Position numbers and translations under genes: made by a program. DNA of 64,000 bases, from assembly GCA_965242965.1 (NCBI GenBank), contig OZ251518.1, positions 1,792,001-1,856,000 of the forward strand, read 5' to 3'. Under the pieces are notes generated by a model. The model was not told the DNA's origin, searched no databases, and saw only the letters and a list, made by a program, of their open reading frames with translations. Numbering within the stretch: the first letter of the stretch is position 1; every line of letters begins with the position of its first letter. This document shows, one piece after another, positions 1-64,000 of this stretch. This stretch comes from Candidatus Poribacteria bacterium. Its GTDB lineage: Bacteria; Poribacteria; WGA-4E; WGA-3G.

Positions 1-286
1 GAAAGGCGCGCCGGATTTCGCATTAGCGAGTGTCGCGGGCGTGTTTGAGATGTCAGGTAGCACCTGCAAAACTGCCAGCATCGTTCTTGGCGGTGTTGCG
101 CCTGCGCCGTGGCGTTCCAAAGAGGCGGAAGCCGCGCTCACCGGCAAGCAGATTACCGAAGCCGTCAGCAAGCAGGCGGGGGCAGACGCAGTCAAGGACG
201 CGCAACCGTTGAACGACAACGAATATAAGGTAGTGTTAACCCAGAATCTCATCAGTCGTGCCGCAATGATGGCGGCGGACGCATAG
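1..286 (+). CDS. Molybdenum hydroxylase FAD-binding subunit (CoxM/YagS-like), C-terminal part; truncated by the window edge
   Basis: Open frame from position 2: DFALASVA...IVLGGVAPAPWR...AQPLNDNEYKV, typical of the CO dehydrogenase/xanthine dehydrogenase flavoprotein C-terminus. Confidence 0.85.
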   Translation, partial: KGAPDFALASVAGVFEMSGSTCKTASIVLGGVAPAPWRSKEAEAALTGKQITEAVSKQAGADAVKDAQPLNDNEYKVVLTQNLISRAAMMAADA

Positions 287-295
287 GAGGCAGCC

Positions 296-535
296 ATGAC
301 TCAAGCCAAACCTTTGCCCCTTTTCAGTCGCCCGATATGCCAGTATCTCCGGACGAAGGCGATTTACATTCCTGGGGGCAACTTACAGAATTTAGTGGAA
401 ACGAATCCGGAATCGCACTATTGGTGCAATTGCACGATGCAGGTGGTCGGCCCGGATGACAGGTTTGTTGCGCCGGATGCTTGCAAGCAATCGCGCGCCT
501 GTTTCACACCAGTCGGCGGAAAACCGGTTGTCTAG
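296..535 (+). CDS. Small Cys-rich hypothetical protein
   Basis: AGGAGG RBS; motifs CQYLRTK, YWCNCT, GPDD, C..RACF. Confidence 0.75.
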   Translation: MTQAKPLPLFSRPICQYLRTKAIYIPGGNLQNLVETNPESHYWCNCTMQVVGPDDRFVAPDACKQSRACFTPVGGKPVV

Positions 536-565
536 AAACCTATCCGCGGCACTGTGTTTTTTCAC

Positions 566-743
566 CGTAGGGCGAGGGCCTGTCCCTCGCCACCTTCACA
601 CTAGGCCAAATCGTAGGGCGAGGGCCTGTCCCTCGCCGTGCCTTCTTCTACGATTCTTTTCACCGTAGGGCGAGGGAAACCTGTCCCTCGCCATGTCCGC
701 TGCGTATTTTTTTCACCGTAGGGCGAGGGCCTGTCCCTCGCCA
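566..743. repeat. REP-like cluster: 4 copies of GTAGGGCGAGGG(CC/AAACC)TGTCCCTCGCC
   Basis: Direct tandem copies of a GTAG-headed imperfect palindrome. Confidence 0.9.
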
Positions 744-763
744 TTTTCACCTCAACACAAAAG

Positions 764-1219
764 ATGCCCCTCCTAAAATCGTTGATACAATGGTTACACG
801 TTGGTTCTGTCGTCCTGATGATAGGCGGGTTTTTCTTCTTTCGCGTCATCTTAATACCAATTGCGAACCGCTTGCCAGATCCGACAACATTCATCACTTC
901 AGCACTGCGCCGTTTCAGCGGCATCGTCTGGTGCGCGCTGCTCACCGTCCTCATTTCAGGACTCTACAACTTCATCACCTTTTTCCTCGCAGCACGCGGC
1001 GTTGCGGCTGCAGAGATGCCCTATTTTTCGCTCTATATCCTCGTTATCGGCATCAAACTCTTCATCGTCTTTCTCATCTACACGCTTGCAATTATGCTGA
1101 CGTTCCCCTATCCCGTGTTTGGGATATTTCAGAAAAAGCCTGCGCCGTGGCTGAACCTCACCGTGATTCTAGGGTTAATTGTTATTTTTCTATCTGCCTT
1201 CTTGCGTCGCTTAGCGTGA
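764..1219 (+). CDS. 4-TM membrane protein, CopD/DUF4149-like
   Basis: WLHV...IGG motif, ISGLYN, four hydrophobic helices. Confidence 0.7.
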   Translation: MPLLKSLIQWLHVGSVVLMIGGFFFFRVILIPIANRLPDPTTFITSALRRFSGIVWCALLTVLISGLYNFITFFLAARGVAAAEMPYFSLYILVIGIKLFIVFLIYTLAIMLTFPYPVFGIFQKKPAPWLNLTVILGLIVIFLSAFLRRLA

Positions 1220-1385
1220 AAACCCCCGATAGGCGCGGTTTGAAACCGCGTTACCTTCAGAATGTGCGGGCAAACCGTCCAGATACCCCCAGGCTCTGGC
1301 GAGCCTTCCCTACAGAGAGGAGTCTGTTCATAGTTTTCCCTGATGGTAAAAAACCAAATGCCCCTGGTCTGCCCTATTGTCCGAC

Positions 1386-1414
1386 TTGACATTTCGCGTG
1401 AGATAGGGTATAAT
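1386..1414 (+). promoter_or_regulatory. sigma70 promoter
   Basis: TTGACA-17 bp-TATAAT. Confidence 0.8.
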
Positions 1415-1458
1415 GTTTATACGTTATTTCAGTTTTATTGAAATTGAAGGAATTTCAG

Positions 1459-1971
1459 TTGAAAGAAGAACAAGAAAATCAAGAAGTGAACGCCGAACAA
1501 CACGGTGACAGGGTCTCCAATTTTCTGGGTGAGATTCCCGAGGCATGGCAACGCCGTGCGCGAGCCGCCTTTGGCTATACGTTTTGTGTGGTGATGCTCA
1601 TCGCTATTCCGTGTGTGATCGCTGCCGAGATTTTCCCGGCGGTGACGTGGTTATCCATCGTCTTGAGGGTGTTTGGGCAGATTGGGAGTCTCCTCTACCA
1701 CTATGGTGTGGGTTTAACGTTCGGTATTGCTGCGCCGTGTTTGGCGTGGGAGGGTATCATGTATTTACGAGAAAAGCGCCGCCGTGAAAAGGCGGAGGCA
1801 TTCGCGGCCGCTGTCAATGAGGAGCTCCAACGTGCCCGTGAGGAAGCGGAAGCTGTCGTAGCGCAACTCCAAGAACGGATTAACGTGTTGGAAACCGAAG
1901 TCACGCAACTGCGCAGCGAATTAAACGGATCGAATGCACGTTCGCAGTCATCCGACGATGCAGCGGATTAG
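1459..1971 (+). CDS. Membrane-anchored coiled-coil protein, copy 1
   Basis: Hydrophobic helices followed by a C-terminal coiled coil; TTG start chosen from the AAGGA RBS and alignment to the paralog. Confidence 0.75.
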   Translation: MKEEQENQEVNAEQHGDRVSNFLGEIPEAWQRRARAAFGYTFCVVMLIAIPCVIAAEIFPAVTWLSIVLRVFGQIGSLLYHYGVGLTFGIAAPCLAWEGIMYLREKRRREKAEAFAAAVNEELQRAREEAEAVVAQLQERINVLETEVTQLRSELNGSNARSQSSDDAAD

Positions 1972-2044
1972 CACCGCCGCAAAACCAACCGGGGTGGGCG
2001 CGGTTTGAAACCGCGCCCACTGCACTTGAGAGACAAAATTGCAC

Positions 2045-2073
2045 GTGACATTTGTCATGAGATAGGGTATAAT
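2045..2073 (+). promoter_or_regulatory. sigma70 promoter (duplicate of 1386-1414)
   Basis: GTGACA-17 bp-TATAAT; shares GAGATAGGGTATAAT with the first copy. Confidence 0.7.
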
Positions 2074-2117
2074 AATGGTTATAGACTGTCTCAGTTCGAT
2101 CGAAGGAATCTATCCAT

Positions 2118-2672
2118 TTGAAAGAAGAACAAGAACCTAAAGAAGAAAACGCTGAACACCGCAGTGGCAAGTCCCCCAATTTCCTAGGTGAGATTCCGGA
2201 GGCGTGGCAACGCCGTGCGCGCGCCGCCTTTGGCTATACGTTTTGTGTGGTGATGCTCATCGCTATTCCGTGCGTGATTGCTGCCCGGATTTTCCCGGCG
2301 GTGATATGGTTATCCATCGTCTTGGAAGTGCTTGGGCAAATTGGGAGTTTCCTCTACCACTATGGTGTCGGTTTAACGTTCGGGATTGCTGCGCCGTGTT
2401 TGGCGTGGGAGGGTATTATGTATTTACGAGAAAAACGCCGTCGCGAAAAGGCGGAGGCATTCGCGGCCGCTGTCAATGAGGAACTCCAACGTGCCCGTGA
2501 GGAAGCGGAAGCTGTCGTAGCACAACTCCAACGTGCGCGTGAGGAAGCAGAAGCTGTCAATGCGCAACTCCAAGAACGAGTGAACGCGTTGGAAACCGAA
2601 GTCACGCAACTGCGCAGCGAATTAAACGGATCGAATGCACGTTCGCAGTCATCCGACGATGCAGCGGATTAG
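2118..2672 (+). CDS. Membrane-anchored coiled-coil protein, copy 2 (extra 14-aa repeat)
   Basis: Near-identical to 1459-1971. Confidence 0.75.
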   Translation: MKEEQEPKEENAEHRSGKSPNFLGEIPEAWQRRARAAFGYTFCVVMLIAIPCVIAARIFPAVIWLSIVLEVLGQIGSFLYHYGVGLTFGIAAPCLAWEGIMYLREKRRREKAEAFAAAVNEELQRAREEAEAVVAQLQRAREEAEAVNAQLQERVNALETEVTQLRSELNGSNARSQSSDDAAD

Positions 2673-2739
2673 CACCGCCGCAAAACAACCGGGGGAGGCG
2701 CGGTTTCAAACCGCGCCTATTCTCATGAAAGCGCGCCTG

Positions 2740-3747
2740 CTAACCGCGCGTCACGCGCCCAAGCACCGGATACGCCGGATCGTTGTAACCTTTCCCCGTA
2801 TGCTCACCGGGCGGCACCAACGCATCGATTGCAGCCTCATCCGCTGCACTCAGCGTGCAATCCAGACAGCCGAGGTTATCCTCCAACTGCTCCATCGTCC
2901 GCGGCCCAATAATCGCCGAAGTGATAAGCGGATTCGCCAGCACCCATGCCAATGCAAATTGCGTGAGCGTTTTGTCGTGCGCGTCAGCCAACGGCTTCAG
3001 TTGCCGCGCAACTTCGTAACTCTCCTCGCGGAGTTCGGTTTGCAAAATGCGCCTATCTTTTCGCGCAGCCCGAGAACCCTTCGGCGGTTCTTGTCCGATA
3101 AGATACTTCCCCGACAGCACGCCGCGCGCTAACGGACTATAAGGCACAACCCCTACGCCATATTTTTCACAAAACGGCAGCAACTCCACCTCAGCATCGC
3201 GGTTGACGATGTTATAGAGGGGTTGAACGCACACAAATTCCTCCAAACCGAGTTTCTCGCTTGTCCACAACGCTTCGCAGACGCGCCACGCCTCAAAATT
3301 AGAGCAGGCGATATAGCGAACTTTCCCCAGCCGAACGCAATCGTCCAATGCCCGCAGCGATTCCGCAATGCGCGTCGATGCATCCCAACGATGCAGGTAA
3401 TACACGTCAATATAATCCGTGCCGAGACGCTTGAGGCTTGCCTCCACCGCCGACATGATATGCACCCGATGCGAGCCGCTTTGATTCACATCGTCTCCCA
3501 TCGAACCGTGGACTTTCGTGGCGATAACCCACTTCTCCCGGTTTGAACGAACCGCCTTTCCGATGACGCGTTCCGACTCACCGTCGTTATAGACGTTGGC
3601 GGTGTCCATGAAGTTAATGCCTGCGTCTAGCGCGCGGTGGATGATGCGGATAGAATCCTTCTCATTCGTCGGCCCGCCGAACATCATCGTGCCGAGGCAC
3701 AGCGGCGATACCTTCACGCCTGCGCGCCCGAGTGTTTTGTATTCCAT
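2740..3747 (-). CDS. Aldo/keto reductase
   Basis: LCLGTMMFG, DTANVY, LKRLGTDYID, YSPLARG motifs. Confidence 0.95.
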   Translation of the reverse strand: MEYKTLGRAGVKVSPLCLGTMMFGGPTNEKDSIRIIHRALDAGINFMDTANVYNDGESERVIGKAVRSNREKWVIATKVHGSMGDDVNQSGSHRVHIMSAVEASLKRLGTDYIDVYYLHRWDASTRIAESLRALDDCVRLGKVRYIACSNFEAWRVCEALWTSEKLGLEEFVCVQPLYNIVNRDAEVELLPFCEKYGVGVVPYSPLARGVLSGKYLIGQEPPKGSRAARKDRRILQTELREESYEVARQLKPLADAHDKTLTQFALAWVLANPLITSAIIGPRTMEQLEDNLGCLDCTLSAADEAAIDALVPPGEHTGKGYNDPAYPVLGRVTRG

Positions 3748-3799
3748 GATTAGACTCCTTTCTACGTTGGTCCCTGCGGAACATTTTCGTCACTTCGCA

Positions 3800-4531
3800 T
3801 TACGCCATTCGTATGCCACCGTTGACATCAAGCGTTGCCCCGGTAAGATAACGTCCCTCTTCCGAAGCAAGAAAGAGAATGGCACTCGCAATTTCCGAGG
3901 CATCGGCAACGCGGCCAAGCGGAATCTGGTCCGTCATATCCGGATGGTTTTTCGCCATCTCCGTCGCGGCGACACCCGGCGCGATGGAGTTCACCGTAAT
4001 CCCGTATTCGCCGAGCACCCGCGCCAACGATTTCGTTAAACACATCACTCCCGCTTTTGAAGCGGAATAAGGAGCAGACGCAACGATGCCGCCCACCTGT
4101 CCCGCTAACGAACCGAGATTGATAATCCTGCCAGCCCGCTGTGTTTTCATCGTCTCCATCACCGCTTGCGCGCAGAGGAAAGGGCCTTTGAGGTTGACAG
4201 CCATCATCCGGTCCCATTCTTCTTCGGTGCAAGCATCGATGCGCGTATAACTGAAAATACCGGCGTTGTTGACAAGGATATCGATGCGCCCAAATGCCTC
4301 AAGCGTCTGGCGCACCATCGCTCGCACTGATTCGCCGTTGGAGACATCCGTTTCAATGACTTTGCACTTCCTGCCGAGTGCCTGAATCTCGGCGGCGGCC
4401 GCTTCGGCGTTAGCGATATTCACTTCGGGGATGACAATATCCGCGCCTTCCCGTGCGAACGTGAGGCATGTCGCTTTTCCAATGCCTCCCCCGCCGCCTG
4501 TTACGATAGCTACCTGTCCTTCCAATCGCAT
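3800..4531 (-). CDS. Short-chain dehydrogenase/reductase (FabG-like)
   Basis: TGGGGGIG, NNAG, YSASK motifs. Confidence 0.95.
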   Translation of the reverse strand: MRLEGQVAIVTGGGGGIGKATCLTFAREGADIVIPEVNIANAEAAAAEIQALGRKCKVIETDVSNGESVRAMVRQTLEAFGRIDILVNNAGIFSYTRIDACTEEEWDRMMAVNLKGPFLCAQAVMETMKTQRAGRIINLGSLAGQVGGIVASAPYSASKAGVMCLTKSLARVLGEYGITVNSIAPGVAATEMAKNHPDMTDQIPLGRVADASEIASAILFLASEEGRYLTGATLDVNGGIRMA

Positions 4532-4586
4532 ATCTGTTTCTCCTTTCAATCAGAACGGTTCAGTTCTCAATGGCAACGGTATTCTA

Positions 4587-4857
4587 CCGGTAGGAGGGAC
4601 ATCACGCCTTACATCATCGAGACCGGGAGGTCTCTCCTACCGGTAGGAGGGACATCCTTGTCCCGATAAACTGAAACCGGTAAGAGGAATATCCTTGTCC
4701 CGATATCCCTATCCCGGTAGGAGGGACATCCCTGTCCCGATACCTTCTTCGGTAGGAGGGACATCCTTGTCCCGATAGATTGAAAATTGAGACCGGGAAG
4801 TCTCTCCTACTGCGTCCCGATGGATTGAAAATCGAGGCCAGGAGGTCTCTCCTACTG
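4587..4857. repeat. REP-like cluster (GTAGGAGGGACATCCTTGTCCCGAT and GTAGGAGAGACCTCCYGGTCTCGAT families)
   Basis: Multiple copies in both orientations. Confidence 0.9.
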
Positions 4858-4987
4858 CAGAAAATGAAATCGTCCTGCCTTTCAATTTTTTTTCTTGAAA
4901 AATTACGCTGAATTTGGTAACATATTAACTATTATGACACGAATTTTGTAAAAAGTCAAACACCTACTAAAAAGGAGATTGCGGATT

Positions 4988-5797
4988 ATGAAACATCCCG
5001 AATTTTCGCGCTGGCTGATACTCGCGCTGGTGTTCACGCTGGCGGGTCCCGTCGCAGCGCAAAACTATTATCCTGCCACTATCGGCAATACATGGATTTT
5101 AGAGAGTGACACCGGCGAAGACCGGCGCACTTACACCCTCGAGGGACCCGAAACCGTTGATGGCAAAGAACTTACCATCCTTAAAATCGAGACAGTGGGC
5201 CCAGACCTCGACACTCCCGACATCGACAGGTATTTTGTGAGTGTCGGCGACGAAGAAATCGGGTTGCACAAAACCATTTTGGACGAGGGCACCCTCGGCA
5301 TCATAACGGCTGTTTTGGAGCCGGCCGCCACTTTCTTCCGATTACGGTTAGAGGTAGGCGATACGTGGGAAATCTCAGCGGAACTCAAACTAGCTGTCCT
5401 AGGCAGAGAGATCGACTTGGAAAACGCCACCGACGTAGAAGTCGTTGCAATTGAGACGGTAGAAACGCCGGCAGGCACCTTTGAAAACTGCGCCAAGGTT
5501 AAATTGCAGCAGCGCGTCACATCCACGTTCCTGAATCTGGATTCGACCTCGTATCAATGGCTGGCACCCGATGTCGGGCCCGTCAAATATCTCAACAGCG
5601 ATGGGATTGACTATAACCTTGTCAGTTTCAAAATAGGACTGCCTTATGACGTAAACGGTGATGGCACTGTCAACGTCTTGGATCTGGTGTTCGTAGCCTC
5701 GCGCTTCGGGCAGACAGATGCGGCTGCAGACCTGAACGGCGACGGAGTGGTTAACATTCTGGATCTGACGCTCATCGCCGGGAATTTTGGGAATTAA
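4988..5797 (+). CDS. Secreted DUF3108/TapB-like domain protein with C-terminal dockerin
   Basis: Signal peptide; NYYP..GNTW, ETPAGTFENC, WLAPDVGPVK; paired DVNGDGxVNxLDL EF-hand repeats. Confidence 0.85.
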   Translation: MKHPEFSRWLILALVFTLAGPVAAQNYYPATIGNTWILESDTGEDRRTYTLEGPETVDGKELTILKIETVGPDLDTPDIDRYFVSVGDEEIGLHKTILDEGTLGIITAVLEPAATFFRLRLEVGDTWEISAELKLAVLGREIDLENATDVEVVAIETVETPAGTFENCAKVKLQQRVTSTFLNLDSTSYQWLAPDVGPVKYLNSDGIDYNLVSFKIGLPYDVNGDGTVNVLDLVFVASRFGQTDAAADLNGDGVVNILDLTLIAGNFGN

Positions 5798-5840
5798 CCT
5801 TGCCTATCCACACGCAATAGTGTAAAATAAAAAGGACACC

Positions 5841-6110
5841 ATGGTAACATGGAAATTGGCGTTAGCCGTTATCATCATCGCCATTCTGCTGATTCTCACC
5901 GGGATGTGGTTTGGATACCGCTACGTGAGACAGCAAGAGGACATCTCGCCGGAGGCGAGAACGTTCAGTTTACCCGTAATTGCGGGACATATTCGTCCCA
6001 GTTGGGACGCTAACGTCGGGAGAGGTTTGATACCGAGCCCGACATCAATTTCATGGAACGGAAGCAGAACAAGCCCTGTAAGCGCGGTTGCAAACCGCAC
6101 CTACCGGTAG
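5841..6110 (+). CDS. Small hypothetical protein with N-terminal TM helix; its 3' end is formed by a REP
   Basis: AAGGA RBS, hydrophobic N-terminus; GCGCGGTTGCAAACCGCACCTAC near the stop. Confidence 0.5.
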   Translation: MVTWKLALAVIIIAILLILTGMWFGYRYVRQQEDISPEARTFSLPVIAGHIRPSWDANVGRGLIPSPTSISWNGSRTSPVSAVANRTYR

Positions 6111-6159
6111 GGTTTCTGGCATTTGCGTCCGTTCTATTCCAAAAAAGGAGATTTAACTG

Positions 6160-8127
6160 ATGAAAAATACGACATGCATGCGTTGGCTACTGCCTATCCT
6201 GGTCCTAGGCCTGGTGTGCAGCTTCACTTTGACAGCGGCGGCGCAGAACTATTATCCAGCGGCTATTGGCAATGTGTGGACATTAACCAGCACCGATGGC
6301 ACAGAGGAACGCACCTACTCGCTCGAAGAACCCGACATTGAAGTTGATGCCGGGGTCGTCCTCCTCAAAATCGCAACGGCAGTCGTCGGCACCGAAGCGG
6401 TGGACATTGATAACTACTATGTCACCGTCGATGCTGAAGGGATAAAACTGCACCAAAGTGCTACGGATGAAGGCACGTTCGGCATCGCTAAAGCGCAGTT
6501 CGATCCGCCGGCATCTTTCTTCCCACTGCCGCTAGTTTTAGGCGACGCGTGGGAAATTGTTGCAGAAACAGAACTGAAACTAGTCGGCGCAACCACTAGC
6601 ACCACCAGTGCCGAAGTTGTCGCTCTTGAGACAATCACAACGTCAGCGGGCACCTTTGATAACTGTGTCAAGATTCAGTTGAAACGAAGGGTTGTCACGC
6701 GGCTCGTCACCACACGTTCGACCTCTTACCAGTGGTTGGCACCCGATGTCGGGCCTGTCAAATACGAAAATGACCAGGGTGTTGTCTACGAATTGATGGA
6801 TTACACCGTCCTTCCCGATGCACCGGCAGAGCCAGAAATGCCTGTAGCAGACGAACCTGCTGTCGATGAACCGGTGATGCCAGCAGGCCACAGTTTCGCT
6901 CTCGCGCTGGAACCGGGCTTGAACCTGATTTCCGTTCCGCTGATGCCAGCCGAACCTTACACGGCAAAATCGCTCGCCGATATGTTAGGTGCAACGGTTG
7001 TCATTCAATTGGATGCAATGACTAAGGAATTCGTCGCCTACTCTGTTGCGGAAGGTGATGCAGGCTTTGGTATCAGCGGCGACCGCGGCTATATCGTCAA
7101 TACGCCGGCTGGTGGCATGGTGACGTTCACAGGACAAGCGTGGGCGAATCCGCCTGCGGAAGAGCCCGACGTTGAGGAACCAGTTGTTCCAGAGGAACCT
7201 GCAACTGAAGAACCAGTTGTCACCGAGGAATCCACTGACGATGAACCCGCTGAAGACGAAGGCGATGCACCTGTCGTTGCTGAAACGCCAGAGGCACCCG
7301 CAGAAGGTGAAATGCCTGCTGAAGGTGAAGGCGATGCACCTGTCGTTGCTGAAATGCCTGAAACACCTGCGGAGGATGACATGCCTGCCGAAGAGGAAAC
7401 ACCAGAGGCACCTGCTGCAGGCGAAGGCGATGCACCCGTTGTTGCTGAAACACCAGAGGCACCCGCAGAAGGTGAAGGTGAAGACGAGGCACCCGCTGCC
7501 CCGGCTCTCCGCACCTACAACGGCACGTGGGCGTTCGTCGTCACCAGCGATTTGCAGGGAATTGAAGCCGGCGCGTCTTACGTTGTCGTCGCCGAAAACC
7601 TGCGCACTGGCATTGTCACGACAAAACAGGTCAGTGGTGATGCGCAGCGCATCTCCGCCGCTTGGGCAGATATGAATCGCAAGAGTGTCGTGGAAGCCGG
7701 TGATAAATTGGAAGTCGCGCTCTATGATGCGCGTGGTGTCATCGTCTCTGGGCCCTTCCAGCGCACAGTGACTACCACGGATATCCGCAACGCCTACCTC
7801 ACACTGCAACTGCGAGTCGGCGATGTGCAGCCGAAGGATACTCTCCTCGCGCAAAACTTCCCGAATCCGTTCAACCCGGAAACCTGGATCCCCTATCAGT
7901 TGAGCAAATCCACTGAAGTCACGCTCCAGATTTACGACATTTCCGGCCGTTTGGTTCGGACATTGGACTTGGGATGGAAGCCGACCGGCTCCTATATGAC
8001 GCAGTCTAGTGCGGCGTATTGGGATGGCAGAAACAGTGTCGGTGAACGCGTCGCGAGCGGCCCGTATTTCTATACGCTCCAAACGCGAGACTTCGCCGCC
8101 ACTCGCCGAATGGTGATTCTCAAGTAG
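6160..8127 (+). CDS. Secreted multidomain protein: DUF3108/TapB-like domain, Pro/Glu-rich repeat linker, FlgD-like/T9SS-type C-terminal domain
   Basis: Signal peptide; WLAPDVGPVK; EGDAPVVAETPEAPA repeats; QNFPNPFNPETWIPYQL...RRMVILK. Confidence 0.9.
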   Translation: MKNTTCMRWLLPILVLGLVCSFTLTAAAQNYYPAAIGNVWTLTSTDGTEERTYSLEEPDIEVDAGVVLLKIATAVVGTEAVDIDNYYVTVDAEGIKLHQSATDEGTFGIAKAQFDPPASFFPLPLVLGDAWEIVAETELKLVGATTSTTSAEVVALETITTSAGTFDNCVKIQLKRRVVTRLVTTRSTSYQWLAPDVGPVKYENDQGVVYELMDYTVLPDAPAEPEMPVADEPAVDEPVMPAGHSFALALEPGLNLISVPLMPAEPYTAKSLADMLGATVVIQLDAMTKEFVAYSVAEGDAGFGISGDRGYIVNTPAGGMVTFTGQAWANPPAEEPDVEEPVVPEEPATEEPVVTEESTDDEPAEDEGDAPVVAETPEAPAEGEMPAEGEGDAPVVAEMPETPAEDDMPAEEETPEAPAAGEGDAPVVAETPEAPAEGEGEDEAPAAPALRTYNGTWAFVVTSDLQGIEAGASYVVVAENLRTGIVTTKQVSGDAQRISAAWADMNRKSVVEAGDKLEVALYDARGVIVSGPFQRTVTTTDIRNAYLTLQLRVGDVQPKDTLLAQNFPNPFNPETWIPYQLSKSTEVTLQIYDISGRLVRTLDLGWKPTGSYMTQSSAAYWDGRNSVGERVASGPYFYTLQTRDFAATRRMVILK

Positions 8128-8140
8128 GCACCATCACAAT

Positions 8141-8187
8141 AAAACGCTCCGATTCACCGGCACGCCGTTGATTTGGAGCGTTTTTTA
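8141..8187 (+). terminator. Intrinsic terminator
   Basis: AAAACGCTCC...GGAGCGTTTTTT hairpin with U-tract. Confidence 0.7.
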
Positions 8188-8259
8188 TGCTAATGCGGCT
8201 GCAAGGCGGATTTCTATATCCGTCCACACAGTGCAAAAGAAAAATGCAAAGGAAATCAG

Positions 8260-9042
8260 ATGCGCGCAAACACCACCCTTCTGTCACTACTCTGGGGCTT
8301 GCTCACGAGTAGCCTTGCGATGGCAGCATCAAATTATTATCCCATGGATATCGGCAACGTGTGGGTTTTAGAGAGTCAAGATGGCGCGGAACGAAGCACC
8401 TATACCGTTGAAGCAACTGGCGAACCAGTTCGTCTCCTCAAAATGACGACAGAAACGCTAGGGACAGACGTTGTCTCAACAAACCGCGCTTTCGTAGAGG
8501 TTGCCGAAGATGGACTCAAACTGCACAAAATCGTATCAGAGCTCGGTTCAGTGTTCGGCGTAGCAAACGTTGAATTTTCGCCGCCTGCCACCTTTTTCCC
8601 CACGCCGATGAAACTCGGCACTTCGTGGGAACTTGAGGCAACCACAGATGTCACCCTCCTCGGCCCCGTGAAGATCACCACAACCGCTGAAGTTATCGCA
8701 TTAGAAGATGTGGTAACCCCGGCGGGGACGTTCAAACACTGCTTCAAAATTCGGATGCGAAGTAAAACGCGTTCCGCGTTAATAACGAGCCGCTCTACTC
8801 TTTACCAATGGCTGGCACCGGACATCGGTCCCGTGAAACTTGAAACCGATCAGGATATTGTGTTTGAGCTCATCTATTCCAATCTGATTTATGACGTAAC
8901 CGGCGATGGCATTATTAACATTTTGGACCTAACGTTTGTGGCATCGCGCCTCGGACAAACCGCGCCAGAGGCAGATGTCAACGGCGATGGCGTTGTGAAT
9001 ATTTTAGATTTAGTGCTTATCGCGCGGCATGTTGGAAATTAA
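8260..9042 (+). CDS. Secreted DUF3108/TapB-like protein with dockerin (paralog of 4988-5797)
   Basis: Same motifs; DVTGDGIINILDL and DVNGDGVVNILDL. Confidence 0.85.
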   Translation: MRANTTLLSLLWGLLTSSLAMAASNYYPMDIGNVWVLESQDGAERSTYTVEATGEPVRLLKMTTETLGTDVVSTNRAFVEVAEDGLKLHKIVSELGSVFGVANVEFSPPATFFPTPMKLGTSWELEATTDVTLLGPVKITTTAEVIALEDVVTPAGTFKHCFKIRMRSKTRSALITSRSTLYQWLAPDIGPVKLETDQDIVFELIYSNLIYDVTGDGIINILDLTFVASRLGQTAPEADVNGDGVVNILDLVLIARHVGN

Positions 9043-9069
9043 TTTTTGGAAGTCAAAAACTATCCCTTC

Positions 9070-9965
9070 ATCGTCGCGCGGGGGCCTGATCTGTAGTTTG
9101 GGCTCGCCTGATTCCGAACAAGCGTCGCCGCCTGAACGTAGCGCGGGGGCCTGTCCCCCGCGAGCCCTCCTTTGTCTGAAGCAGGATTTGCAGGATTAAC
9201 AGGATTTGCAGGATTAGGTATCCTTGTCGATGCAAAACTTCTTTTCACCGTAGTGCGGGGCCTGATTTGTAGTTCGGGCTCGCCTGATTCCAAACAAGCG
9301 TCGCCGCCTGAACGTAGCGCGGGGGCCTGTCCCCCGCGATCTACCGACCTAAACGAAAACCGTCCGCAGTCCAGAGACTACGGACGGTTTCTGTGACGAA
9401 CGAGGCACGGCGAGGGAAACCCGCTCGGATGCGCGTGTGGCATCCGAGGGACCTCGCCCTACGGTGCGGCTGCGCGGTTTGGATAGCCGAAAAAGAAAAA
9501 GCATATTAAGGTCCTACAGACCTTGGCCATCTTCGCGGCGCACCACTCTATAGACATTAAGGTCTTACAGACCTAAAGAGACGTTTTATCGCGATAAAAC
9601 CCCCTAATCTTGCTAATCCGGAGCAGGATTACCACGATTATCACGATTATCACGATTATAGGTTCTGATGTACCAACACCCCGTGGCCTACCACAACCGC
9701 GCCGGCGTACCAGAGCTCTAATCCTGTGAAATCCTGGAAATCTTGGAAATCCTGCTCATATCTTGCTAATCCTGCTCCAGACAAATGAGATCGCGAGGGA
9801 CAGGCCCTCGCGCTACGGTGAAGGGGACGATTTTGGCACGGCGAGAGACAGGCCCTCGCGTTACGGTGAAGGGGACGATTTTGGCATGGCGAGAGACAGG
9901 TTTCCCTCGCCCTACGGTGGAAGGAACGATCGATGCATGGCGAGGGACAGGCCCTCGCCCTACGA
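9070..9965. repeat. Large REP mosaic, including 9-nt periodic AATCCTG repeats and a half four-palindrome element
   Basis: Many GTAG palindromes; GATTATCAC-like tandem; AAATCCTGG-type repeats. Confidence 0.9.
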
Positions 9966-10002
9966 TAACGGAAAATCATCGATGCCGAAGATGAATTCCA
10001 TA

Positions 10003-11565
10003 TTAAACCCGCAACACACGCGACTCACCTGCATCCAACGTCAAATGACTCCACATCGCATCCTGCAATTGCCAAGAAAACGTAATCGGCGAATCGCCGC
10101 CGTTGTAGAAAACCACTTCCGCGCCGGGCTCTGCGCCAATGATAGGCCGGACCAGAGAAAGGAGTTCTGCAGGCAAACGCGATTCGCCGCCCTGCGGTTT
10201 GACATTCAGCATCGGCACAACCTCACTCTGAATCTCACGCGTGCCGAGTAAAAGCGGTCCGTAGCAAGCCGTGACCGATCCTTGTCCCCAGTTGCGTCCA
10301 TGTCCGGCGGCGACAGAACAAACCGCGCCGCCCATATCGGCGTGCTCCCTTCCACCGCGCAACACACGCCGGGCAATCTTCAGACGCGTCGCTGCACTTT
10401 GCAACGCCCGCGCAGCAAAGGATACGTCACCTGTCACCTGATAGGCAAGCGTCAACGTCGCAGTGGAAGGTTCCTGAATCGGTTTGACAGAACCGTCATC
10501 TGTCCATTCTCCCCAGTATGCCATATCGGCGCGTTTTCCAACGCCGGGTTCGCGACGGCGAATCTCCTGCGGAAACACGAGCGCGAGCAATTCCGGTGGA
10601 GAATGTGGAAATTTCGCCACTTCCGCGCGGATGTCGGCATCGAAAGTGGTATCGTTAAACGTCCAGCGATAATAGCTGAGCGCGGCGGCAGCCGGATCGT
10701 TGTAAGCGTCGTGGAGGGAAGCCGCCAGCGGTTGGACGATGCGTTTCGCTGCCGTTTGGAAAATGCTGTCACCGGATAAGCGATGAAGATCGCCGAACGT
10801 ATAGATGGCACCGGAGGCGAGGAGGACTTCAATGCCGGCACTCGGGTCATTCGGGATATGGTGCGTGCTTGCGACAAGCCGATGTAAATTCTTGGCATTG
10901 ACATCCGTCTCGCTGAGCCCATTTCCGTCCAAATCCCAGAGGAGCGGCATCGGTTCTGGCGCGGCCATAATGCGTTCAGCCCGCTTCTCACCGTAGCGTA
11001 ACGCCCACTCCAGATAGCGGTTCTCACCCGTGACGCGATATGCGGCGAGAGCGATGTGGATAAATCGGAAGTGCTCCGCCAATTCATACGCGTCCTTTTC
11101 CTCGTTTTCCACAAAACGGGTGCCGATGTTGTAGCCGATGAAAGTATCGCGTTTGTAATCATACCACGGCGGAATTTCCTGCACCCAATTTCCGATGTGC
11201 TCGGCGGCATCCGTTAACAACTTAACTGCCTCCGTGTCTTCAGGCACTAATCCGATATAACGCGGCAAGAAGAGGAGAAAGGGTTCAGGTCCGTGATGCG
11301 CCTCCGCCTTCGGTTCGTATCCGTGGTGGCAATCGCGTTCTACCCATCCTGCCAGCGCGGTTTTGAGGGCATCAAAGTGTTGCAGGACGGTTGCGTCGCC
11401 AGTAATGAGATAGTGCGGAAACCACGCGAGCGCGTAGTTTGCCTCGTCTTCGCCGCCATCGTTCGGCCCGGGCGGATCCAACAGCATGCTCTGTTTGAGC
11501 CACCGTCCCATTTCAGTCCTGAGCGCGGTGTAAGAGGCATAGCATTCGTGGATAAGATTTTTCAT
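10003..11565 (-). CDS. Hypothetical protein, probable (alpha/alpha)6 toroid (glycoside hydrolase/epimerase-like)
   Basis: 520-aa ORF with AGGAG RBS; repeated AY..TG..xYL helical-hairpin motifs. Confidence 0.7.
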   Translation of the reverse strand: MKNLIHECYASYTALRTEMGRWLKQSMLLDPPGPNDGGEDEANYALAWFPHYLITGDATVLQHFDALKTALAGWVERDCHHGYEPKAEAHHGPEPFLLFLPRYIGLVPEDTEAVKLLTDAAEHIGNWVQEIPPWYDYKRDTFIGYNIGTRFVENEEKDAYELAEHFRFIHIALAAYRVTGENRYLEWALRYGEKRAERIMAAPEPMPLLWDLDGNGLSETDVNAKNLHRLVASTHHIPNDPSAGIEVLLASGAIYTFGDLHRLSGDSIFQTAAKRIVQPLAASLHDAYNDPAAAALSYYRWTFNDTTFDADIRAEVAKFPHSPPELLALVFPQEIRRREPGVGKRADMAYWGEWTDDGSVKPIQEPSTATLTLAYQVTGDVSFAARALQSAATRLKIARRVLRGGREHADMGGAVCSVAAGHGRNWGQGSVTACYGPLLLGTREIQSEVVPMLNVKPQGGESRLPAELLSLVRPIIGAEPGAEVVFYNGGDSPITFSWQLQDAMWSHLTLDAGESRVLRV

Positions 11566-11774
11566 CAGTTTGCTCCTATTTGCATCAAAATGTCACTTTT
11601 TTCATCAGGAGGTGTTCAAAAAATAGACAATCTCTCCCGAAAATCGCCGTAAATCAACGATTTGCGGTTGGCATAGAATTTGCTTATACGTTTGATTAAG
11701 CCTCCTTGGGTGAGCCGGCACCACACAACCTTGAAGATGATATGATTGGGGAGACGTGGTTTCCGGCTCTTTTT

Positions 11775-13220
11775 TTACGAAATGAATTTCCTGACAGTTC
11801 TGACCAGAGTGCCTTCCGAGAACCATTTCCTCGCAATGCGCCATACACTGCTCGAAAACGTCGGATAGACGTGAATCATCTCGCTTAACTTCCGGAGTGA
11901 AATTCCCTGTTGCATTGCCAGGACGTATTCATGGATAATTTCGCCGGCATTCGCGCTGACGAGGTGAACGCCCAATATTTTTCCGCGCCATCGGCTCGCG
12001 ATGACTTTGGTGAAACCGCGCGTCTCGCCTTCAGCGATTGCCCTATCCACATCTGCCTGCGGCAGCGTGAAGACATCAACATCGCCATGTTTCTCACGCG
12101 CCTCCGCTTCTGTCAAACCGCAACGCGCGACTTCGGGCTCACAGAACGTCGTCCATGGCACGACAGCATAGTCGATCGTTTTGGAGAGTGGGAAGAAGAT
12201 ATTTCGCAAGATGAGTTGCGCTTGAAAATCGGCGACGTGTGTGAAGAGATAATGCCCGATGACATCGCCAGCGGCATAGATATTTTTCACGTTCGTCTGC
12301 AGTTTGTTGTTAACCTCAATGCCGCGTTTGCTGACATTCACGCCGATTTCCTCAAGTCCTAAACCTTCCACATTCGGCGCGCGCCCAGAGGCAATCAAGA
12401 TTTTGTCGAATTGTTCTTCGATGCTGTTTGCGCCGTTGCGGAACGTTACGTGATGCCCATTGATGCGCGTAATCTGTGTATTCAGGCGAATAGTGATTCC
12501 CTCTTCGCGGAGGCAGTCTAGCAGACATGTGGAGACATCGGCATCCTCCTTCGTCAAAATCCGGTCGCTTCGTTGCGCAAGAGTCACTGCCGCGCCGAGT
12601 CGACGAAACGCCTGTCCTAATTCAACTCCGAGCGGTCCCGCGCCAACGACGAGCAGTCGCTTGGGCAATTCTTCCAATTCCCAGAGCGTCTCACTATCAA
12701 GGTAATCGCAGGTTTCTATTCCAGGAATCGACGGCACAGCGGGACGCGAACCGGTGCTGATGACAAACTTTTTGCTGGTGAGGGTTCGCGTTTGTCCGCT
12801 TTCGACTGTCCCTCCCTGGTCTCCCGCGCCATTCACAACGAACGTCTGCGGCGACGTAAAATGCCCACTGCCGAAGATGACATCAACTCCCATCTCCCGA
12901 AACCGCTCAGGGTTGTCGTGTTCCTCCTCAATTTTCTGTTGCGTGCTGCGCACATACGCCATCGCTTTCGGGAAATCGGGCGCGCGGTTGAAAACTTCGC
13001 CTCCAAGGAAGAACCCGTATTTTTCCGCATGCTGAATTTCATTTGCAACCTTCGCGACTTTGAGAAGTGCTTTGGAAGGCACACACCCTGTCCAAAGGCA
13101 ATCGCCGCCGATGCGGTGCTTTTCTATCAACGCGGTTTTTTTTCCTAACTTCGCACCGGCGACAGCAAGCACCAATCCCGCGCTGCCACCGCCGATAATT
13201 GTCAAATCGTATTCTGTCAC
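11775..13220 (-). CDS. Pyridine nucleotide-disulfide oxidoreductase (MerA/Lpd-like)
   Basis: GGGSAG, GGDCLWTGCVPSK, HVYPT; no MerA C-terminal CC pair. Confidence 0.9.
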   Translation of the reverse strand: MTEYDLTIIGGGSAGLVLAVAGAKLGKKTALIEKHRIGGDCLWTGCVPSKALLKVAKVANEIQHAEKYGFFLGGEVFNRAPDFPKAMAYVRSTQQKIEEEHDNPERFREMGVDVIFGSGHFTSPQTFVVNGAGDQGGTVESGQTRTLTSKKFVISTGSRPAVPSIPGIETCDYLDSETLWELEELPKRLLVVGAGPLGVELGQAFRRLGAAVTLAQRSDRILTKEDADVSTCLLDCLREEGITIRLNTQITRINGHHVTFRNGANSIEEQFDKILIASGRAPNVEGLGLEEIGVNVSKRGIEVNNKLQTNVKNIYAAGDVIGHYLFTHVADFQAQLILRNIFFPLSKTIDYAVVPWTTFCEPEVARCGLTEAEAREKHGDVDVFTLPQADVDRAIAEGETRGFTKVIASRWRGKILGVHLVSANAGEIIHEYVLAMQQGISLRKLSEMIHVYPTFSSSVWRIARKWFSEGTLVRTVRKFIS

Positions 13221-13226
13221 AGCCTT

Positions 13227-14774
13227 TTACCTTTTCATCCGCAGCACGCGCCCCGGGAGCTGCCCCGTCGCATTTCCCTCTGCAATAACAGGAGTGCCAT
13301 TAACGAACACCCACTCCACACCGACAGGGAGTTGAACCGGAGCAGCCCAGGTAGACAGGGCTGCCACAGTATCCGCATCGAAAATAACAATGTCCGCGGC
13401 GAGCCCATTGGCAATTCTACCTCTGTCGGCGAGACGAAAGCGTTCCGCCGGGAACCCGCTCATTTTATAGACAGCTTCCTTCAGAGAGACGAGTTTTCGT
13501 TCGCGCACAAACTTGCCGAGATACTGCACAAAACAGCCGTAACTACGCGGGTGCGGATGCGGAATATTGTAAACGCCATCGCTGGCAATCATCATGCGCG
13601 GATGCGCCGCCGTTTGGTTTAAAATCCGTTCGTTTTCTTCCGGTGATGTCGCCCACGGCATCACAAAGGTTTCGATTTCAGCCTCTTCACGAATCAGATC
13701 GAACCCGAATTCGGCATAGGACTTGCCTTCACTTTTCGCCGCCTCGGCGAGTGTCATTCCGATAAAGCGTCCGGAACGAGTGTAACCCACAATCTGATTG
13801 CCTTCACCTAGTTCTTCCTGCAGATACGCAATCGACTTCTGGCGGACATCCGGCTTCTCCAAGTTTGCCAACATATCCGCCGGGGCTCCTGTCTGAAATT
13901 CCATCGGCAGCATCATCGCGAGATGCGTCATGCCCGCGGGATAGAGGTAAGATTCAAACGTCAGATCGATATCCTCTTTGTCAATCCGCTCAAGCACTTC
14001 AGATGCCTCTGCATCCACCCGTTCGTGCGAAATATGGACAGGAATTTCGGCATGCTGCGCGATGGCAATAGTCTCCTCCCACGCGCGTCTTCTACCGAGG
14101 ATACGGTAGCGGATATGCGCCGCATAAATGGCATCATAAGCCGCAGCGATTTTCGAGAGAAACACCAATTCGCGCAAATCGGCATTAGCAGAAGGTTGAT
14201 AGTCAAGTCCCAAACAGAGACAGCATGCCCCCGCTTCTAACCACTCGCGCGTAGTGCGTTCCATCGCCTTCAATTCGTCATCGGTAGCCGGGCGTGCATC
14301 CCATCCCATCGCGCCGAGGCGCACGGCACAATGCGGCACCTGTGGATAAAGATTCGCTGGAATGCGGCCGTGGAAAATGTCCAGATACGCATCCGGCGTT
14401 TGCCAATCCAGAGCCAATTTTGCATCGCCGTATGCAAATTGCGTATAGTGCCACAATTCGCCAGCGAGCTGTGGGGACAGAGGGGCCCAGCCGAAGCCAT
14501 CCGGGGCGGCCAAGTGCGTCGTCACGCCTTGACTGACAGCGGCGAGCTGGTCGCGGCCGCCAAGCAGCGCAATCTCGGAGTGGACATGCACATCGATGAA
14601 TCCCGGACAAACGACGCTATCCTTCGCAGCAATCCGATGCGCCGTTTCTGCATCCCCAAGCGCGCCGATAGCGGCAATGGTGTCGCCTTGAATGCCGATA
14701 TCCGCAACGAACGGTTCTCGCTGTCCTGTGCCATCAACGATGCTTCCTCCTTCAATAATCACATCAAATTCCAT
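13227..14774 (-). CDS. N-acyl-D-amino acid deacylase (amidohydrolase family)
   Basis: PGFIDVHVHSE, HPHPRSYG, ADIVIFD motifs. Confidence 0.9.
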   Translation of the reverse strand: MEFDVIIEGGSIVDGTGQREPFVADIGIQGDTIAAIGALGDAETAHRIAAKDSVVCPGFIDVHVHSEIALLGGRDQLAAVSQGVTTHLAAPDGFGWAPLSPQLAGELWHYTQFAYGDAKLALDWQTPDAYLDIFHGRIPANLYPQVPHCAVRLGAMGWDARPATDDELKAMERTTREWLEAGACCLCLGLDYQPSANADLRELVFLSKIAAAYDAIYAAHIRYRILGRRRAWEETIAIAQHAEIPVHISHERVDAEASEVLERIDKEDIDLTFESYLYPAGMTHLAMMLPMEFQTGAPADMLANLEKPDVRQKSIAYLQEELGEGNQIVGYTRSGRFIGMTLAEAAKSEGKSYAEFGFDLIREEAEIETFVMPWATSPEENERILNQTAAHPRMMIASDGVYNIPHPHPRSYGCFVQYLGKFVRERKLVSLKEAVYKMSGFPAERFRLADRGRIANGLAADIVIFDADTVAALSTWAAPVQLPVGVEWVFVNGTPVIAEGNATGQLPGRVLRMKR

Positions 14775-14879
14775 GATATTCACCTCTTTTGTGAAGAATT
14801 TAGCATAAAAAGCGAAAGGTGTCAAGGAGAAAAAGTGCGTGTCAGGAGCAGGATTCACCAGATTATCACGATTTCCAAC

Positions 14880-15469
14880 CAGTAGGAGAGACCTCCTGGT
14901 CTCGATTGAAATCTCACCTACATCGTAGGGCGGGGGCCTGTCCCCCGCGATGGCTCAAGAACCGTTTTTTCATCGTAGCGCGGTTGCCTGTCCCCCGCGA
15001 TGTCCATCGTCAAGCGGTGACGTTTTAGGTCCGTTAGGACCTACATGTCTATAGATACACGTGTCGTGCCATTTTCAAGGTCCGTTAGGACCTTAATAAA
15101 AACACGCGTGGCCCTGGCAAAAACTATTAAGGACCTAAAGGACCTTAGGGTTTTTCGCAGCGCGCGTGCTATAGACATTAAGGTCCTGCGGACCTAAGAG
15201 AACAAGAGACGTTTTTTCGTTCTCCCCTCTCTGTAGTTTGTGATCGCCTGATCACAACGACTCAGGATCCGGCGATCCTGCCCTACAGGGCCTGGCGCAC
15301 GAACGATGGCGAGGGAAACCCGCTCGGATGCGCGTGTGGCATCCGAGGGCCCAAGCCCTACGATGAAGGGGGGCCCTTCTGCCGCCGTGGCCCCGATAGG
15401 CGCGCCGTCCTATTGCATCGAGACCAGGAGGTCTCGCCTACACGGGAAAACGAATTATGAAACACCCTC
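14880..15469. repeat. REP mosaic containing a four-palindrome element (15027-15195) and a solo MITE end (15455-15469)
   Basis: 14925-15220 closely matches 53546-53840. Confidence 0.9.
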
Positions 15470-15479
15470 AATTATTTTC

Positions 15480-15508
15480 TTGACAAAAAAGATTGGTTAT
15501 GATAGACT
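15480..15508 (+). promoter_or_regulatory. sigma70 promoter
   Basis: TTGACA-17 bp-TAGACT. Confidence 0.65.
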
Positions 15509-15545
15509 AAATAGACAATTCATCACCTTTTCAGGAGGAATACGC

Positions 15546-15995
15546 ATGCGTTTAGTGCCCGCCACAATTTTACTTTTCGTGATGATTGCACTCGGCTTGA
15601 ACGGCTGTGGAGAGAGCTCTTCCGGCGGCAGCGGCCTCACCGATGTCGGAAGAGGCGAACCGATTATTGTGGACTCTGTCATGGCCATCAGCGTCTTTGA
15701 AGAACGCCCGGACGGCATCACCGACACGTTCAACGCCGATGTCAACGAACAAATCTTTTTGTGGATTTTATGGAACAATATCGAGGAACAACACACGGTT
15801 GAAGTGTCATGGTTCTCACCCGCCGATGACTTGGAGGATCCGCCGTTCTGGGAGGAATCACAGACGTTTACTTCAACAACCGGCGAGAAAATTACGTGGT
15901 TCTACATTGACACGCCATCGGATACCGGCGAGTGGTTCGTGGAAATCTACCTTGATGGACTTTTTGAACGGAGTCACATATTCTGGGTGGAATAG
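15546..15995 (+). CDS. Putative lipoprotein with an Ig-like domain
   Basis: AGGAGG RBS; lipobox LNGC; GEWFVEIYLDG. Confidence 0.8.
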   Translation: MRLVPATILLFVMIALGLNGCGESSSGGSGLTDVGRGEPIIVDSVMAISVFEERPDGITDTFNADVNEQIFLWILWNNIEEQHTVEVSWFSPADDLEDPPFWEESQTFTSTTGEKITWFYIDTPSDTGEWFVEIYLDGLFERSHIFWVE

Positions 15996-16112
15996 GATAA
16001 CCGGGTAGTTTCAAACCGCGCAATGTAACGGCAACGGCTCAGGAGATTGCGGGGGACAGGCCCCCGCACTACGAGAGGTAAACCCAGTTTCAAACAACGC
16101 AAGGAGAACCTC

Positions 16113-17198
16113 ATGGATAAACTCAAAATCGCGCACATCGGCACAGGCAGACGCGGTGCCGGCACTTATCTTCCCATCATCGCGAAATTGACGGAAGCCC
16201 TTGAACTCGTCGCTGTCTGCGATGCACGCGAGGACAGCGTCACCGAACAAGGCGCGAAATACAACGTCCCGGCTTACACCGACACCGAACGGATGCTGGA
16301 TGAAGTGAAGCCGGATATCTGTGCCATCGTGATTACACCGAGCAACAACCACATTCCGGGGCTCCTCTGCTCCGAACGTGGGGTGAGTTATTGCACAGAA
16401 ACCCCGATTGACACAGACCTGGGTTGGGCAGACAAGATGATAGCATCCGCGCAAGCGAACGGCACCAAACTTGAGGTGAACGAAAACTATTATCGCGTTC
16501 CGACAGAACGGATAAAACGGGAGATGATTCTCGCCGGTGTCTTTGGCAAAGTCAACACTGCCTATAACGATTTCCGCGGGCACGGCTACCACGGCATCGG
16601 GCTTATTCGGAGTTACGTCGGTTTTGAGAATGAACCGATTCGCGTCTACGGCTTTCGGAAAAATTACGAGGTGCAGGATCACGTCTGGCGGAAAGGGCAA
16701 CCGCCGCGCAATACCGAAGATTGGCAACACGCTATCATTGAGTTTGAAGACGGCGCAGTGGGGATTTTCAACTTCAGTAGCCTTTCTTACGGTTCGCCGT
16801 TGCGTGGGTTCAACGGTTCCAAGTTTTACGCCGAACGCGGGATGTGCTTCCGAAACGAAGCAGTCATCCTCAACGAAACGGCTGACGAACAGCGCGTCGT
16901 AACCATCACCCGCCGAACCAATAACGTTGGCGGTTATGAGACGCTCGCCGCGCTCGTCGCGGACACGGAGCCCGAAGTCGTTTGGGAGAATCCGTTGCAG
17001 CATTATCCGCTCAGCGATGGCGAAATCACCGTCGCATCGGAATTGATGAGTCTCGTCAATGCTGTCCAAAACGATACGGAACCGGAATATGGGGCATACA
17101 ATGGACGAAAGGACAGGGAAATTGACGTAGCGATGGCACGTTCATGGGCAAACAACGGCGCGCCTGTTCCCTTTCCGTTGACGTATGAAAGCCGATAA
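16113..17198 (+). CDS. Gfo/Idh/MocA family oxidoreductase
   Basis: IGTGRRG, AVCD, ETP motif; AAGGAG RBS. Confidence 0.9.
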   Translation: MDKLKIAHIGTGRRGAGTYLPIIAKLTEALELVAVCDAREDSVTEQGAKYNVPAYTDTERMLDEVKPDICAIVITPSNNHIPGLLCSERGVSYCTETPIDTDLGWADKMIASAQANGTKLEVNENYYRVPTERIKREMILAGVFGKVNTAYNDFRGHGYHGIGLIRSYVGFENEPIRVYGFRKNYEVQDHVWRKGQPPRNTEDWQHAIIEFEDGAVGIFNFSSLSYGSPLRGFNGSKFYAERGMCFRNEAVILNETADEQRVVTITRRTNNVGGYETLAALVADTEPEVVWENPLQHYPLSDGEITVASELMSLVNAVQNDTEPEYGAYNGRKDREIDVAMARSWANNGAPVPFPLTYESR

Positions 17199-17218
17199 TC
17201 TGCCGCTAGTGATTTTCC

Positions 17219-17247
17219 TTGACATTCGCAAGAAAATTCTGTATAAT
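17219..17247 (+). promoter_or_regulatory. sigma70 promoter
   Basis: TTGACA-17 bp-TATAAT. Confidence 0.8.
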
Positions 17248-17292
17248 TGAATTGTACTCGCAGAAAAACAACGAAAATCGGAGGAATCTTCC

Positions 17293-18195
17293 ATGTTAAA
17301 ACCGTTTCGCTTCATGTTCACGCTCCTATTTGTCTTCAGTTTCAGCGCGACGCTGATGGGCAATGAGTGGGCAAACTACTATTTCCCCGACGCGCTGGAA
17401 AGCTACTGGCACTACGAAGACCAGGATGGCAACGAACTCACGCGCTATGCTGTGGAGCCGGAGGACATTGATGGCGAAACGTATCGTGCCTTCAGCTACG
17501 CCCCGCGACTTGAAGACTGGAAGGATTACCAGTATTACGTGCATCCCTATTTTTACAGCGTCGGTGACGAATGGGTGGCGTTTTTCGTCGGTGAAGATGT
17601 CGAAAACGCAATAAAAGCCACCACAGCGCAACAGTGGGACGAGGTTATCGCCGTAATGCGGCAGCAGATGAATAGCCAACTCCCGCCCGGGGTGAACGTT
17701 GACATAAACGTAACATACGAACTAGAGGTGGAAGCGCAGGACTACTTCTACTTTCTGCCGACTCCCGCAACCTTCAACGAGGAGTGGGAAGCCATGCGGG
17801 CTGACATCAAAATGGACCTCAATATCGGCATCCAGAGCGATATGGCGGGATTTCCAGCCTTCAACCAGAACATCATGATGTATCTCACCGTTGTGGAAAC
17901 AGGGAACGTCGTGGACACTGAAACCGTGGAGACAGAAGCCGGCACCTTTGAGGATTGCCTGAAAATTGAATACCGCGCGGATGCAACGATGGAAACGTCA
18001 CCCCCGATGGAAGACGCAGAATCGCTGTTTTCAAACGCATACGGCGAAACCTTGACGACGCTCTGGTTAGCACCCAACGTCGGTATCGTCAAATTCTCCC
18101 TAGAATCCGAGGCTTTACATTTGGAGAAGACCTTGGAGTTAACGCGGTTTGAGGTGAAATCTGCCGAATCTGGAAGTGACAGCAGCAACCAATAG
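17293..18195 (+). CDS. Secreted acidic DUF3108/TapB-like protein
   Basis: Signal peptide; [28 protein letters not shown]. Confidence 0.85.
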   Translation: MLKPFRFMFTLLFVFSFSATLMGNEWANYYFPDALESYWHYEDQDGNELTRYAVEPEDIDGETYRAFSYAPRLEDWKDYQYYVHPYFYSVGDEWVAFFVGEDVENAIKATTAQQWDEVIAVMRQQMNSQLPPGVNVDINVTYELEVEAQDYFYFLPTPATFNEEWEAMRADIKMDLNIGIQSDMAGFPAFNQNIMMYLTVVETGNVVDTETVETEAGTFEDCLKIEYRADATMETSPPMEDAESLFSNAYGETLTTLWLAPNVGIVKFSLESEALHLEKTLELTRFEVKSAESGSDSSNQ

Positions 18196-18207
18196 GAGGA
18201 ACCCCTC

Positions 18208-19137
18208 ATGCACAAATTGATTTGCCTGCTGCTAAGTGTCTTGCTCATTTTCACCTGCAGCGCGACGCTGATGGGAAATGAGTGGGCGAACTACTATTTT
18301 CCCGATACACTCGGAAACTACTGGGTTTACGAAGACGAAAACGGGGACGAACTCACCCGCTACGCCGTGGAACCCGAAGAGGTTGATGGTGAAACCTATC
18401 GCGCCTTCAACTATGAACCTGCCTTAGAAGATTGGGCAGATTATCTTTATCATGCTGCACCCTATTACTACCTCGTCGGTGACGAGTGGGTTGCCGCCTT
18501 GGCCGGCGAATACGTCAAAAACGCATTCACGGCACGGATAACCGAAGAATTGGAAACACTCCGCGCGATGGGCGAACAAGAGATGGCGCAACAAAGCGAC
18601 CTGCCCGGCGTTCACATCTCGCTGCGTTATGATGTCAGCGTTGAGGCACCAGACTACTTCTATCTGCTCCCGACACCCGCCACCTTTGACGAAGAATGGG
18701 AGGCAATGCAGATAAATGTCGAAATTACCTTGGGGGTTGACGTAGAGGGAGATCCTTCTGTGTTTCGTGAGGAGACACCAGATCTCAAACTTTATTTTAC
18801 TATTGTTGAAACAGGGAACGTCACCGAAACCGAAACTGTGGAAACGGACGCAGGCACGTTTGAGGACTGTCTGAAAATCGAATACCGCACCAAAACGACT
18901 GTCACTGCCTCGGAACCGATGGAAGGCGGTCCGCCGCCAGTCCCCGGGGAATCCTTCACCACGATTTGGTTGGCACCGAACGTTGGCATTGTGAAGTTCG
19001 CGCAGGAATCTCAGGCAGTTGTGTTAACAATGATAGGACCGGTAGAAATTCAGGCACCTGTCACTGAGAGAAGCCTGGAATTAACGCAGTATGAAATCAA
19101 ACCGCCTGAGGCAGGAGAGACTTCGAGTCCTGAATAA
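18208..19137 (+). CDS. Secreted acidic DUF3108/TapB-like protein (tandem paralog)
   Basis: High similarity to 17293-18195. Confidence 0.85.
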
Positions 19138-20117
19138 TGAACACGTTTTCAGTTTACCGCCCGCGGCGGCTCCGTGCAAATGAAAACCTGCGACGGCTCG
19201 TTCGCGAGACGAAATTATCCATCGATGACCTAATTTATCCAATGTTCGTCGTGCATGGCAGGAACGTTGCAACCGAAATTTCATCAATGCCGGGATGCTA
19301 CCACTACTCGGTAGACACTCTCGTCACCGCGGCGAAAGAGTTGGCATCTCTCGGCATCCCCGGCACCATCTTGTTCGGCATTCCGGCGGAGAAGGACGCA
19401 TTCGGTTCCGAGGCATACGCCGATGACGGTATTATCCAACAGGCTGTTCGCGCAATCAAAGATGCTGTGCCAGGCCTGCTCGTCATCACGGATGTCTGTC
19501 TCTGCGAATATACCGAACACGGGCATTGCGGCATTGTTGCAGAAGGAGACGTTCAAAATGACCGGACGGTGGAACTGCTCGTCAAGGAGAGTCTCTCACA
19601 TGCGCATGCCGGTGCCGATGTCATCGCACCGTCGGATATGATGGACGGCCGCGTCGGCGCGATTCGCGAGGCGTTGGACATGGAGGGATACGAACATATC
19701 CCGATTATGGCGTATTCTGCGAAATACGCGTCCGCTTTTTACGGGCCGTTTCGCGAAGCCGCCGAATCCGCACCCCAATTTGGCGACAGACGCTCTTATC
19801 AGATGGATGCCGCGAACGCTGAAGAGGCACTCAAGGAAGTGGCGTTAGACATTGAGGAAGGCGCGGATATTTTGATGGTGAAACCCGCGCTCGCCTATCT
19901 TGATGTCATCTACCGCGTGAAGACAACGTTTCAGGTGCCGGTAGCCGCGTATAACGTCAGTGGCGAGTATGCGATGATTAAGGCAGCGGCGCAAAACGGC
20001 TGGGTTGACGAACAGCGCGTCGCATTGGAGGCGTTAACCAGCATCAAACGCGCCGGGGCCGATATGATTTTAACCTATTTCGCAAAATCTGTCGTCACCT
20101 GGTTATCATCCGTTTAA
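19137..20117 (+). CDS. hemB: Porphobilinogen synthase
   Basis: [26 protein letters not shown]. Confidence 0.97.
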
Positions 20118-20135
20118 AGGAGGACATACAAACAA

Positions 20136-21419
20136 TTGGAATACAGCAAATCCGTAGCCGCATGGCGAAAATCACAACAATTTATACCCGGCGGTGTCAA
20201 CAGCCCTGTCCGCAATTTCAGCAAAGTGGAAGGCACCCCGCGTTTTATGGAACGCGGCGAAGGCTCGAAAGTTTATGACATTGATGGGAACGCATATATC
20301 GACTACCTTGCCTCCTGGGGTCCGCTCATTTTAGGGCATGCGCATCCGAGTGTTGTCACGCAGATTACCCAGGCCGCTCGCAACGGCACCAGTTTCGGCG
20401 CGCCGACAACGCTGGAGACTGAACTCGCTGAGGCGATTGTCAACGCCGTGCCTTCTATTGAACAGGTGCGCCTCGTTAATTCCGGCACGGAGGCAACAAT
20501 GAGCGCGATTCGTGTGGCGCGAGGCTATACCGGCCGGAACAAAATCGTCAAAATTGACGGGTGTTACCACGGGCACGTCGACTATCTGCTTGCGAAAGCT
20601 GGCTCCGGGGTTGCGACGTTTGGGCTGTCCGATAGCGGCGGTGTCCCGGAAGATTTCGCCCGCAATACGCTCACCGTGCCGTTCAACAATGCCGATGCAG
20701 TGCGAGAGACTATTGATGCAAACCGCGATGAAATTGCGTGCCTTATTCTTGAGCCGATTATGGGCAACATGGGCATTATTCCGCCGCGTGATGGGTATCT
20801 CCAAGAACTCCGTGACATCACGGCGGCGCACGGTATCGTCCTCATCTTTGACGAGGTAATCACTGGGTTTCGGGTGGCGTATGGCGGCGCGCAAACCTAC
20901 TATAACGTTACGCCTGACATGTCCTGCCTCGGCAAAATCATCGGCGGCGGTTTGCCTGTCGGTGCTTACGGTGGGAAGCGCGAGATTATGCGCTGCGTCG
21001 CGCCGGAAGGCGATGTCTATCAGGCAGGCACGCTCTCCGGAAACCCGTTGGCTGTCACCGCGGGCATCGCGACGCTGAAATGCCTCGCCGAGCCGGGGGT
21101 TTACGAACAACTTGAAAACAGTGCCGCCGCGCTTGCAGATGGACTCGCCGAGGCAACCAAAAGCCAGGGGATTGACGCGTGGCACAGCCGAGTCGGCTCC
21201 ATGCTGATGCTCTATTTTACGCCAGAAACGGTTACGGATGCCGATGGCGCGCGCACAGCAGATACTGAACGTTACCGTCACTACTTCTGGGGATTGCTGG
21301 AACGCGGAGTCTATGTCGCGCCATCGCAATTTGAGGCGGGATTCGTCTCCTTAGTCCACTCGGAAGAGGATATTGCCACCACCGTGAACGCCGCAACACA
21401 GGTATTGGCGAAACTCTAA
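20136..21419 (+). CDS. hemL: Glutamate-1-semialdehyde 2,1-aminomutase
   Basis: PGGVNSPVR, NSGTEATM, GKIIGGGLPVG, APSQFE. Confidence 0.97.
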   Translation: MEYSKSVAAWRKSQQFIPGGVNSPVRNFSKVEGTPRFMERGEGSKVYDIDGNAYIDYLASWGPLILGHAHPSVVTQITQAARNGTSFGAPTTLETELAEAIVNAVPSIEQVRLVNSGTEATMSAIRVARGYTGRNKIVKIDGCYHGHVDYLLAKAGSGVATFGLSDSGGVPEDFARNTLTVPFNNADAVRETIDANRDEIACLILEPIMGNMGIIPPRDGYLQELRDITAAHGIVLIFDEVITGFRVAYGGAQTYYNVTPDMSCLGKIIGGGLPVGAYGGKREIMRCVAPEGDVYQAGTLSGNPLAVTAGIATLKCLAEPGVYEQLENSAAALADGLAEATKSQGIDAWHSRVGSMLMLYFTPETVTDADGARTADTERYRHYFWGLLERGVYVAPSQFEAGFVSLVHSEEDIATTVNAATQVLAKL

Positions 21420-21548
21420 AAGACAGAGCAAATCTGGTAGGCGCGGTTTAACTTCTCACAGTTGTGGGCGCATGCATGATGCTGCATGGTTGAAAACCGC
21501 GCCGACAGGGTTCGTGCTGCGTTAGTCCTAAGACAACTCATTTTTAAA

Positions 21549-22529
21549 ATGCCACATTTTGATCAGATTGTCCAATTCATAGCCGATGACCTTGGTGCCG
21601 TTGAGGCGAAACTCACCGAACAAACGGCAAGCGAGTATAGTTTTGTCGACATGGCAGTCCAGCACGTCGTTGAAGGCGGCGGCAAACGGCTTCGCCCCAT
21701 CCTCGTCGTGCTTTCGGCGAAAACGTGCGGCTACGAAGGCCCCGATGCGCACACCCTCGCCGCTGTCGTGGAACTCATTCACGTCGCCTCCCTCGTGCAT
21801 GACGATGTCCTTGACGAGGCGAGCATCCGGCGCGGCCGCGAAACGCTACAGACGAAATGGGGCAACAAGGTTGCGGTGCTTGTCGGCGATTACCTGCACG
21901 CGCGTGTGCTCTCAATGCTGGTATCCCGTCGCGCCGATGATCCGGCCATGGAGATTCTTGCCGATACCACGCAGGCGATGTGCGAAGGCGAAGTCATACA
22001 CGCCTATAAAAGCGGCGATTTTGACATTACCGAGGAAGAGTATCTCAAAATTATCAGTTTCAAAACTGGGAAGTTGATTGCGGCATCTTGCACCCTCGGC
22101 GCGCATCTCGGCACAACAGATGAACAGCAGATTGCAGCACTCACGACATACGGACAACAAATCGGGACAGCCTTCCAAATCATCGATGACCTGCTCGATT
22201 TCGTAGAGGCTCCGGAGAAACTGGGCAAAAACGCATTCGGTGACCTGCGCGAAGGCAAACTCACCTTTCCTATCATCGCGGCCCGCTCCCGCTGCAACGA
22301 TGCCGAGAAGGCGAAACTGGAACAGGTGCTCAACCCGCATACCGATGAGGCTGAAGCGATAGCCTTCGTGCAATCCCTGTTTCAGCAGTATGAGGTTGAA
22401 CCGCACTGTTTGACAGTTGCGCAAACCTACGCGGACCGCGCCAAATCCGCGCTAGCGGTATTACCACAGTCCGCTGCGCGCACTGCATTAGAACAACTCG
22501 CGAATTACGTCGTCTCGCGAGATTCGTGA
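21549..22529 (+). CDS. Polyprenyl diphosphate synthase (IspB/HepT-like)
   Basis: GGKRLRP, HDDVLD, DDLLD motifs. Confidence 0.95.
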   Translation: MPHFDQIVQFIADDLGAVEAKLTEQTASEYSFVDMAVQHVVEGGGKRLRPILVVLSAKTCGYEGPDAHTLAAVVELIHVASLVHDDVLDEASIRRGRETLQTKWGNKVAVLVGDYLHARVLSMLVSRRADDPAMEILADTTQAMCEGEVIHAYKSGDFDITEEEYLKIISFKTGKLIAASCTLGAHLGTTDEQQIAALTTYGQQIGTAFQIIDDLLDFVEAPEKLGKNAFGDLREGKLTFPIIAARSRCNDAEKAKLEQVLNPHTDEAEAIAFVQSLFQQYEVEPHCLTVAQTYADRAKSALAVLPQSAARTALEQLANYVVSRDS

Positions 22530-22553
22530 TACGAAAACAACGGAGGTTTTAAG

Positions 22554-22982
22554 ATGGGTTTAACTTGGTTCAGTTTAACCATAGTCGATGTTGGCGTGCT
22601 TAGCATTAGCCTTATCGGGCTTGTGTGGATGTATAGGGCACTTAAAAAGGCAAACGAGAAACTCCAGCAACAGGTGGAGGAAGTTCTAGCCGAGAACGCC
22701 GAACTGAAGCAACAGAACGAGGAATTGAAGCAACAGCTACAGGAAGTTCTAGTCGAGAACGCCGAACTGAAGCAACAATTCCGCGAATTCCAGAGCACCG
22801 CCGATCGCCGCTATAACGCGCTGCAGGAAAAATACGAAAACCTGCGGCAGGAAAACGAGGCACTTCGCAGGGAACTGGACGAAGTCAAACGCGACAACCA
22901 GGCCCTACGGAACGGTTTTAACCAGATGATGGGCAGATACAAAGAAATCAAAGGGTTGATTCTGTCCGGCAGGCTGAAGTAG
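22554..22982 (+). CDS. Membrane-anchored coiled-coil protein with a 21-aa tandem repeat
   Basis: GGAGG RBS; N-terminal TM helix; LxQQxxEVLxENAELKQQ twice. Confidence 0.8.
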   Translation: MGLTWFSLTIVDVGVLSISLIGLVWMYRALKKANEKLQQQVEEVLAENAELKQQNEELKQQLQEVLVENAELKQQFREFQSTADRRYNALQEKYENLRQENEALRRELDEVKRDNQALRNGFNQMMGRYKEIKGLILSGRLK

Positions 22983-23040
22983 CCCTCCGCTTGTGGCGAC
23001 ATGCCTATCGGTTTTATAGGAAAAATAGGAGGAAACATTC

Positions 23041-23448
23041 ATGATGTTCCTTATCGTGACAATTATCGTCGTCTTGGGTATCATCTTGGATTTCGCGAGA
23101 TATCCGTGGATTGCGTCAGTCGTCTATCTCATCGCCTTTGCCGTCATCGGGGTGCTGTCAAGGGCCGGCAAATCACCGAGTTACATCAACGCCGAATTTG
23201 AGGAAATGCGTGCAGAGATTGTCGGGATGCGGGTGGAGCACGATGAAACGAACGCCGAGCTCGGCAAACTCAGAGTCATGCACGAAGAAACGAAAGCCGG
23301 TGTATCCCTCATGTCCGAGGAATACCGGATAGTCCAAGAGAGAGCCGGACGCCTCGCTGTTGAAAATGCTAGGCTCCTCGTCGAATTGGAGAAAGAGCGG
23401 ACTAAGGTTAAGCAATATGAAGCGAACCTTCCTTCGCGAACGGAGTGA
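23041..23448 (+). CDS. 2-TM coiled-coil hypothetical protein
   Basis: AGGAGG RBS; hydrophobic N-terminus, heptad-rich C-terminus. Confidence 0.75.
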   Translation: MMFLIVTIIVVLGIILDFARYPWIASVVYLIAFAVIGVLSRAGKSPSYINAEFEEMRAEIVGMRVEHDETNAELGKLRVMHEETKAGVSLMSEEYRIVQERAGRLAVENARLLVELEKERTKVKQYEANLPSRTE

Positions 23449-23458
23449 CAACTAGCCG

Positions 23459-24556
23459 ATGTTCTATCCCGCGTTCCTCAACCTCCAGGACCGAAAATGC
23501 CTCGTTGTCGGAGGCGGCACTGTCGCCGAACGCAAAGTCGTTTCGCTGCTCCTCAGCGGCGGCGAAGTTACGGTGATTAGCCCCGAGGCAACCGAACTGC
23601 TCAAGTTCCTCGCGCACACAGGGCAAATAGTCTTGCACAACCGGCGATTCGCAACCGGTGATGCATCCGGCTACTTTCTCGTCTGTGCTGCCACCGATGA
23701 GTCGGCGATGAACACCGCCATTTTCACGGAGGCGCACGAAGCAAATCGGATTCGCTTAGTCAACGTCGTTGACGTTATCCCGCAATGCACGTTCGCCGCT
23801 GCATCCATCGTGACAGATGGCGAGCTCACGCTCAGCATCTCCACCAGCGGCAAGAGCCCTGCGACGAGCCGCCGCATTCGCGAGTTCCTTGAGGCGAAAC
23901 TCGGGGCAAACTCGCTCTACACGCTTGGGTATCAGAACGGAAAACCTGAGCGCATTCAGAACCAACGGCTTCCCTATCCGGTTTATCTGCTCGTGGAAAA
24001 TCGCCGGTGCGCTGTCTTGTATCGCGAGAAAACGCCTGAAATCAAAAGTCGTATCTCGCTGTTACGCCAATGCGGTGCGGACGTTGTGGAGAATCCGAAA
24101 AACATTGCGGATGCGTTTCTCGTCATCGCCGAGTTCGGGAATCCGCCGCATCCCCTCACGGAGTCCATCGCACAATCGGATGCCGGCACATTCCAAACCC
24201 CGCGGCTCATCACCGATAACAACCTGATTATCGGCATCTCTTCTCGCAAAGGCGAGGACACCGGTGACGCGGCGAGCCTGCAGCAAGCACTCGCAACACA
24301 GTTTGAAAATAACGGCTACGGCGCGTTTATTGAATTTCTCGGAACGATTCGTCCCGATGTCCTGAAAGCGTTTCAGACTTCAAAAGCACGCGCGGATTTT
24401 TTTGAGACACTGATTAACTATCAAACTGAGGCACAACCGTGCTGTTTAAGACTCACCGATGCGACGTGTTCCGCCGAGTGCCTCTTCAATTGGATTCGGC
24501 GCGGTGAAGTGGAACGCGCCAAGCATCTCGTATCAACCTTACTCACCATTCGGTAG
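23459..24556 (+). CDS. Precorrin-2 dehydrogenase/sirohydrochlorin ferrochelatase (SirC/CysG-N/Met8-like), extended
   Basis: YPAFLNL...LVVGGGTVAERK, NVVD, ISTSGKSP. Confidence 0.85.
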   Translation: MFYPAFLNLQDRKCLVVGGGTVAERKVVSLLLSGGEVTVISPEATELLKFLAHTGQIVLHNRRFATGDASGYFLVCAATDESAMNTAIFTEAHEANRIRLVNVVDVIPQCTFAAASIVTDGELTLSISTSGKSPATSRRIREFLEAKLGANSLYTLGYQNGKPERIQNQRLPYPVYLLVENRRCAVLYREKTPEIKSRISLLRQCGADVVENPKNIADAFLVIAEFGNPPHPLTESIAQSDAGTFQTPRLITDNNLIIGISSRKGEDTGDAASLQQALATQFENNGYGAFIEFLGTIRPDVLKAFQTSKARADFFETLINYQTEAQPCCLRLTDATCSAECLFNWIRRGEVERAKHLVSTLLTIR

Positions 24557-24593
24557 GCGCGGTTGAAAAGCGCGCCTCGGCAAACGTGGATTT

Positions 24594-25433
24594 ATGAACT
24601 TTCTATTTCTCGTCACGCTTCTGATATACTTAGCGGCAAGCATTTTTCAGGCAATCGCTTTCGCCATAGGCAATCGTTCTGAGGCATCAACCCTTCGGCC
24701 GACGATTGAGCACCTCGCCTTTTGGGGAACTACCATCGGCTTCGCCTGCCTGACGCTTTTCATCGCGCTCTGGTGGTTCCAGCAGGGGCACTTCCCGATG
24801 ACGCACTGGACAGACTCAACTGCCTTCGTCGCCTGGGCCATCACGCTCATCTACCTTATCATCGTTCGCTTGACGCGTCTTCGCGCCCTCGGCAGTTTTG
24901 TCGTGCCAGTCGCGTTCCTCGCGATACTCATCTCCTATAGTTTCGCCAGAAATACCTCAACATTGCCGGAACAGTTGCAAACCTATTGGCTCGTTGCACA
25001 CACGTCGCTGATTTTTCTGGCGTATGCCGCCTTCATCGCCGCCTTCGGGTTTGGACTCATGTACCTCATCGCCGAAAAGAAAATCCGCGCGAAGACAGAT
25101 ACGCTCTTCTCTAACTGGCTCCCGGCACTTGGAAATTCTGATGAATTCGGCTATCGATGCACCTTCATCGGTGTCATTCTGCTCTCCATGGGCATCCTCG
25201 TCGGCAGTTTATGGACGCAATATATCCAAGAACTCCCGTGGAAATGGCTTGACGCGAAGATTATCTTCACCCTGCTCACGTGGTTTATCTATGTCGCGCA
25301 AATCACCATCCGTCAACTCTGGGGATGGCGAGGCCGCAAAGCCGCCTATTCTGCCATCATCGGCTTCGTCGCGCTGCTATGCACCTATGCCGGTGTGAAC
25401 CTGTTTTTAGACAGCATCCACGCGTGGCGGTGA
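24594..25433 (+). CDS. Cytochrome c assembly family membrane protein (CcsA/HemX-like)
   Basis: Multiple TM helices, conserved His, GSLW...W..DAK, WGWRGRKAA. Confidence 0.9.
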   Translation: MNFLFLVTLLIYLAASIFQAIAFAIGNRSEASTLRPTIEHLAFWGTTIGFACLTLFIALWWFQQGHFPMTHWTDSTAFVAWAITLIYLIIVRLTRLRALGSFVVPVAFLAILISYSFARNTSTLPEQLQTYWLVAHTSLIFLAYAAFIAAFGFGLMYLIAEKKIRAKTDTLFSNWLPALGNSDEFGYRCTFIGVILLSMGILVGSLWTQYIQELPWKWLDAKIIFTLLTWFIYVAQITIRQLWGWRGRKAAYSAIIGFVALLCTYAGVNLFLDSIHAWR

Positions 25434-25460
25434 AAATCTGCAGGACGATTCAGAATTTTC

Positions 25461-25489
25461 TTGACATGCCTCCCGAAATAGTGTATAAT
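25461..25489 (+). promoter_or_regulatory. sigma70 promoter for hemA-hemC-cobA/hemD
   Basis: TTGACA-17 bp-TATAAT. Confidence 0.8.
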
Positions 25490-25511
25490 TAAAGGCAGAG
25501 GCAAAAGAGCA

Positions 25512-26912
25512 ATGGAAAACTTCATGGAAACATACCCCGGGCCGCAGCACAACACATATCTTGACGCTGAATCCGTGCCCACATGCGATATCCAGTGTGA
25601 ATCCCGCATGCAACATACGAACCAGCTGGTTTCTGTCGGAACGAGCCATCACGTCGCGCCGATTGCGTTCCGGGAAAAATTGGCATTTTCCGAGGAACAA
25701 CTCGTCCACTCGCTGCAACATCTATGTGAATCGCAGCAGGTGCAGGAGGCCGTCATCCTCTCCACCTGCAACCGGGTAGAAATTTACGCAGTGCCAAACG
25801 CGCGAAGCAATGCTGAGGCATCTGTTATCCATCTGCTTGAATTCCTCGCGCGCTACCATCGTGTCGGCATGGAGGCTCTCAAGAAGTTCAGTTATAGCCA
25901 CGACGGACTTGAGGCAATCCAACACCTCTTCCGGGTTACCGCCAGTCTTGATTCTATGGTAATCGGGGAGGCGCAAATCTTGGGGCAGGTGAAATCTGCT
26001 TATGAAGATTCTCGCGCCGCTGGTGGTGCGGGCACTATCCTCAATCGTCTTTTTACTAAAGCGTTCAGCGTCGGTAAACGCATCCGCACTGAGACGACTA
26101 TCGCTACCGGTGCTGTATCTATCAGCTACGCCGCCGTTGAACTCGCCAAGAAAATTTTTAACACTTTAGAGGGAAAAACCGTCGCGATTATCGGCGCGGG
26201 CGAAATGAGCGAATTAACGGCGAAGCACCTCGTCGCCAACGGCGTTTCTAACGTTATCGTGGCGAACCGAACCTACGAACGCGCTGTCAGAATCGCCGAA
26301 AAATTCAGGGGGACACCCATCGCTTACCAGAGCAACCTCGGCTTTCTTATCGATGCCGACATTGTCATCAGTTCCACCGATGCACCGCAGTATCTCATCA
26401 CCCCGCGTCCCCTCGCCGATGTCATGCGGAAACGGAAGCACCGCTACATGTTCCTCATTGACATCGCGGTGCCGCGCGACATCGATGCTGATGTCAATCA
26501 CATCGACGGCGTGTTCCTCTATAATATCGATGACCTCGAGGCAGTTGTCGCTTCCAACCTCAAGGAGCGGCGACACGAAGCCACACGCGCAGAACAGATT
26601 GTCGCCGAAGAAGCGAAACAGTTCCATGCCCAATTGCAAATCTTTGAAGTGAGCCCGACGATTAAGGCACTGCACCAACAGTTCCAACAAATCGTTGAGG
26701 CAGAGCGCACCGCCTGTTTTGACAAGGCAAACCTGTCAGACAAACAGCAAGCCGCCGTCGCCTCCATGACGCAGGCGATTGTCAAAAAACTTCTCCATCA
26801 CCCCGTCAAGAATTTACGGCAAGCCGTGAACGATGACGAGTCAGACCACGGGCAATACGTCCATGCCTTGCAGGCCCTGTTCGCGTTAGATGCAAATGTA
26901 GAGGAAAAATGA
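25512..26912 (+). CDS. hemA: Glutamyl-tRNA reductase (true start may be downstream, e.g. 25608)
   Basis: STCNRVE, GEAQILGQVK, GAGEM, DIAVPRD. Confidence 0.97.
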   Translation: MENFMETYPGPQHNTYLDAESVPTCDIQCESRMQHTNQLVSVGTSHHVAPIAFREKLAFSEEQLVHSLQHLCESQQVQEAVILSTCNRVEIYAVPNARSNAEASVIHLLEFLARYHRVGMEALKKFSYSHDGLEAIQHLFRVTASLDSMVIGEAQILGQVKSAYEDSRAAGGAGTILNRLFTKAFSVGKRIRTETTIATGAVSISYAAVELAKKIFNTLEGKTVAIIGAGEMSELTAKHLVANGVSNVIVANRTYERAVRIAEKFRGTPIAYQSNLGFLIDADIVISSTDAPQYLITPRPLADVMRKRKHRYMFLIDIAVPRDIDADVNHIDGVFLYNIDDLEAVVASNLKERRHEATRAEQIVAEEAKQFHAQLQIFEVSPTIKALHQQFQQIVEAERTACFDKANLSDKQQAAVASMTQAIVKKLLHHPVKNLRQAVNDDESDHGQYVHALQALFALDANVEEK

Positions 26913-27883
26913 ATCCATCACTTACCATCGGCACGCGAGGCAGCCAACTCGCACTCTGGCAGGCACGCTTTGTCCAAAAACAGGTGAACGGGCACTTTCC
27001 AGAGGTGACGGTATCCCTCAAAATCATCAAAACCACCGGCGATGCTGTCCAGAACCGTTCACTGCTTGGACTCGGAAAAGGCGTGTTTACCAAGGAGATC
27101 GAAGCCGCGCTGCTAACAGGTGAAATCGATCTGGCTGTGCATAGCCTCAAAGATTTGCCTACGGCACTTCCCGATGGGCTCCACATCACCGCAATTCCGG
27201 CGCGGGAAGATGCACGCGATGTGCTGATTACGTGCTCAGGGATGACATTGACGCAACTGCCAAAGAATGCCACAATCGGCACGACGAGCCCCCGGCGGAA
27301 GGCGCAACTCCTCCTCGCGCGGCCAGACTTGCGCGTTGTTGATGTGCGCGGTAATATTGATACGCGCTTACGCAAACTGCACGAAACCGATTTAGATGGA
27401 ATCATCCTCGCCGCCGCTGGGATTAAACGCCTTTATGATTATAGTCCGGGCTCGCCTGAGCCCAAAAAGGACAGATTGCCCTATCTGCCCGATAACGCGC
27501 TCCAGTTTTTTGATACCGAAACCATGGTGCCGGCTGTCGGACAAGGCGCGCTTGCCATTGAAGCGCGCGCAGATGATAACACCGTTGCCAAACTCATCGT
27601 GCCGCTTAACGATGCACGCGCAGCAGCGGAAGTCACCGCCGAGAGAACCGTTTTGGAGCGTCTCGGTGGCGGATGTCACGTGCCTATCGGCGCGAACGCG
27701 ATGCATCGCAACGATGAACTCTACCTCATCGCAGCTGTCTGTCATCCCGAAGGCACGTCGCGCATCGTGGAGAGAGTAAAAGGCGCGCCGGACAACGCGC
27801 AAGGCTTAGGGGAGGTTGTTGCGGAAAAACTTCTTCGCAGTGGGGCAGCAGAACTTCTCATATCAAATTCCCTTGGCACGTAG
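26909..27883 (+). CDS. hemC: Hydroxymethylbilane synthase with a REP-derived insertion
   Basis: GTRGSQLALWQ, VHSLKDLP, RGNIDTRL, GGGC. Confidence 0.97.
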   Translation: MNPSLTIGTRGSQLALWQARFVQKQVNGHFPEVTVSLKIIKTTGDAVQNRSLLGLGKGVFTKEIEAALLTGEIDLAVHSLKDLPTALPDGLHITAIPAREDARDVLITCSGMTLTQLPKNATIGTTSPRRKAQLLLARPDLRVVDVRGNIDTRLRKLHETDLDGIILAAAGIKRLYDYSPGSPEPKKDRLPYLPDNALQFFDTETMVPAVGQGALAIEARADDNTVAKLIVPLNDARAAAEVTAERTVLERLGGGCHVPIGANAMHRNDELYLIAAVCHPEGTSRIVERVKGAPDNAQGLGEVVAEKLLRSGAAELLISNSLGT

Positions 27884-27992
27884 CGCGTGGGCCTGTCGGC
27901 ACGTAGCGCGTGGGCCTGTCCCCCGCGATCGTGGCCTACAAGCCCACGCCCGACGAAGAAAGCCCGATTGAATGCTGAAACTTCATCCGATT

Positions 27993-29498
27993 ATGAACAA
28001 CCACGGAATCGTCTACATTGTCGGCGCGGGGCCCGGCGATAGAAAACTCATCACCCTCAAAGCGGTTGAATGCCTGCAGCGCGCCGATGTCGTCATCTAT
28101 GATTTACTCCTGAACGATGCGCTACTCGACTATTGTCCGCCTCATACCGAGAAAATTCAGGCACCAGACCCGCGTGTCCGGACGACACGCCAAACTGAAC
28201 TGAATCAACAGCTAGTCCAGCACGCGAAGGCAGGGAAAACCGTCGTCCGTTTGAAAGGCGGAGATCCTTATGTTTTCGGGCGCGGCGGCGAGGAAGCACT
28301 CGCACTCACCGAAGCCGACATTCCGTTTGAGGTGGTGCCCGGCATTACCGCCGCTATCGCCGCGACAGCATACGCGGGTATCCCTGTCACGCATCGCGAC
28401 TACGCCTCGTCGGTTGCGTTCGTCACTGGGCATTCCGCCGCGCTGCGCCCCAATTCAAACATCAACTGGGAGCACCTCGCCACCGCCGTGGATACGCTCG
28501 TCGTTTACATGGGTGTTGCGCACCTCGCGCAAATTGTGGACAGGTTAACAACGCACGGCAGAAATCCGAAAACGCCTGTGAGTCTTATCCGCGTCGGCAC
28601 GACACCGCAGCAGCGCGTCATCCAAGGCACCCTTGCCGACATCGTCCAAAAAGTGGTGGATGCGCAACTCAACAGTCCCGCCGTTATCGTCGTCGGCGAG
28701 GTAAACCAATTGCGCCAACATTTGTGCTGGTTTGATACCAAACCGCTTTTCGGTAAACGGGTGCTTGTCACGCGCGCCCGCGCGCAGGCGAGTGAATTCG
28801 CTGCACTGCTGGAAGCGAACGGTGCCGAGGTTATCCAATATCCCACGATAACGATTCAGCCGATGCGAGAAAATCCGCGCCTTGCCGCCGCCATCGGCGC
28901 GCTGTCTCAATACGGATGGGTGATTTTCACGAGTGTCAATGCCGTTGAGATTTTCTATGAACGTCTCCGAGAAAATGGCAAGGACGCGCGCGCTTTCGGG
29001 ACAAGCAAAATTTGCGCTGTCGGCAAGAAAACGGTTGCGGCATTAAACCGCATCGGCATCCATCCCGATTTTGTTCCAACGCAGTCGCGAGGCAGTGCTA
29101 TCGCCGCCGAGTTAAACGATGTCGCCGATGAAAAAATTCTCCTGCCACGCGCCAAAGTTGCTTCCGCCGAACTGCCCGACAGCTTGCGAGCGAAAGCCGC
29201 CCAAGTTGACGACATCCCACTCTATGAAACGCTTACAGTGGCGAACGCAAACCGCGATGCCATAGCGAAACAACTCTTAAACGGCACCATTGACATCGTG
29301 ACGTTCACCAGTTCCTCTACGGTGACGAATTTTTTGGAGATGTTTCCGGCGGAGGCATTAGCGAACGTTCGCGTTGCTGTCATCGGCCCCGCAACGCAGG
29401 CGACAACGGTAACGCACGGCGTGCATGTTGACATCGTCGCGCGCGAGGCAACGATAGAGCGTCTTGTGGAGGCAATTGTCGCGGCGGACAGGACTTAA
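27993..29498 (+). CDS. cobA: Uroporphyrinogen-III C-methyltransferase / uroporphyrinogen-III synthase fusion
   Basis: GAGPGD, RLKGGDPYVFGRGGEE; C-terminal HemD domain with FTSVNAV and FTSSS. Confidence 0.95.
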   Translation: MNNHGIVYIVGAGPGDRKLITLKAVECLQRADVVIYDLLLNDALLDYCPPHTEKIQAPDPRVRTTRQTELNQQLVQHAKAGKTVVRLKGGDPYVFGRGGEEALALTEADIPFEVVPGITAAIAATAYAGIPVTHRDYASSVAFVTGHSAALRPNSNINWEHLATAVDTLVVYMGVAHLAQIVDRLTTHGRNPKTPVSLIRVGTTPQQRVIQGTLADIVQKVVDAQLNSPAVIVVGEVNQLRQHLCWFDTKPLFGKRVLVTRARAQASEFAALLEANGAEVIQYPTITIQPMRENPRLAAAIGALSQYGWVIFTSVNAVEIFYERLRENGKDARAFGTSKICAVGKKTVAALNRIGIHPDFVPTQSRGSAIAAELNDVADEKILLPRAKVASAELPDSLRAKAAQVDDIPLYETLTVANANRDAIAKQLLNGTIDIVTFTSSSTVTNFLEMFPAEALANVRVAVIGPATQATTVTHGVHVDIVAREATIERLVEAIVAADRT

Positions 29499-29501
29499 TT
29501 A

Positions 29502-30340
29502 CCGTAGCGCGGGGGCCTGTCCCCCGCGAGCGTTCAGTTGTCTGAAGCAGGATTTACAAGATTTATAGGATTAGCAAGATTAGGGGCTCTTGTCAACGCG
29601 AATTTCCTATTGCCCGTAGCGCGGGGGCCTGTCCCCCGCGAGCGTTCAGTTGTCTGAAGCAGGATTTACAAGATTTATAGGATTAGCAAGATTAGGGGCT
29701 CTTGTCAACGCGAATTTCCTCTTTACCGTAGCGCGGGGGCCTGTCCCCCGCGATCTCTCATTTGTTTGAAGCCGGATTAACCTAAGTAGTTCGGGATCGC
29801 CTGATCCCGAACAGGTCAAGATCGGGCGATCTTACCCTACAGAGACGAGACAAATTATCTGTCCCCCGCGATGTTAACTGTCTGGAGCAGGAGTTACAAG
29901 ATTTATAGGATTAGCAAGATTATCTCTCGCGCAACGAGCATTCTTTTCGCAATAGATGCCTCTTCAGGTCCTTTAGGACCTGCATGTCTATAGAAAAACG
30001 GACATGCCACCGTTTTCAAGGTCCGTTAGGACCTTAATGGAATGGCAGCCAAGCGAGTCAAGGCACATTAAGGACCTAAAGGACCTTAGGGTGCTCTGCG
30101 ATGCAGGATGCTATAGACATTAAGGTCTTACAGACCTAAAGCCCCGAGCGGAAACGCCACGGTTACCGTAGCGCGGGGGCCTGTCCCCCGCGATCTGCGA
30201 CCGAAACGAGAAACGTCCGCATCTTAGAGGCCACGGACGTTTGCTGTCACGACCGACGCATGGCGAGGGACAGGCCCTCGCCCTACGGTATAGAAGGAGG
30301 GCTTGAGGCATGGCGAGGGACAGGCCCTCGCCCTACGGTG
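29502..30340. repeat. REP mosaic with a 112-bp tandem duplication and a four-palindrome element (29966-30137)
   Basis: CCGTAGCGCGGGGGCC starts at 29502, 29614 and 29726. Confidence 0.9.
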
Positions 30341-30355
30341 AACGGAGACGGTTTC

Positions 30356-31966
30356 CTACTTCCGAATCACCATCTTGCGCGTTGCGGAGAAATCACCCGC
30401 GGTCAACGTATAGAAATACACGCCGCTTGCAACGGGTTCTCCTTGTGCATTGCGGCCGTTCCAATAGGCGGCGCGAGAACGGTTTTGATAGATGCCCGCC
30501 GGGACCTGACCGAGTTTCAGCTCGCGGACGAGTTTTCCGTCTGCCGAATAGATGGAGACCTGGACTTCGGCTGCTTCTGCCAACTGATACGGTATCCATG
30601 TCTCCGGGTTAAACGGGTTTGGATAATTCGCAAGCAGGACAGTCTCTTTCGGGACCGGGAGGTCTCTCCTATTGAGTGCAGTCAGCAGCCGTTCCAGCGC
30701 GGCGATGCTGGCCGGGTCTGCGTTTGCTTCCTTCGCATCGCGAATCCACCGCTGCACATCCGCTGCCTGTAGATCCCCGGTCTCAATGACTTCGCCTTGT
30801 AGGAGAGACCTCCCGGTCTCGATTGCAGGCGCGGCCGCCGCATCCACCGCTTCTATCACGGCGAGGATGTCATCAACATCAACCTTCCCATCGCCGTTGA
30901 CATCCGCCTTGCGGTTTGCACCGGCACCGACAGTTTTGCCGTAGTTCCTTGCCACCTCTACGAGGTCATTGACGTTGACTTTACCATTCCCTGTCACATC
31001 CACCGTGAGCAACCGATGCAAAAGGATGGTTCAACTACCTCTACCGGGATTACTGGCGAGAATCTGCCCATTCGGCGAAAATGCTACGGGGCGGTTTCCC
31101 GTGAGCGCGGCTTTGAGGGCACCGGTGCTCGGATTCCAAAGGCGGGTGGTGCCGCTCCCAGTCCCACTCGCCAGGGTCTGCCCGTTCGGGTGGAACACTA
31201 ACGAAACAACATTGCCTGTATGTCCCCGCAGCACGCGCAGGGTGACGTGCGTATCCGGATCCCAGAGACGGGCGGTGTCGTCGTAACTCCCACTCGCCAG
31301 GATGCGACCATCCGGACTCCACGCCACGCGGACGGCTGCCTCCGTATGCCCCCGCAGCACGGCGAAGTTGATGCCGTTGTTCGGATTCCACAACCGCACT
31401 GTACCATCATGACTCCCACTCGCCAGCGTCCTACCATCCGGACTCCACGCAACCGAGGAGACCCAAGACGTATGCCCCCGCAGCGTGCGCACATGCCGCA
31501 GGTTGTTTCTGTCACCCACATCCCAGATGCGGATGGTATTGTCAGCACTCGCACTCGCCAGCAGATAACTGTTCGGCTTGAAGGCGAGTCTCCCGACTCT
31601 CTCTGTATGCCCCACCACTTTGCCGCGCCAGTCGCCATCCTCGCTATAGCGCATCCGAATGTCAGTATTCCCAGGCCCACCATAGGCGATGAAGTGGGGG
31701 TCATGCGAAGGGAGCGCAACGGCCCAGACATTATCGCCGACATCCTGCTCCCAGCGTTGTGTGCCGGTGGTGACATCCCAGGCGCGGAGGGTGTTGTCAA
31801 TACTCCCACTGATAAGCGTCCCGTTACCCTTGAAGGCTATCCCAGTGACAGAACTCGTGTGTCCAGTCAGGGTGTCGGTGTGGACGTATTGTTGTGCGGT
31901 GGCGGTCGTCACTGCCATCGCGGCTATTAACGCTAGCGTTAAGGTTAAAAGCGTTAATGTTTTCAT
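30356..31966 (-). pseudogene. Secreted WD40 + dockerin + FlgD-like CTD gene interrupted by an in-frame TGA at 31031-31033 (pseudogene or read-through)
   Basis: Signal peptide from ATG 31966; about 7 WD40 repeats; ...LASNPGRGS*TILLHRLLTVDVTGNG... continues in the same frame. Confidence 0.75.
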
Positions 31967-32063
31967 TTCGGTTTCTCCTATTCGTAAACGTTCGCGGGGG
32001 ACAGGTTTCCCCCGCGTTACGTTGGTTGTGGGCAGGCTCGTGTGCCTGCCCGGGTATTCCGTT

Positions 32064-32243
32064 GTCTGAATCAGGATTTTCAAGATTCAAGGATTTCCAG
32101 GATGAGGGTTGTTTGTCATCGCAAATCCCTCTGGCGCGTTAGGAATGATCTCCAGATCGCAATTTCTACGAGGGTCTGCCTTGGCTAAGCGATGCGCTCC
32201 TAATCCTGTGAATCCTAGAATCTTGCAAATCCTGATTCAGACA
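32064..32243. repeat. Inverted pair of 9-nt-periodic (AATCCTG) repeats
   Basis: GTCTGAATCAGGATTT...AAATCCTGATTCAGAC. Confidence 0.75.
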
Positions 32244-32350
32244 GCTAATTGCAATGCGTTTCCAGACAACGTGTCTGGGGTTGCGGCGGGAGGTTGCGGT
32301 TGCCTTTCTGCGATGTAGTGCCTCCCGCAAGTATGGAACGTTCCCAAAAC

Positions 32351-33418
32351 CTACCGGTCGCTGCCCCCGACTTCTGCTGAAAGCAATGGCTGAATTGTTT
32401 TCAGTAATTCTTCAATGAGGCGTTTCAGGGCAACCCGGTCTTGTTCCGCTGCCAATTTCAAGGCTGTCTCCCAATCTGCCTTCGCTTCTTCAGCAAGATC
32501 GCGATCTACCTTCGTCATCCCACGGTTAATATAGGCCCTCGCGTAAGCCGGCCTCAACCGGAGAGCCTCATCAAAATCAGCCATCGCGGGCTCATATTGA
32601 TGCAGCATATTCAGCGCAAACCCACGACTATTGTAGGCTGCAGCGTTGGTTGAATCTCGTGCGATCGCTTGATTGAAGTCCTCAATAGCCCACTGATACT
32701 GGCCCAGCACAATCTTCGCAGAGCCGCGTTTATAGTAGACTTCGGCATTATCGGGGTTTGCCGCGAGGATCTGATTGCATTCCGTGATAGCAGTCACAGC
32801 TTCATCACATTGCTTCGCGGCCTCTGCGGCATTCTCTTCATTAAAAGGGCTGCGATTTGCCTCCGGCTCGGGTGCACTCCGTGACAAAAAGGGATCCGAT
32901 CCTATTTGATGGATGTTCCCCTTAGTTTTCTTTGCTTCCTCGGCTTCCCGGACAGCTCGCTGGGCGGCTTCTTGTGCAGCCTTTGCGGCTTCCTCTGCCG
33001 TTTCCGCATCTTCCTCGATATCCGCTGTTTCTTGGGCAGCTCGCTGGGCAGCTTCTTGGGCAGCCTTTGCGGCTCTGTCAATATCCGCTGTGGATTTTTC
33101 CGCTTGGGATTTAAGTTTCTGAAATTCCTTAAATCCAAGGGCGGCGAGAACAGGAACAGCAAGCGCGAAGACAGTAAAGATAAGCCCGATTACCATCAAC
33201 CATCTATCAACAGACTTATCCCGCCACTCCACGTCTGATTTTAGTTCCTCAAATCGCTTTTCCGATTTCTCCTCCAACTCGCGTCTGATTTCATCAACGC
33301 GGCGTTGGAGTTCAACCTCATCGGTGTGCGCGGATACTACCGAAAGAGGTGTAGGAACCAGCCCGGCTAACCCCAGTAGTATCATCAACATCACGCCAAG
33401 TCTCATTGAGATACGCAT
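32351..33418 (-). CDS. TPR protein with signal peptide, TM helix and coiled coil
   Basis: AYNSRG and AYINRG TPR motifs; GGAGG RBS. Confidence 0.9.
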   Translation of the reverse strand: MRISMRLGVMLMILLGLAGLVPTPLSVVSAHTDEVELQRRVDEIRRELEEKSEKRFEELKSDVEWRDKSVDRWLMVIGLIFTVFALAVPVLAALGFKEFQKLKSQAEKSTADIDRAAKAAQEAAQRAAQETADIEEDAETAEEAAKAAQEAAQRAVREAEEAKKTKGNIHQIGSDPFLSRSAPEPEANRSPFNEENAAEAAKQCDEAVTAITECNQILAANPDNAEVYYKRGSAKIVLGQYQWAIEDFNQAIARDSTNAAAYNSRGFALNMLHQYEPAMADFDEALRLRPAYARAYINRGMTKVDRDLAEEAKADWETALKLAAEQDRVALKRLIEELLKTIQPLLSAEVGGSDR

Positions 33419-33424
33419 GGTAAT

Positions 33425-33965
33425 CCCTCCCTAAGGGAAATGAAAACCGTTTGACTTGCCACAAGTGCTCCGAGTGCATTCGGTTTGCCGCATTCCTCCC
33501 AAAAAGCACTGCGCCGGTATCTTGTGCGGCAAAAAGCCGCGCGCAATGTCCTTAGAGCAAACTGGGGAAATAACAACGGAAACCGGTGTAACCGGAAATG
33601 TGGCAGGGAAATGCATCGGGCCAGTCCCAATGCAACGAAAATAACCCGCCACGCAAAGAATGCGTGCGGGGTCAATGACAAAGTGACGACGAAAGTCGCC
33701 GCTGTCAAGCGAATAAACTTTGCTTAACGCCTGTGGGTGTAGGGGGGGGTCGAGCCTCCCCTCTGGGCATTAAGCCGAACGGGAACGCGGCGTGACGGCG
33801 CGACAACGGGCATAGACGCACGGCAAGCGTGCATCTCTCGGTGCCCGGGCAGGTCTACGGTGACCTTTTTCGCAATGGAATAATCAATTCGCTGGTTCAC
33901 GGTATTGTTCCTCTGTTCGGTTTTGATTTCGTGGTGGCGCGTTTTTTCGCGCGCATCACCACGTT
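33425..33965 (-). ncRNA. Candidate structured leader or ncRNA (strand inferred)
   Basis: About 9 consecutive hairpins downstream of three promoters. Confidence 0.4.
33724..33900 (-). CDS. Candidate 58-aa leader peptide (VNQRIDYS...RGGSTPPYTHRR)
   Basis: GAGGA RBS then GTG, shortly downstream of the proximal promoter. Confidence 0.35.
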   Translation of the reverse strand: MNQRIDYSIAKKVTVDLPGHREMHACRASMPVVAPSRRVPVRLNAQRGGSTPPYTHRR

Positions 33966-33972
33966 TGCAATT

Positions 33973-34150
33973 ATTATACACGAAAAATGCAATAAATGTC
34001 AAACATTTTTTTTTGCGAAAAATCGTGGAAATGTTCACAATTAACCACATTCTATAGGAATTTCGGTTTTTTGTCAACATTTTTCTGCGAAAAATCGTGA
34101 AAAATGTTTAAAACTGAGTTTATTTTAGCAAATTTTGTGTTTTTTGTCAA
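33973..34150 (-). promoter_or_regulatory. Three tandem sigma70 promoters
   Basis: TTGACA-18-TATAAT (34002-33973), TTGACA-17-TAGAAT (34077-34049), TTGACA-17-TAAAAT (34150-34122). Confidence 0.8.
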
Positions 34151-34179
34151 GGTTATTTCGGAAAAAAAACGCTGCTGCT

Positions 34180-34452
34180 ACCGTAGCGCGGGGGCCTGTC
34201 CCCCGCGATCTATCGACCTAAACGAAAACCGTCCGTACCCCAAAGGCCCCGGACGGTTTCTGTTAAGACCTAGGCATGGCGAGGGACAGGCCCTCGCCCT
34301 ACGGTGAAGGCGGCGCGCTATAGACATTAAGGTCCTACGGACCTAAAGAGACTTGCGGCGCGATACCCTCCTAATCCTGAAAATCTTGATAATCTTGAAA
34401 ATCCTGCTCATCTCTTGCTAATCGTGATAATCTTGTAAATCCTGCTTCAGAA
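34180..34452. repeat. REP mosaic plus 9-nt periodic repeats
   Basis: GTAG palindromes; AATCCTGAA/AATCTTGAT/AATCTTGAA/AATCCTGCT. Confidence 0.85.
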
Positions 34453-34598
34453 TTCCAGCGAAAAAGATCTTTTTTAAAGTTTTTACTATAAAAAACTTGC
34501 AATTTGCATAAAAATGTGGTATACTATATAATAAACTAATGCAAAGATGCCTATTTAAGGACAGAATACTCCCTGTAGACGAGGTCATACCAAGAAAA

Positions 34599-35606
34599 AT
34601 GAACGAGCAGCTGCGCGACCGTTTCGGACGCATCCATACAAATCTCAGAATCTCCGTCACCGATGTCTGCAACTTCCGGTGCATCTATTGCATGCCTGAA
34701 GACATGGCATTCCTGCCAGACGCGGCACTGATGACGTTTGACGAGCTCCTGCATCTCACCCGCCTTTTCGTCGGGCTCGGGGTGAACAAAGTCCGTATCA
34801 CCGGCGGCGAACCGCTCGTCCGAGATGGCGTGCCAGAATTCATCGCGCAGCTAACAGAAATCGACGGGTTGAAAGACATCAGTTTGACAACCAACGGCAT
34901 CGGGCTCATTAAGCAGGCGCAGGCACTCTACGATGCGGGGCTTCGCCGCATTAATGTGAGCCTGGATACGCTCAACGAAGAAAAATTTGAGCAGATGACG
35001 CGCCGGAAGGTCCTGTCGCGTGTCATCGCCGGACTCAAAGCCGCGCATCAGTGCGGGTTCAACCCGATTAAAGTTAACGCTGTCGCCATGCGCGGGTTCA
35101 CTGACGACGAAATCGTCGATTTGGCCACCTTCGCGCGCGATAACGGTTACCAACTCCGGTTCATCGAATTCATGCCCCTCGATGCCGATGACATCTGGGG
35201 TAGGAATATGTTCATCCCGGGAAAAGAGATTATTGACAAAATCAACGCCATCTACCCGCTGGAGCCAGTCGTGCTAAACGGCGATGCGCGCAGCGATGCC
35301 AAAAGTGACACGGCAACACGCTATCGCTTCACAGACAACGGCACCGAAGTCGGCGTTATCCCCTCGGTCAGCGAACCGTTCTGCGAAAATTGCAACCGCG
35401 TGCGCCTCACCGCCGATGGTAAGTTCCGTACATGCCTATTTTCGCTCACCGAGACAGATCTGCTTACGCCATTACGTGATGGGGCATCGGACGAGACGAT
35501 TGCGCAGCTGATTCACGAGGCTGTGAAACAAAAAGAGGCGGGACATAAAATTAACGCCGCCGATTTCATCAAACCGGAACGAAACATGTCCCGAATCGGC
35601 GGTTAA
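34599..35606 (+). CDS. moaA: GTP 3',8-cyclase
   Basis: CNFRCIYC, TGGEP, FCENCNRVR, C-terminal MSRIGG. Confidence 0.97.
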   Translation: MNEQLRDRFGRIHTNLRISVTDVCNFRCIYCMPEDMAFLPDAALMTFDELLHLTRLFVGLGVNKVRITGGEPLVRDGVPEFIAQLTEIDGLKDISLTTNGIGLIKQAQALYDAGLRRINVSLDTLNEEKFEQMTRRKVLSRVIAGLKAAHQCGFNPIKVNAVAMRGFTDDEIVDLATFARDNGYQLRFIEFMPLDADDIWGRNMFIPGKEIIDKINAIYPLEPVVLNGDARSDAKSDTATRYRFTDNGTEVGVIPSVSEPFCENCNRVRLTADGKFRTCLFSLTETDLLTPLRDGASDETIAQLIHEAVKQKEAGHKINAADFIKPERNMSRIGG

Positions 35607-35608
35607 TG

Positions 35609-36051
35609 GAGGGTGTTTCATATCTCGATGGTTTCCCGGTAGGAGAGACCTCGGGGTCTCGATGTTCCCGTAGCGCGGGGGCCTGTCCCCCGCGAGCTCC
35701 AACGTCATGATGTGTGTTTCCCCTGCTGTAGTTTGTGATCGCCTGATCACAAACGGGTCAAGATCAGGCGATCTTGACTTACAGGGCCTCGCGCGCGAAC
35801 GATGGCGAGGGACAGGCCCTCGCCCTACGGTGAGGGGGTGGCGTTTTTTATCGTAGCGCGGGGGCCTGTCCCCCGCGAGCTTTGGAGTGCGCGTGCACGA
35901 GCGATGGCGAGGGACAGGCCCTCGCCCTACGATGAAGAGGGGCTTTCTGCCGCAGCTGCCCTATTGCATCGAGACCGGGAGGTCTCTCCTACGGGAACAT
36001 CGCTTGCATTGAGAGCGGGAGGGCGCGCCAACGGAGTTATGAAACACCCTC
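35609..36051. mobile_element. MITE-like element with GAGGGTGTTTCATA terminal inverted repeats carrying REPs (443 bp)
   Basis: TIRs at both ends; no clear target-site duplication. Confidence 0.65.
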
Positions 36052-36104
36052 ACGTTAAATAAGAACGTGGACATACGAAAAAAAATAGGAGAACAACACA
36101 AAGC

Positions 36105-36893
36105 ATGAGCAATGCCCTGGTGATTAAAGATTTACACATCAATGTCCAAGGGAAACCGATTATCAAAGGGCTGAACCTCAACGTCAACCAAGGCGAGATC
36201 CACGCCTTGATGGGCCCGAACGGTTCAGGCAAAAGCACCCTCGCCAACGGGCTGATGGGGCACCCACTTTACGATATTGATGCCGGTGAAGTGATTTTTA
36301 ACGGTGTCAATGTGTTGGAATTAGAACCGAACGAACGCGCGAAACTCGGACTCTTCCTCGCGTTCCAATACCCGACAGCGATTCCGGGGGTCAGTCTGGC
36401 GAATTTCCTGCGGCTCGCCGTGAGTGCTGTCCGTTCCGAAAGCACAAACGGTTCTGAGAGTGCGGAGCTCATCCCGATGCGGGAATTCCGCCGAGAACTG
36501 CGTGAAAAAATGAAGCAGCTCGGTGTTGACGATTCCTTCGCCACGCGCTACCTCAACGACGGCTTCTCCGGCGGCGAGAAAAAACGCGCCGAGATCTTGC
36601 AACTGGCGATGTTAGAACCGAAGATTGCGATTCTTGACGAAACAGACTCCGGGTTGGATATCGACGCGGTCAGAATTGTCGGCGAGAGTGTCAACCGGCT
36701 AATCGGACCTGAGTTAGGCGTGTTGATTATCACCCACTACCCACGGCTGCTGGACTACATTCGCCCGCAGTTCGTGCATATCCTGCTTGACGGCAGAATA
36801 GTTGAATCCGGCGGATGGGAGCTCACGCAGGCGTTAGAGGCAGAAGGCTATGACCCGGTCCGCGAGAAACACGGCATCGCCGAGGCGGAGTGA
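36105..36893 (+). CDS. sufC: Fe-S assembly ATPase SufC
   Basis: GPNGSGKS, FSGGEKKR, DETDSGLDID. Confidence 0.97.
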   Translation: MSNALVIKDLHINVQGKPIIKGLNLNVNQGEIHALMGPNGSGKSTLANGLMGHPLYDIDAGEVIFNGVNVLELEPNERAKLGLFLAFQYPTAIPGVSLANFLRLAVSAVRSESTNGSESAELIPMREFRRELREKMKQLGVDDSFATRYLNDGFSGGEKKRAEILQLAMLEPKIAILDETDSGLDIDAVRIVGESVNRLIGPELGVLIITHYPRLLDYIRPQFVHILLDGRIVESGGWELTQALEAEGYDPVREKHGIAEAE

Positions 36894-37069
36894 ATGGGTG
36901 TGGGAACGATCGCGGGGGACAGGCCCCCGCGCTACGGTATCTATAAATGTTCCTTCAACCATAGATCGCGGGGGACAGGCCCCCGCGCTACGGTACCTAT
37001 AGACGTTCCTTCAATCGTAGGGCGAGGGCCTGTCCCTCGCCGATATTCTGGAAATAAGGAGAAGAAAAA

Positions 37070-38488
37070 ATGGCAACATCACAGCCGAACACCGTTGATC
37101 AGCTCGGTATCAACACCGAGTATCAATACGGCTTCCACGACGATATCAAGCCTACGTTCAAAGCGCGGAAAGGCTTGGACGAGGAAGTCATCAATCAGAT
37201 GTGCGACATCAAGGAAGAACCCGATTGGATGCGCCAGTATCGGCTCAACGCTTATCAAATTTTCAAGCAGAAGCCGATGACGAAGTGGGGAGGAGATCTT
37301 TCCCAGCTCGACTTTGACGACATCTACTACTACGTCAAAGCTTCCGACCGGAGTGAGAGAAGCTGGGACGACGTGCCGGAGGACATCAAGCGGACGTTCG
37401 ACCGGCTCGGTATTCCGCAGGCGGAACGAAAGTTCCTCGCCGGTGTCGGCGCGCAATACGATTCCGAAGTCGTCTACCACAGCATGGTCGAGGAATTGGA
37501 GAAGATCGGGGTGATTTTCCTCGATACCGATACCGCTGTCAAGGAGCATCCGGATTTGGTGAAGAAGTATTTCGGCACCATCATCCCCTCGGCGGATAAC
37601 CAATTCGCTGCGTTGAATAGTGCGGCGTGGAGCGGCGGGAGTTTCGTCTATGTGCCGCCGGGTGTGAAAGTCGAATACCCGTTGCAGGCATACTTCCGCA
37701 TCAACAGCGAGAACATGGGGCAGTTTGAACGCACCCTCATTATCGCCGATGAAGGTTCGCAGGTGCATTACGTTGAAGGTTGCACCGCGCCGACATATAG
37801 CAGCGAATCCTTGCACAGCGCGGTCGTTGAGATTGTCTGCATGAAGGGCTCGCGGGTGCGCTATACCACCATCCAGAATTGGGCGAACAACGTCTATAAT
37901 CTCGTCACGAAACGCGCGCTCGCCTATGAAGACGCGCAGATGGAGTGGGTGGATGGCAATCTCGGCAGTAAACTGACGATGAAGTATCCGAGCGTCTATA
38001 TGATGGAGCCGGGTGCGCGCGGCGAGATTCTCTCGATTGCCTTCGCCACTCAAGGGCAACACCAAGACGCTGGTGCCAAGGTCTACCATTGCGCACCGCA
38101 TACCACCTCGCAGATTACGTCAAAGTCCATCAGCAAAGATGGCGGACGTTCCAGTTATCGCGGGTGGGTAGACGTTGCGAAAGGCGCGAAGGGATGCAAA
38201 TCGCACGTCGTGTGTGACGCGCTCCTCCTCGACAAAGACTCGCGTTCCGATACGTATCCTGTCATCGAAATCGGCGAGAACGACACGAACATCGAGCACG
38301 AGGCGCGCGTCAGCAAAATCGGTGAGGAGCAGCTCTTCTACCTCATGAGCCGCGGGCTTTCAGAGGAAGAAGCATCGACGATGATTGTCAACGGCTTCAT
38401 TGAGCCGCTTGTCAAAGAGCTCCCGATGGAATACGCCGTTGAGATGAACCGCCTCATCCAACTTCAGATGGAAGGCTCCGTGGGCTAG
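37070..38488 (+). CDS. sufB: Fe-S assembly scaffold SufB
   Basis: [30 protein letters not shown]. Confidence 0.97.
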
Positions 38489-38497
38489 GAAGGTGTC

Positions 38498-39850
38498 ATG
38501 CAAACAGGAGAATTTTCAAAAGCGTTTGTCCAGAAATTAGCGGCAGATGAACCGCGCTGGATGCGCGATAAAAGATTGGAGGCGTATGCGCGCTACGAGT
38601 CGCTGCTCATGCCGCACACCGCCGAAGATGATGTGTGGCGGCGCACGGTGGATATGCGCACGCAAGATTATTGGCGACGCACCCGGCGTTCCCTCCGCGG
38701 GTTCGCCGTTGATAACTATCATCCGAGTGTCCCATCGGTAAGCGCGCGCTCCGACAGCGTGCATGAGGATGACGAAATCGCCGCTCTACTCGCGCAAGTA
38801 GATGGACAAACGCAACAGCATACATTATCGGCAGCCTTGGCCGAAAAAGGTGTCTACTTCGCAGACATCGGCACGGCGTTGAAGGAACGCGAGGAACTGC
38901 TCCGCGCTTACTTCATGAACAAGGCTGTCACGCTTGAAACGGAGTTAAAAAGCGGCAATATCGCGCAGCACAACAAATTTGACGCACTCCACGGCGCGTT
39001 TTGGCACGGCGGATACGTGCTGCACGTGCCGAAAGGCGTGCACGTTGAAATTCCGCTGCGTGTGAGCATCGCACTGTCGGAAGCGAACCGGGCAGATTTA
39101 TCCCACGCGCTCATCATCGCTGAAGCCAGCAGTCAGGTAGTCATCTTGGAGGAGAACCTTTCTCTCGATGCAACAGCGAGTGGGATGCACAGCGGCGCGG
39201 TAGAAATTTTCGCCGGTCAGAACGCCTCTGTAACCTACGTGCAGGTGCAACGGTGGAATCATCACGTCTGGAATTTCGCCTCGCACCGCGCCATCGTTGA
39301 ACGCGATGCGCAGCTTTGCTGGGTCACGGCGACATTCGGCGGACGTTTAAACAAACTGAACCAGGTTTCTGTGCTGGACGGACCCGGCTGTGACGTGAAG
39401 ATGCTCGGGCTCTCTTTCACGGACGGCAGGCAACATTTGGATGTCAGCACGGCGCAAGAGCATGCCTCACCGCATACATCCAGCGATCTGCTCTACCGAA
39501 CCGTTCTGAAAGACCGGGCGCAAAGTGCTTGGGGCGGCAACATTTACGTCTATCCAGAGGCGAATTACACGGATGCGTATCAGAAGAACGACAATCTCGT
39601 TCTCAGCGAACGCGCGCATGCGGATACGTTGCCGGGGTTAGAAATTCAGGCACACGAGGTGCGTTGCACACACGGCGCAACTGCCGGAAAAATCGATCCG
39701 GAACAGATTTTCTACCTGATGAGCCGCGGCATGTCTTACGCACAAGCGGAACGGCTAATCGTTGAGGGGTTCTTTGAACCGGTGCTTGAACGAATTCCGC
39801 TGGAATCGGTGCGAGAAGAATTGAGCGAGTCAATTACGAGGAAACTATAA
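38498..39850 (+). CDS. sufD: Fe-S assembly protein SufD
   Basis: PGLEI..HEVRCTHGAT, FYLMSRG. Confidence 0.95.
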   Translation: MQTGEFSKAFVQKLAADEPRWMRDKRLEAYARYESLLMPHTAEDDVWRRTVDMRTQDYWRRTRRSLRGFAVDNYHPSVPSVSARSDSVHEDDEIAALLAQVDGQTQQHTLSAALAEKGVYFADIGTALKEREELLRAYFMNKAVTLETELKSGNIAQHNKFDALHGAFWHGGYVLHVPKGVHVEIPLRVSIALSEANRADLSHALIIAEASSQVVILEENLSLDATASGMHSGAVEIFAGQNASVTYVQVQRWNHHVWNFASHRAIVERDAQLCWVTATFGGRLNKLNQVSVLDGPGCDVKMLGLSFTDGRQHLDVSTAQEHASPHTSSDLLYRTVLKDRAQSAWGGNIYVYPEANYTDAYQKNDNLVLSERAHADTLPGLEIQAHEVRCTHGATAGKIDPEQIFYLMSRGMSYAQAERLIVEGFFEPVLERIPLESVREELSESITRKL

Positions 39851-39964
39851 ACAGGTGGGTTTTCCTAACGGAATTCCTATAACTAACATTTCGGAACGAG
39901 ATTGCCTCGTCCCGTAGGATACCCAGCCGGAAGGTTTGGGTGTTGCAATACTGGAGGTTTTCCA

Positions 39965-40312
39965 ATGAGCCAACCGACAATTATCGCCTATATGAAACCG
40001 GTCTGCGGCTGGAGCAATGGGGTCCGCGCCATCTTCGCCAAATACGGACTGGACTATGATGATAGGGACATTATCAACGACGCGGACAACTACCGTGAGA
40101 TGGTCCAGAAGACCCGGCAGCCGTATCAGCCGTGTGTTCAAATTGACGATGTCATGCTCGCCGATGTGAGCGGTGACGAAGTGGAAGCATACCTCGTGGA
40201 TTCGGGGATTGTCGCCGTCAGCGATACAGCGACAGATGTTCCCACCGACCAGGCTTGCGAGGACCACGGTCCCGCTGCTGCCGCTGTCAACATCGGTTTT
40301 GCGGGACGATAG
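39965..40312 (+). CDS. Monothiol glutaredoxin-like protein
   Basis: GGAGG RBS; KPVCGWS active-site-like motif; QPYQPCV. Confidence 0.85.
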   Translation: MSQPTIIAYMKPVCGWSNGVRAIFAKYGLDYDDRDIINDADNYREMVQKTRQPYQPCVQIDDVMLADVSGDEVEAYLVDSGIVAVSDTATDVPTDQACEDHGPAAAAVNIGFAGR

Positions 40313-40340
40313 CGCGATGGCCGGTAACGCGCGCTTCCTA

Positions 40341-40648
40341 GTAGGAGAGACCTCCTGGTCTCGATGCATCTTCCGGTAGGAGGGACCTCCTGGTCCCGAT
40401 GCACTTTCTGGTCTCGATGCGTATTGTATCGGGACAGGGATGTCCCTCCTACGGTTCTCGATGCGCATCGTATCGGGACAGGGATGTCCCTCCTACGGCA
40501 GTTGTTTTCGGGACAGGGATGTCCCTCCTACTCTCGATGCATCCCGTAGGAGAGACCTCCTGGTCTCGATGTGTATTGTATCGGGACAGGGATGTCCCTC
40601 CTACGGTTCTCGATGCGTGTTGTATCGGGACAGGGATGTCCCTCCTAC
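40341..40648. repeat. REP cluster (ATCGGGACAGGGATGTCCCTCCTAC-type x5; GTAGGAGAGACCTCCTGGTCTCGAT)
   Basis: Direct and inverted copies. Confidence 0.9.
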
Positions 40649-40692
40649 TTTTCATCAAAGCGCGTCTACCGGATTCGCTTAAGGAATAAAAA

Positions 40693-41940
40693 ATGCACAC
40701 CGCCAATTTTCGTCCGCTTGACGTGGAAGCCATCCGCGAAGATTTTCCAATCTTCGCGACAGAGCCGCCGTTGGCGTTTTTAGATAGTGCCGCGTCGGCG
40801 CAAACACCGCAGCCGGTCGTCGCGGCGATGGATGCCTATTACGATACGTATCGTTCCAATATCCATCGCGGCGTTTATCGTATCTCCGAGGAGGCGACGG
40901 CGCAATATGAACGTGCCCGTGAGAAGGTGGCGAAGTTAATCAACGCGCCGCGCGCACGTCAAATCGTCTTCACGCGGAACACTACGGAGGCGATTAATCT
41001 CGTCGCATACAGTTGGGGCAGCGCGAACATCGAGGAAGGGGATGAAATCGTCCTCACCGAGATGGAGCACCACAGCAACCTCGTCCCGTGGCAGATGCTG
41101 GCGCAGCGCACCGGTGCGACGCTCCGATTCGTGGAGATAACGGATGAGGGGTTGCTCAACTTTGCGTCGTTCTGCGAACGCTTAAATGAAAAGACGAAGC
41201 TCGTCGCGGTGACGCACGTCTCCAATGTCCTCGGCACGGTGAACCCGTTGCAGTCAATTATCGACGCGGCGCACGCTGTCGGCGCGAAGGTAGTCGTGGA
41301 CGCGGCGCAATCGGTGCCACATTTTCGGGTAGATGTCCAGCAGTTGGACTGCGACTTCCTCGCCTTCTCTGGACATAAAATGTGCGGGCCTACCGGCATC
41401 GGCGTATTATATGGAAAATTGCCGTTGCTGGAAGAGATGCCGCCGTTCCTCGGTGGTGGTTCCATGATTCGCCAGGTGACGCGCGATGTGTCCACTTACG
41501 CCGATGTCCCCGCGAAGTTTGAGGCAGGCACGCCTAGCATCGCCGAAGCGATTGGCCTTGGGCATGCAGTGGATTACATCACGCAGGCGGGATTGGAGGC
41601 AATCCACGTTCACACACAAGAACTCCTGAAATACGCGCACCAACGTCTACAGGAGATTGACGGCCTTGTTTTCTACGGCCCCGAACCGCATCAAAAAGTT
41701 GGGGTGCTCTCCTTTAACTTAGGGGACGTTCATCCGCACGATATCGCTGGGATTTTGGATATGCACGGTGTTGCGCTCCGCGCGGGACATCACTGCGCGC
41801 AGCCGCTGATGGAGAAACTGGATGTCATCGCCACGACGCGCGCCAGTTTCTACCTTTACAACACGCTTGAAGACGTTGAGCGGCTCTACAAAGGGCTCCG
41901 CAAAACACAGGAACTGATGTCCCGGAGACGCAACGGATGA
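40693..41940 (+). CDS. sufS: Cysteine desulfurase SufS
   Basis: EHHSN, SGHKM, RAGHHCA. Confidence 0.97.
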   Translation: MHTANFRPLDVEAIREDFPIFATEPPLAFLDSAASAQTPQPVVAAMDAYYDTYRSNIHRGVYRISEEATAQYERAREKVAKLINAPRARQIVFTRNTTEAINLVAYSWGSANIEEGDEIVLTEMEHHSNLVPWQMLAQRTGATLRFVEITDEGLLNFASFCERLNEKTKLVAVTHVSNVLGTVNPLQSIIDAAHAVGAKVVVDAAQSVPHFRVDVQQLDCDFLAFSGHKMCGPTGIGVLYGKLPLLEEMPPFLGGGSMIRQVTRDVSTYADVPAKFEAGTPSIAEAIGLGHAVDYITQAGLEAIHVHTQELLKYAHQRLQEIDGLVFYGPEPHQKVGVLSFNLGDVHPHDIAGILDMHGVALRAGHHCAQPLMEKLDVIATTRASFYLYNTLEDVERLYKGLRKTQELMSRRRNG

Positions 41941-42329
41941 ACATTTATCAGGAAGAACTACTCGATCACTACGAAAATCCGAGCAACTACGGCACGCTTC
42001 CAAACCCCGATATCTCCCACGAAGAGGATAATCCGTTGTGTGGGGACAGGATTCGGATCGATCTGCTTATTGAAAACGACATCATCAAAGAGGTGCGGTT
42101 CAGTGGACACGGTTGCACCATCAGCCTCGCCGCCGCCTCCATGTTAACAGAAGAGATTGCGGGGAAGCCCCTCGCCGAGGTAAAGCAGCTCTCGCGCGAC
42201 GATATCTTGGATATGATCGGTATTCCGCTAGGGCCCGTGCGGTTAAAATGTGCCTTGTTGCCCCTCAAAGTTCTGAAAGCCGGTGCATACGGCATCACAG
42301 CCTGGCCGGGAGAAGAGGATGTCGCGTAG
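41937..42329 (+). CDS. sufU: SufU/NifU-like sulfur-transfer or scaffold protein
   Basis: NPLCGD, GHGCTIS, RLKCA. Confidence 0.9.
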   Translation: MNIYQEELLDHYENPSNYGTLPNPDISHEEDNPLCGDRIRIDLLIENDIIKEVRFSGHGCTISLAAASMLTEEIAGKPLAEVKQLSRDDILDMIGIPLGPVRLKCALLPLKVLKAGAYGITAWPGEEDVA

Positions 42330-42463
42330 TGGCGCAAAGCCTTCAATTAGGATAATTCGCGCGATAACGTTTGTCTGTGTAACCCGCCAAGCCTGGCAGT
42401 GACTGCCAGCCGTTTGACGTTGTCAACATTGTCAATGTCAATGACTACGTTTTTAGGAAAACT

Positions 42464-42775
42464 ATGCCAGAATTTTACAAAGTAGCGAAAGTGAGTGAGG
42501 TGCCGCCGGGCACCAAAAAACCGGCCGAGGTAGATTTCGTCCCCGTGCTACTCTTCAACGTTGAGGGCGAATTCTATGCGATGGAAGACGTTTGCACGCA
42601 TGACGGCGGACCGCTCGGCGAAGGCTGGTTCAGCGGCGACGAAATTGAATGTCCACGCCACGGGGCGCGGTTTTGCGTCACGACCGGCGAACCTCGCTGC
42701 ATGCCCGCCGTTGAAGCAGTAGAATGTTACGCTGTCAAAGTTGAGGGTGACGATATCCTCGTCAGCGTGGATTAA
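42464..42775 (+). CDS. Rieske-type ferredoxin
   Basis: CTH...CPRHG. Confidence 0.95.
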   Translation: MPEFYKVAKVSEVPPGTKKPAEVDFVPVLLFNVEGEFYAMEDVCTHDGGPLGEGWFSGDEIECPRHGARFCVTTGEPRCMPAVEAVECYAVKVEGDDILVSVD

Positions 42776-42836
42776 CACCCCAACGTAACCGTATGACAGG
42801 GACTTGTCCGTTGTCATGCCAGTTGGAGGAAATAAC

Positions 42837-43136
42837 ATGGTATCCGAAGAATCCGTATTAGAGTCAATCAAGCAAATTATCGACCCGGAAATCGGCATCA
42901 ACATCGTTGACATGGGACTTATCTACGGCGTTGACATCAACGATACGACTGTCGATATCACGATGACCTTGACGAGTCCTGCCTGTCCTGCCGGCGGCCA
43001 AATTGTCAACGGCGCGCAGCACGTCGCGCAACAAATGGACGGCGTTGACGAGGTGAACGTGAGTGTCGTCTGGACACCGCGTTGGAGCATGGAAATGATG
43101 AGCGAGGACGCGAAGGACGAACTCGGCATCTTTTAG
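42837..43136 (+). CDS. DUF59/SufT-like metal-sulfur cluster assembly factor
   Basis: DPEIGINIVDMGL, TLTSPACP. Confidence 0.95.
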   Translation: MVSEESVLESIKQIIDPEIGINIVDMGLIYGVDINDTTVDITMTLTSPACPAGGQIVNGAQHVAQQMDGVDEVNVSVVWTPRWSMEMMSEDAKDELGIF

Positions 43137-43328
43137 GTTTTCGTAGTGGCGCAAGGCGTTCGGATACGTCTTCTGTGCGTACGTCTTCTGTGCAACGACG
43201 CTTTCGTCCTAGCACTGCCCGGTTGCGCCTCTCGCAAGATTGTGAGAGGCGTTCAACGTAAGTTTGCATCCTTGTTGTTGCATGCCGCGTGCCTAGTGCC
43301 CAGTTTTTCTACCGATGCAATGTTAGCA

Positions 43329-43697
43329 ATGCCCAGCAAACAGCCCAAAACCCTCAAGAAGCATGACACTGCCTTCCAGATTGTATGGAAGGACGCGCAC
43401 GTCAGTTGGTATCCGTATCCTTACCTGCGGCAGATGTGCCCGTGCGCCGAATGCGCTATCATCAGGCATAGGGGACAAGATATCCATTCCCTCTTTTCGC
43501 CGCAAGGTGATGGCGATGTAACGCTAATTGAGGTGAGAGCCGATATTCAGCCGTTGGATATCCAACTCGTCGGCCGCTATGCGCTTCAATTCAGTTGGAA
43601 CGATGGACACGCTTCCGGCATTTATCCGTTTGACGTGCTGCGCGAGATTTGTCCGTGTCCCGACTGCGCCCCTCAGGCATCATCAAACTCATCGTAG
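43329..43697 (+). CDS. DUF971 (GBBH-N-like) Zn-binding protein
   Basis: LRQMCPCAEC, VGRYAL..W.DGH.SGIY. Confidence 0.9.
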   Translation: MPSKQPKTLKKHDTAFQIVWKDAHVSWYPYPYLRQMCPCAECAIIRHRGQDIHSLFSPQGDGDVTLIEVRADIQPLDIQLVGRYALQFSWNDGHASGIYPFDVLREICPCPDCAPQASSNSS

Positions 43698-43740
43698 CGC
43701 GGGGGCCTGTCCCCTGTCCTGCCTAAGGAAAATCCGACAA

Positions 43741-44073
43741 ATGCAAACACCACAGTTACCCGAAATTTCCCCCCGCGCCCTTAAGCAGCAGCTTGACGAA
43801 AACAAATCCGTGCTGTTGCTTGACGTGCGCGAGCCGCACGAGTATGACATCGTGCATCTTGAGGGGGCGCGTCTCATCCCGCTCAACGAACTGCCGCACA
43901 ACGTGGATAGCCTCGCGCCGACGCAAGAAACCGTTGTCTATTGCCACCACGGCACGCGCAGCCTGTATGCCACCGCTTTTTTGCTCCAGAACGGATTTGA
44001 CAACGTCAAAAACCTTGAAGGCGGTATTGACAGATGGGCACTTGAGATTGATTCAACGATGAATAGATACTAA
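43741..44073 (+). CDS. Rhodanese-like sulfurtransferase
   Basis: LLDVREPHE, CHHGTRS, LEGGIDRW; AAGGA RBS. Confidence 0.92.
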   Translation: MQTPQLPEISPRALKQQLDENKSVLLLDVREPHEYDIVHLEGARLIPLNELPHNVDSLAPTQETVVYCHHGTRSLYATAFLLQNGFDNVKNLEGGIDRWALEIDSTMNRY

Positions 44074-44076
44074 GCA

Positions 44077-44496
44077 GTAGGAGAGCCTTCCTGGTCTTGA
44101 AGCAACCTCCCCGTAGGAGAGACCTCCCGGTCTCGATGCAATAGGGCCCCTTTCTCGTAGGGCGAGGGCCTGTCCCTCGCCATCGTCCGCGCAAGCCAAC
44201 GCTCGCGGGGGACAGGCCCCCGCGCTACGGGAAAAAACGGTTCTTAGGTCCGTAGGACCTTAATGTCTATAGCACGCTCACCAGCGAAGAATCCTAAGGT
44301 CCTTTAGGTCCTTAATGTGTTTTGCCAGGTCTGCGCGTGTTTTTATTAAGGACCTAAAGGACCTTGACATGGGCTTAACACGTTTTTCTATAGACATGTA
44401 GGTCCTAAAGGACCTAAGACAGCATCTTGCCGATGGCCAACGCGGGGGCTTGTCCCCCGCGCTACGGGAACATCGAGATCAGGAGGTCTCTCCTAC
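44077..44496. repeat. REP mosaic containing a four-palindrome element (44246-44415)
   Basis: Same repeat families as elsewhere in the window. Confidence 0.9.
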
Positions 44497-44517
44497 CGGG
44501 GAAAAGGAGAATTAACA

Positions 44518-45975
44518 ATGCGAATCATGCCTGAATTGAATAGCCTCCACTACGGCGATAACCTCCACATCATGCGCACATGGCGCGACGGATGGGTGGA
44601 CATCGCTTACGCCGATCCGCCGTTTAACAGCAAGGCGAACTATAACCAACTCTATCGTGTTGAAACCGATACCAAGAGCGGAAATCCCCGCTCCGCCTCC
44701 CTCAAAGCGTTTGAGGATACATGGACATGGGGCGCACCCGCAGTTGAACGCGTGCAACGCATTACAAATGCCCCGGCACATCCCGCCTATAAAGCCATCA
44801 CCGCGCTTCATATCCTCCTCGGAGACAGCGGCATGATGGCGTATCTGAGTTATATGGCGGAACGCCTTGTTGAAATCCACCGCCTCCTCAAACCCACGGG
44901 GAGTCTCTATCTCCATTGTGATAACACCGCGGGAGCGCATCTCCAGATTTTGTTGGATGACATCTTCGGGCCCAAGCAGTTTCGGAATGCGATTCGGTGG
45001 TGCTATTCTAACAGCGGCCGTTCAAAACGGTTTTTCGTCAAGAAGCACGATACTGTCTTCCTCTATACCAAAACCGACGCGGCGTATTGGGGAGATTACC
45101 GGATACCGATTAGCGACGAATATCTGGAAAGTCATTATCGGCATGTTGACGAACAAGGACGCAGATGCCGCGTTCGCGTTGACGCTGGGCAAACGCGAGT
45201 CTACTATCCCGAAGAGGGAATGACGTGCAACGATTGGTGGACAGATATTCCTTCCCTGAATTCTGTCGCGAAGGAGCGGCTGGGATATCCGACACAGAAG
45301 CCGGTCGCGTTGCTGGAACGCATCATTGCGGCTTCGTCGAGAGAAGGCGACATTGTGCTGGATCCGTTTTGTGGCTGCGGCACGACAGTCGTCGCCGCGG
45401 ATACCCTGAAGCGGCAGTGGGTTGGCGTGGACATCAACCCGATCGCGCTGGATATTATCAAAACGCATCGGTTTCCGGGACGCGACATTCCGATAACAGG
45501 TATCCCTGCGGATTTTGCGAGTGCGGAACGGCTAGCGCAGGAGAATCGTCGTCATTTTGAGATATGGGCTATCGGCTGTGTGCCGGGCCTCGCGCCGAAC
45601 GAGCGCGGCGGTGCCGACGGTGGGATTGACGGTGTCGGTAACACCGTCGAGAAACCGGCGGCTGGATTCAAACCGTTGGTGCTTGCGCAAGTGAAGAGCG
45701 GCAAGTTTTCGCTGAGTCATCTCCGTGATTTTCTGCACGTGATAGAACGCGAAAAGGCCGCCCTGGGGATTTACCTGACGCTGTTTCCGGTGACATCTCC
45801 TAGCGCGGCGGCAGAGATAGCCAACAAAGGCACAGTTGTTATCGGCACGGAGACGTTTCCGCGCGTGCAATGCTATTCAATGTCGGAGCATTTTGATGGG
45901 CAGCGTGGCAGGTTGCAGTTGCCGCAGTTGACAGATCCGTATACGGGAAAACCGTTGCAAAATCTGTTGTGGTAG
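44518..45975 (+). CDS. Beta-class N6-A/N4-C DNA methyltransferase fused to an Mrr-like PD-(D/E)XK domain
   Basis: DPPFN, YPTQKP, DPFCGCGTT; C-terminal DGGIDG...QVKSG. Confidence 0.9.
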   Translation: MRIMPELNSLHYGDNLHIMRTWRDGWVDIAYADPPFNSKANYNQLYRVETDTKSGNPRSASLKAFEDTWTWGAPAVERVQRITNAPAHPAYKAITALHILLGDSGMMAYLSYMAERLVEIHRLLKPTGSLYLHCDNTAGAHLQILLDDIFGPKQFRNAIRWCYSNSGRSKRFFVKKHDTVFLYTKTDAAYWGDYRIPISDEYLESHYRHVDEQGRRCRVRVDAGQTRVYYPEEGMTCNDWWTDIPSLNSVAKERLGYPTQKPVALLERIIAASSREGDIVLDPFCGCGTTVVAADTLKRQWVGVDINPIALDIIKTHRFPGRDIPITGIPADFASAERLAQENRRHFEIWAIGCVPGLAPNERGGADGGIDGVGNTVEKPAAGFKPLVLAQVKSGKFSLSHLRDFLHVIEREKAALGIYLTLFPVTSPSAAAEIANKGTVVIGTETFPRVQCYSMSEHFDGQRGRLQLPQLTDPYTGKPLQNLLW

Positions 45976-45997
45976 TCGCTGAGATCCAATTCAACCG

Positions 45998-46866
45998 GTA
46001 GGAGAGATCTCCTGGTCTCGATGTTGTTATCGGGACAAGGATGTCCCTCCTACCAGAAGCGATGCCCCGTAGGCGAGACCTCCTGGTCTCGATGCAATAG
46101 GGCCCCTTCATCGTAGGGCGAGGGCCTGTCCCTCGCCGTGCCTCGATCAGAACGAGAAACGGCCTTGGGCGGCGGGTGGTTTTCGCGCGGGTCGGGCGCT
46201 CGCGGGGGACAGGCCCCCGCGCTACGGGCCCGGAAAGGGTTCTCCTCGCTATGCCCCGTTCGGGATCAGGCGATCCCGAACTACAGTCTCCTCAAGGTCT
46301 GTAAGACCTTAATGTCTATAGTTCGCGCAGACCGCCAAGTCCTCAAGGTCCTTTAGGACCTTAATGTTTTCTGCGGCGGTGCATCTGCTGCCTATTAAGG
46401 ACCTAAAGGACCTTAGCGTTTTTTTCGGTCGGCGGGTGACTATAGACATGCAGGACCTAAAGGACCTGAAGAGATGTTTTCATGGGTGCGCTCGCGGGGG
46501 ACAGGCCCCCGCGCTACGGTTTGCCATGCCGCCTTCTTTCACCGTAGGGCTTGGGCCCTCGGATGCCACACGCGCAGGCGAGCGGGTTTCCCTCGCCGTG
46601 CCTCGGTCAGCACGGGAAACGGCCTTGGATGGCGGGTGGTTTTCGCGCAGATCGAGCACTCGCGGGGGACAGGCCCCCGCGCTACGGTGAAAAAACGGCA
46701 CGTCACCGTAGGGCGAGGGCCTGTCCCTCGCCGTGCCTCGGTCAGCACGGGAAACGGCCTTGGATGGCGGGTGGTTTTCGCGCAGGTCGAGCGATCGCGG
46801 GGGACAGGCCCCCGCACTACGATGAAGGGGCCCCTATTGCATCGAGACCGGGAGGTCTCTCCTACC
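45998..46866. repeat. Large REP mosaic containing a four-palindrome element (46295-46467)
   Basis: Modules also found at 48570-49425. Confidence 0.9.
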
Positions 46867-46950
46867 GGAAAAAACGAGAACAGTTGCATTTTTACGGAAC
46901 TTCTGCGATACTCTACCCCATCACAAACAGGAACCGATAGGAGTTGCAAC

Positions 46951-48474
46951 ATGAAACGATTGACGATACTGCTCATAAGTTACGCGCTGTTTTGCACACA
47001 ACCCTTCGCGCGCGCAGAGGTGACATTGCCGAACATTTTCGGCGATAACATGGTGCTGCAACGCGACATGCCTGTCCCAATCTGGGGATGGGCAGCCGCA
47101 GGTGAAGAAGTTGCAGTCACGCTGAAAGACACTGGCCACACCGCGAAGACGACAGCAGACGCGAAAGGGAATTGGCAGGCAAAACTGCCAGCCATGTCAG
47201 CCGGTGGGCCCTATACCCTGCACATCGCCGCCAGCAATACGTTTGAATTGACGAACGTGATGTTCGGCGAAGTGTGGATATGTTCTGGGCAATCAAACAT
47301 GGAATGGCCGGTGCGTGCTTCCAAGGATAGCGAGGCAGAAATCGCAGCGGCGGATTATCCAATGATTCGGCTGTTCAATGTGCCACACAAAGCCTCCGGC
47401 TTGTTGATGCCTGATGTTGAGGCAGAATGGCATCCTACCACACCGGAAACTATCAAAAACTTCTCCGCTGTCGCCTATACTTTTGGACGGAAACTTTACA
47501 AAAACCTCGATGTGCCTATCGGGTTAATCAACACATCGTGGGGTGGCACGCGCATCGAGCCGTGGACACCCCCGGTAGGTTTCAATTCGGTGCCTGCGCT
47601 GGAATCTATTTCCAAGGAACTCCAAGATACTCACGCGAGATATCGGGCTGAACTTCCAGAGAAAATGGCGCAGATTGAAGCCTGGATAGCGGAAGCGCGC
47701 AAGGCTTTGGAGACAGGCGAAGCCATCACGCCGATGCCGGACAATCGACATCCGTTAACGCATTACGCCCGGCCGACAGGGCTTTACAACGGGATGGTGC
47801 ATCCGCTCGTCCCCTTTGCGATGCGCGGCGCGATCTGGTATCAAGGCGAATCCAACTTGAGAGACAGAATGCTCTACCACGAAAAAATGAAGGCACTCAT
47901 CAACGGGTGGCGCGCGGTTTGGAAACAAGGCGACTTTCCTTTCTATTTCGTCCAACTCGCTCCGTTCACCTACGGCGGAGGTGCCAGTCCCTACTTCCTG
48001 CCAGAAATCTGGGAGGCACAAACGGCGACGTTATCGGTGCCGAATACCGGCATGGCGGTAACAACCGATATCGGTAATTTGCGAGACATCCACCCGCGTA
48101 ATAAGCAGGAAGTCGGCAGACGACTCGCGCTGTGGGCACTTGCCAAGACTTACGGCAGAGAAGACGTTACCTATTCCGGCCCGCTTTACAAATCAATGGA
48201 AGTCGATAGGAACACCGTCCGCATCAGTTTTGATTTTATCGGCGGCGGCTTGATGGCGCGCGATGCCGAACCTCTCACATGGTTTGAGATTGCCGGCGAG
48301 GATAAAAACTTCGTCACAGCCGATGCGACGATTGAGGGAGACACCGTCGTCGTTTGGTGTGACGCGGTGGCTCAGCCTGTCGCTGTTCGATTCGGCTGGC
48401 ATCAAACGGCAGAACCGAATCTGATAAACAAGGCAGGGTTACCAGCCTCGCCGTTTCGGACGCATCCGTGGTAG
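46951..48474 (+). CDS. Sialate O-acetylesterase (SASA/SGNH family)
   Basis: Signal peptide; CSGQSNM, WYQGESN, DIHPRNK, GLPASPFRT. Confidence 0.93.
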   Translation: MKRLTILLISYALFCTQPFARAEVTLPNIFGDNMVLQRDMPVPIWGWAAAGEEVAVTLKDTGHTAKTTADAKGNWQAKLPAMSAGGPYTLHIAASNTFELTNVMFGEVWICSGQSNMEWPVRASKDSEAEIAAADYPMIRLFNVPHKASGLLMPDVEAEWHPTTPETIKNFSAVAYTFGRKLYKNLDVPIGLINTSWGGTRIEPWTPPVGFNSVPALESISKELQDTHARYRAELPEKMAQIEAWIAEARKALETGEAITPMPDNRHPLTHYARPTGLYNGMVHPLVPFAMRGAIWYQGESNLRDRMLYHEKMKALINGWRAVWKQGDFPFYFVQLAPFTYGGGASPYFLPEIWEAQTATLSVPNTGMAVTTDIGNLRDIHPRNKQEVGRRLALWALAKTYGREDVTYSGPLYKSMEVDRNTVRISFDFIGGGLMARDAEPLTWFEIAGEDKNFVTADATIEGDTVVVWCDAVAQPVAVRFGWHQTAEPNLINKAGLPASPFRTHPW

Positions 48475-48477
48475 TCA

Positions 48478-49423
48478 TCGTAGGGAGGGCCCTCGCATGC
48501 CCTGGGGCACGCGGGCGATCGCGGGGGACAGGCCCCCGCGCTACGGTAGGTGAGGCCGTCTCCGTTTCACCGTAGGGCGAGGGCCTGTCCCTCGCCATGC
48601 CTCGATCGGAACGGAAACGGCGTTGATCGGCGTGCGGTTTTTGCCCGGGTCGAGCACTCGCGGGGGACAGGCCCCCGCGCTACGGGCCCGGAAAGGGTTC
48701 TCCTCGCTATGCGCCGTTCGGGAGCAGGCACTCCCGAACTACAGTCGCCTCAAGGTCCGTAAGACCTTAATGTCTATAGCACGCGCGGATGCAATACCCC
48801 TCAAGGTCCGTAGGACCTTAATGTTTTCCTGCTGCGATGCGGCTGCTGCAGATTAAGGACCTAAAGGACCTTAGTTTTTTCGGTCGGGATTACTATAGAC
48901 ATGCAGGACCTAAAGGACCTAAAGAGATGTTTTCACGGGGGCGATCGCGGGGGCCTGTCCCCCGCGCTACGATGAAAAAACGTGCCGATTACCGTAGGGC
49001 GAGGGCCTGTCCCTCGCCGTGCCTCGGTTGAGGAAACGGCCTTGGCTGGCTGGCGGTTTTCGCTGCAGGTCGGGCGATCACGGGGGACAGGCCCCCGCGC
49101 TACGGGCCAGGAAGGGTTCTCCTCGCCATGCCCCGTTCGGGATCAGGCGATCCCGAACTACAGTCTCTCTTAGGTCCGTAGGACCTTAATGTCTATAGCA
49201 CGCCGATGCGGTACCTCTCAAGGTCCGTAGGACCTTAATGTTTTCCGGCGTTGTGTCTGTTGTCTATTAAGGACCTAAAGGACCTTAGTGTTTTTTTTCG
49301 GTCGAGGGTGCTATAGACATGCAGGTCCTAACGGACCTGAAGAGATGAGAGATCGCGGGGGCCTGTCCCCCGCGCTACGATAAAAACGCCCCTCACCGTA
49401 GGGCGAGGGCCTGTCCCTCGCCA
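48478..49423. repeat. REP mosaic with a ~420-bp tandem module and two four-palindrome elements (48753-48920, 49172-49338)
   Basis: Two sequential copies of the same module order. Confidence 0.9.
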
Positions 49424-49465
49424 AGCAACTCAGGATAACCTTTACGCATTGGGAATAACAAAAAA

Positions 49466-50608
49466 ATGAAAATTACCGCTATCAAAACCTTTATGGCGCG
49501 CTTCGGGAATCGTCCGCGGGGGCTTATCAAGGTTGAAACTGATGAGGGACTTTATGGCTGGGGCGAGGCATATTCCACAGGTCCCGATCTTTCCGTCGCG
49601 CCCATCGCCGACTACATCTTTGAAATGATTCAAGGCGATGACCCGAGGCGCATCGAGTATATCATGCTGAAACTGCATCAGCAGTTCCGTTTTCCACCGG
49701 GTGGTGCCGGGCTCGCCGTTATTTCCGCCGTAGATCACGCGCTGTGGGATATCAGCGGGAAGGCGGCGGGATTGCCAGTCTACATGCTCCTCGGTGGCCA
49801 TGCCCGCGACAGGGTGCGCGTCTACCGGAGCATCGGCGGCAGAGACGGCATTGAAGCAGCAGACCAGGCGCGCAAACTGAACGAAGAATGGGGATTCACC
49901 GCCTTTAAGACGAGCCCTTATCAACTCAATCCGGATGCAGACAGATGGGGGCGCGTTTGCGCAGCAGCGGCGAACTATTTTGAGGAACTCCGAGACTGCA
50001 CGCCTGATGATTGGGAGTTCGCGTTCGATCCGCATGCGAAAATCTTCGAGCCGATCCGTGCGTTGCAGCTTGCCAACGCGCTTGCACCGTATGACCCCTA
50101 TTTTTACGAGGAGCCGCTCCGTCCCGAACATATACCGGCATGGAAACGGCTGAGGGAACAGATGCAGGTGCCGCTCGCCACCGGCGAATCGCTCTACACC
50201 CGCTTTGAATTTCTCTCTCTGATTGCAGCGCAGGGTGCAGACATTATCCAACCCGATGTTTGCGTGTGTGGCGGATTGCTAGAGATGCGCAAAATCGCCG
50301 CAATCGCCGAGGCACACTATGTCAGCGTCGCGCCGCACAACCCCATGGGACCACTGGCGACAGCCGTCAACGTCCATTTTGCCGCAGCAACGCCGAACTT
50401 CAAAATCCTCGAATACCTTCTGCCGACAGAAACGGAATGGAACGCGTGGGTAGATGAACCCTATCTGCCGAAAGATGGATATTTGGAACTGCGCGAGCGG
50501 CCGGGGCTCGGCGTAGAGATAAACGAATCGGCGATTACAGACAACGAGTATATCCATTGGCAGCGGACATGTCCAATTCGGCCCGATGGTTCAACTGGGT
50601 ATATTTAG
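49466..50608 (+). CDS. Mandelate racemase/enolase superfamily acid-sugar dehydratase (DgoD-like)
   Basis: ALWDISGK, DPH, EEP, TGE, QPD, PHN. Confidence 0.92.
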   Translation: MKITAIKTFMARFGNRPRGLIKVETDEGLYGWGEAYSTGPDLSVAPIADYIFEMIQGDDPRRIEYIMLKLHQQFRFPPGGAGLAVISAVDHALWDISGKAAGLPVYMLLGGHARDRVRVYRSIGGRDGIEAADQARKLNEEWGFTAFKTSPYQLNPDADRWGRVCAAAANYFEELRDCTPDDWEFAFDPHAKIFEPIRALQLANALAPYDPYFYEEPLRPEHIPAWKRLREQMQVPLATGESLYTRFEFLSLIAAQGADIIQPDVCVCGGLLEMRKIAAIAEAHYVSVAPHNPMGPLATAVNVHFAAATPNFKILEYLLPTETEWNAWVDEPYLPKDGYLELRERPGLGVEINESAITDNEYIHWQRTCPIRPDGSTGYI

Positions 50609-50637
50609 GTTAATCGGTCTCTCCCACTCCCTCCCCG

Positions 50638-50926
50638 GTAGGCGCGACCTCCTGGTCTCGATGTTCCCGTAGCGCGGGGGCCTGTCCCCCGCGATCGTTG
50701 GATTGCGCCGACGATGGCGAGGGACAGGCCCTCGCCCTACGGTGAAGGGGAAGCGTTTTTTTTCATCGTAGCGCGGGGGCCTGTCCCCCGCGATCTCCAT
50801 CGTCATGATGTGTGTTTCCCATGCTGTAGTTTGTGATCGCCCGATCACAAACGGGACCCGATGCCCTCCCCGGTAGGCGCGACCTCCCGGTCTCGATGCA
50901 ATAGGACAAACCTCCCAGTCCCGATG
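50638..50926. repeat. REP mosaic
   Basis: Shares modules with 35638-35993. Confidence 0.85.
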
Positions 50927-50939
50927 CAAACAGAAAACA

Positions 50940-52418
50940 TCACGCCCAGCTGGCATCAACATAAGCCCTGAGATGTTTCAACGCGCTGCCATTATCAATC
51001 ACAGTTTGAGCACGTTTGACAGCACGGTGCGGTTCCGGGCAAATCCCCAACAGATAATCTACCATCGCCGCGTTTAGGACAATTCTGTCATAGAGATGCC
51101 CTTTCTGTCCGGATAGCGCGGCGATGCCAGCATCGGCGAACGCCTGCGCACTGACGCTTTCGGGACGCGGGCTCCGGGCATAGTCAAACCCGTAGTCAGA
51201 AGGATTAATATCCACGGCAAAATCTTCGCGGTGTCCGTTAAGGCATCGGAAACCTTGCGAATAATTAATCGCCATTCTATCAACGGTAGACGGTTTTCCG
51301 AGGCGGAGCGCGTAATGACTCGTGCCTTCCTCACCCTTAACAGCAACTGCGCCGTCAAACCCGCGTTCCCACGCCAATTGCAGGAGCGGTTTCTCATAAC
51401 CGATATGATAATAGCCTAGCACCATGTAGTTTGCCGTAGCGCGAGTGCCTGTCCTTCGCGTGTCTTCTCCTGCAGCGGAGAAAAACTGCTGTGCTTTTTC
51501 CGTAGCCGCCCACGGTGGACGTTTCTTAATATGCACCCGCAGTTCCCGCAAAGCGTAGGCACCCGGCGAATACTCGCGCTGACTAATATACCCGAACCCG
51601 ACCATTTTGTCGGCGATGCGTTCCGCTGTTTGTTCAAGGGATAGCGTCGTATTCGCGCCGAGCGCGTTCAAAATCGCCTCTTCGGTAACGCCGTTTTTCG
51701 GTGGCATCGCATCGACACTATGCAGCACCGAAGGCTCACCGAGTGCGGCGCGGACAGCTGCCACGAAGAGCGTTGGGCGAAAGTAGCGCGTCGCGCCATC
51801 GTAAGGTTGCCCGAAATGGGTGAGTGAATTGACAGCGATAGGCCGCACATCTTCCGGTGCGAAAAAGGCATCAAGGTAGCCGCGCACCTCCTCGTAGGTC
51901 TCGCGGTTCATCCGCTGCCCGATAAGCGCAGCGGCTTTGAGTGCCGGTTTGACAGCATCGCTGAGGAGCGCGGTGCACATCCGCCGCGTCTCGGCGTAAT
52001 CCAGATGTTTCGCACGTAAAATCTTCTCTAGCGCGGCGACGACAATTGCCTCCGTTGCATTGGCAGGGACGTATCCGCGCCCAGGGGTCATCAGGTAGCG
52101 AATCTCCGCAGGCAACTTCTCTTCAAGCGCAGACTGGTGGTGCCTGAACGCCTCACGTTCCTGCGGACTCCACTGCGTCGCTTCAGGGAAATAGTTGCGG
52201 AGCGTCATGGCAGAAAAAAACGCGCCCATCTGTGCCGCCGAGGCAGTCTCCTCTCGCGGCAGTTCGCCCGACAGCGATTTGAGGATAATTTTCAATACGG
52301 ATGCAGGTTGCGGCCCATCTGGGTTTCCTAACGGGCGCGTCTGATGCGGGCCTGTGCAAACCCTTGCCTGCGCCTCAAGGAGTTCAGGATTAGGGCCTGG
52401 ATAATCAAATGTGTTCAT
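50940..52418 (-). CDS. Anthranilate phosphoribosyltransferase-like protein (TrpD2/YbiB-like)
   Basis: AQMGAF, PYDG, PPKNGVT, KGEEG. Confidence 0.8.
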   Translation of the reverse strand: MNTFDYPGPNPELLEAQARVCTGPHQTRPLGNPDGPQPASVLKIILKSLSGELPREETASAAQMGAFFSAMTLRNYFPEATQWSPQEREAFRHHQSALEEKLPAEIRYLMTPGRGYVPANATEAIVVAALEKILRAKHLDYAETRRMCTALLSDAVKPALKAAALIGQRMNRETYEEVRGYLDAFFAPEDVRPIAVNSLTHFGQPYDGATRYFRPTLFVAAVRAALGEPSVLHSVDAMPPKNGVTEEAILNALGANTTLSLEQTAERIADKMVGFGYISQREYSPGAYALRELRVHIKKRPPWAATEKAQQFFSAAGEDTRRTGTRATANYMVLGYYHIGYEKPLLQLAWERGFDGAVAVKGEEGTSHYALRLGKPSTVDRMAINYSQGFRCLNGHREDFAVDINPSDYGFDYARSPRPESVSAQAFADAGIAALSGQKGHLYDRIVLNAAMVDYLLGICPEPHRAVKRAQTVIDNGSALKHLRAYVDASWA

Positions 52419-52520
52419 TTTTACGTTTCCTTGAAAATTTATGGTTTGATGTCATGATACCACATTGCCACAGTTAACGCAACATGTGATTTTTCAATAC
52501 TAGGACAATTCCGAAAAAAC

Positions 52521-52549
52521 TTGACAAAATCGCGAAAAGAAGTTAAACT
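52521..52549 (+). promoter_or_regulatory. sigma70 promoter
   Basis: TTGACA-17 bp-TAAACT. Confidence 0.65.
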
Positions 52550-52554
52550 ATTAA

Positions 52555-53532
52555 TTGGAATTTTTTCTGATGAAAATGGAAGCGGATTGCAACAAACCTT
52601 ATATCATGCAAACTCACATCTATGCGCGCGGCGCGAAGGAAACCTGTCCCTCGCGTGCCTTCAGTTACACGTTAGGCATCATCATTTTTATCCTCGCTGT
52701 CGGCGGGTGTGATGAACCAACTCCCGTCACCATCACGCCGGAAGAGACAGACAGCATCGTCCTGCGCGACTACATACTGGCAGCGGATGAGACATGGGAT
52801 GCGGAGAAAACCTACACCGTGCATGGCGAATTGGAGATTCCGCCGGACATCACCTTGCGCATCCCGCCAGAGACTACCGTGAGATTCGGACGCGACGCGC
52901 TGGTGAAGGTGAGAGGCATCCTGAAAGTCGGAGTCGATGCAGAACGAGCTGGGGCAGCCACACCGGTGAAATTCACTTCGGATATCCCAGGTCCGCAGCG
53001 CGGCGATTGGCAGGGAATCCTCTTCGATCACACGCATGGACTTGACAGTTTCGTCAGAGGTGCGCAGATTGAATACGCAACCGTCGCCGTGGATATCAAG
53101 ACGACCTCGCCGACAATCGCAGATTGCACGTTCCGCCTGAACGATGTCGCCATCGCTTTAGATGGCAGCAACGCGGTTATCCAGCATAACGCATTCGTGG
53201 ATAACAACATCGGCATCCGCACTATTGGGCGGCAAACGCGCCCGAAAATTGAGCGAAACAGCATCACCCGCAACGAGATAGGCATTCACTGCGAAAATGT
53301 GCAGTCAATTATCCAATATAATAACCTGGGAGGCAACATCCGCGCCCTCAAGTTATGGGTAAAGTTCGACCTGTATGCGCCTGACAATTGGTGGGGCACA
53401 CTGGATGCCGAGTCCATAGACACCGCGATAGTCGATGCCGCTGATCCGGAATTGCTGCATAAACAGGTAGGCACCGTCACCTACGAACCGATTGCCGATG
53501 CACCGATTCCAGATGCCGGCCCCAATCGGTGA
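52555..53532 (+). CDS. Right-handed beta-helix lipoprotein (start uncertain)
   Basis: Lipobox-like VGGC; GDWQGI; N..GI repeats; NWWG. Confidence 0.85.
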   Translation: MEFFLMKMEADCNKPYIMQTHIYARGAKETCPSRAFSYTLGIIIFILAVGGCDEPTPVTITPEETDSIVLRDYILAADETWDAEKTYTVHGELEIPPDITLRIPPETTVRFGRDALVKVRGILKVGVDAERAGAATPVKFTSDIPGPQRGDWQGILFDHTHGLDSFVRGAQIEYATVAVDIKTTSPTIADCTFRLNDVAIALDGSNAVIQHNAFVDNNIGIRTIGRQTRPKIERNSITRNEIGIHCENVQSIIQYNNLGGNIRALKLWVKFDLYAPDNWWGTLDAESIDTAIVDAADPELLHKQVGTVTYEPIADAPIPDAGPNR

Positions 53533-53545
53533 TGCTTGATGTTCC

Positions 53546-54033
53546 CGTAGCGCGGGGGCCTGTCCCCCGCGATGGCTCAAGAACCGTTTTTTTTATCGTA
53601 GCGCGGGGGCCTGTCCCCCGCGATCGCCATCGACACGATGCGTTTTAGGTCCTTTAGGACCTTAATGTCTATAGAAACCCGTGTCGTCCCGTTGTCAAGG
53701 TCCTTTAGGTCCTTAATAAAAACACGCGCGGACCCGGCAAAAACTATTAAGGACCTAAAGGACCTTAGGGTTCTTCGCTGGCGTGCGAGCTATAGACATT
53801 AAGGTCCTACGGACCTGAAGAGAACAAGAGACGTTTTTTCCGTAGCGTGGCGTGAACGATGGCGAGGGCCTGTCCCTCGCCCTACGGTGAGGAAAGGCGT
53901 TTTTTATCGTAGCGCGGGGGACAGGCCCCCGCGAGTGTTAGATTGCGCGAGCGATGGCGAGGGACAGGCCCTCGCCCTACGATGAAGAGGGGGCTGCCGC
54001 CCTACTGCATCGAGACCGGGAGGTCTCTCCTAC
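53546..54033. repeat. REP mosaic containing a four-palindrome element (53647-53816)
   Basis: Near copy of 14925-15220. Confidence 0.9.
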
Positions 54034-54096
54034 AAGGATGCATTGAGATATGAAATTTGCCGGGGATCCCTTGAACATCCGCTAGGAACAACAAAA

Positions 54097-55317
54097 ATGC
54101 TCACTATTCTGAACATCTCACAAAACCACTACATCCGCGGCGGTTCTGACCGGTATTTTTTCACGATGGGCGAGGTGTTGCAAAAACAGGGACACCGCGT
54201 GATTCCGTTCACCGCGGCGAGCCCGAAAAACGAACCGACAGAATGGGAACGCTATTTTCCACGCGGTGCCGATTTTGAGCATCCCAGCGCGCTTGACTTA
54301 GGGCGGTTTCTATACTCACGCGATGCTGTCCAATCAATGCGCCGGTTATTACGGGACATAGATGACTCCGCGCCAAAAACTGTAGACATCGCGCATTTCC
54401 ACATTTACTACGGCAAGTTGACTGCCTCCATCTTGGGGGTGCTGAAACAAGCAGGCATTCCGCTGATTCAAACGTTGCACGAGTATAAACTGACCTGTCC
54501 TGTCTACAGTCATCTGTCAAACGATCAGATTTGCGAGGCGTGTGCGGGGAAACATTTTTGGCGCGCGCTCCCGAAGCGGTGCAACCGAGGTTCGCTTGCC
54601 CGCACTGCCTTGAGCGTCACCGAATCTTACGTCTCGCGCAGCCTCGGCGCGGTTGACAAATTCGACCATTTTATCTCTGTCTCGCATTTCTTAAGGAAAA
54701 AGATGGTTGAACACGGTATCCCCGAAACGAAGATTTCGACGGTTCATAACTTCGTTGATGTGTCGGATTTCACGCCAAATTTCGCCGAGGGAGAGTATCT
54801 GCTCTATTTCGGCAGGGTGCATCAGAGTAAGGGGATTTTCACCTTGATAGAGGCGGCGGCTCCGCTGAAACAGGTGCCGCTCATCATCGTCGGTGATGGC
54901 GAAGCACTGCCCGAAGTCCGGCGACAGGTGGAACAGGCTAACTGCGAACATATCCGACTTGTCGGGTTCAAACAAGGCGATGAACTTCGCGAACTGATTG
55001 CGGGAAGCATCTGCACGCTGTTGCCCTCGGAATGGTATGAAAACTGCCCGATGTCCGTTTTAGAATCCTACGCGTATGGCAAACCTGTCATCGGTGCGGA
55101 TATCGGCGGAATTCCAGAACTCATCGCCGATGGCGTAGATGGCTTTCTCGTTCCCTCCGGTGGGACAGAAGCATTACGCGAGAAACTGCTTTGGATGTAT
55201 GAACACAAAGCGGAGGCGGCAGAGATGGGACGTATCGGCCGCCACAAAATGGAAACTCAATTTAACGCGGACATTCATTATGAAAACATTATGAATGTCT
55301 ATCAAAATTTCTTGTAG
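54097..55317 (+). CDS. Glycosyltransferase family 4
   Basis: TLHEYKLTCP, PSEWYENCPMSVLES, GGIPE. Confidence 0.95.
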   Translation: MLTILNISQNHYIRGGSDRYFFTMGEVLQKQGHRVIPFTAASPKNEPTEWERYFPRGADFEHPSALDLGRFLYSRDAVQSMRRLLRDIDDSAPKTVDIAHFHIYYGKLTASILGVLKQAGIPLIQTLHEYKLTCPVYSHLSNDQICEACAGKHFWRALPKRCNRGSLARTALSVTESYVSRSLGAVDKFDHFISVSHFLRKKMVEHGIPETKISTVHNFVDVSDFTPNFAEGEYLLYFGRVHQSKGIFTLIEAAAPLKQVPLIIVGDGEALPEVRRQVEQANCEHIRLVGFKQGDELRELIAGSICTLLPSEWYENCPMSVLESYAYGKPVIGADIGGIPELIADGVDGFLVPSGGTEALREKLLWMYEHKAEAAEMGRIGRHKMETQFNADIHYENIMNVYQNFL

Positions 55318-55371
55318 GCGTGCCCTCCTGGTCCCAAGCGACAAACCCGAAAAAGTAGACGCTTCTCAATC

Positions 55372-55559
55372 CGTAGCGCGGGGGCCTGTCCCCTGCGAGC
55401 GTTTGGTAATCCGAGACATGGCGAGGGACAGGCCCCCGCCCTACGGGGACAGAGACAAGAAACCCTCCCGTTACCGTAGCGCGGGGGCCTGTCCCCCGCG
55501 AACCTTCGCACATCAAGTAAACGCATCTCAAACCGTAGCGCGGGGCCTGTCCCCCGCGA
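55372..55559. repeat. REP cluster
   Basis: GTAGCGCGGGGGCCTGTCCCCCGCG copies. Confidence 0.85.
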
Positions 55560-55586
55560 ACTTCACACATGAAAAGGAGAAACATT

Positions 55587-56609
55587 TTGGCAGCTAAAGA
55601 CAAACAGACACTTGGAACAACAAAAACTTCACTAGTAACGGGCGGCGCGGGCTTCCTCGGAGCCCATGTCGTCAATGAACTCCTTCGCGATGAAAACCAA
55701 CGCGTCGTTGTTCTCGATGACCTGAGCGGCGGCTTTCGCGAAAATACTAACAGTGCCGCGACGTTCGTTGATGGCAGCATTCTCGATGCACCGTTGGTGA
55801 ACCGGCTGTGCGAGCAGCATCAGTTTGACTACATATACCACCTCGCGGCCTACGCCGCCGAGGGGTTGAGCCACTTCATCAAGCGGTTTAACTATCAGAA
55901 TAACCTCATCGGCAGCGTGAATCTAATAAACGCCGCCGTGAACTATAACGTCAAACACTTCGTGTTCAGTTCGTCCATCGCCGTGTATGGCACGAATCAA
56001 CTGCCGATGCACGAGGAGCTGATACCGATGCCGGAAGATTCTTACGGCATCGCCAAATACGCCGTGGAGCAGGAACTCGCTATATCCAAACACATTTTTG
56101 GCATGGATTACACCATCTTTCGTCCGCATAATGTCTATGGCGAGGGACAGAACATCAGCGACAAGTACCGGAACGTCATCGGCATTTTCATGAATAACAT
56201 CATGAAGGGTGAACCGTTGCGTATTTTCGGCGATGGTGAACAGACGCGCGCCTATACGCACATTGCCGATGTCGCGCCGCATATCGCTCGCGCCGTGGAG
56301 ATACCGGAGGCATCGTGTGAGACGTTCAACGTCGGTTCTGACACCCCTGCCACCGTTAACGAATTAGCAGAACTCGTCATGCAGGCGATGGGAAAAGAGG
56401 TGCCGGTTATCCGTGTTCAGGCGCGGGAAGAGGTAAAACACGCCTATTGCTCCCACGAAAAATTCCAGAAAGTCTTCGGGATACATTCCACGGTATCTCT
56501 GGCAGAGGGTCTAAATCGGATGGCGGCTTGGGCGAAATCCATCGGCGCGCGTCCAGCAACCGGATACTCCGATATCGAAATTCGTAAGAATTTGCCCGAG
56601 GGGTGGTAA
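55587..56609 (+). CDS. NAD-dependent epimerase/dehydratase
   Basis: TGGAGFLG, YGIAK, NVYG; TTG start after AAGGAG. Confidence 0.93.
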   Translation: MAAKDKQTLGTTKTSLVTGGAGFLGAHVVNELLRDENQRVVVLDDLSGGFRENTNSAATFVDGSILDAPLVNRLCEQHQFDYIYHLAAYAAEGLSHFIKRFNYQNNLIGSVNLINAAVNYNVKHFVFSSSIAVYGTNQLPMHEELIPMPEDSYGIAKYAVEQELAISKHIFGMDYTIFRPHNVYGEGQNISDKYRNVIGIFMNNIMKGEPLRIFGDGEQTRAYTHIADVAPHIARAVEIPEASCETFNVGSDTPATVNELAELVMQAMGKEVPVIRVQAREEVKHAYCSHEKFQKVFGIHSTVSLAEGLNRMAAWAKSIGARPATGYSDIEIRKNLPEGW

Positions 56610-56624
56610 TCCAAGAAATCCGCG

Positions 56625-58001
56625 TTGCGGAGTTCACGGAAACTTTCACTCAACCGAACCGGTAATTCTAGAATCTTGAAAATCCTGCTTAAACTGCGGC
56701 ATTCGTCTACTCCTTGGGTAATGCTAATTACCTTGGGCGGCATGGGATTCAGCCTTTTCGTCCATTTCAAACTGATTCCGACGCGGTTTGGTGTGAGCGA
56801 AAACGCGGATATCTTGGTTGCCACTTTAAAAAGCGTGCTGCTCATCGATACCGTTGTCCGAGAAGGCGCGAAATTTAGCCTCGTTCCGCTTTTCGTCACA
56901 CAAGAAACGGCGATGAACTCGGCTGCGTATCGGCGTTTCACGAACGGTATCTTCACCGTATCCATCTGCTTCGGTGGCATACTGGCGATGCTGATTGCAG
57001 CCGGTGCCCCTTGGATTGCAAACGGATTGCTACCACGGTATTCCCTCGCCGCGCGTGCCGAAATGGTGACGTTACTGCGCTTGTGTGCACCTTTCGTTCT
57101 CGTCGGATGCGGGAGCACCGCGATGGGTGCGTTTCTGAATAGCCGCCGCCGGTTCAATACGGTAGCACTCCGAAATGCGCTGCCGCCCGCATTCGCAGTA
57201 ACGTGCTTCTTCCTACTCTGGGAGACGGCTAGCCTTGCACGGTGGATAGCGGCGGCATACGCCGTCGGAGCTAGCGGATACTTCGTGTGGCTGTGCATTG
57301 AGGTGCGTCAAACAAGACATCGCTATGCACCAACGCTGCCAACTAGCGAAACACTGCAGGCATTGAGAAACGCATTGACGCTGCCGACACTCGGCTTTGC
57401 TGTCCGGCAACTGTCAACGCGGCTCTTCGTTGAAGTCTATCTAATCGGGCAATTCGGAGCGGGTCTGATTACGCTCTACAACAGCGCGTTCCGCATTTTC
57501 TCGGCGTTACAGACGCTCATCGGTATCAGTCTTGCAACGACAGGGCTACCCGACATGGCAACGCACGATGCTAAAAACGACGCATTGGCATTAGGCCGCG
57601 CGCTCCACCGAAAAGCGCGAACCGCTGTCCTCATCGGGTTTCCTGTCACCTGCGTCATGCTGCTTGCGCATGAACAGATTATCGGTATCCTATACGGACA
57701 AAATTCCGTAGGCCCGGCAGCGACGCAACTGATAGCCGATTTGCTGTTTTGGCTCAGTGCAGGACTGATATTCTCTTGCTTGATTCCTGTGTTGAATGCC
57801 GGCCTCTATGCCCAGAAAGCGTATCGGTTTGTCTTTAGCAATATGGTAACGATGGCAGTCCTGAACATCGGCGTGGCATACGTCTGCGTGGTGACATCGT
57901 GGTGGGTGCTCGGCATCGCGCTAGCGGTTTCCATCAGCGCGCTCCTCGCTGTCGCGAACCTCACGTATCTGCTCCGAAAAACGGGTATTTCTTGGATGTG
58001 A
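56625..58001 (+). CDS. MurJ/MviN-like (MOP superfamily) flippase; start uncertain
   Basis: About 12 hydrophobic segments; FSLVPLF; located in a polysaccharide locus. Confidence 0.8.
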   Translation: MRSSRKLSLNRTGNSRILKILLKLRHSSTPWVMLITLGGMGFSLFVHFKLIPTRFGVSENADILVATLKSVLLIDTVVREGAKFSLVPLFVTQETAMNSAAYRRFTNGIFTVSICFGGILAMLIAAGAPWIANGLLPRYSLAARAEMVTLLRLCAPFVLVGCGSTAMGAFLNSRRRFNTVALRNALPPAFAVTCFFLLWETASLARWIAAAYAVGASGYFVWLCIEVRQTRHRYAPTLPTSETLQALRNALTLPTLGFAVRQLSTRLFVEVYLIGQFGAGLITLYNSAFRIFSALQTLIGISLATTGLPDMATHDAKNDALALGRALHRKARTAVLIGFPVTCVMLLAHEQIIGILYGQNSVGPAATQLIADLLFWLSAGLIFSCLIPVLNAGLYAQKAYRFVFSNMVTMAVLNIGVAYVCVVTSWWVLGIALAVSISALLAVANLTYLLRKTGISWM

Positions 58002-58183
58002 ACATATCACAAACGGAGCGCGAGGACTAAAGTTTGCGAGGGACAGGCCCTCGCACTACGAAAGTAAATATGCCACAAACGGAGCGCGAGGGCGGTGCCC
58101 GTAGGAGAGACCTCCCGGTCTCGATGCAATGTAAACATGCCACAAACTAGCGCGAGGGCCTGTCCCTTGCCGGGAGAATCACT

Positions 58184-59224
58184 TTGCCAGGCCAGCGTCA
58201 AACAACTGCTCGGAACTACAAATATCTCATTGTCGGCGGCACCACAAAAGCGGCGACGACATCGCTGTTCGCTTACCTCGCCGCGCATCCGGCGATTTGC
58301 GCTGCGACTTACAAGGAGACTCGGTTTTTCCTCGACAAAACGTATCCGCTCCCGTCAAAATACCGATACAGCGGAAACGTAGAGGAATACAATCTGCTTT
58401 TTCCGGAGGAGAACGATGGAGATTCGCGCATCCGGCTTGAGTCAACACCGGACTATCTCTATTGCCCGAACGCGCGTGAGCGAATCGCGGAATTTCTGCC
58501 GCACGCCAAACTCGTCTTCAGTCTCCGCGAACCGGTCTCGCGTCTGATTTCGTGGTATCGGTTCGCCAAACAGAACGGCACGTTGCCGCAAACGCTTAGT
58601 TTTGATGGATACGTAGAGATGTTGTTTAAGGAAATTCGCGACCGGGGCACGGCGAGGGACAGGCCCTCGCCCTACGATAGCGCGGGGGCCTGTCCCCCGC
58701 AATCTGTCAACACTAGGAACACACCTCCGCCGGCTACGACAGAACAATATTTGCAAACACTTCAGCAGGGATGCTATACTGTCTATTTGAAGCCCTATTT
58801 TGAGAGATTCGGTGTGGCGCGCATCCACATCCTCTTCTACGAAGACATCGCTGAAAATCCGCGAACTGTTCTGGCAAACCTCTGCGAATTCGCCAGCATT
58901 GATGCCGATTTTTACGAGGATTACACCTTTCAGGTGACAAACCGCACGGAAACGATGAAAAATTCGGAGTTGCATCGGAAATATCGGAACTTTCGGTTTC
59001 AACTTCGGCAGTGGACACATAACAAACCGATAATTCACAATCCGTTGCGAGCGGTGCGAAAAGCCATTGAGCCGCTCTATCTCCGTTTAAACACGCATGC
59101 GGCGGAGCAGGTGGACGTTTCAGAAGAGACGCGCCAACGTTTAGTTGACTATTACCGAGAGGATGTGCAGGCACTCGCCGCACTGATAGGACAACCGGCA
59201 CCGTGGCATCAGTTTTGTCGGTAG
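58184..59224 (+). CDS. Sulfotransferase with an in-frame REP insertion
   Basis: 5'-PSB GTTKAATTS, KETRFF, 3'-PB LREPVSRLIS. Confidence 0.92.
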   Translation: MPGQRQTTARNYKYLIVGGTTKAATTSLFAYLAAHPAICAATYKETRFFLDKTYPLPSKYRYSGNVEEYNLLFPEENDGDSRIRLESTPDYLYCPNARERIAEFLPHAKLVFSLREPVSRLISWYRFAKQNGTLPQTLSFDGYVEMLFKEIRDRGTARDRPSPYDSAGACPPQSVNTRNTPPPATTEQYLQTLQQGCYTVYLKPYFERFGVARIHILFYEDIAENPRTVLANLCEFASIDADFYEDYTFQVTNRTETMKNSELHRKYRNFRFQLRQWTHNKPIIHNPLRAVRKAIEPLYLRLNTHAAEQVDVSEETRQRLVDYYREDVQALAALIGQPAPWHQFCR

Positions 59225-59240
59225 GAAACAGGACTTACAT

Positions 59241-59449
59241 GAGGGTGTTTCATAACTCTGTAGTTCGGGATCGCCCGATCCCGAACGGGTCAAGATCAGG
59301 CGATCTTGACCTACAGGCGTGATGCGGGCTGCCAGCCAAACGCAGGCGAGGGACAGGTTTTCCCACCTCCCTACGTGAAGGGGCGGCGTTTTTTTCACCG
59401 CAGTGCGGGGCATGTCACCGCGACGTTAAGCAATTTATGAAACACCCTC
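59241..59449. mobile_element. MITE (209 bp) with 15-bp TIRs and 8-bp target-site duplication ACTTACAT
   Basis: GAGGGTGTTTCATAA...TTATGAAACACCCTC flanked by ACTTACAT at 59233-59240 and 59450-59457. Confidence 0.88.
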
Positions 59450-59554
59450 ACTTACATCCGTAAGTCCATCGAAAACGGATGCATTGACAGAGATACGGAG
59501 AAAGCCGTGATTGCACAAGAATCCTTATTGAACGCATTAAAAATAAAAGAAAAT

Positions 59555-61174
59555 ATGAAAACGTTTGGCACCCGAGGCCCGGTAACCCCAGAGAAGCACT
59601 ACGTTGTGCCGCGCACGGCTGAGCTCGCCGATTTCCTCCGCCGCGTCACAGAGGGCCGCTATCTCGTGATTTTCGCGCCGCGGCAGACAGGAAAGACGAC
59701 TTTCTTTCGCAGTGCCTTGCAGGTGCTCGCCGCTGATGTCCCCGACTATTTCCCTATTGAACTGAATTTTGAGGAGTATGTCGACATTGCGCCTGCGGAA
59801 TTCTACGAATCCGTTCACGAAGACGTTCTCACGCAAATTGAGCGCGTCTTCCAGAAAGGGGGTGAAACACCTCCCGCGGCTTTAAGCCCACTTTTAGCCC
59901 GGCAGGGCCGAAAGGTAACCAATAATATCTCACTGCGGAAGTTCTTTGAGGAATTCGCGCAGCTGCTTGACTATCCGCGGGTTGTCCTTATCATTGATGA
60001 ATTTGATAACATTCCGCGGGCGGCTGTGCGCGGGTTTCTTCACACGCTCCGGCGCATTTATCACGAGGCCGATGAAAAACGCCGATGCATCCATAGCGTC
60101 GGGATTGTCGGCGTGAAGAATCTCACGCAGCTGGATTACGACAGGACTGTCTCCCCGTTTAATATCCAAGACGAGTTCCACTTGCCGAACTTCACCTTCG
60201 CCCAAGTGCAGGAGCTGCTTGGACAGTATACGGCAGAAGTCGGCCAAGCCTTCACACCGGAAGTTATTGAGCGGCTCCACAGCCAGACTTCCGGGCAGCC
60301 TGTTCTCGTGAACCGATTGGCACTGCTTCTCACCGAGGAGATGGACATACCGCAAGACAAGTCCATTGCCATGGAACACTTTTTCACTGCACACAAGCGA
60401 ATCCTTGGCGAACGGAATGTCAACATTCAGCATCTCACCACGAATGTCCGCCGTAACCCGCGATTTGAACAACTCTTAATGCGTATAGCGTCTCAGGATG
60501 AAGGTATTGAGTTCAACCTGCATGATGAAATCATCAGTGAACTCGCCACTTACGGCGTTATCAAGGAAGGTGAAGATCAGATGTGCGAGATTAGCAATCC
60601 GATTTATCTTCACTGCATCTTGCAGACATTCAAGCCGACGATTAACGGGTTAGAGGCAGAGTATTACCCTCAAGACACCGGCAACGGCGTTCAGGATTAC
60701 CTTACCGCCGCTGGACAAATTGACATGCTGCGGCTCTTGAGCAACTTCCGCGATTTTATTGCGCGCGCCGGCTTTCGCATCCTCCAAGTGCCGCAAAAAC
60801 CGAGAGAATACATCGGACAACACCTGCTGCTCGCCTATCTTGATAACTTTGTGCTTCGGGTACATGGAACGATGAACCTTGAAGTGCAAACGGGCCGTGG
60901 ACGAATCGATCTTCTAATCAACCACGGACAGCGAAAATACATCGTGGAAACGAAGATTTGGCAGGGAGAGAAATCTTATCGGAACGGTATGCAGCAATTG
61001 GCAGCCTACCTCAAGCTGGAGAAGGCCGAGGAAGGATACTACGTCGTCTTCGACCACCGTCCGAAGCCGCAGCCACGAATCGATACAGAAACGGTGGACG
61101 GTGTGACGATTCGGAGTTACGTCATTCCTGTCGTGCAAGAACCTCCTTCTTCAGCGGTTCCACCGAAAACGTAA
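59555..61174 (+). CDS. AAA-like ATPase with a C-terminal PD-(D/E)XK domain
   Basis: APRQTGKTT, LIIDEFD, SPFNI; E...GRIDL..IVETK. Confidence 0.9.
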   Translation: MKTFGTRGPVTPEKHYVVPRTAELADFLRRVTEGRYLVIFAPRQTGKTTFFRSALQVLAADVPDYFPIELNFEEYVDIAPAEFYESVHEDVLTQIERVFQKGGETPPAALSPLLARQGRKVTNNISLRKFFEEFAQLLDYPRVVLIIDEFDNIPRAAVRGFLHTLRRIYHEADEKRRCIHSVGIVGVKNLTQLDYDRTVSPFNIQDEFHLPNFTFAQVQELLGQYTAEVGQAFTPEVIERLHSQTSGQPVLVNRLALLLTEEMDIPQDKSIAMEHFFTAHKRILGERNVNIQHLTTNVRRNPRFEQLLMRIASQDEGIEFNLHDEIISELATYGVIKEGEDQMCEISNPIYLHCILQTFKPTINGLEAEYYPQDTGNGVQDYLTAAGQIDMLRLLSNFRDFIARAGFRILQVPQKPREYIGQHLLLAYLDNFVLRVHGTMNLEVQTGRGRIDLLINHGQRKYIVETKIWQGEKSYRNGMQQLAAYLKLEKAEEGYYVVFDHRPKPQPRIDTETVDGVTIRSYVIPVVQEPPSSAVPPKT

Positions 61175-61216
61175 GTTTTGACAACGTCAAAACGACCTGG
61201 GCAGGGGAGTCCTTTT

Positions 61217-62170
61217 GTGAGACAACCTCAAACAACCGCTAGGAAATACGAAAAAATTCAACTCATGATTGTCGGTGTGCAGAAAGCCGGCACGTCTTCG
61301 CTGCTCCGGTATTTAGCGCAGCATCCCGACATCGCCACGCATGCACAGCCGGAGATGACGTTCTTCCTCCAAGACAGGGAATATACGCGAGGCTATGAAT
61401 GGGCATTTGATAAATACTTCGCTAGAACGTTGTTACCAGAGCAACTCCCTCACAAACGTAGCGCGAGTGCCTGTTCCTCGCCATGCCGACTCATAGCGAA
61501 AAACGTGATGGTGATGCACTCGCCGGAAATCATGCAACGGATTTATGAGCATAATCCGGACATCCACCTCGTCATTCTGTTACGGGAGCCGGTGGCGCGG
61601 GCGTATTCGGCATATTGGTGGGCGCGACGCAGAGGTTGGGAAACGCTTGAAACCTTTGAGGCAGCACTCGCCGCTGAGGAAGCACGGATAGCCCAAGAAG
61701 GCTGGTTTAAATGGCGGCAGTGCGCCTATCGCCACAACAGCACTTACTACCCGCACGTCAAAAATGTGCTAGAACAGTTTGGACACGAACGGGTTCACAT
61801 CCTCTTAACCGAGGCGTTAAAGGACGACGCGCAATCGGTATGCCAAGGGCTCTTTCGCAACATCGGAGTCAACGCCGATTTCACGCCTGTCATCGGGCAA
61901 CGGCATAATACGGGCACCACGATGCCGCGTTCCGAGAAGTTCGGCTTCCTATTCACGCAATTTATGGCATCGCACAACCTGTTGCGCCGCGCAATTCGCA
62001 AATTGGTGCCGGATGCCACCGCCTATAAACTGCGAAAAGCGGTGATGAATTGGAACGAAAAATCCTTCACACCGCCGCCGATCTCGTCGCAAACGCAGGC
62101 GGAATTGGCGGCATATTTTGAGCCGTTTAATCAACAACTCAAGGCATTGTTGGAACGGGAACTCTGGTAA
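61217..62170 (+). CDS. Sulfotransferase with an in-frame REP insertion
   Basis: GVQKAGTSS, EMTFF, LREPVARAYS; GTG start after GGGAG. Confidence 0.92.
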   Translation: MRQPQTTARKYEKIQLMIVGVQKAGTSSLLRYLAQHPDIATHAQPEMTFFLQDREYTRGYEWAFDKYFARTLLPEQLPHKRSASACSSPCRLIAKNVMVMHSPEIMQRIYEHNPDIHLVILLREPVARAYSAYWWARRRGWETLETFEAALAAEEARIAQEGWFKWRQCAYRHNSTYYPHVKNVLEQFGHERVHILLTEALKDDAQSVCQGLFRNIGVNADFTPVIGQRHNTGTTMPRSEKFGFLFTQFMASHNLLRRAIRKLVPDATAYKLRKAVMNWNEKSFTPPPISSQTQAELAAYFEPFNQQLKALLERELW

Positions 62171-62183
62171 TGCTTAGTTCAGC

Positions 62184-62454
62184 GAGGGTGTTTCATAAAT
62201 CGCTCCACGTCGCGGGGACAGGCCCCGCGCTACGGGGAAAAAACGCCGCCCCTTCACGTAGGGCGAGGGCCTGTCCCTCGCCATCGTTTTGCTGTTAGGC
62301 CGCATCCCCCCTGTAGGTCAGGATCGCCTGATCCTGACCCGTTCGAGATCGGGCGATCTCGAACTACAGAGGTGGGCCCAATGCCTTTTTCTATCGGTAT
62401 TCGCCTGTCCCCCAAGGGAGGATAAATACCGAAATGGAGTTATGAAACACCCTC
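62184..62454. mobile_element. MITE (271 bp), inverted homolog of 59241-59449
   Basis: Same 15-bp TIRs; flanks AGTTCAGC / AGTTAAGT match at 6 of 8 positions. Confidence 0.82.
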
Positions 62455-62533
62455 AGTTAAGTGGAAGCGAGACCAGGAGGGCTCTCCTACTGGGGGATAT
62501 CAGAATCGGTAAGGCTCTCCTATAGGTATTGAT

Positions 62534-63883
62534 ATGGGCATCATCTATTTTCTCACGGGATACGTCGCTTTTGAAGAGTTCATGCTGAAATTCCTGCCGG
62601 TCAGCGATGCGGTTTACTCCTATCTCAGGTTCTTCGGCGAGATGCTCATCTACGCGGCGTTCGGACGCATGGTTATCCATAAACTCTATCGCGGCATCCC
62701 GTTCGTCAAAACGCCGTTGGACCTGCCCATCATCGGTTTCTATAGCGTTGTGGTGCTGTCGATGCTGATTAACCGTTCGCCGTTGATAGGAAGCCTCTAT
62801 AACATTCGCCCGTTCGCGCGCTATATCGTGCTCTTCTATGTCATCGCGAATTCACCGTTGTCCGAGAGACGGATTGCGACGCTTTTGCGGATAATCCTGG
62901 GTGTCGGCATCTTCCAACTCACGGCAGGGATAGTTCAGTGGATAGGCGGCTCCGCGGCGTTTGACTTCTTTCTCCCTCGCGAATCAACGCTTGAAGTCGG
63001 TGGGTTTACCAAAGAATACCGCTTATTAGAACTCGGCAGGGAAATTGGCAGTATTTACGGCACTTTAGGGGATACCGTAATTTACGGCGTGTTCATGATT
63101 ATCGTGCTCATCGTCTATCTCTCGCGCGTCAGGCGGTTGGAATACCTGAACCTGCTCGGTGTAGGCGTGCTATTTTTCTTTATCGCGCGCTCCTATTCCC
63201 GCGCTGCCACCTTTTCGGCGATTCTCGCGTGCGTGGCATGGTATTACTTCCAATACGGCTGGAAAAAGACGCTCCGTCTCTCTCTCACTGTCGTGATAAG
63301 TTTCAGCATTCTGCTGGCAATCGTGAATCCATTCAACTTGGAATACGTCAACCCGCGCAAAGCGAGAGTGGGTATGGCAGGCAATATCACGGGTGTCTTT
63401 TCCGGTGACTATGTGCGCGTCGCACAGAAACAGCGGCTCGGCGCGCTGATTGGGAATGTGCCCACCGTTCTCGTCAATAAACCGATTTTAGGATACGGCG
63501 CAGACCAGAATATGACGATTGAAAGACTCAACATGAGCCAACGTTCGTTCCTCCTGAAAGTGCTGAGTAAAAACGGCTTCAAAGATGTCTACTGGGTGGC
63601 GATTTTGTGTTTCTATGGGGTGTTGGGGCTCGTGCTGTTTGCGTTAATCTTTTACCGTCTCTTCACGGCGGCGTTGCGGCTCTATAGGCGCAACGTGCAC
63701 GGATACACGAAGGATATCGCCATGGTGATGCTGTGCCTCGTCGTCGTCACAGTGTTCCTGCTTTTCTTTAATCGGACGCTTGAATTCCGGGGATATGGGT
63801 TCTATTTCTGGTTGTGTGCGGGGCTCATGTTCGCCAGCGATTCGGCGTGCGAAACTTATCGAGGGTTGCGGATTCGGTTGTGA
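62534..63883 (+). CDS. O-antigen polymerase/ligase-like (Wzy/WaaL) membrane protein
   Basis: Multi-TM; SYSRAA, PILGYG, YGVLGL. Confidence 0.85.
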   Translation: MGIIYFLTGYVAFEEFMLKFLPVSDAVYSYLRFFGEMLIYAAFGRMVIHKLYRGIPFVKTPLDLPIIGFYSVVVLSMLINRSPLIGSLYNIRPFARYIVLFYVIANSPLSERRIATLLRIILGVGIFQLTAGIVQWIGGSAAFDFFLPRESTLEVGGFTKEYRLLELGREIGSIYGTLGDTVIYGVFMIIVLIVYLSRVRRLEYLNLLGVGVLFFFIARSYSRAATFSAILACVAWYYFQYGWKKTLRLSLTVVISFSILLAIVNPFNLEYVNPRKARVGMAGNITGVFSGDYVRVAQKQRLGALIGNVPTVLVNKPILGYGADQNMTIERLNMSQRSFLLKVLSKNGFKDVYWVAILCFYGVLGLVLFALIFYRLFTAALRLYRRNVHGYTKDIAMVMLCLVVVTVFLLFFNRTLEFRGYGFYFWLCAGLMFASDSACETYRGLRIRL

Positions 63884-63896
63884 ATCGCGGTAACCC

Positions 63897-63963
63897 GTAG
63901 TGCGAGGGCCTGTCCCTCGCGAACGCCGATTCAACCCGTAGCGCGAGGGCCTGTCCCTCGCGA
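63897..63963. repeat. REP pair
   Basis: GTAGYGCGAGGGCCTGTCCCTCGCG twice. Confidence 0.85.
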
Positions 63964-64000
63964 TCTCATGCATGTTGCGGATAAAGAATTGACAACCGAT

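Follow-up and report, generated by a model that had tools for sequence, protein, structure and literature searches.

What kind of element lies at positions 15027-15195 of the Candidatus Poribacteria DNA analysed here, and what keeps it in shape? The stretch, which we refer to as the window, comprises 64,000 nt (C1:1792001-1856000 of the genome designated G000, with a chromosome of 5.66 Mb and 54% G+C and a second contig, C2, of 38 kb). An initial annotation had described seven full copies of an element with four palindromes and three variable spacers in this window. It had proposed a multi-site protein-binding or recombination substrate, a folded strand mobilised by an HUH enzyme, or a mini guide array.

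All seven reported copies align over their whole length. The box pattern AGGTCCNNNGGACCT, allowing at most one mismatch, occurs nine times in the window, compared with 0.02 occurrences expected from shuffled sequences. A first profile built from the seven copies yielded 380 loci in the whole genome and a second profile, in a single orientation, yielded 383. The genome-wide search recovered each of the seven copies at the place where it had been described, and both partial copies were also found by the profile, one of them being a half element and the other an end with one box (Table 1). The mixed orientation noticed in the window was confirmed with the re-oriented profile (three copies plus, four minus). 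Of the 383 loci, 283 measure at least 150 nt (147 plus, 136 minus) and about 100 are partial. All of them are located on the chromosome, and the profile search revealed no locus on contig C2.

Table 1. Full copies, partial copies and parts of the first copy, in window coordinates.
Feature	Position	Strand	Basis
Full copy, canonical orientation; predicted single-strand fold z −9.3	15027..15195	+	sequence, alignments
P1 of this copy	15027-15042		
ATGTCTATAG of this copy	15045-15054		
Spacer 1 of this copy (22 nt)	15055-15076		
P2 of this copy, followed by AAT	15077-15094		
Central spacer of this copy (28 nt)	15098-15125		
P3 of this copy, preceded by ATT	15129-15146		
Spacer 3 of this copy (22 nt)	15147-15168		
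CTATAGACAT of this copy	15169-15178		
P4 of this copy	15181-15195		
Full copy, minor subfamily, central spacer unrelated; P4 in the double-changed form AGGTCTTACAGACCT	29966..30137	+	alignments
Full copy, main subfamily; upstream of a methylase/Mrr-like gene; not in the syntenic intergenic regions of G001 and G002	44246..44415	-	alignment, profile, synteny
Full copy; syntenic intergenic region of G002 64 bp without profile match	46295..46467	-	alignment, profile, synteny
Full copy in an intergenic region that also holds the next copy; no copy in the syntenic region of G001 (about 360 bp) or G002 (136 bp)	48753..48920	-	alignment, synteny
Full copy, central spacer 26 nt	49172..49338	-	alignment
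Full copy near the family consensus	53647..53816	+	alignment
Half element, beta type: box, ATGTCTATAG, spacer, box, TAAT; adjoins CAAGATT-type 9-mers	9498..9590	+	profile positions 112-204; G000 position 1801498
Truncated end: CTATAGACAT, TA, one box AGGTCCTACGGACCT	34313..34350	+	profile; G000 position 1826330

The consensus of the 283 copies reads, in this order, tail, P1 (AGGTCCTTTAGGWCCT), NN, ATGTCTATAG, spacer 1, P2 (AAGGTCCTTTAGGTCCTT), AAT and the central spacer, and continues in its second half with ATT, P3 (AAGGACCTAAAGGACCTT), spacer 3, CTATAGACAT, NN, P4 (AGGTCCTACGGACCT) and tail. Each box consists of two AGGWCCT heptamers with a spacing of 8-9 nt, and the heptamer itself is palindromic around W. 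The outer box together with NN and ATGTCTATAG is mirrored at the opposite end, so that terminal inverted repeats are present. The description as four palindromes applies in part: four boxes are indeed there, but the inner ones are mostly tandem, non-palindromic heptamer pairs. In 165 strictly parsed copies, which are 164-175 bp long, P2 has the sequence AAGGTCCTTTAGGTCCTT in 134 and P3 the sequence AAGGACCTAAAGGACCTT in 135 cases, and the arms could pair with each other in 29 copies for the inner box and in 106-108 copies for the outer boxes.

The two ends of the element are not equivalent. P1 is a 16-nt box with a TTT loop and P4 a 15-nt box with a TAC loop, which gives the element a direction. 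Among the strictly parsed copies, P4 is the exact reverse complement of P1 in 13 of 165, compared with 40 when partners are shuffled. The GTAG head of the neighbouring REPs had been reported as missing, and an unpaired GTAG tag is indeed absent, but GTAG is present inside the 15-nt box form. The repeated unit extends about 12 nt past the coordinates first assigned to it, and some copies carry the tails AAAACGTCTCTT...AAGAGACGTTTT. Five distant near-identical pairs of copies share 13-22 nt on their left side (AAAACNTCTCTTC); on the right, three of them share 2-3 nt only and, in the other two, the similarity continues for 56 and 78 nt into REP-type repeats. Based on these shared flanks, the real unit is about 190 nt long.

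For spacer lengths we used a relaxed pattern, which parsed 223 of 247 oriented copies. Spacer 1 measures 20-26 nt (22 nt in 131 copies), the central spacer 23-31 nt (27 nt in 64 and 28 nt in 73 copies) and spacer 3 21-26 nt (23 nt in 186 copies). Spacer lengths are narrow in the family, although the geometry is not absolute, since six of the 223 copies carry a central spacer of 14 nt. In the window, the central spacers are 28, 28, 29, 28, 29, 26 and 28 nt long, that is, 28 nt in four copies and not in five as originally counted.

Copies show a median pairwise identity of 75% and a median nearest-neighbour identity of 92%, as determined for 247 of the 283 copies (36 without exact 10-mers or recognisable outer boxes were left out), and the family is old. 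Between nearest neighbours (201 pairs), we found 0.022 differences per site in the 93 box columns compared with 0.169 in the 76 spacer columns; for all pairs, the respective values are 0.062 and 0.465. The boxes and the 10-nt ATGTCTATAG/CTATAGACAT hence differ about eight times less than the spacers, part of the box invariance being built in by copy selection: 20 box columns are fixed by the exact-10-mer selection pattern, and without them the box figure becomes 411/(73 × 201) = 0.028. As the initial annotation had assumed, it is the boxes and not the spacers that are under constraint. The spacers do have a family consensus, with a main subfamily of 146 of the 247 copies and several minor ones with unrelated spacers. 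Combinations of spacer types fail a four-gamete reading and suggest an exchange of modules at the boxes.

Folded as a single strand, a copy is predicted to be far more stable than shuffled versions of it (z −9.3 as DNA and −9.9 as RNA), as is the case for any quasi-palindrome. Pairing was examined in an alignment of the seven window copies and 13 copies of the related genome G001. Within the boxes, changes on both sides of the dyad occur in 11 cells versus 4.2 in shuffles, and none of 500 shuffles reaches 11, with the caveat that related sequences can beat shuffles without any structure. Three of the four boxes show a double change of the closing pair from C:G to T:A. For pairing between P1 and P4 and between P2 and P3, only 7 cells versus 6.0 in shuffles were counted (172 of 500 reach this value), and the same changes become mismatches there. 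Spacers 1 and 3 are not complementary to each other (0.457 within one element, 0.552 between different elements). We therefore rejected a long single hairpin as the selected form, given the lack of complementarity between the spacers, the mismatch between P1 and P4 and the lack of long-range covariation. The feature that is kept is the dyad in each box and not a long hairpin, so that covariation, which the initial annotation had pointed to as a check, is found within each box but lends no support to one long folded strand.

The element is an intergenic repeat in a genome rich in other repeats. Stop-to-stop frames of at least 200 codons make up 81% of the chromosome, and 341 of the 383 loci do not overlap with them. 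The frames that do hold copies appear to resemble translated repeats, as far as can be told from five of them, and a location within genes was discarded because these host frames read like translations of the repeat itself. Copies are dispersed evenly over the chromosome yet locally clustered, with 51 gaps below 300 bp compared with 7.7 expected, and in the window the genes adjoining them are ordinary or housekeeping genes. A simple detector counts about 6,200 GTAG-headed REP hairpins in the genome. For 257 of the 283 copies, a REP is found at most 80 nt away on at least one side (median distance, 17-19 nt), while 26 copies have none within 80 nt. Many copies have flanks in common, the typical order being REP, ATCTCCATCGTCAAGAGGTGGCGTTTT, element, AAGAGACGTTTTTT, REP, and the linkers between element and REPs are conserved. 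The left flank is loosely fixed as TTTT or CTCTT. The CATCGT that recurs on either side of the element is part of the REP flanks and also occurs at a REP flank without an element.

Two possible roles in this setting were considered and rejected. Against a terminator, the direction of the element is independent of the flanking genes (72 same versus 98 opposite, relative to the upstream gene), and a terminator consensus scan catches only the inner boxes of three copies. Against a restriction-site decoy, GGWCC is not specially avoided outside the elements (observed/expected 0.78 in a Markov model; AGGWCCT 1.43).

A DNA search in 41 related genomes gave many matches in G001, two weak ones in the sister species G002 and none in the other 38. 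The 18-nt end motif with at most one mismatch occurs 651 times in G000, 107 times in G001 (an assembly of 210 contigs that is 86% complete) and 10 times in G002, with 0 matches of the reversed control; the exact motif is found 546, 80 and 3 times, respectively, and the G002 matches are decayed fragments or relics. The family is confined to one genus, the exact end motif having 0 matches in 173 other genomes of the phylum from 30 genera. Full copies are also present, among the matches listed (one genome per species scanned), in Candidatus Poribacteria bacterium isolate AGPOR5, where one copy has the same flanks as the first copy of the window. Of the further matches to the inner-box pattern among those listed, the ones inspected at the sequence level were rejected as unrelated: two in a Bacteroidales-type record consist of tandem TTAAGGACC-type 9-mers, and one from Acidobacteriota is a single site. 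The main REP pattern occurs 4,245 times in G000, 1,006 times in G001 and 572 times in G002, which corresponds to 0.15, 0.11 and 0.017 element ends per REP. The element thus does not simply track the REPs.

Occupancy of individual sites also differs between the relatives. Three intergenic regions that together hold four of the window copies measure 905, 967 and 577 bp here and 64, 136 and 156 bp in G002. None of the five window copies between 44246 and 53816 has a profile match in the syntenic intergenic regions of G002 or in those parts of the region that were found in G001. In the other direction, G001 copies are missing at the aligned G000 counterparts, and at one orthologous site a degenerate solo box in G000 corresponds to a full copy in G001 that is preceded by a rearranged piece resembling a half element. 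These are insertion polymorphisms between relatives. Of the comparison of filled and empty sites proposed earlier, the difference at syntenic positions was therefore obtained, but not a clean allele pair with G001 or G002, because the intergenic regions are rearranged between the species. The contigs of four public DNA runs, searched for window positions 43000-56000, also contain no filled and empty alleles and end at repeats, and the joints listed from these runs have sides below 30 nt and represent repeat cross-mapping.

We interpret the element as a selfish or neutral duplicative repeat, and neither as a guide array nor as a sequence with a host function at each locus, and assign this reading a probability of about 0.7. 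The family is a genus-restricted set of non-coding, non-autonomous interspersed repeats whose massive amplification is lineage-specific. The boxes and the 10-mer would be recognised by a candidate enzyme, supplied in trans, when the element is copied; only lineages that keep boxes and 10-mer would go on multiplying, while the spacers drift.

Constraint on the boxes could also be imposed by the host. The element might have been recruited as a binding array that offers eight AGGWCCT sites to a putative dimeric DNA-binding protein, with selection at the level of the locus keeping the boxes. BIMEs of enterobacteria are bound by the host proteins IHF, gyrase and Pol I, and nucleoid-associated, regulatory or topological protein-binding roles have been proposed for them. 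For the element described here we consider such a recruitment unlikely. The heptamer, palindromic around a free W, is of the kind that would be expected: T and A alternate at the central position without compensation, within the box or between P2 and P3 (T/A 136, T/T 57, A/A 42, A/T 10), as in GGWCC-type recognition sites, which fits recognition of duplex DNA better than of a hairpin. The symmetry-keeping double change in the box, on the other hand, is not needed by a protein half-site. Boxes, 10-mer and TTAAT are (nearly) invariant across two species, the spacing is narrow, and the boxes are conserved even between nearest neighbours, but the array is nearly gone from the sister species (3 exact ends in G002 versus 546, plus relics) and absent from the 173 other genomes of the phylum. 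The syntenic sites compared do not show a conserved occupancy, decay is visible in many copies, and the numbers of elements per type of intergenic region (++ 132, -- 102, +- 82, -+ 63) reveal no preference for the promoter side.

The partial loci indicate how the element is built and how it decays. Seventy-two of them are half elements, units of about 75 nt (box, NN, ATGTCTATAG, 22-nt spacer, box, TAAT) with two spacer types, alpha and beta, and with their own flanks in each subfamily. In one group, the spacer resembles spacer 1 and the half element is placed between two REP types; in the other, it resembles the complement of spacer 3 and the half element adjoins CAAGATT-type 9-mers. A full element can therefore be described as one alpha half followed, after a centre of 27-28 nt, by a beta half in inverted orientation, plus the short tails. 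Further derivatives lack both inner boxes. Outside all loci of at least 60 nt we counted 61 strict boxes, 38 of which are solo boxes in exactly the flanks of a full element. With its tails, a solo box reads CGTC-TCTT-AGGTCC-loop-GGACCT-AAGA-GACG. The loop is P1-like in about 17 solo boxes and P4-like in 13, a ratio expected if deletions run between direct repeats common to P1 and P4. Half elements also collapse to a single box. All of these derivatives can be explained by deletion between the short direct repeats that two boxes share at the base of a hairpin, and also by the action of a recombinase on the boxes. Only 11 pairs of copies are at least 96.5% identical, and six of these are local tandem duplicates, so that recent dispersal is rare and part of the growth is due to segmental duplication of REP-plus-element blocks.

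A quite unlikely possibility is a reversible system in which an undescribed enzyme, specific for a structure or a site, acts on the dyad of the box and inserts a 154-bp module at solo boxes or removes it again, so that a full element, a half element and a solo box would be different states of the same system. The T-T or A-A mismatch of the inner boxes would then distinguish the strands, similar to the extrahelical bases of attC, and the gene for the enzyme would be located at another place in the genome and be common to G000 and G001. A site-specific reading along the following lines appears very doubtful: the boxes would be crossover sites of a site-specific recombination module, whose 154-bp inner part integrates and excises at solo boxes through a recombinase acting in trans, the inner boxes being accessory sites as in res or attC. 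The 38 solo boxes with either a P1 or a P4 loop, the orthologous pair of G000 and G001 and the collapse of half elements to one box would all agree with such a module, but slippage between the 6-7-nt direct repeats at the hairpin foot gives the same products without an enzyme. Arms of 6-7 nt and a centre of 2-4 nt are short compared with the known sites of tyrosine or serine recombinases. The head-to-tail joint CTATAGACAT-NN-box-NN-ATGTCTATAG, with one shared box, has 0 matches in the chromosome, no recombinase adjoins the copies, and each of the outer boxes, P1 and P4, retains its own type of loop in the different subfamilies, unlike a box derived from the target. In integron attC sites, nested sites are arranged as R''-L''...L'-R', and the element is similar by analogy in having four nested inverted sites, a variable centre and a structure more conserved than the sequence of its middle. 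Unlike attC, it is dispersed between housekeeping genes in both orientations and without cassette arrays, and its box differs from the attC core sites.

A mini guide array or small-RNA gene, in which the boxes would be processing or handle sequences and the three spacers guides, is highly improbable despite the length-constrained variable stretches between conserved repeats and the strong predicted fold (z about −9 to −10), since 283 copies with heavy decay do not look like a gene, orientations are mixed without a link to gene direction (72 versus 98), there is no Rfam match, and the repeats are nested and inverted and not direct as in CRISPR-like arrays. The guide array put forward initially is excluded by the spacers themselves, which have a consensus, are inherited in lineage-specific subfamilies, match nothing in phage and plasmid collections and, when compared with the genome after masking of every copy, give 18 marginal matches from 669 spacers, several of which point to one place that resembles an unmasked fragment. 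A search for RNA runs containing window positions 43000-51000 listed none.

We searched for the machinery that might act on the element in several ways. PF01797 was detected twice in the genome, in a broken IS200/IS605-like gene and in a RAYT-like gene. A RAYT gene flanked by the repeat, as considered in the initial annotation, was not found: the sole RAYT-like gene is not flanked by the element, the nearest copy being 7.5 kb away. RAYT-like genes are also present in the copy-poor G002, and none was found in G001. The 27 genes closely bracketed by copies include several restriction-modification genes but no transposase or recombinase, and a scan of these 27 and 13 further proteins identified no cognate gene between flanking copies. 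No autonomous element with the same ends was detected among 112 unpaired ends of the genome, where three left-right intervals of 6-9 kb hold ordinary genes. Viral contigs yielded 12 chance matches to the 18-nt end pattern, none with the structure of the element, and a best profile score of 11 bits. We also found no target-site duplication: the flanks are inverted and not direct, and the five distant near-identical pairs end without a direct repeat.

IS200/IS605-derived elements have subterminal hairpins but neither inverted ends nor target duplications, and they insert 3' of a fixed short target by means of a Y1 transposase. For the element, no duplication is seen, the boxes are hairpin-capable and show dyad covariation, and a broken IS200/IS605-like copy is present in the genome, but the ends are inverted and the left flank is only loosely fixed. 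In view of the covariation within the dyads, the missing target duplication and the association with REPs, the most likely mode for the selfish or neutral repeat would be that a RAYT or an IS200/IS605-type HUH enzyme recognises small hairpins formed by a single strand, and we offer this as a tentative proposal.

The initial remark that the element matches no type that can be named still applies. Rfam gave no match at the gathering threshold in the whole window, and neither searches with the motif strings nor those combining Poribacteria with REP, MITE, REPIN or RAYT retrieved a published description. The observations that the initial annotation had named as refuting its account were not made: the spacers diverge faster than the repeats, their lengths are narrow, and no described family was matched.

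Bacterial MITEs include the Correia/NEMIS elements of Neisseria and ERIC/IRU. Like these, the element is non-coding, forms a quasi-palindrome in the range of 100-200 bp, has conserved inverted ends and is dispersed between genes and polymorphic among relatives. Unlike MITEs, it has no target duplication and no parent insertion sequence, and its conserved boxes are internal as well as terminal. It is not a MITE, since both the target duplication and the parent element are missing.

REPINs are inverted REP doublets mobilised by RAYTs (Bertels and Rainey 2011, PMC3116915). The element resembles them in several respects: two inverted units, an alpha and an inverted beta half, form a hairpin, singlets occur beside doublets (the 72 half-size loci), there are hundreds of intergenic copies that persist in the lineage, and the stems are conserved while the linker drifts. 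A tagged REP unit of 20-40 nt is not found, however. The unit of the element is about 75 nt long with two boxes, compared with a REP of about 25 nt in REPINs, GTAG occurs only in the 15-nt box and CGTC is paired. In addition, no RAYT is flanked by the element, and its copy number does not follow that of the REPs. Lacking both a tagged REP unit and a flanked RAYT, it is not a REPIN either.

GTAG- and CGTC-tagged REP superfamilies, as well as REPs nested in larger palindromes, are described by Di Nocera et al. (2013, PMC3733652). The solo box with its tails is likewise a small palindrome that starts with CGTC, but its CGTC is paired with GACG, and the stem and loop sizes and the CCA tail given in that paper do not fit. 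The BIMEs of enterobacteria (BIME-1, RIP, RIB; see also PMC2817692) combine REPs with conserved non-REP motifs. Similar to BIMEs, the element forms an intergenic mosaic of small palindromes and conserved linkers; it lies near a REP in 257 of 283 copies, has linkers in common with the REPs, and its modules recombine. Unlike in BIMEs, the boxes are not REPs, carry no unpaired GTAG or CGTC tag and consist of a heptamer dyad with a free central W, no IHF-type site was noticed, and the element also occurs away from REPs (26 of 283 copies with none within 80 nt). It is therefore an interspersed intergenic repeat akin to MITEs, REPINs and BIMEs that is a member of neither the MITEs nor the REPINs, and the looser notion of a REP-associated, BIME-like mosaic fits it best.

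The element at 15027-15195 thus belongs to a real, abundant, genus-restricted and previously undescribed repeat family with an unusual box design. It illustrates the extent to which non-coding repeats can fill a bacterial genome, with intergenic regions of 577-967 bp that correspond to 64-156 bp in the sister species, and it is a clean example of a few short motifs that stay fixed while the sequence between them drifts. An enzyme that reads AGGWCCT dyads, if found, would extend the so far short list of recognition modules of miniature bacterial elements. For work on the genomes of sponge symbionts, the practical consequence is that short-read assemblies are interrupted by such repeats at nearly all gene boundaries.

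GTAG-headed REP hairpins of several families occur at an extreme load across the whole genome, where a simple detector counted ∼6,200 of them. The main pattern (GTAGSGCGRGGGCCTGTCCCYCGC) is present 4,245 times, compared with 572 times in the sister genome G002. Comparison of three intergenic regions of the window with the syntenic region of G002 (L028) revealed lengths of 577-967 bp in the window versus 64-156 bp for the G002 counterparts, and the extra length consists of REPs and the element. The only RAYT-like (REP-associated transposase-like, PF01797) gene of the genome is flanked on both sides by another repeat, which translates as recurring GAGAPELQ-like strings.

Short 9-mer arrays of the CAAGATTTT / CAGGATTAG type are located directly upstream of beta-type half elements, the ∼75-nt units carrying two boxes. 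Among the matches listed from a scan for the inner-box pattern, two loci (L011 and L013) of a MAG named Tidjanibacter carry arrays built from several different tandem 9-mers (TTAAGGACC, TTTTCAATT and TTTTGGCCC types) upstream of a gene. These arrays are unrelated to the element.

Copies of the element closely bracket 27 genes, four of which are of restriction-modification type: a Type III res plus endonuclease, two Type ISP enzymes and a DUF1156 protein. The methylase/Mrr-like fusion gene of the window has many paralogues in the other two genomes of the genus (G001 and G002), with DNA identities of 67-86%.

Coordinates of the features described (chr, chromosome C1 of the source genome G000)
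Feature	Location	Strand	Remark
REP hairpins, examples	window 14926-15008; 48500-49430		GTAG-headed
Expanded intergenic regions	window 45975-46880; 48474-49466; 53532-54043		compared with L028
RAYT-like gene (L052)	chr 3147583-3147918	-	inside a 370-codon open frame
9-mer arrays	window ∼9440-9500		also at ∼15 other loci
Bracketed restriction-modification-type genes	chr 535605-538379; 3486558-3489722; 3621775-3625029; 5425835-5428822
Methylase/Mrr-like fusion gene	window 44518-45975	+	N6/N4 DNA methylase domain; weak Mrr-like nuclease match

With the elements masked, some palindromic hexamers are almost completely avoided throughout the genome: GACGTC was found 22 times against 2,322 expected occurrences, and GRCGYC, AGCGCT, TTCGAA and CATATG show a similar avoidance. 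These hexamer counts suggest that several restriction systems are active in this organism.

Follow-up and report, generated by a model that had tools for sequence, protein, structure and literature searches.

The 64-kb window analysed here (contig C1, positions 1792001-1856000) comes from a Candidatus Poribacteria genome, G000, which comprises 5.70 Mb in two contigs; G001 and G002 are sister genomes of the same genus. An intact sulfotransferase gene (Pfam PF00685; sulfotransferase 1) lies on the plus strand at 58184-59224 and contains two REP palindromes arranged head to head. One, an exact copy of REP family 0 on the minus strand (58651-58675), is read as TARDRPSPY and is common to both sister genomes. 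The other (58677-58701, plus strand), a family-0 copy with two mismatches and an ATAG tag, is read as DSAGACPPQ and is found in G002, not G001. The loop carrying the pair is 38 residues long, against 6-10 residues in 11 of 22 genomes from outside the genus; because the other 11 have loops of 14-45 residues, the site is variable in length anyway. In an AlphaFold model of modest quality (mean pLDDT 68.5) the insert is coil between two helices, and no solved sulfotransferase structure aligns across it. Sulfotransferase 2 (61178-62170) bears a family-0 REP with three mismatches (61458-61482, plus strand), read as RSASACSSP and likewise common to G001 and G002, in a loop of 23 residues compared with 8 in 7 of 13 outside genomes. 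Both sulfotransferase inserts are common within the genus, occupy loops of variable length across the family and read family 0 in its rarest, cysteine-coding frame. Between the two genes lies an AAA_35 ATPase gene (59507-61174), which is probably a later insertion; several relatives have the sulfotransferases directly adjacent.

A 16-residue insert is present in HemC (gene 26909-27883; insert 27440-27487, plus strand). It begins with a degenerate GTAGTTCGGG-type REP (27441-27465), which makes up its first half; the remainder is a less common palindrome whose family is uncertain. These residues are missing from 28 of 29 relatives, including G002 at 87% identity, and at this loop the HemC of G001 carries different repeats, which make it 27 residues longer. 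Altered flanks are common to G000 and G001 and the REP content differs, a pattern that one old insertion with later turnover would fit as well as independent insertion in the two genomes. Relative to structure 5h6o the gap falls directly after the AAGxKRL helix, and the AlphaFold model has coil at the insert, with pLDDT below 50 at residues 178-188. The initial annotation had proposed mapping the inserts onto predicted structures; those of HemC and the sulfotransferases do fall in coil, where the low pLDDT is weak evidence for a loop, since it also follows from missing alignment rows.

The TrpD-like gene (50940-52418) contains a family-0 REP with four mismatches (51436-51460, plus strand), read on the minus strand as TRRTGTRAT for a net gain of 11 residues. 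The insert occurs in all three same-genus genomes and in none of 21 others, and the loop is short in 79 of 80 additional loci. In an FAD oxidoreductase (11775-13220, minus strand), a degenerate GTAGGCGCGG-type REP (12982-13001, plus strand) reads GGEVFNRA and adds a net two residues throughout the genus; this segment is REP-like, with 173 genome matches at up to four mismatches against 24 for the reversed control. A second insert in the same gene (12810-12830, minus strand; seven residues, GAGDQGG), which the initial annotation had missed, is decayed in G000, a recognisable REP in G001 and absent in G002. Around residues 250-260, the G001 and G002 oxidoreductases (L119 and L120) carry a family-0 REP insert of 20-23 residues that G000 lacks, although G000 and G001 have other inserts in common; either clean loss in G000 or gene-level discordance could account for this pattern.

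A dockerin/CTD gene holds two family-1 REPs. The first (30799-30823, plus strand, one mismatch), read as IETGRSLL, adds seven residues relative to five close paralogs; the second (30648-30672, minus strand, four mismatches), read as RRDLPVP, replaces native residues with a gain of one and is shared with one paralog. This host cannot be called intact, because an in-frame TGA (31031-31033, minus strand) separates the WD40 part of the WD40-dockerin-FlgD/CTD protein; its five closest paralogs read through as single proteins of 528-552 residues. The fresh insert adjoins an older look-alike stretch, IETGSLQ, which is present in paralogs and suggests that old REP remnants may attract or template new copies. 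At the N-terminus of a beta-helix protein, a family-0 variant (52631-52655, plus strand) precedes a hydrophobic stretch and an LAVGG-C motif, so placed that it likely forms the N-region of a signal peptide, judging from a lipoprotein signal read by eye. Since other genera have N-termini of equal length, this REP is no demonstrated indel. The small ORF at 5841-6110 ends in a REP (6077-6110) that encodes its C-terminus, with the following GTAG contributing the TAG stop codon. For the eight cases named in the initial annotation, every repeat and peptide was recovered in its place; two of them are terminal and one host is split. Five of the six interior hosts in the window are intact.

In four window genes the reading frame closes where a REP begins (24553-24577, 27880-27904, 43694-43718 and 55314-55338), with the tag supplying or overlapping the stop, an arrangement seen in 163 overlaps genome-wide. 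The window also contains five DUF3108-like paralogs in two clusters (4979-9042 and 17293-19137), of which some have a dockerin or FlgD tail.

The most frequent words in this genome are hairpins with a GTAG tag and a length of about 25 nt. Family 0 has the form GTAG-GGCGAGGG-CCTGT-CCCTCGCC, and two of its variants occur exactly 1,552 and 1,423 times. A library of 38 representatives matched 11,565 copies on contig C1 at up to five mismatches and 11,032 at up to four, occupying about 4.9% of the contig; the scan covered C1 and left out the 38-kb contig C2. Most copies (10,875 of 11,565, 94%) are intergenic, and pairs and clusters are present, as in the GTAG-tagged REP superfamily. The repeats resemble that superfamily in structure too. 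The terminal GTAG with which the commonest 25-mers start lies outside the stem, and the tag is kept in 4,350 of 4,649 intergenic and 110 of 127 coding copies of family 0; two minor families start with ATAG. Stems measure 6-8 bp in families 0, 1, 2, 4, 7 and 17, and loops, read off the sequence, 4-5 nt, within the superfamily's ranges (stem 5-13 bp, loop 2-20 nt, total 20-40 nt). Rfam gave no match in the 64-kb window. The family-0 pattern matches 4,245 times in G000, 1,006 in G001, 572 in G002, twice in G004 and never in the remaining 37 genomes of the 41 searched; as it is near-absent outside the three same-genus genomes, the outgroups are effectively free of family 0. A family-free count of GTAG hairpins was near its control in samples of G007, G004, G009 and G012. 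Near-identical DNA is contained in four runs from one study labelled sponge metagenome (shares 0.39-0.41). A rare palindrome family, GTAGTCATTGACAACGTCAATGAC, with 32 copies and read as VVIDNVNDG, lies within several genes of G000 and G002, for example gene 812 (1130195-1134019 of C1), 2056, 2452 (EF-G) and 2669 (LeuRS) of G000; by impression, its coding share looks high.

We then placed the REPs relative to genes called with a purpose-built hexamer model rather than a standard annotator (4,077 genes, 80% coding). Defining as interior a REP at least 40 codons from both gene ends, we counted 363 interior copies, 152 near an end and 175 across a start or stop. The interior copies represent 199 sites in 174 of the 4,077 genes (4.3%), essential genes among them; this is a lower bound, as decayed copies such as that of the oxidoreductase escape the scan. 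At least four families and several reading frames are used in coding copies across the genome, as had been noted for the window. The estimate of about eight affected genes in 64 kb was too high: the strict scan finds five, a number on the high side of the genome mean of 1.97 REP-bearing genes per 64 kb (Poisson p=0.05), or six with the oxidoreductase. Chance origin is excluded, since codon-shuffled and synonymous-shuffled genes (4.53 Mb each) gave no match at up to four mismatches and 3-4 at five, against the 363 real copies. Density is 120-fold lower in coding sequence (80 per Mb) than between genes (9,619 per Mb).

Comparison with relatives identifies coding copies, lying wholly within an ORF and in frame, as insertions absent from orthologs. 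REP-containing extra segments (up to seven mismatches) were found in 8 of 178 gene pairs with G007, in agreement with the genome count. When G000 is compared with G002, 45 segments are longer in G000, 16 of them with a REP (up to five mismatches), and 82 are longer in G002, 19 of them with one; random coding windows give a background of 8 in 1,500. Of the 127 indels with a length of at least five residues that separate two sister species, no fewer than 35 include a REP. A 13-mer repeat score for indels was dropped from the counts after showing a background of 8.5%.

Ortholog alignment, the check suggested with the initial annotation, confirmed the peptides as indels in HemC, the TrpD-like protein, both sulfotransferases and all six core genes aligned elsewhere in the genome (ClpB, LeuRS, LigA, DapF, TsaB and UvrA); the six were picked for their core look, and 12 other fetched loci were left unaligned. 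The claim that many intact genes carry such repeats accordingly stands for HemC, the TrpD-like gene and the two sulfotransferases, whose REP loops are absent in relatives, and fails for the dockerin host. ClpB has arrays of different length in three sister genomes, and LeuRS has one insert unique to G000, one shared and one unique to G002. The DapF insert is also found in G004, a member of another genus, is duplicated in G000, and its site is empty in G009. UvrA has 71 extra residues in G000 only, which are missing from the G002 protein (95-96% identical). Metagenome contigs from four runs enter this array at both ends, while none of the 32 listed pieces spans it and one run differs inside, in a region where repeats confound mapping. 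No target-site duplication was evident by eye at UvrA or LeuRS, where divergence is too high to judge. The UvrA insert speaks for recent activity, in line with the description of the source as ongoing; most of the window cases, by contrast, are old and genus-shared.

Members of other genera have in-frame inserts of their own, in LeuRS (L313), DapF (L326) and sulfotransferase 1 (L058) of G004, TsaB (L335) of G007 and sulfotransferase 2 (L100) of G009. Some are GTAG-led and one, of about 90 residues, is built from duplications. The insertion process may thus run across the family with different repeats. The DapF of G007 (L328-L331) appears in three pieces with stops within matches, either a broken gene or an assembly error.

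Several REPs are present at 86 of the 199 coding sites, with a maximum of eight. Neighbours of one family and orientation lie a whole number of codons apart in 107 of 109 coding pairs, whereas between genes the spacing is divisible by three in 574 of 1,478 pairs; array growth by tandem duplication, with selection retaining the in-frame products, would give this pattern. Loop flipping (CCTGT to ACAGG) was considered as a coding-specific mechanism and rejected: it occurs in 3 of 21 shared REPs, but is not enriched in G000 (3 of 113 coding against 205 of 4,450 intergenic copies, p=0.49). A search for the mobilising enzyme identified one intact REP-associated tyrosine transposase (RAYT; C1 3147.5-3148.0 kb; NF047646, 120.6 bits, cut-off 80) flanked by 17 GTAGTTCGGG-type REPs, as a cognate enzyme of the GTAGTTCGGG-type families would be. 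Families 0 and 1 supply most coding inserts, and no RAYT flanked by either was found among one NF047646 and two PF01797 matches. Of 41 genomes, 22 encode a RAYT that scores above the cut-off; none was found in G001 (86% complete) despite its high REP load. As the only RAYT is GTAGTTCGGG-flanked and G001 shows none, these searches do not point to an enzyme for families 0 and 1. An IS200/IS605-like element (L296 4158-5712; C1 ~3,124,150-3,125,700) encodes a Y1 transposase disrupted by two in-frame stops, which adjoins an intact 408-residue ORF, TnpB-like by eye.

Selection was assessed separately on hosts, peptides and reading frame. Outside the insert, host genes have a median dN/dS of 0.115 (31 genes) against 0.105 for 456 others (p=0.13); the premise that hosts are not decaying is thereby borne out, the split dockerin gene excepted. 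Among 868 ortholog loci, drawn from partial samples of six genomes with window genes counted once per genome, we found 16 reading-frame breaks and none caused by a REP, a result that applies to loci with at least 70% coverage, decayed pseudogenes escaping the test. Two of the 16 lie near a REP; one is a natural query end and the other an alignment past the true stop. Coding REPs differ from their family representatives by 736 changes in total, 247 of them synonymous (33.6%), and matched intergenic copies read in the same frames give 33.6 ± 1.5% (263 of 268 distinct coding copies had controls). Because the synonymous share equals the intergenic control, no amino-acid constraint on the inserts is detected. 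Selection acts on the host and the frame, and the inserted peptide drifts neutrally, so the 'peptide creation' suggested earlier holds only in a neutral sense.

No coding copy uses the frame in which the tag becomes a TAG codon. The five open frames are used unevenly, by 32, 5, 7, 21 and 14 genes for family 0 (p=3e-6) and 39, 20, 15, 27 and 13 for family 1 (p=6e-4), counts that paralogous genes make less than fully independent. VARGPVPR is read in 32 genes and SAGACPP in 5, both frames being equally stop-free (p=7e-6); the latter, the rarest family-0 frame, codes cysteine and is stop-free in 0.94 of cases against 0.93 for the commonest (9-nt flanks). This bias is compatible with selection against cysteine and also with insertion sites being preferred according to codon position. 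Hydropathy and disorder show no correlation with frame use over 10 frames (rho -0.03 and 0.15) and were rejected as its cause.

The reading we favour, with a probability of roughly 0.85, is that rare REP insertions persist only in frame in tolerant loops and then grow by in-frame tandem duplication, as intragenic GTAG REPs. A large REP population has expanded in this Poribacteria genus, presumably via a REP-associated tyrosine transposase, and its members occasionally land in genes, from which purifying selection would remove nearly all copies. The survivors keep frame, avoid the TAG frame and sit in tolerant surface loops or linkers, a position that is presumed for most sites. A first insert would create a tolerant, repeat-bearing spot able to grow or shrink by in-frame tandem duplication or deletion and to gain further REPs, while the coded peptides, presumably translated with their hosts, drift without detectable amino-acid constraint. 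Several points count against this account: the only RAYT is not flanked by the families that supply most coding inserts, several sites are replacements (+1 or +2 residues) that need an extra deletion step, pure neutrality does not predict the uneven frame use, and one of the hosts in the window is split. It is a more doubtful proposition that REPs contribute more new protein sequence in the genus than any other single source, with selection on the surviving frame, for example against the cysteine in SAGACPP. If true, these genomes would be a natural linker-scanning experiment in which permissive sites in core enzymes are mapped, and the first filter on de novo peptides would be visible.

Some REP peptides or mRNA hairpins could instead be functional and kept by selection. 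Several inserts do persist across all three genomes of the genus, that of DapF is also in G004, and the biased frame use points the same way. A raw dN/dS of 0.47 within the 21 shared REPs would also suggest constraint; however, this value is biased by the identity filter and protein-guided alignment, and it was rejected after the matched intergenic control, in which 168 of 300 draws reach the observed value and no synonymous excess appears. Decay has also gone further in coding copies (74 of 363 exact) than in intergenic ones (4,971 of 10,875), and the inserts of ClpB, TsaB and HemC vary freely in length and sequence from one sister species to the next. We consider such domestication unlikely, and very unlikely the view that the REPs mark dying genes, with hosts turning into pseudogenes in a symbiont under relaxed selection. 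The dockerin/CTD host with its TGA would suit such decay, as would a slightly higher pooled host dN/dS (0.128 against 0.112), but that difference is not significant (p=0.13), the hosts LeuRS, LigA, DapF, TsaB, HemC and ClpB all score above NCBIfam cut-offs, HemC has a single match per genome, and REPs cause none of the breaks in the 868 loci.

Removal of the REP segment before or during translation, by DNA excision in some members of the population, RNA processing or ribosome hopping, is highly improbable: the inserts are strong hairpins and nothing more direct speaks for it, whereas the spacing in multiples of three and the unused TAG frame are expected only if the segment is translated, and decayed copies that no longer pair are still in frame. 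There is hardly any chance that the repeats were mis-assembled into genes. The genome is very repeat-rich and no listed contig spans the whole UvrA array, but the same inserts occur at the same codons in G001 and G002 with independent substitutions, and mis-assembly would not respect frame.

For insertions that persist in frame without constraint on the peptide, the hundreds of copies, the sister genomes with empty sites and the intergenic control address whether inserted peptides act, which work on Rickettsia elements and coding REPs had not settled: judged from sequence, hosts are conserved and peptides drift. The inserts also provide a catalogue of naturally tolerated insertion sites in ClpB, LeuRS, LigA, UvrA and HemC, and REP-coded peptides will mislead Poribacteria annotation through spurious homology and wrongly called start codons.

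The initial annotation likened these insertions to Rickettsia palindromic elements (RPEs). The parallel holds for the mode of action, as both are palindromes in frame in likely functional proteins of a host-associated bacterium (PMC3733652, PMC3184786, PMC1166351). RPEs differ in being ~105-146 bp long (RPE-1 type; PMC3184786) or CGTC-tagged (RPE-4/6 type; PMC3733652), whereas the Poribacteria units are ~25 nt and GTAG-tagged. In R. felis 85 of 728 RPEs are in ORFs (12%), compared with 3% here, so that only the absolute number is higher in Poribacteria. REPIN-RAYT systems likewise have REP doublets and a single-copy RAYT flanked by REPs, but typically comprise hundreds of copies that are almost only extragenic (Bertels and Rainey, 10.1101/2021.07.10.451892), against ~11,500 here, where the two largest families have no flanked RAYT. 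The closer precedent is the in-frame GTAG REPs reported in several species, most in Opitutus terrae (Di Nocera, De Gregorio and Rocco 2013, PMC3733652), where we counted 70 inserts in 62 ORFs from supplement 3. Those repeats share with ours the GTAG tag, short stems, several families per genome, a mostly intergenic location and TAG as stop; singles, dimers and groups occur in frame within genes, with clusters of up to 82 residues, and the hosts include uvrA, DNA ligase and tRNA synthetases. Caution about N-terminal cases is voiced there, as here. A search judged on titles and the starts of abstracts, with most subscription journals outside its coverage, found no paper on REPs in the phylum Poribacteria among the matches listed. 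By its sequence features, the Poribacteria case is assigned to the intragenic GTAG REP class, sharing all testable features except a cognate transposase. The phenomenon itself is published; what is new is the lineage and its families, the larger count (363 copies at 199 sites in 174 genes, gene ends excluded), and the neutrality test and frame bias, selection on peptides and frame use being absent from the part of PMC3733652 consulted.
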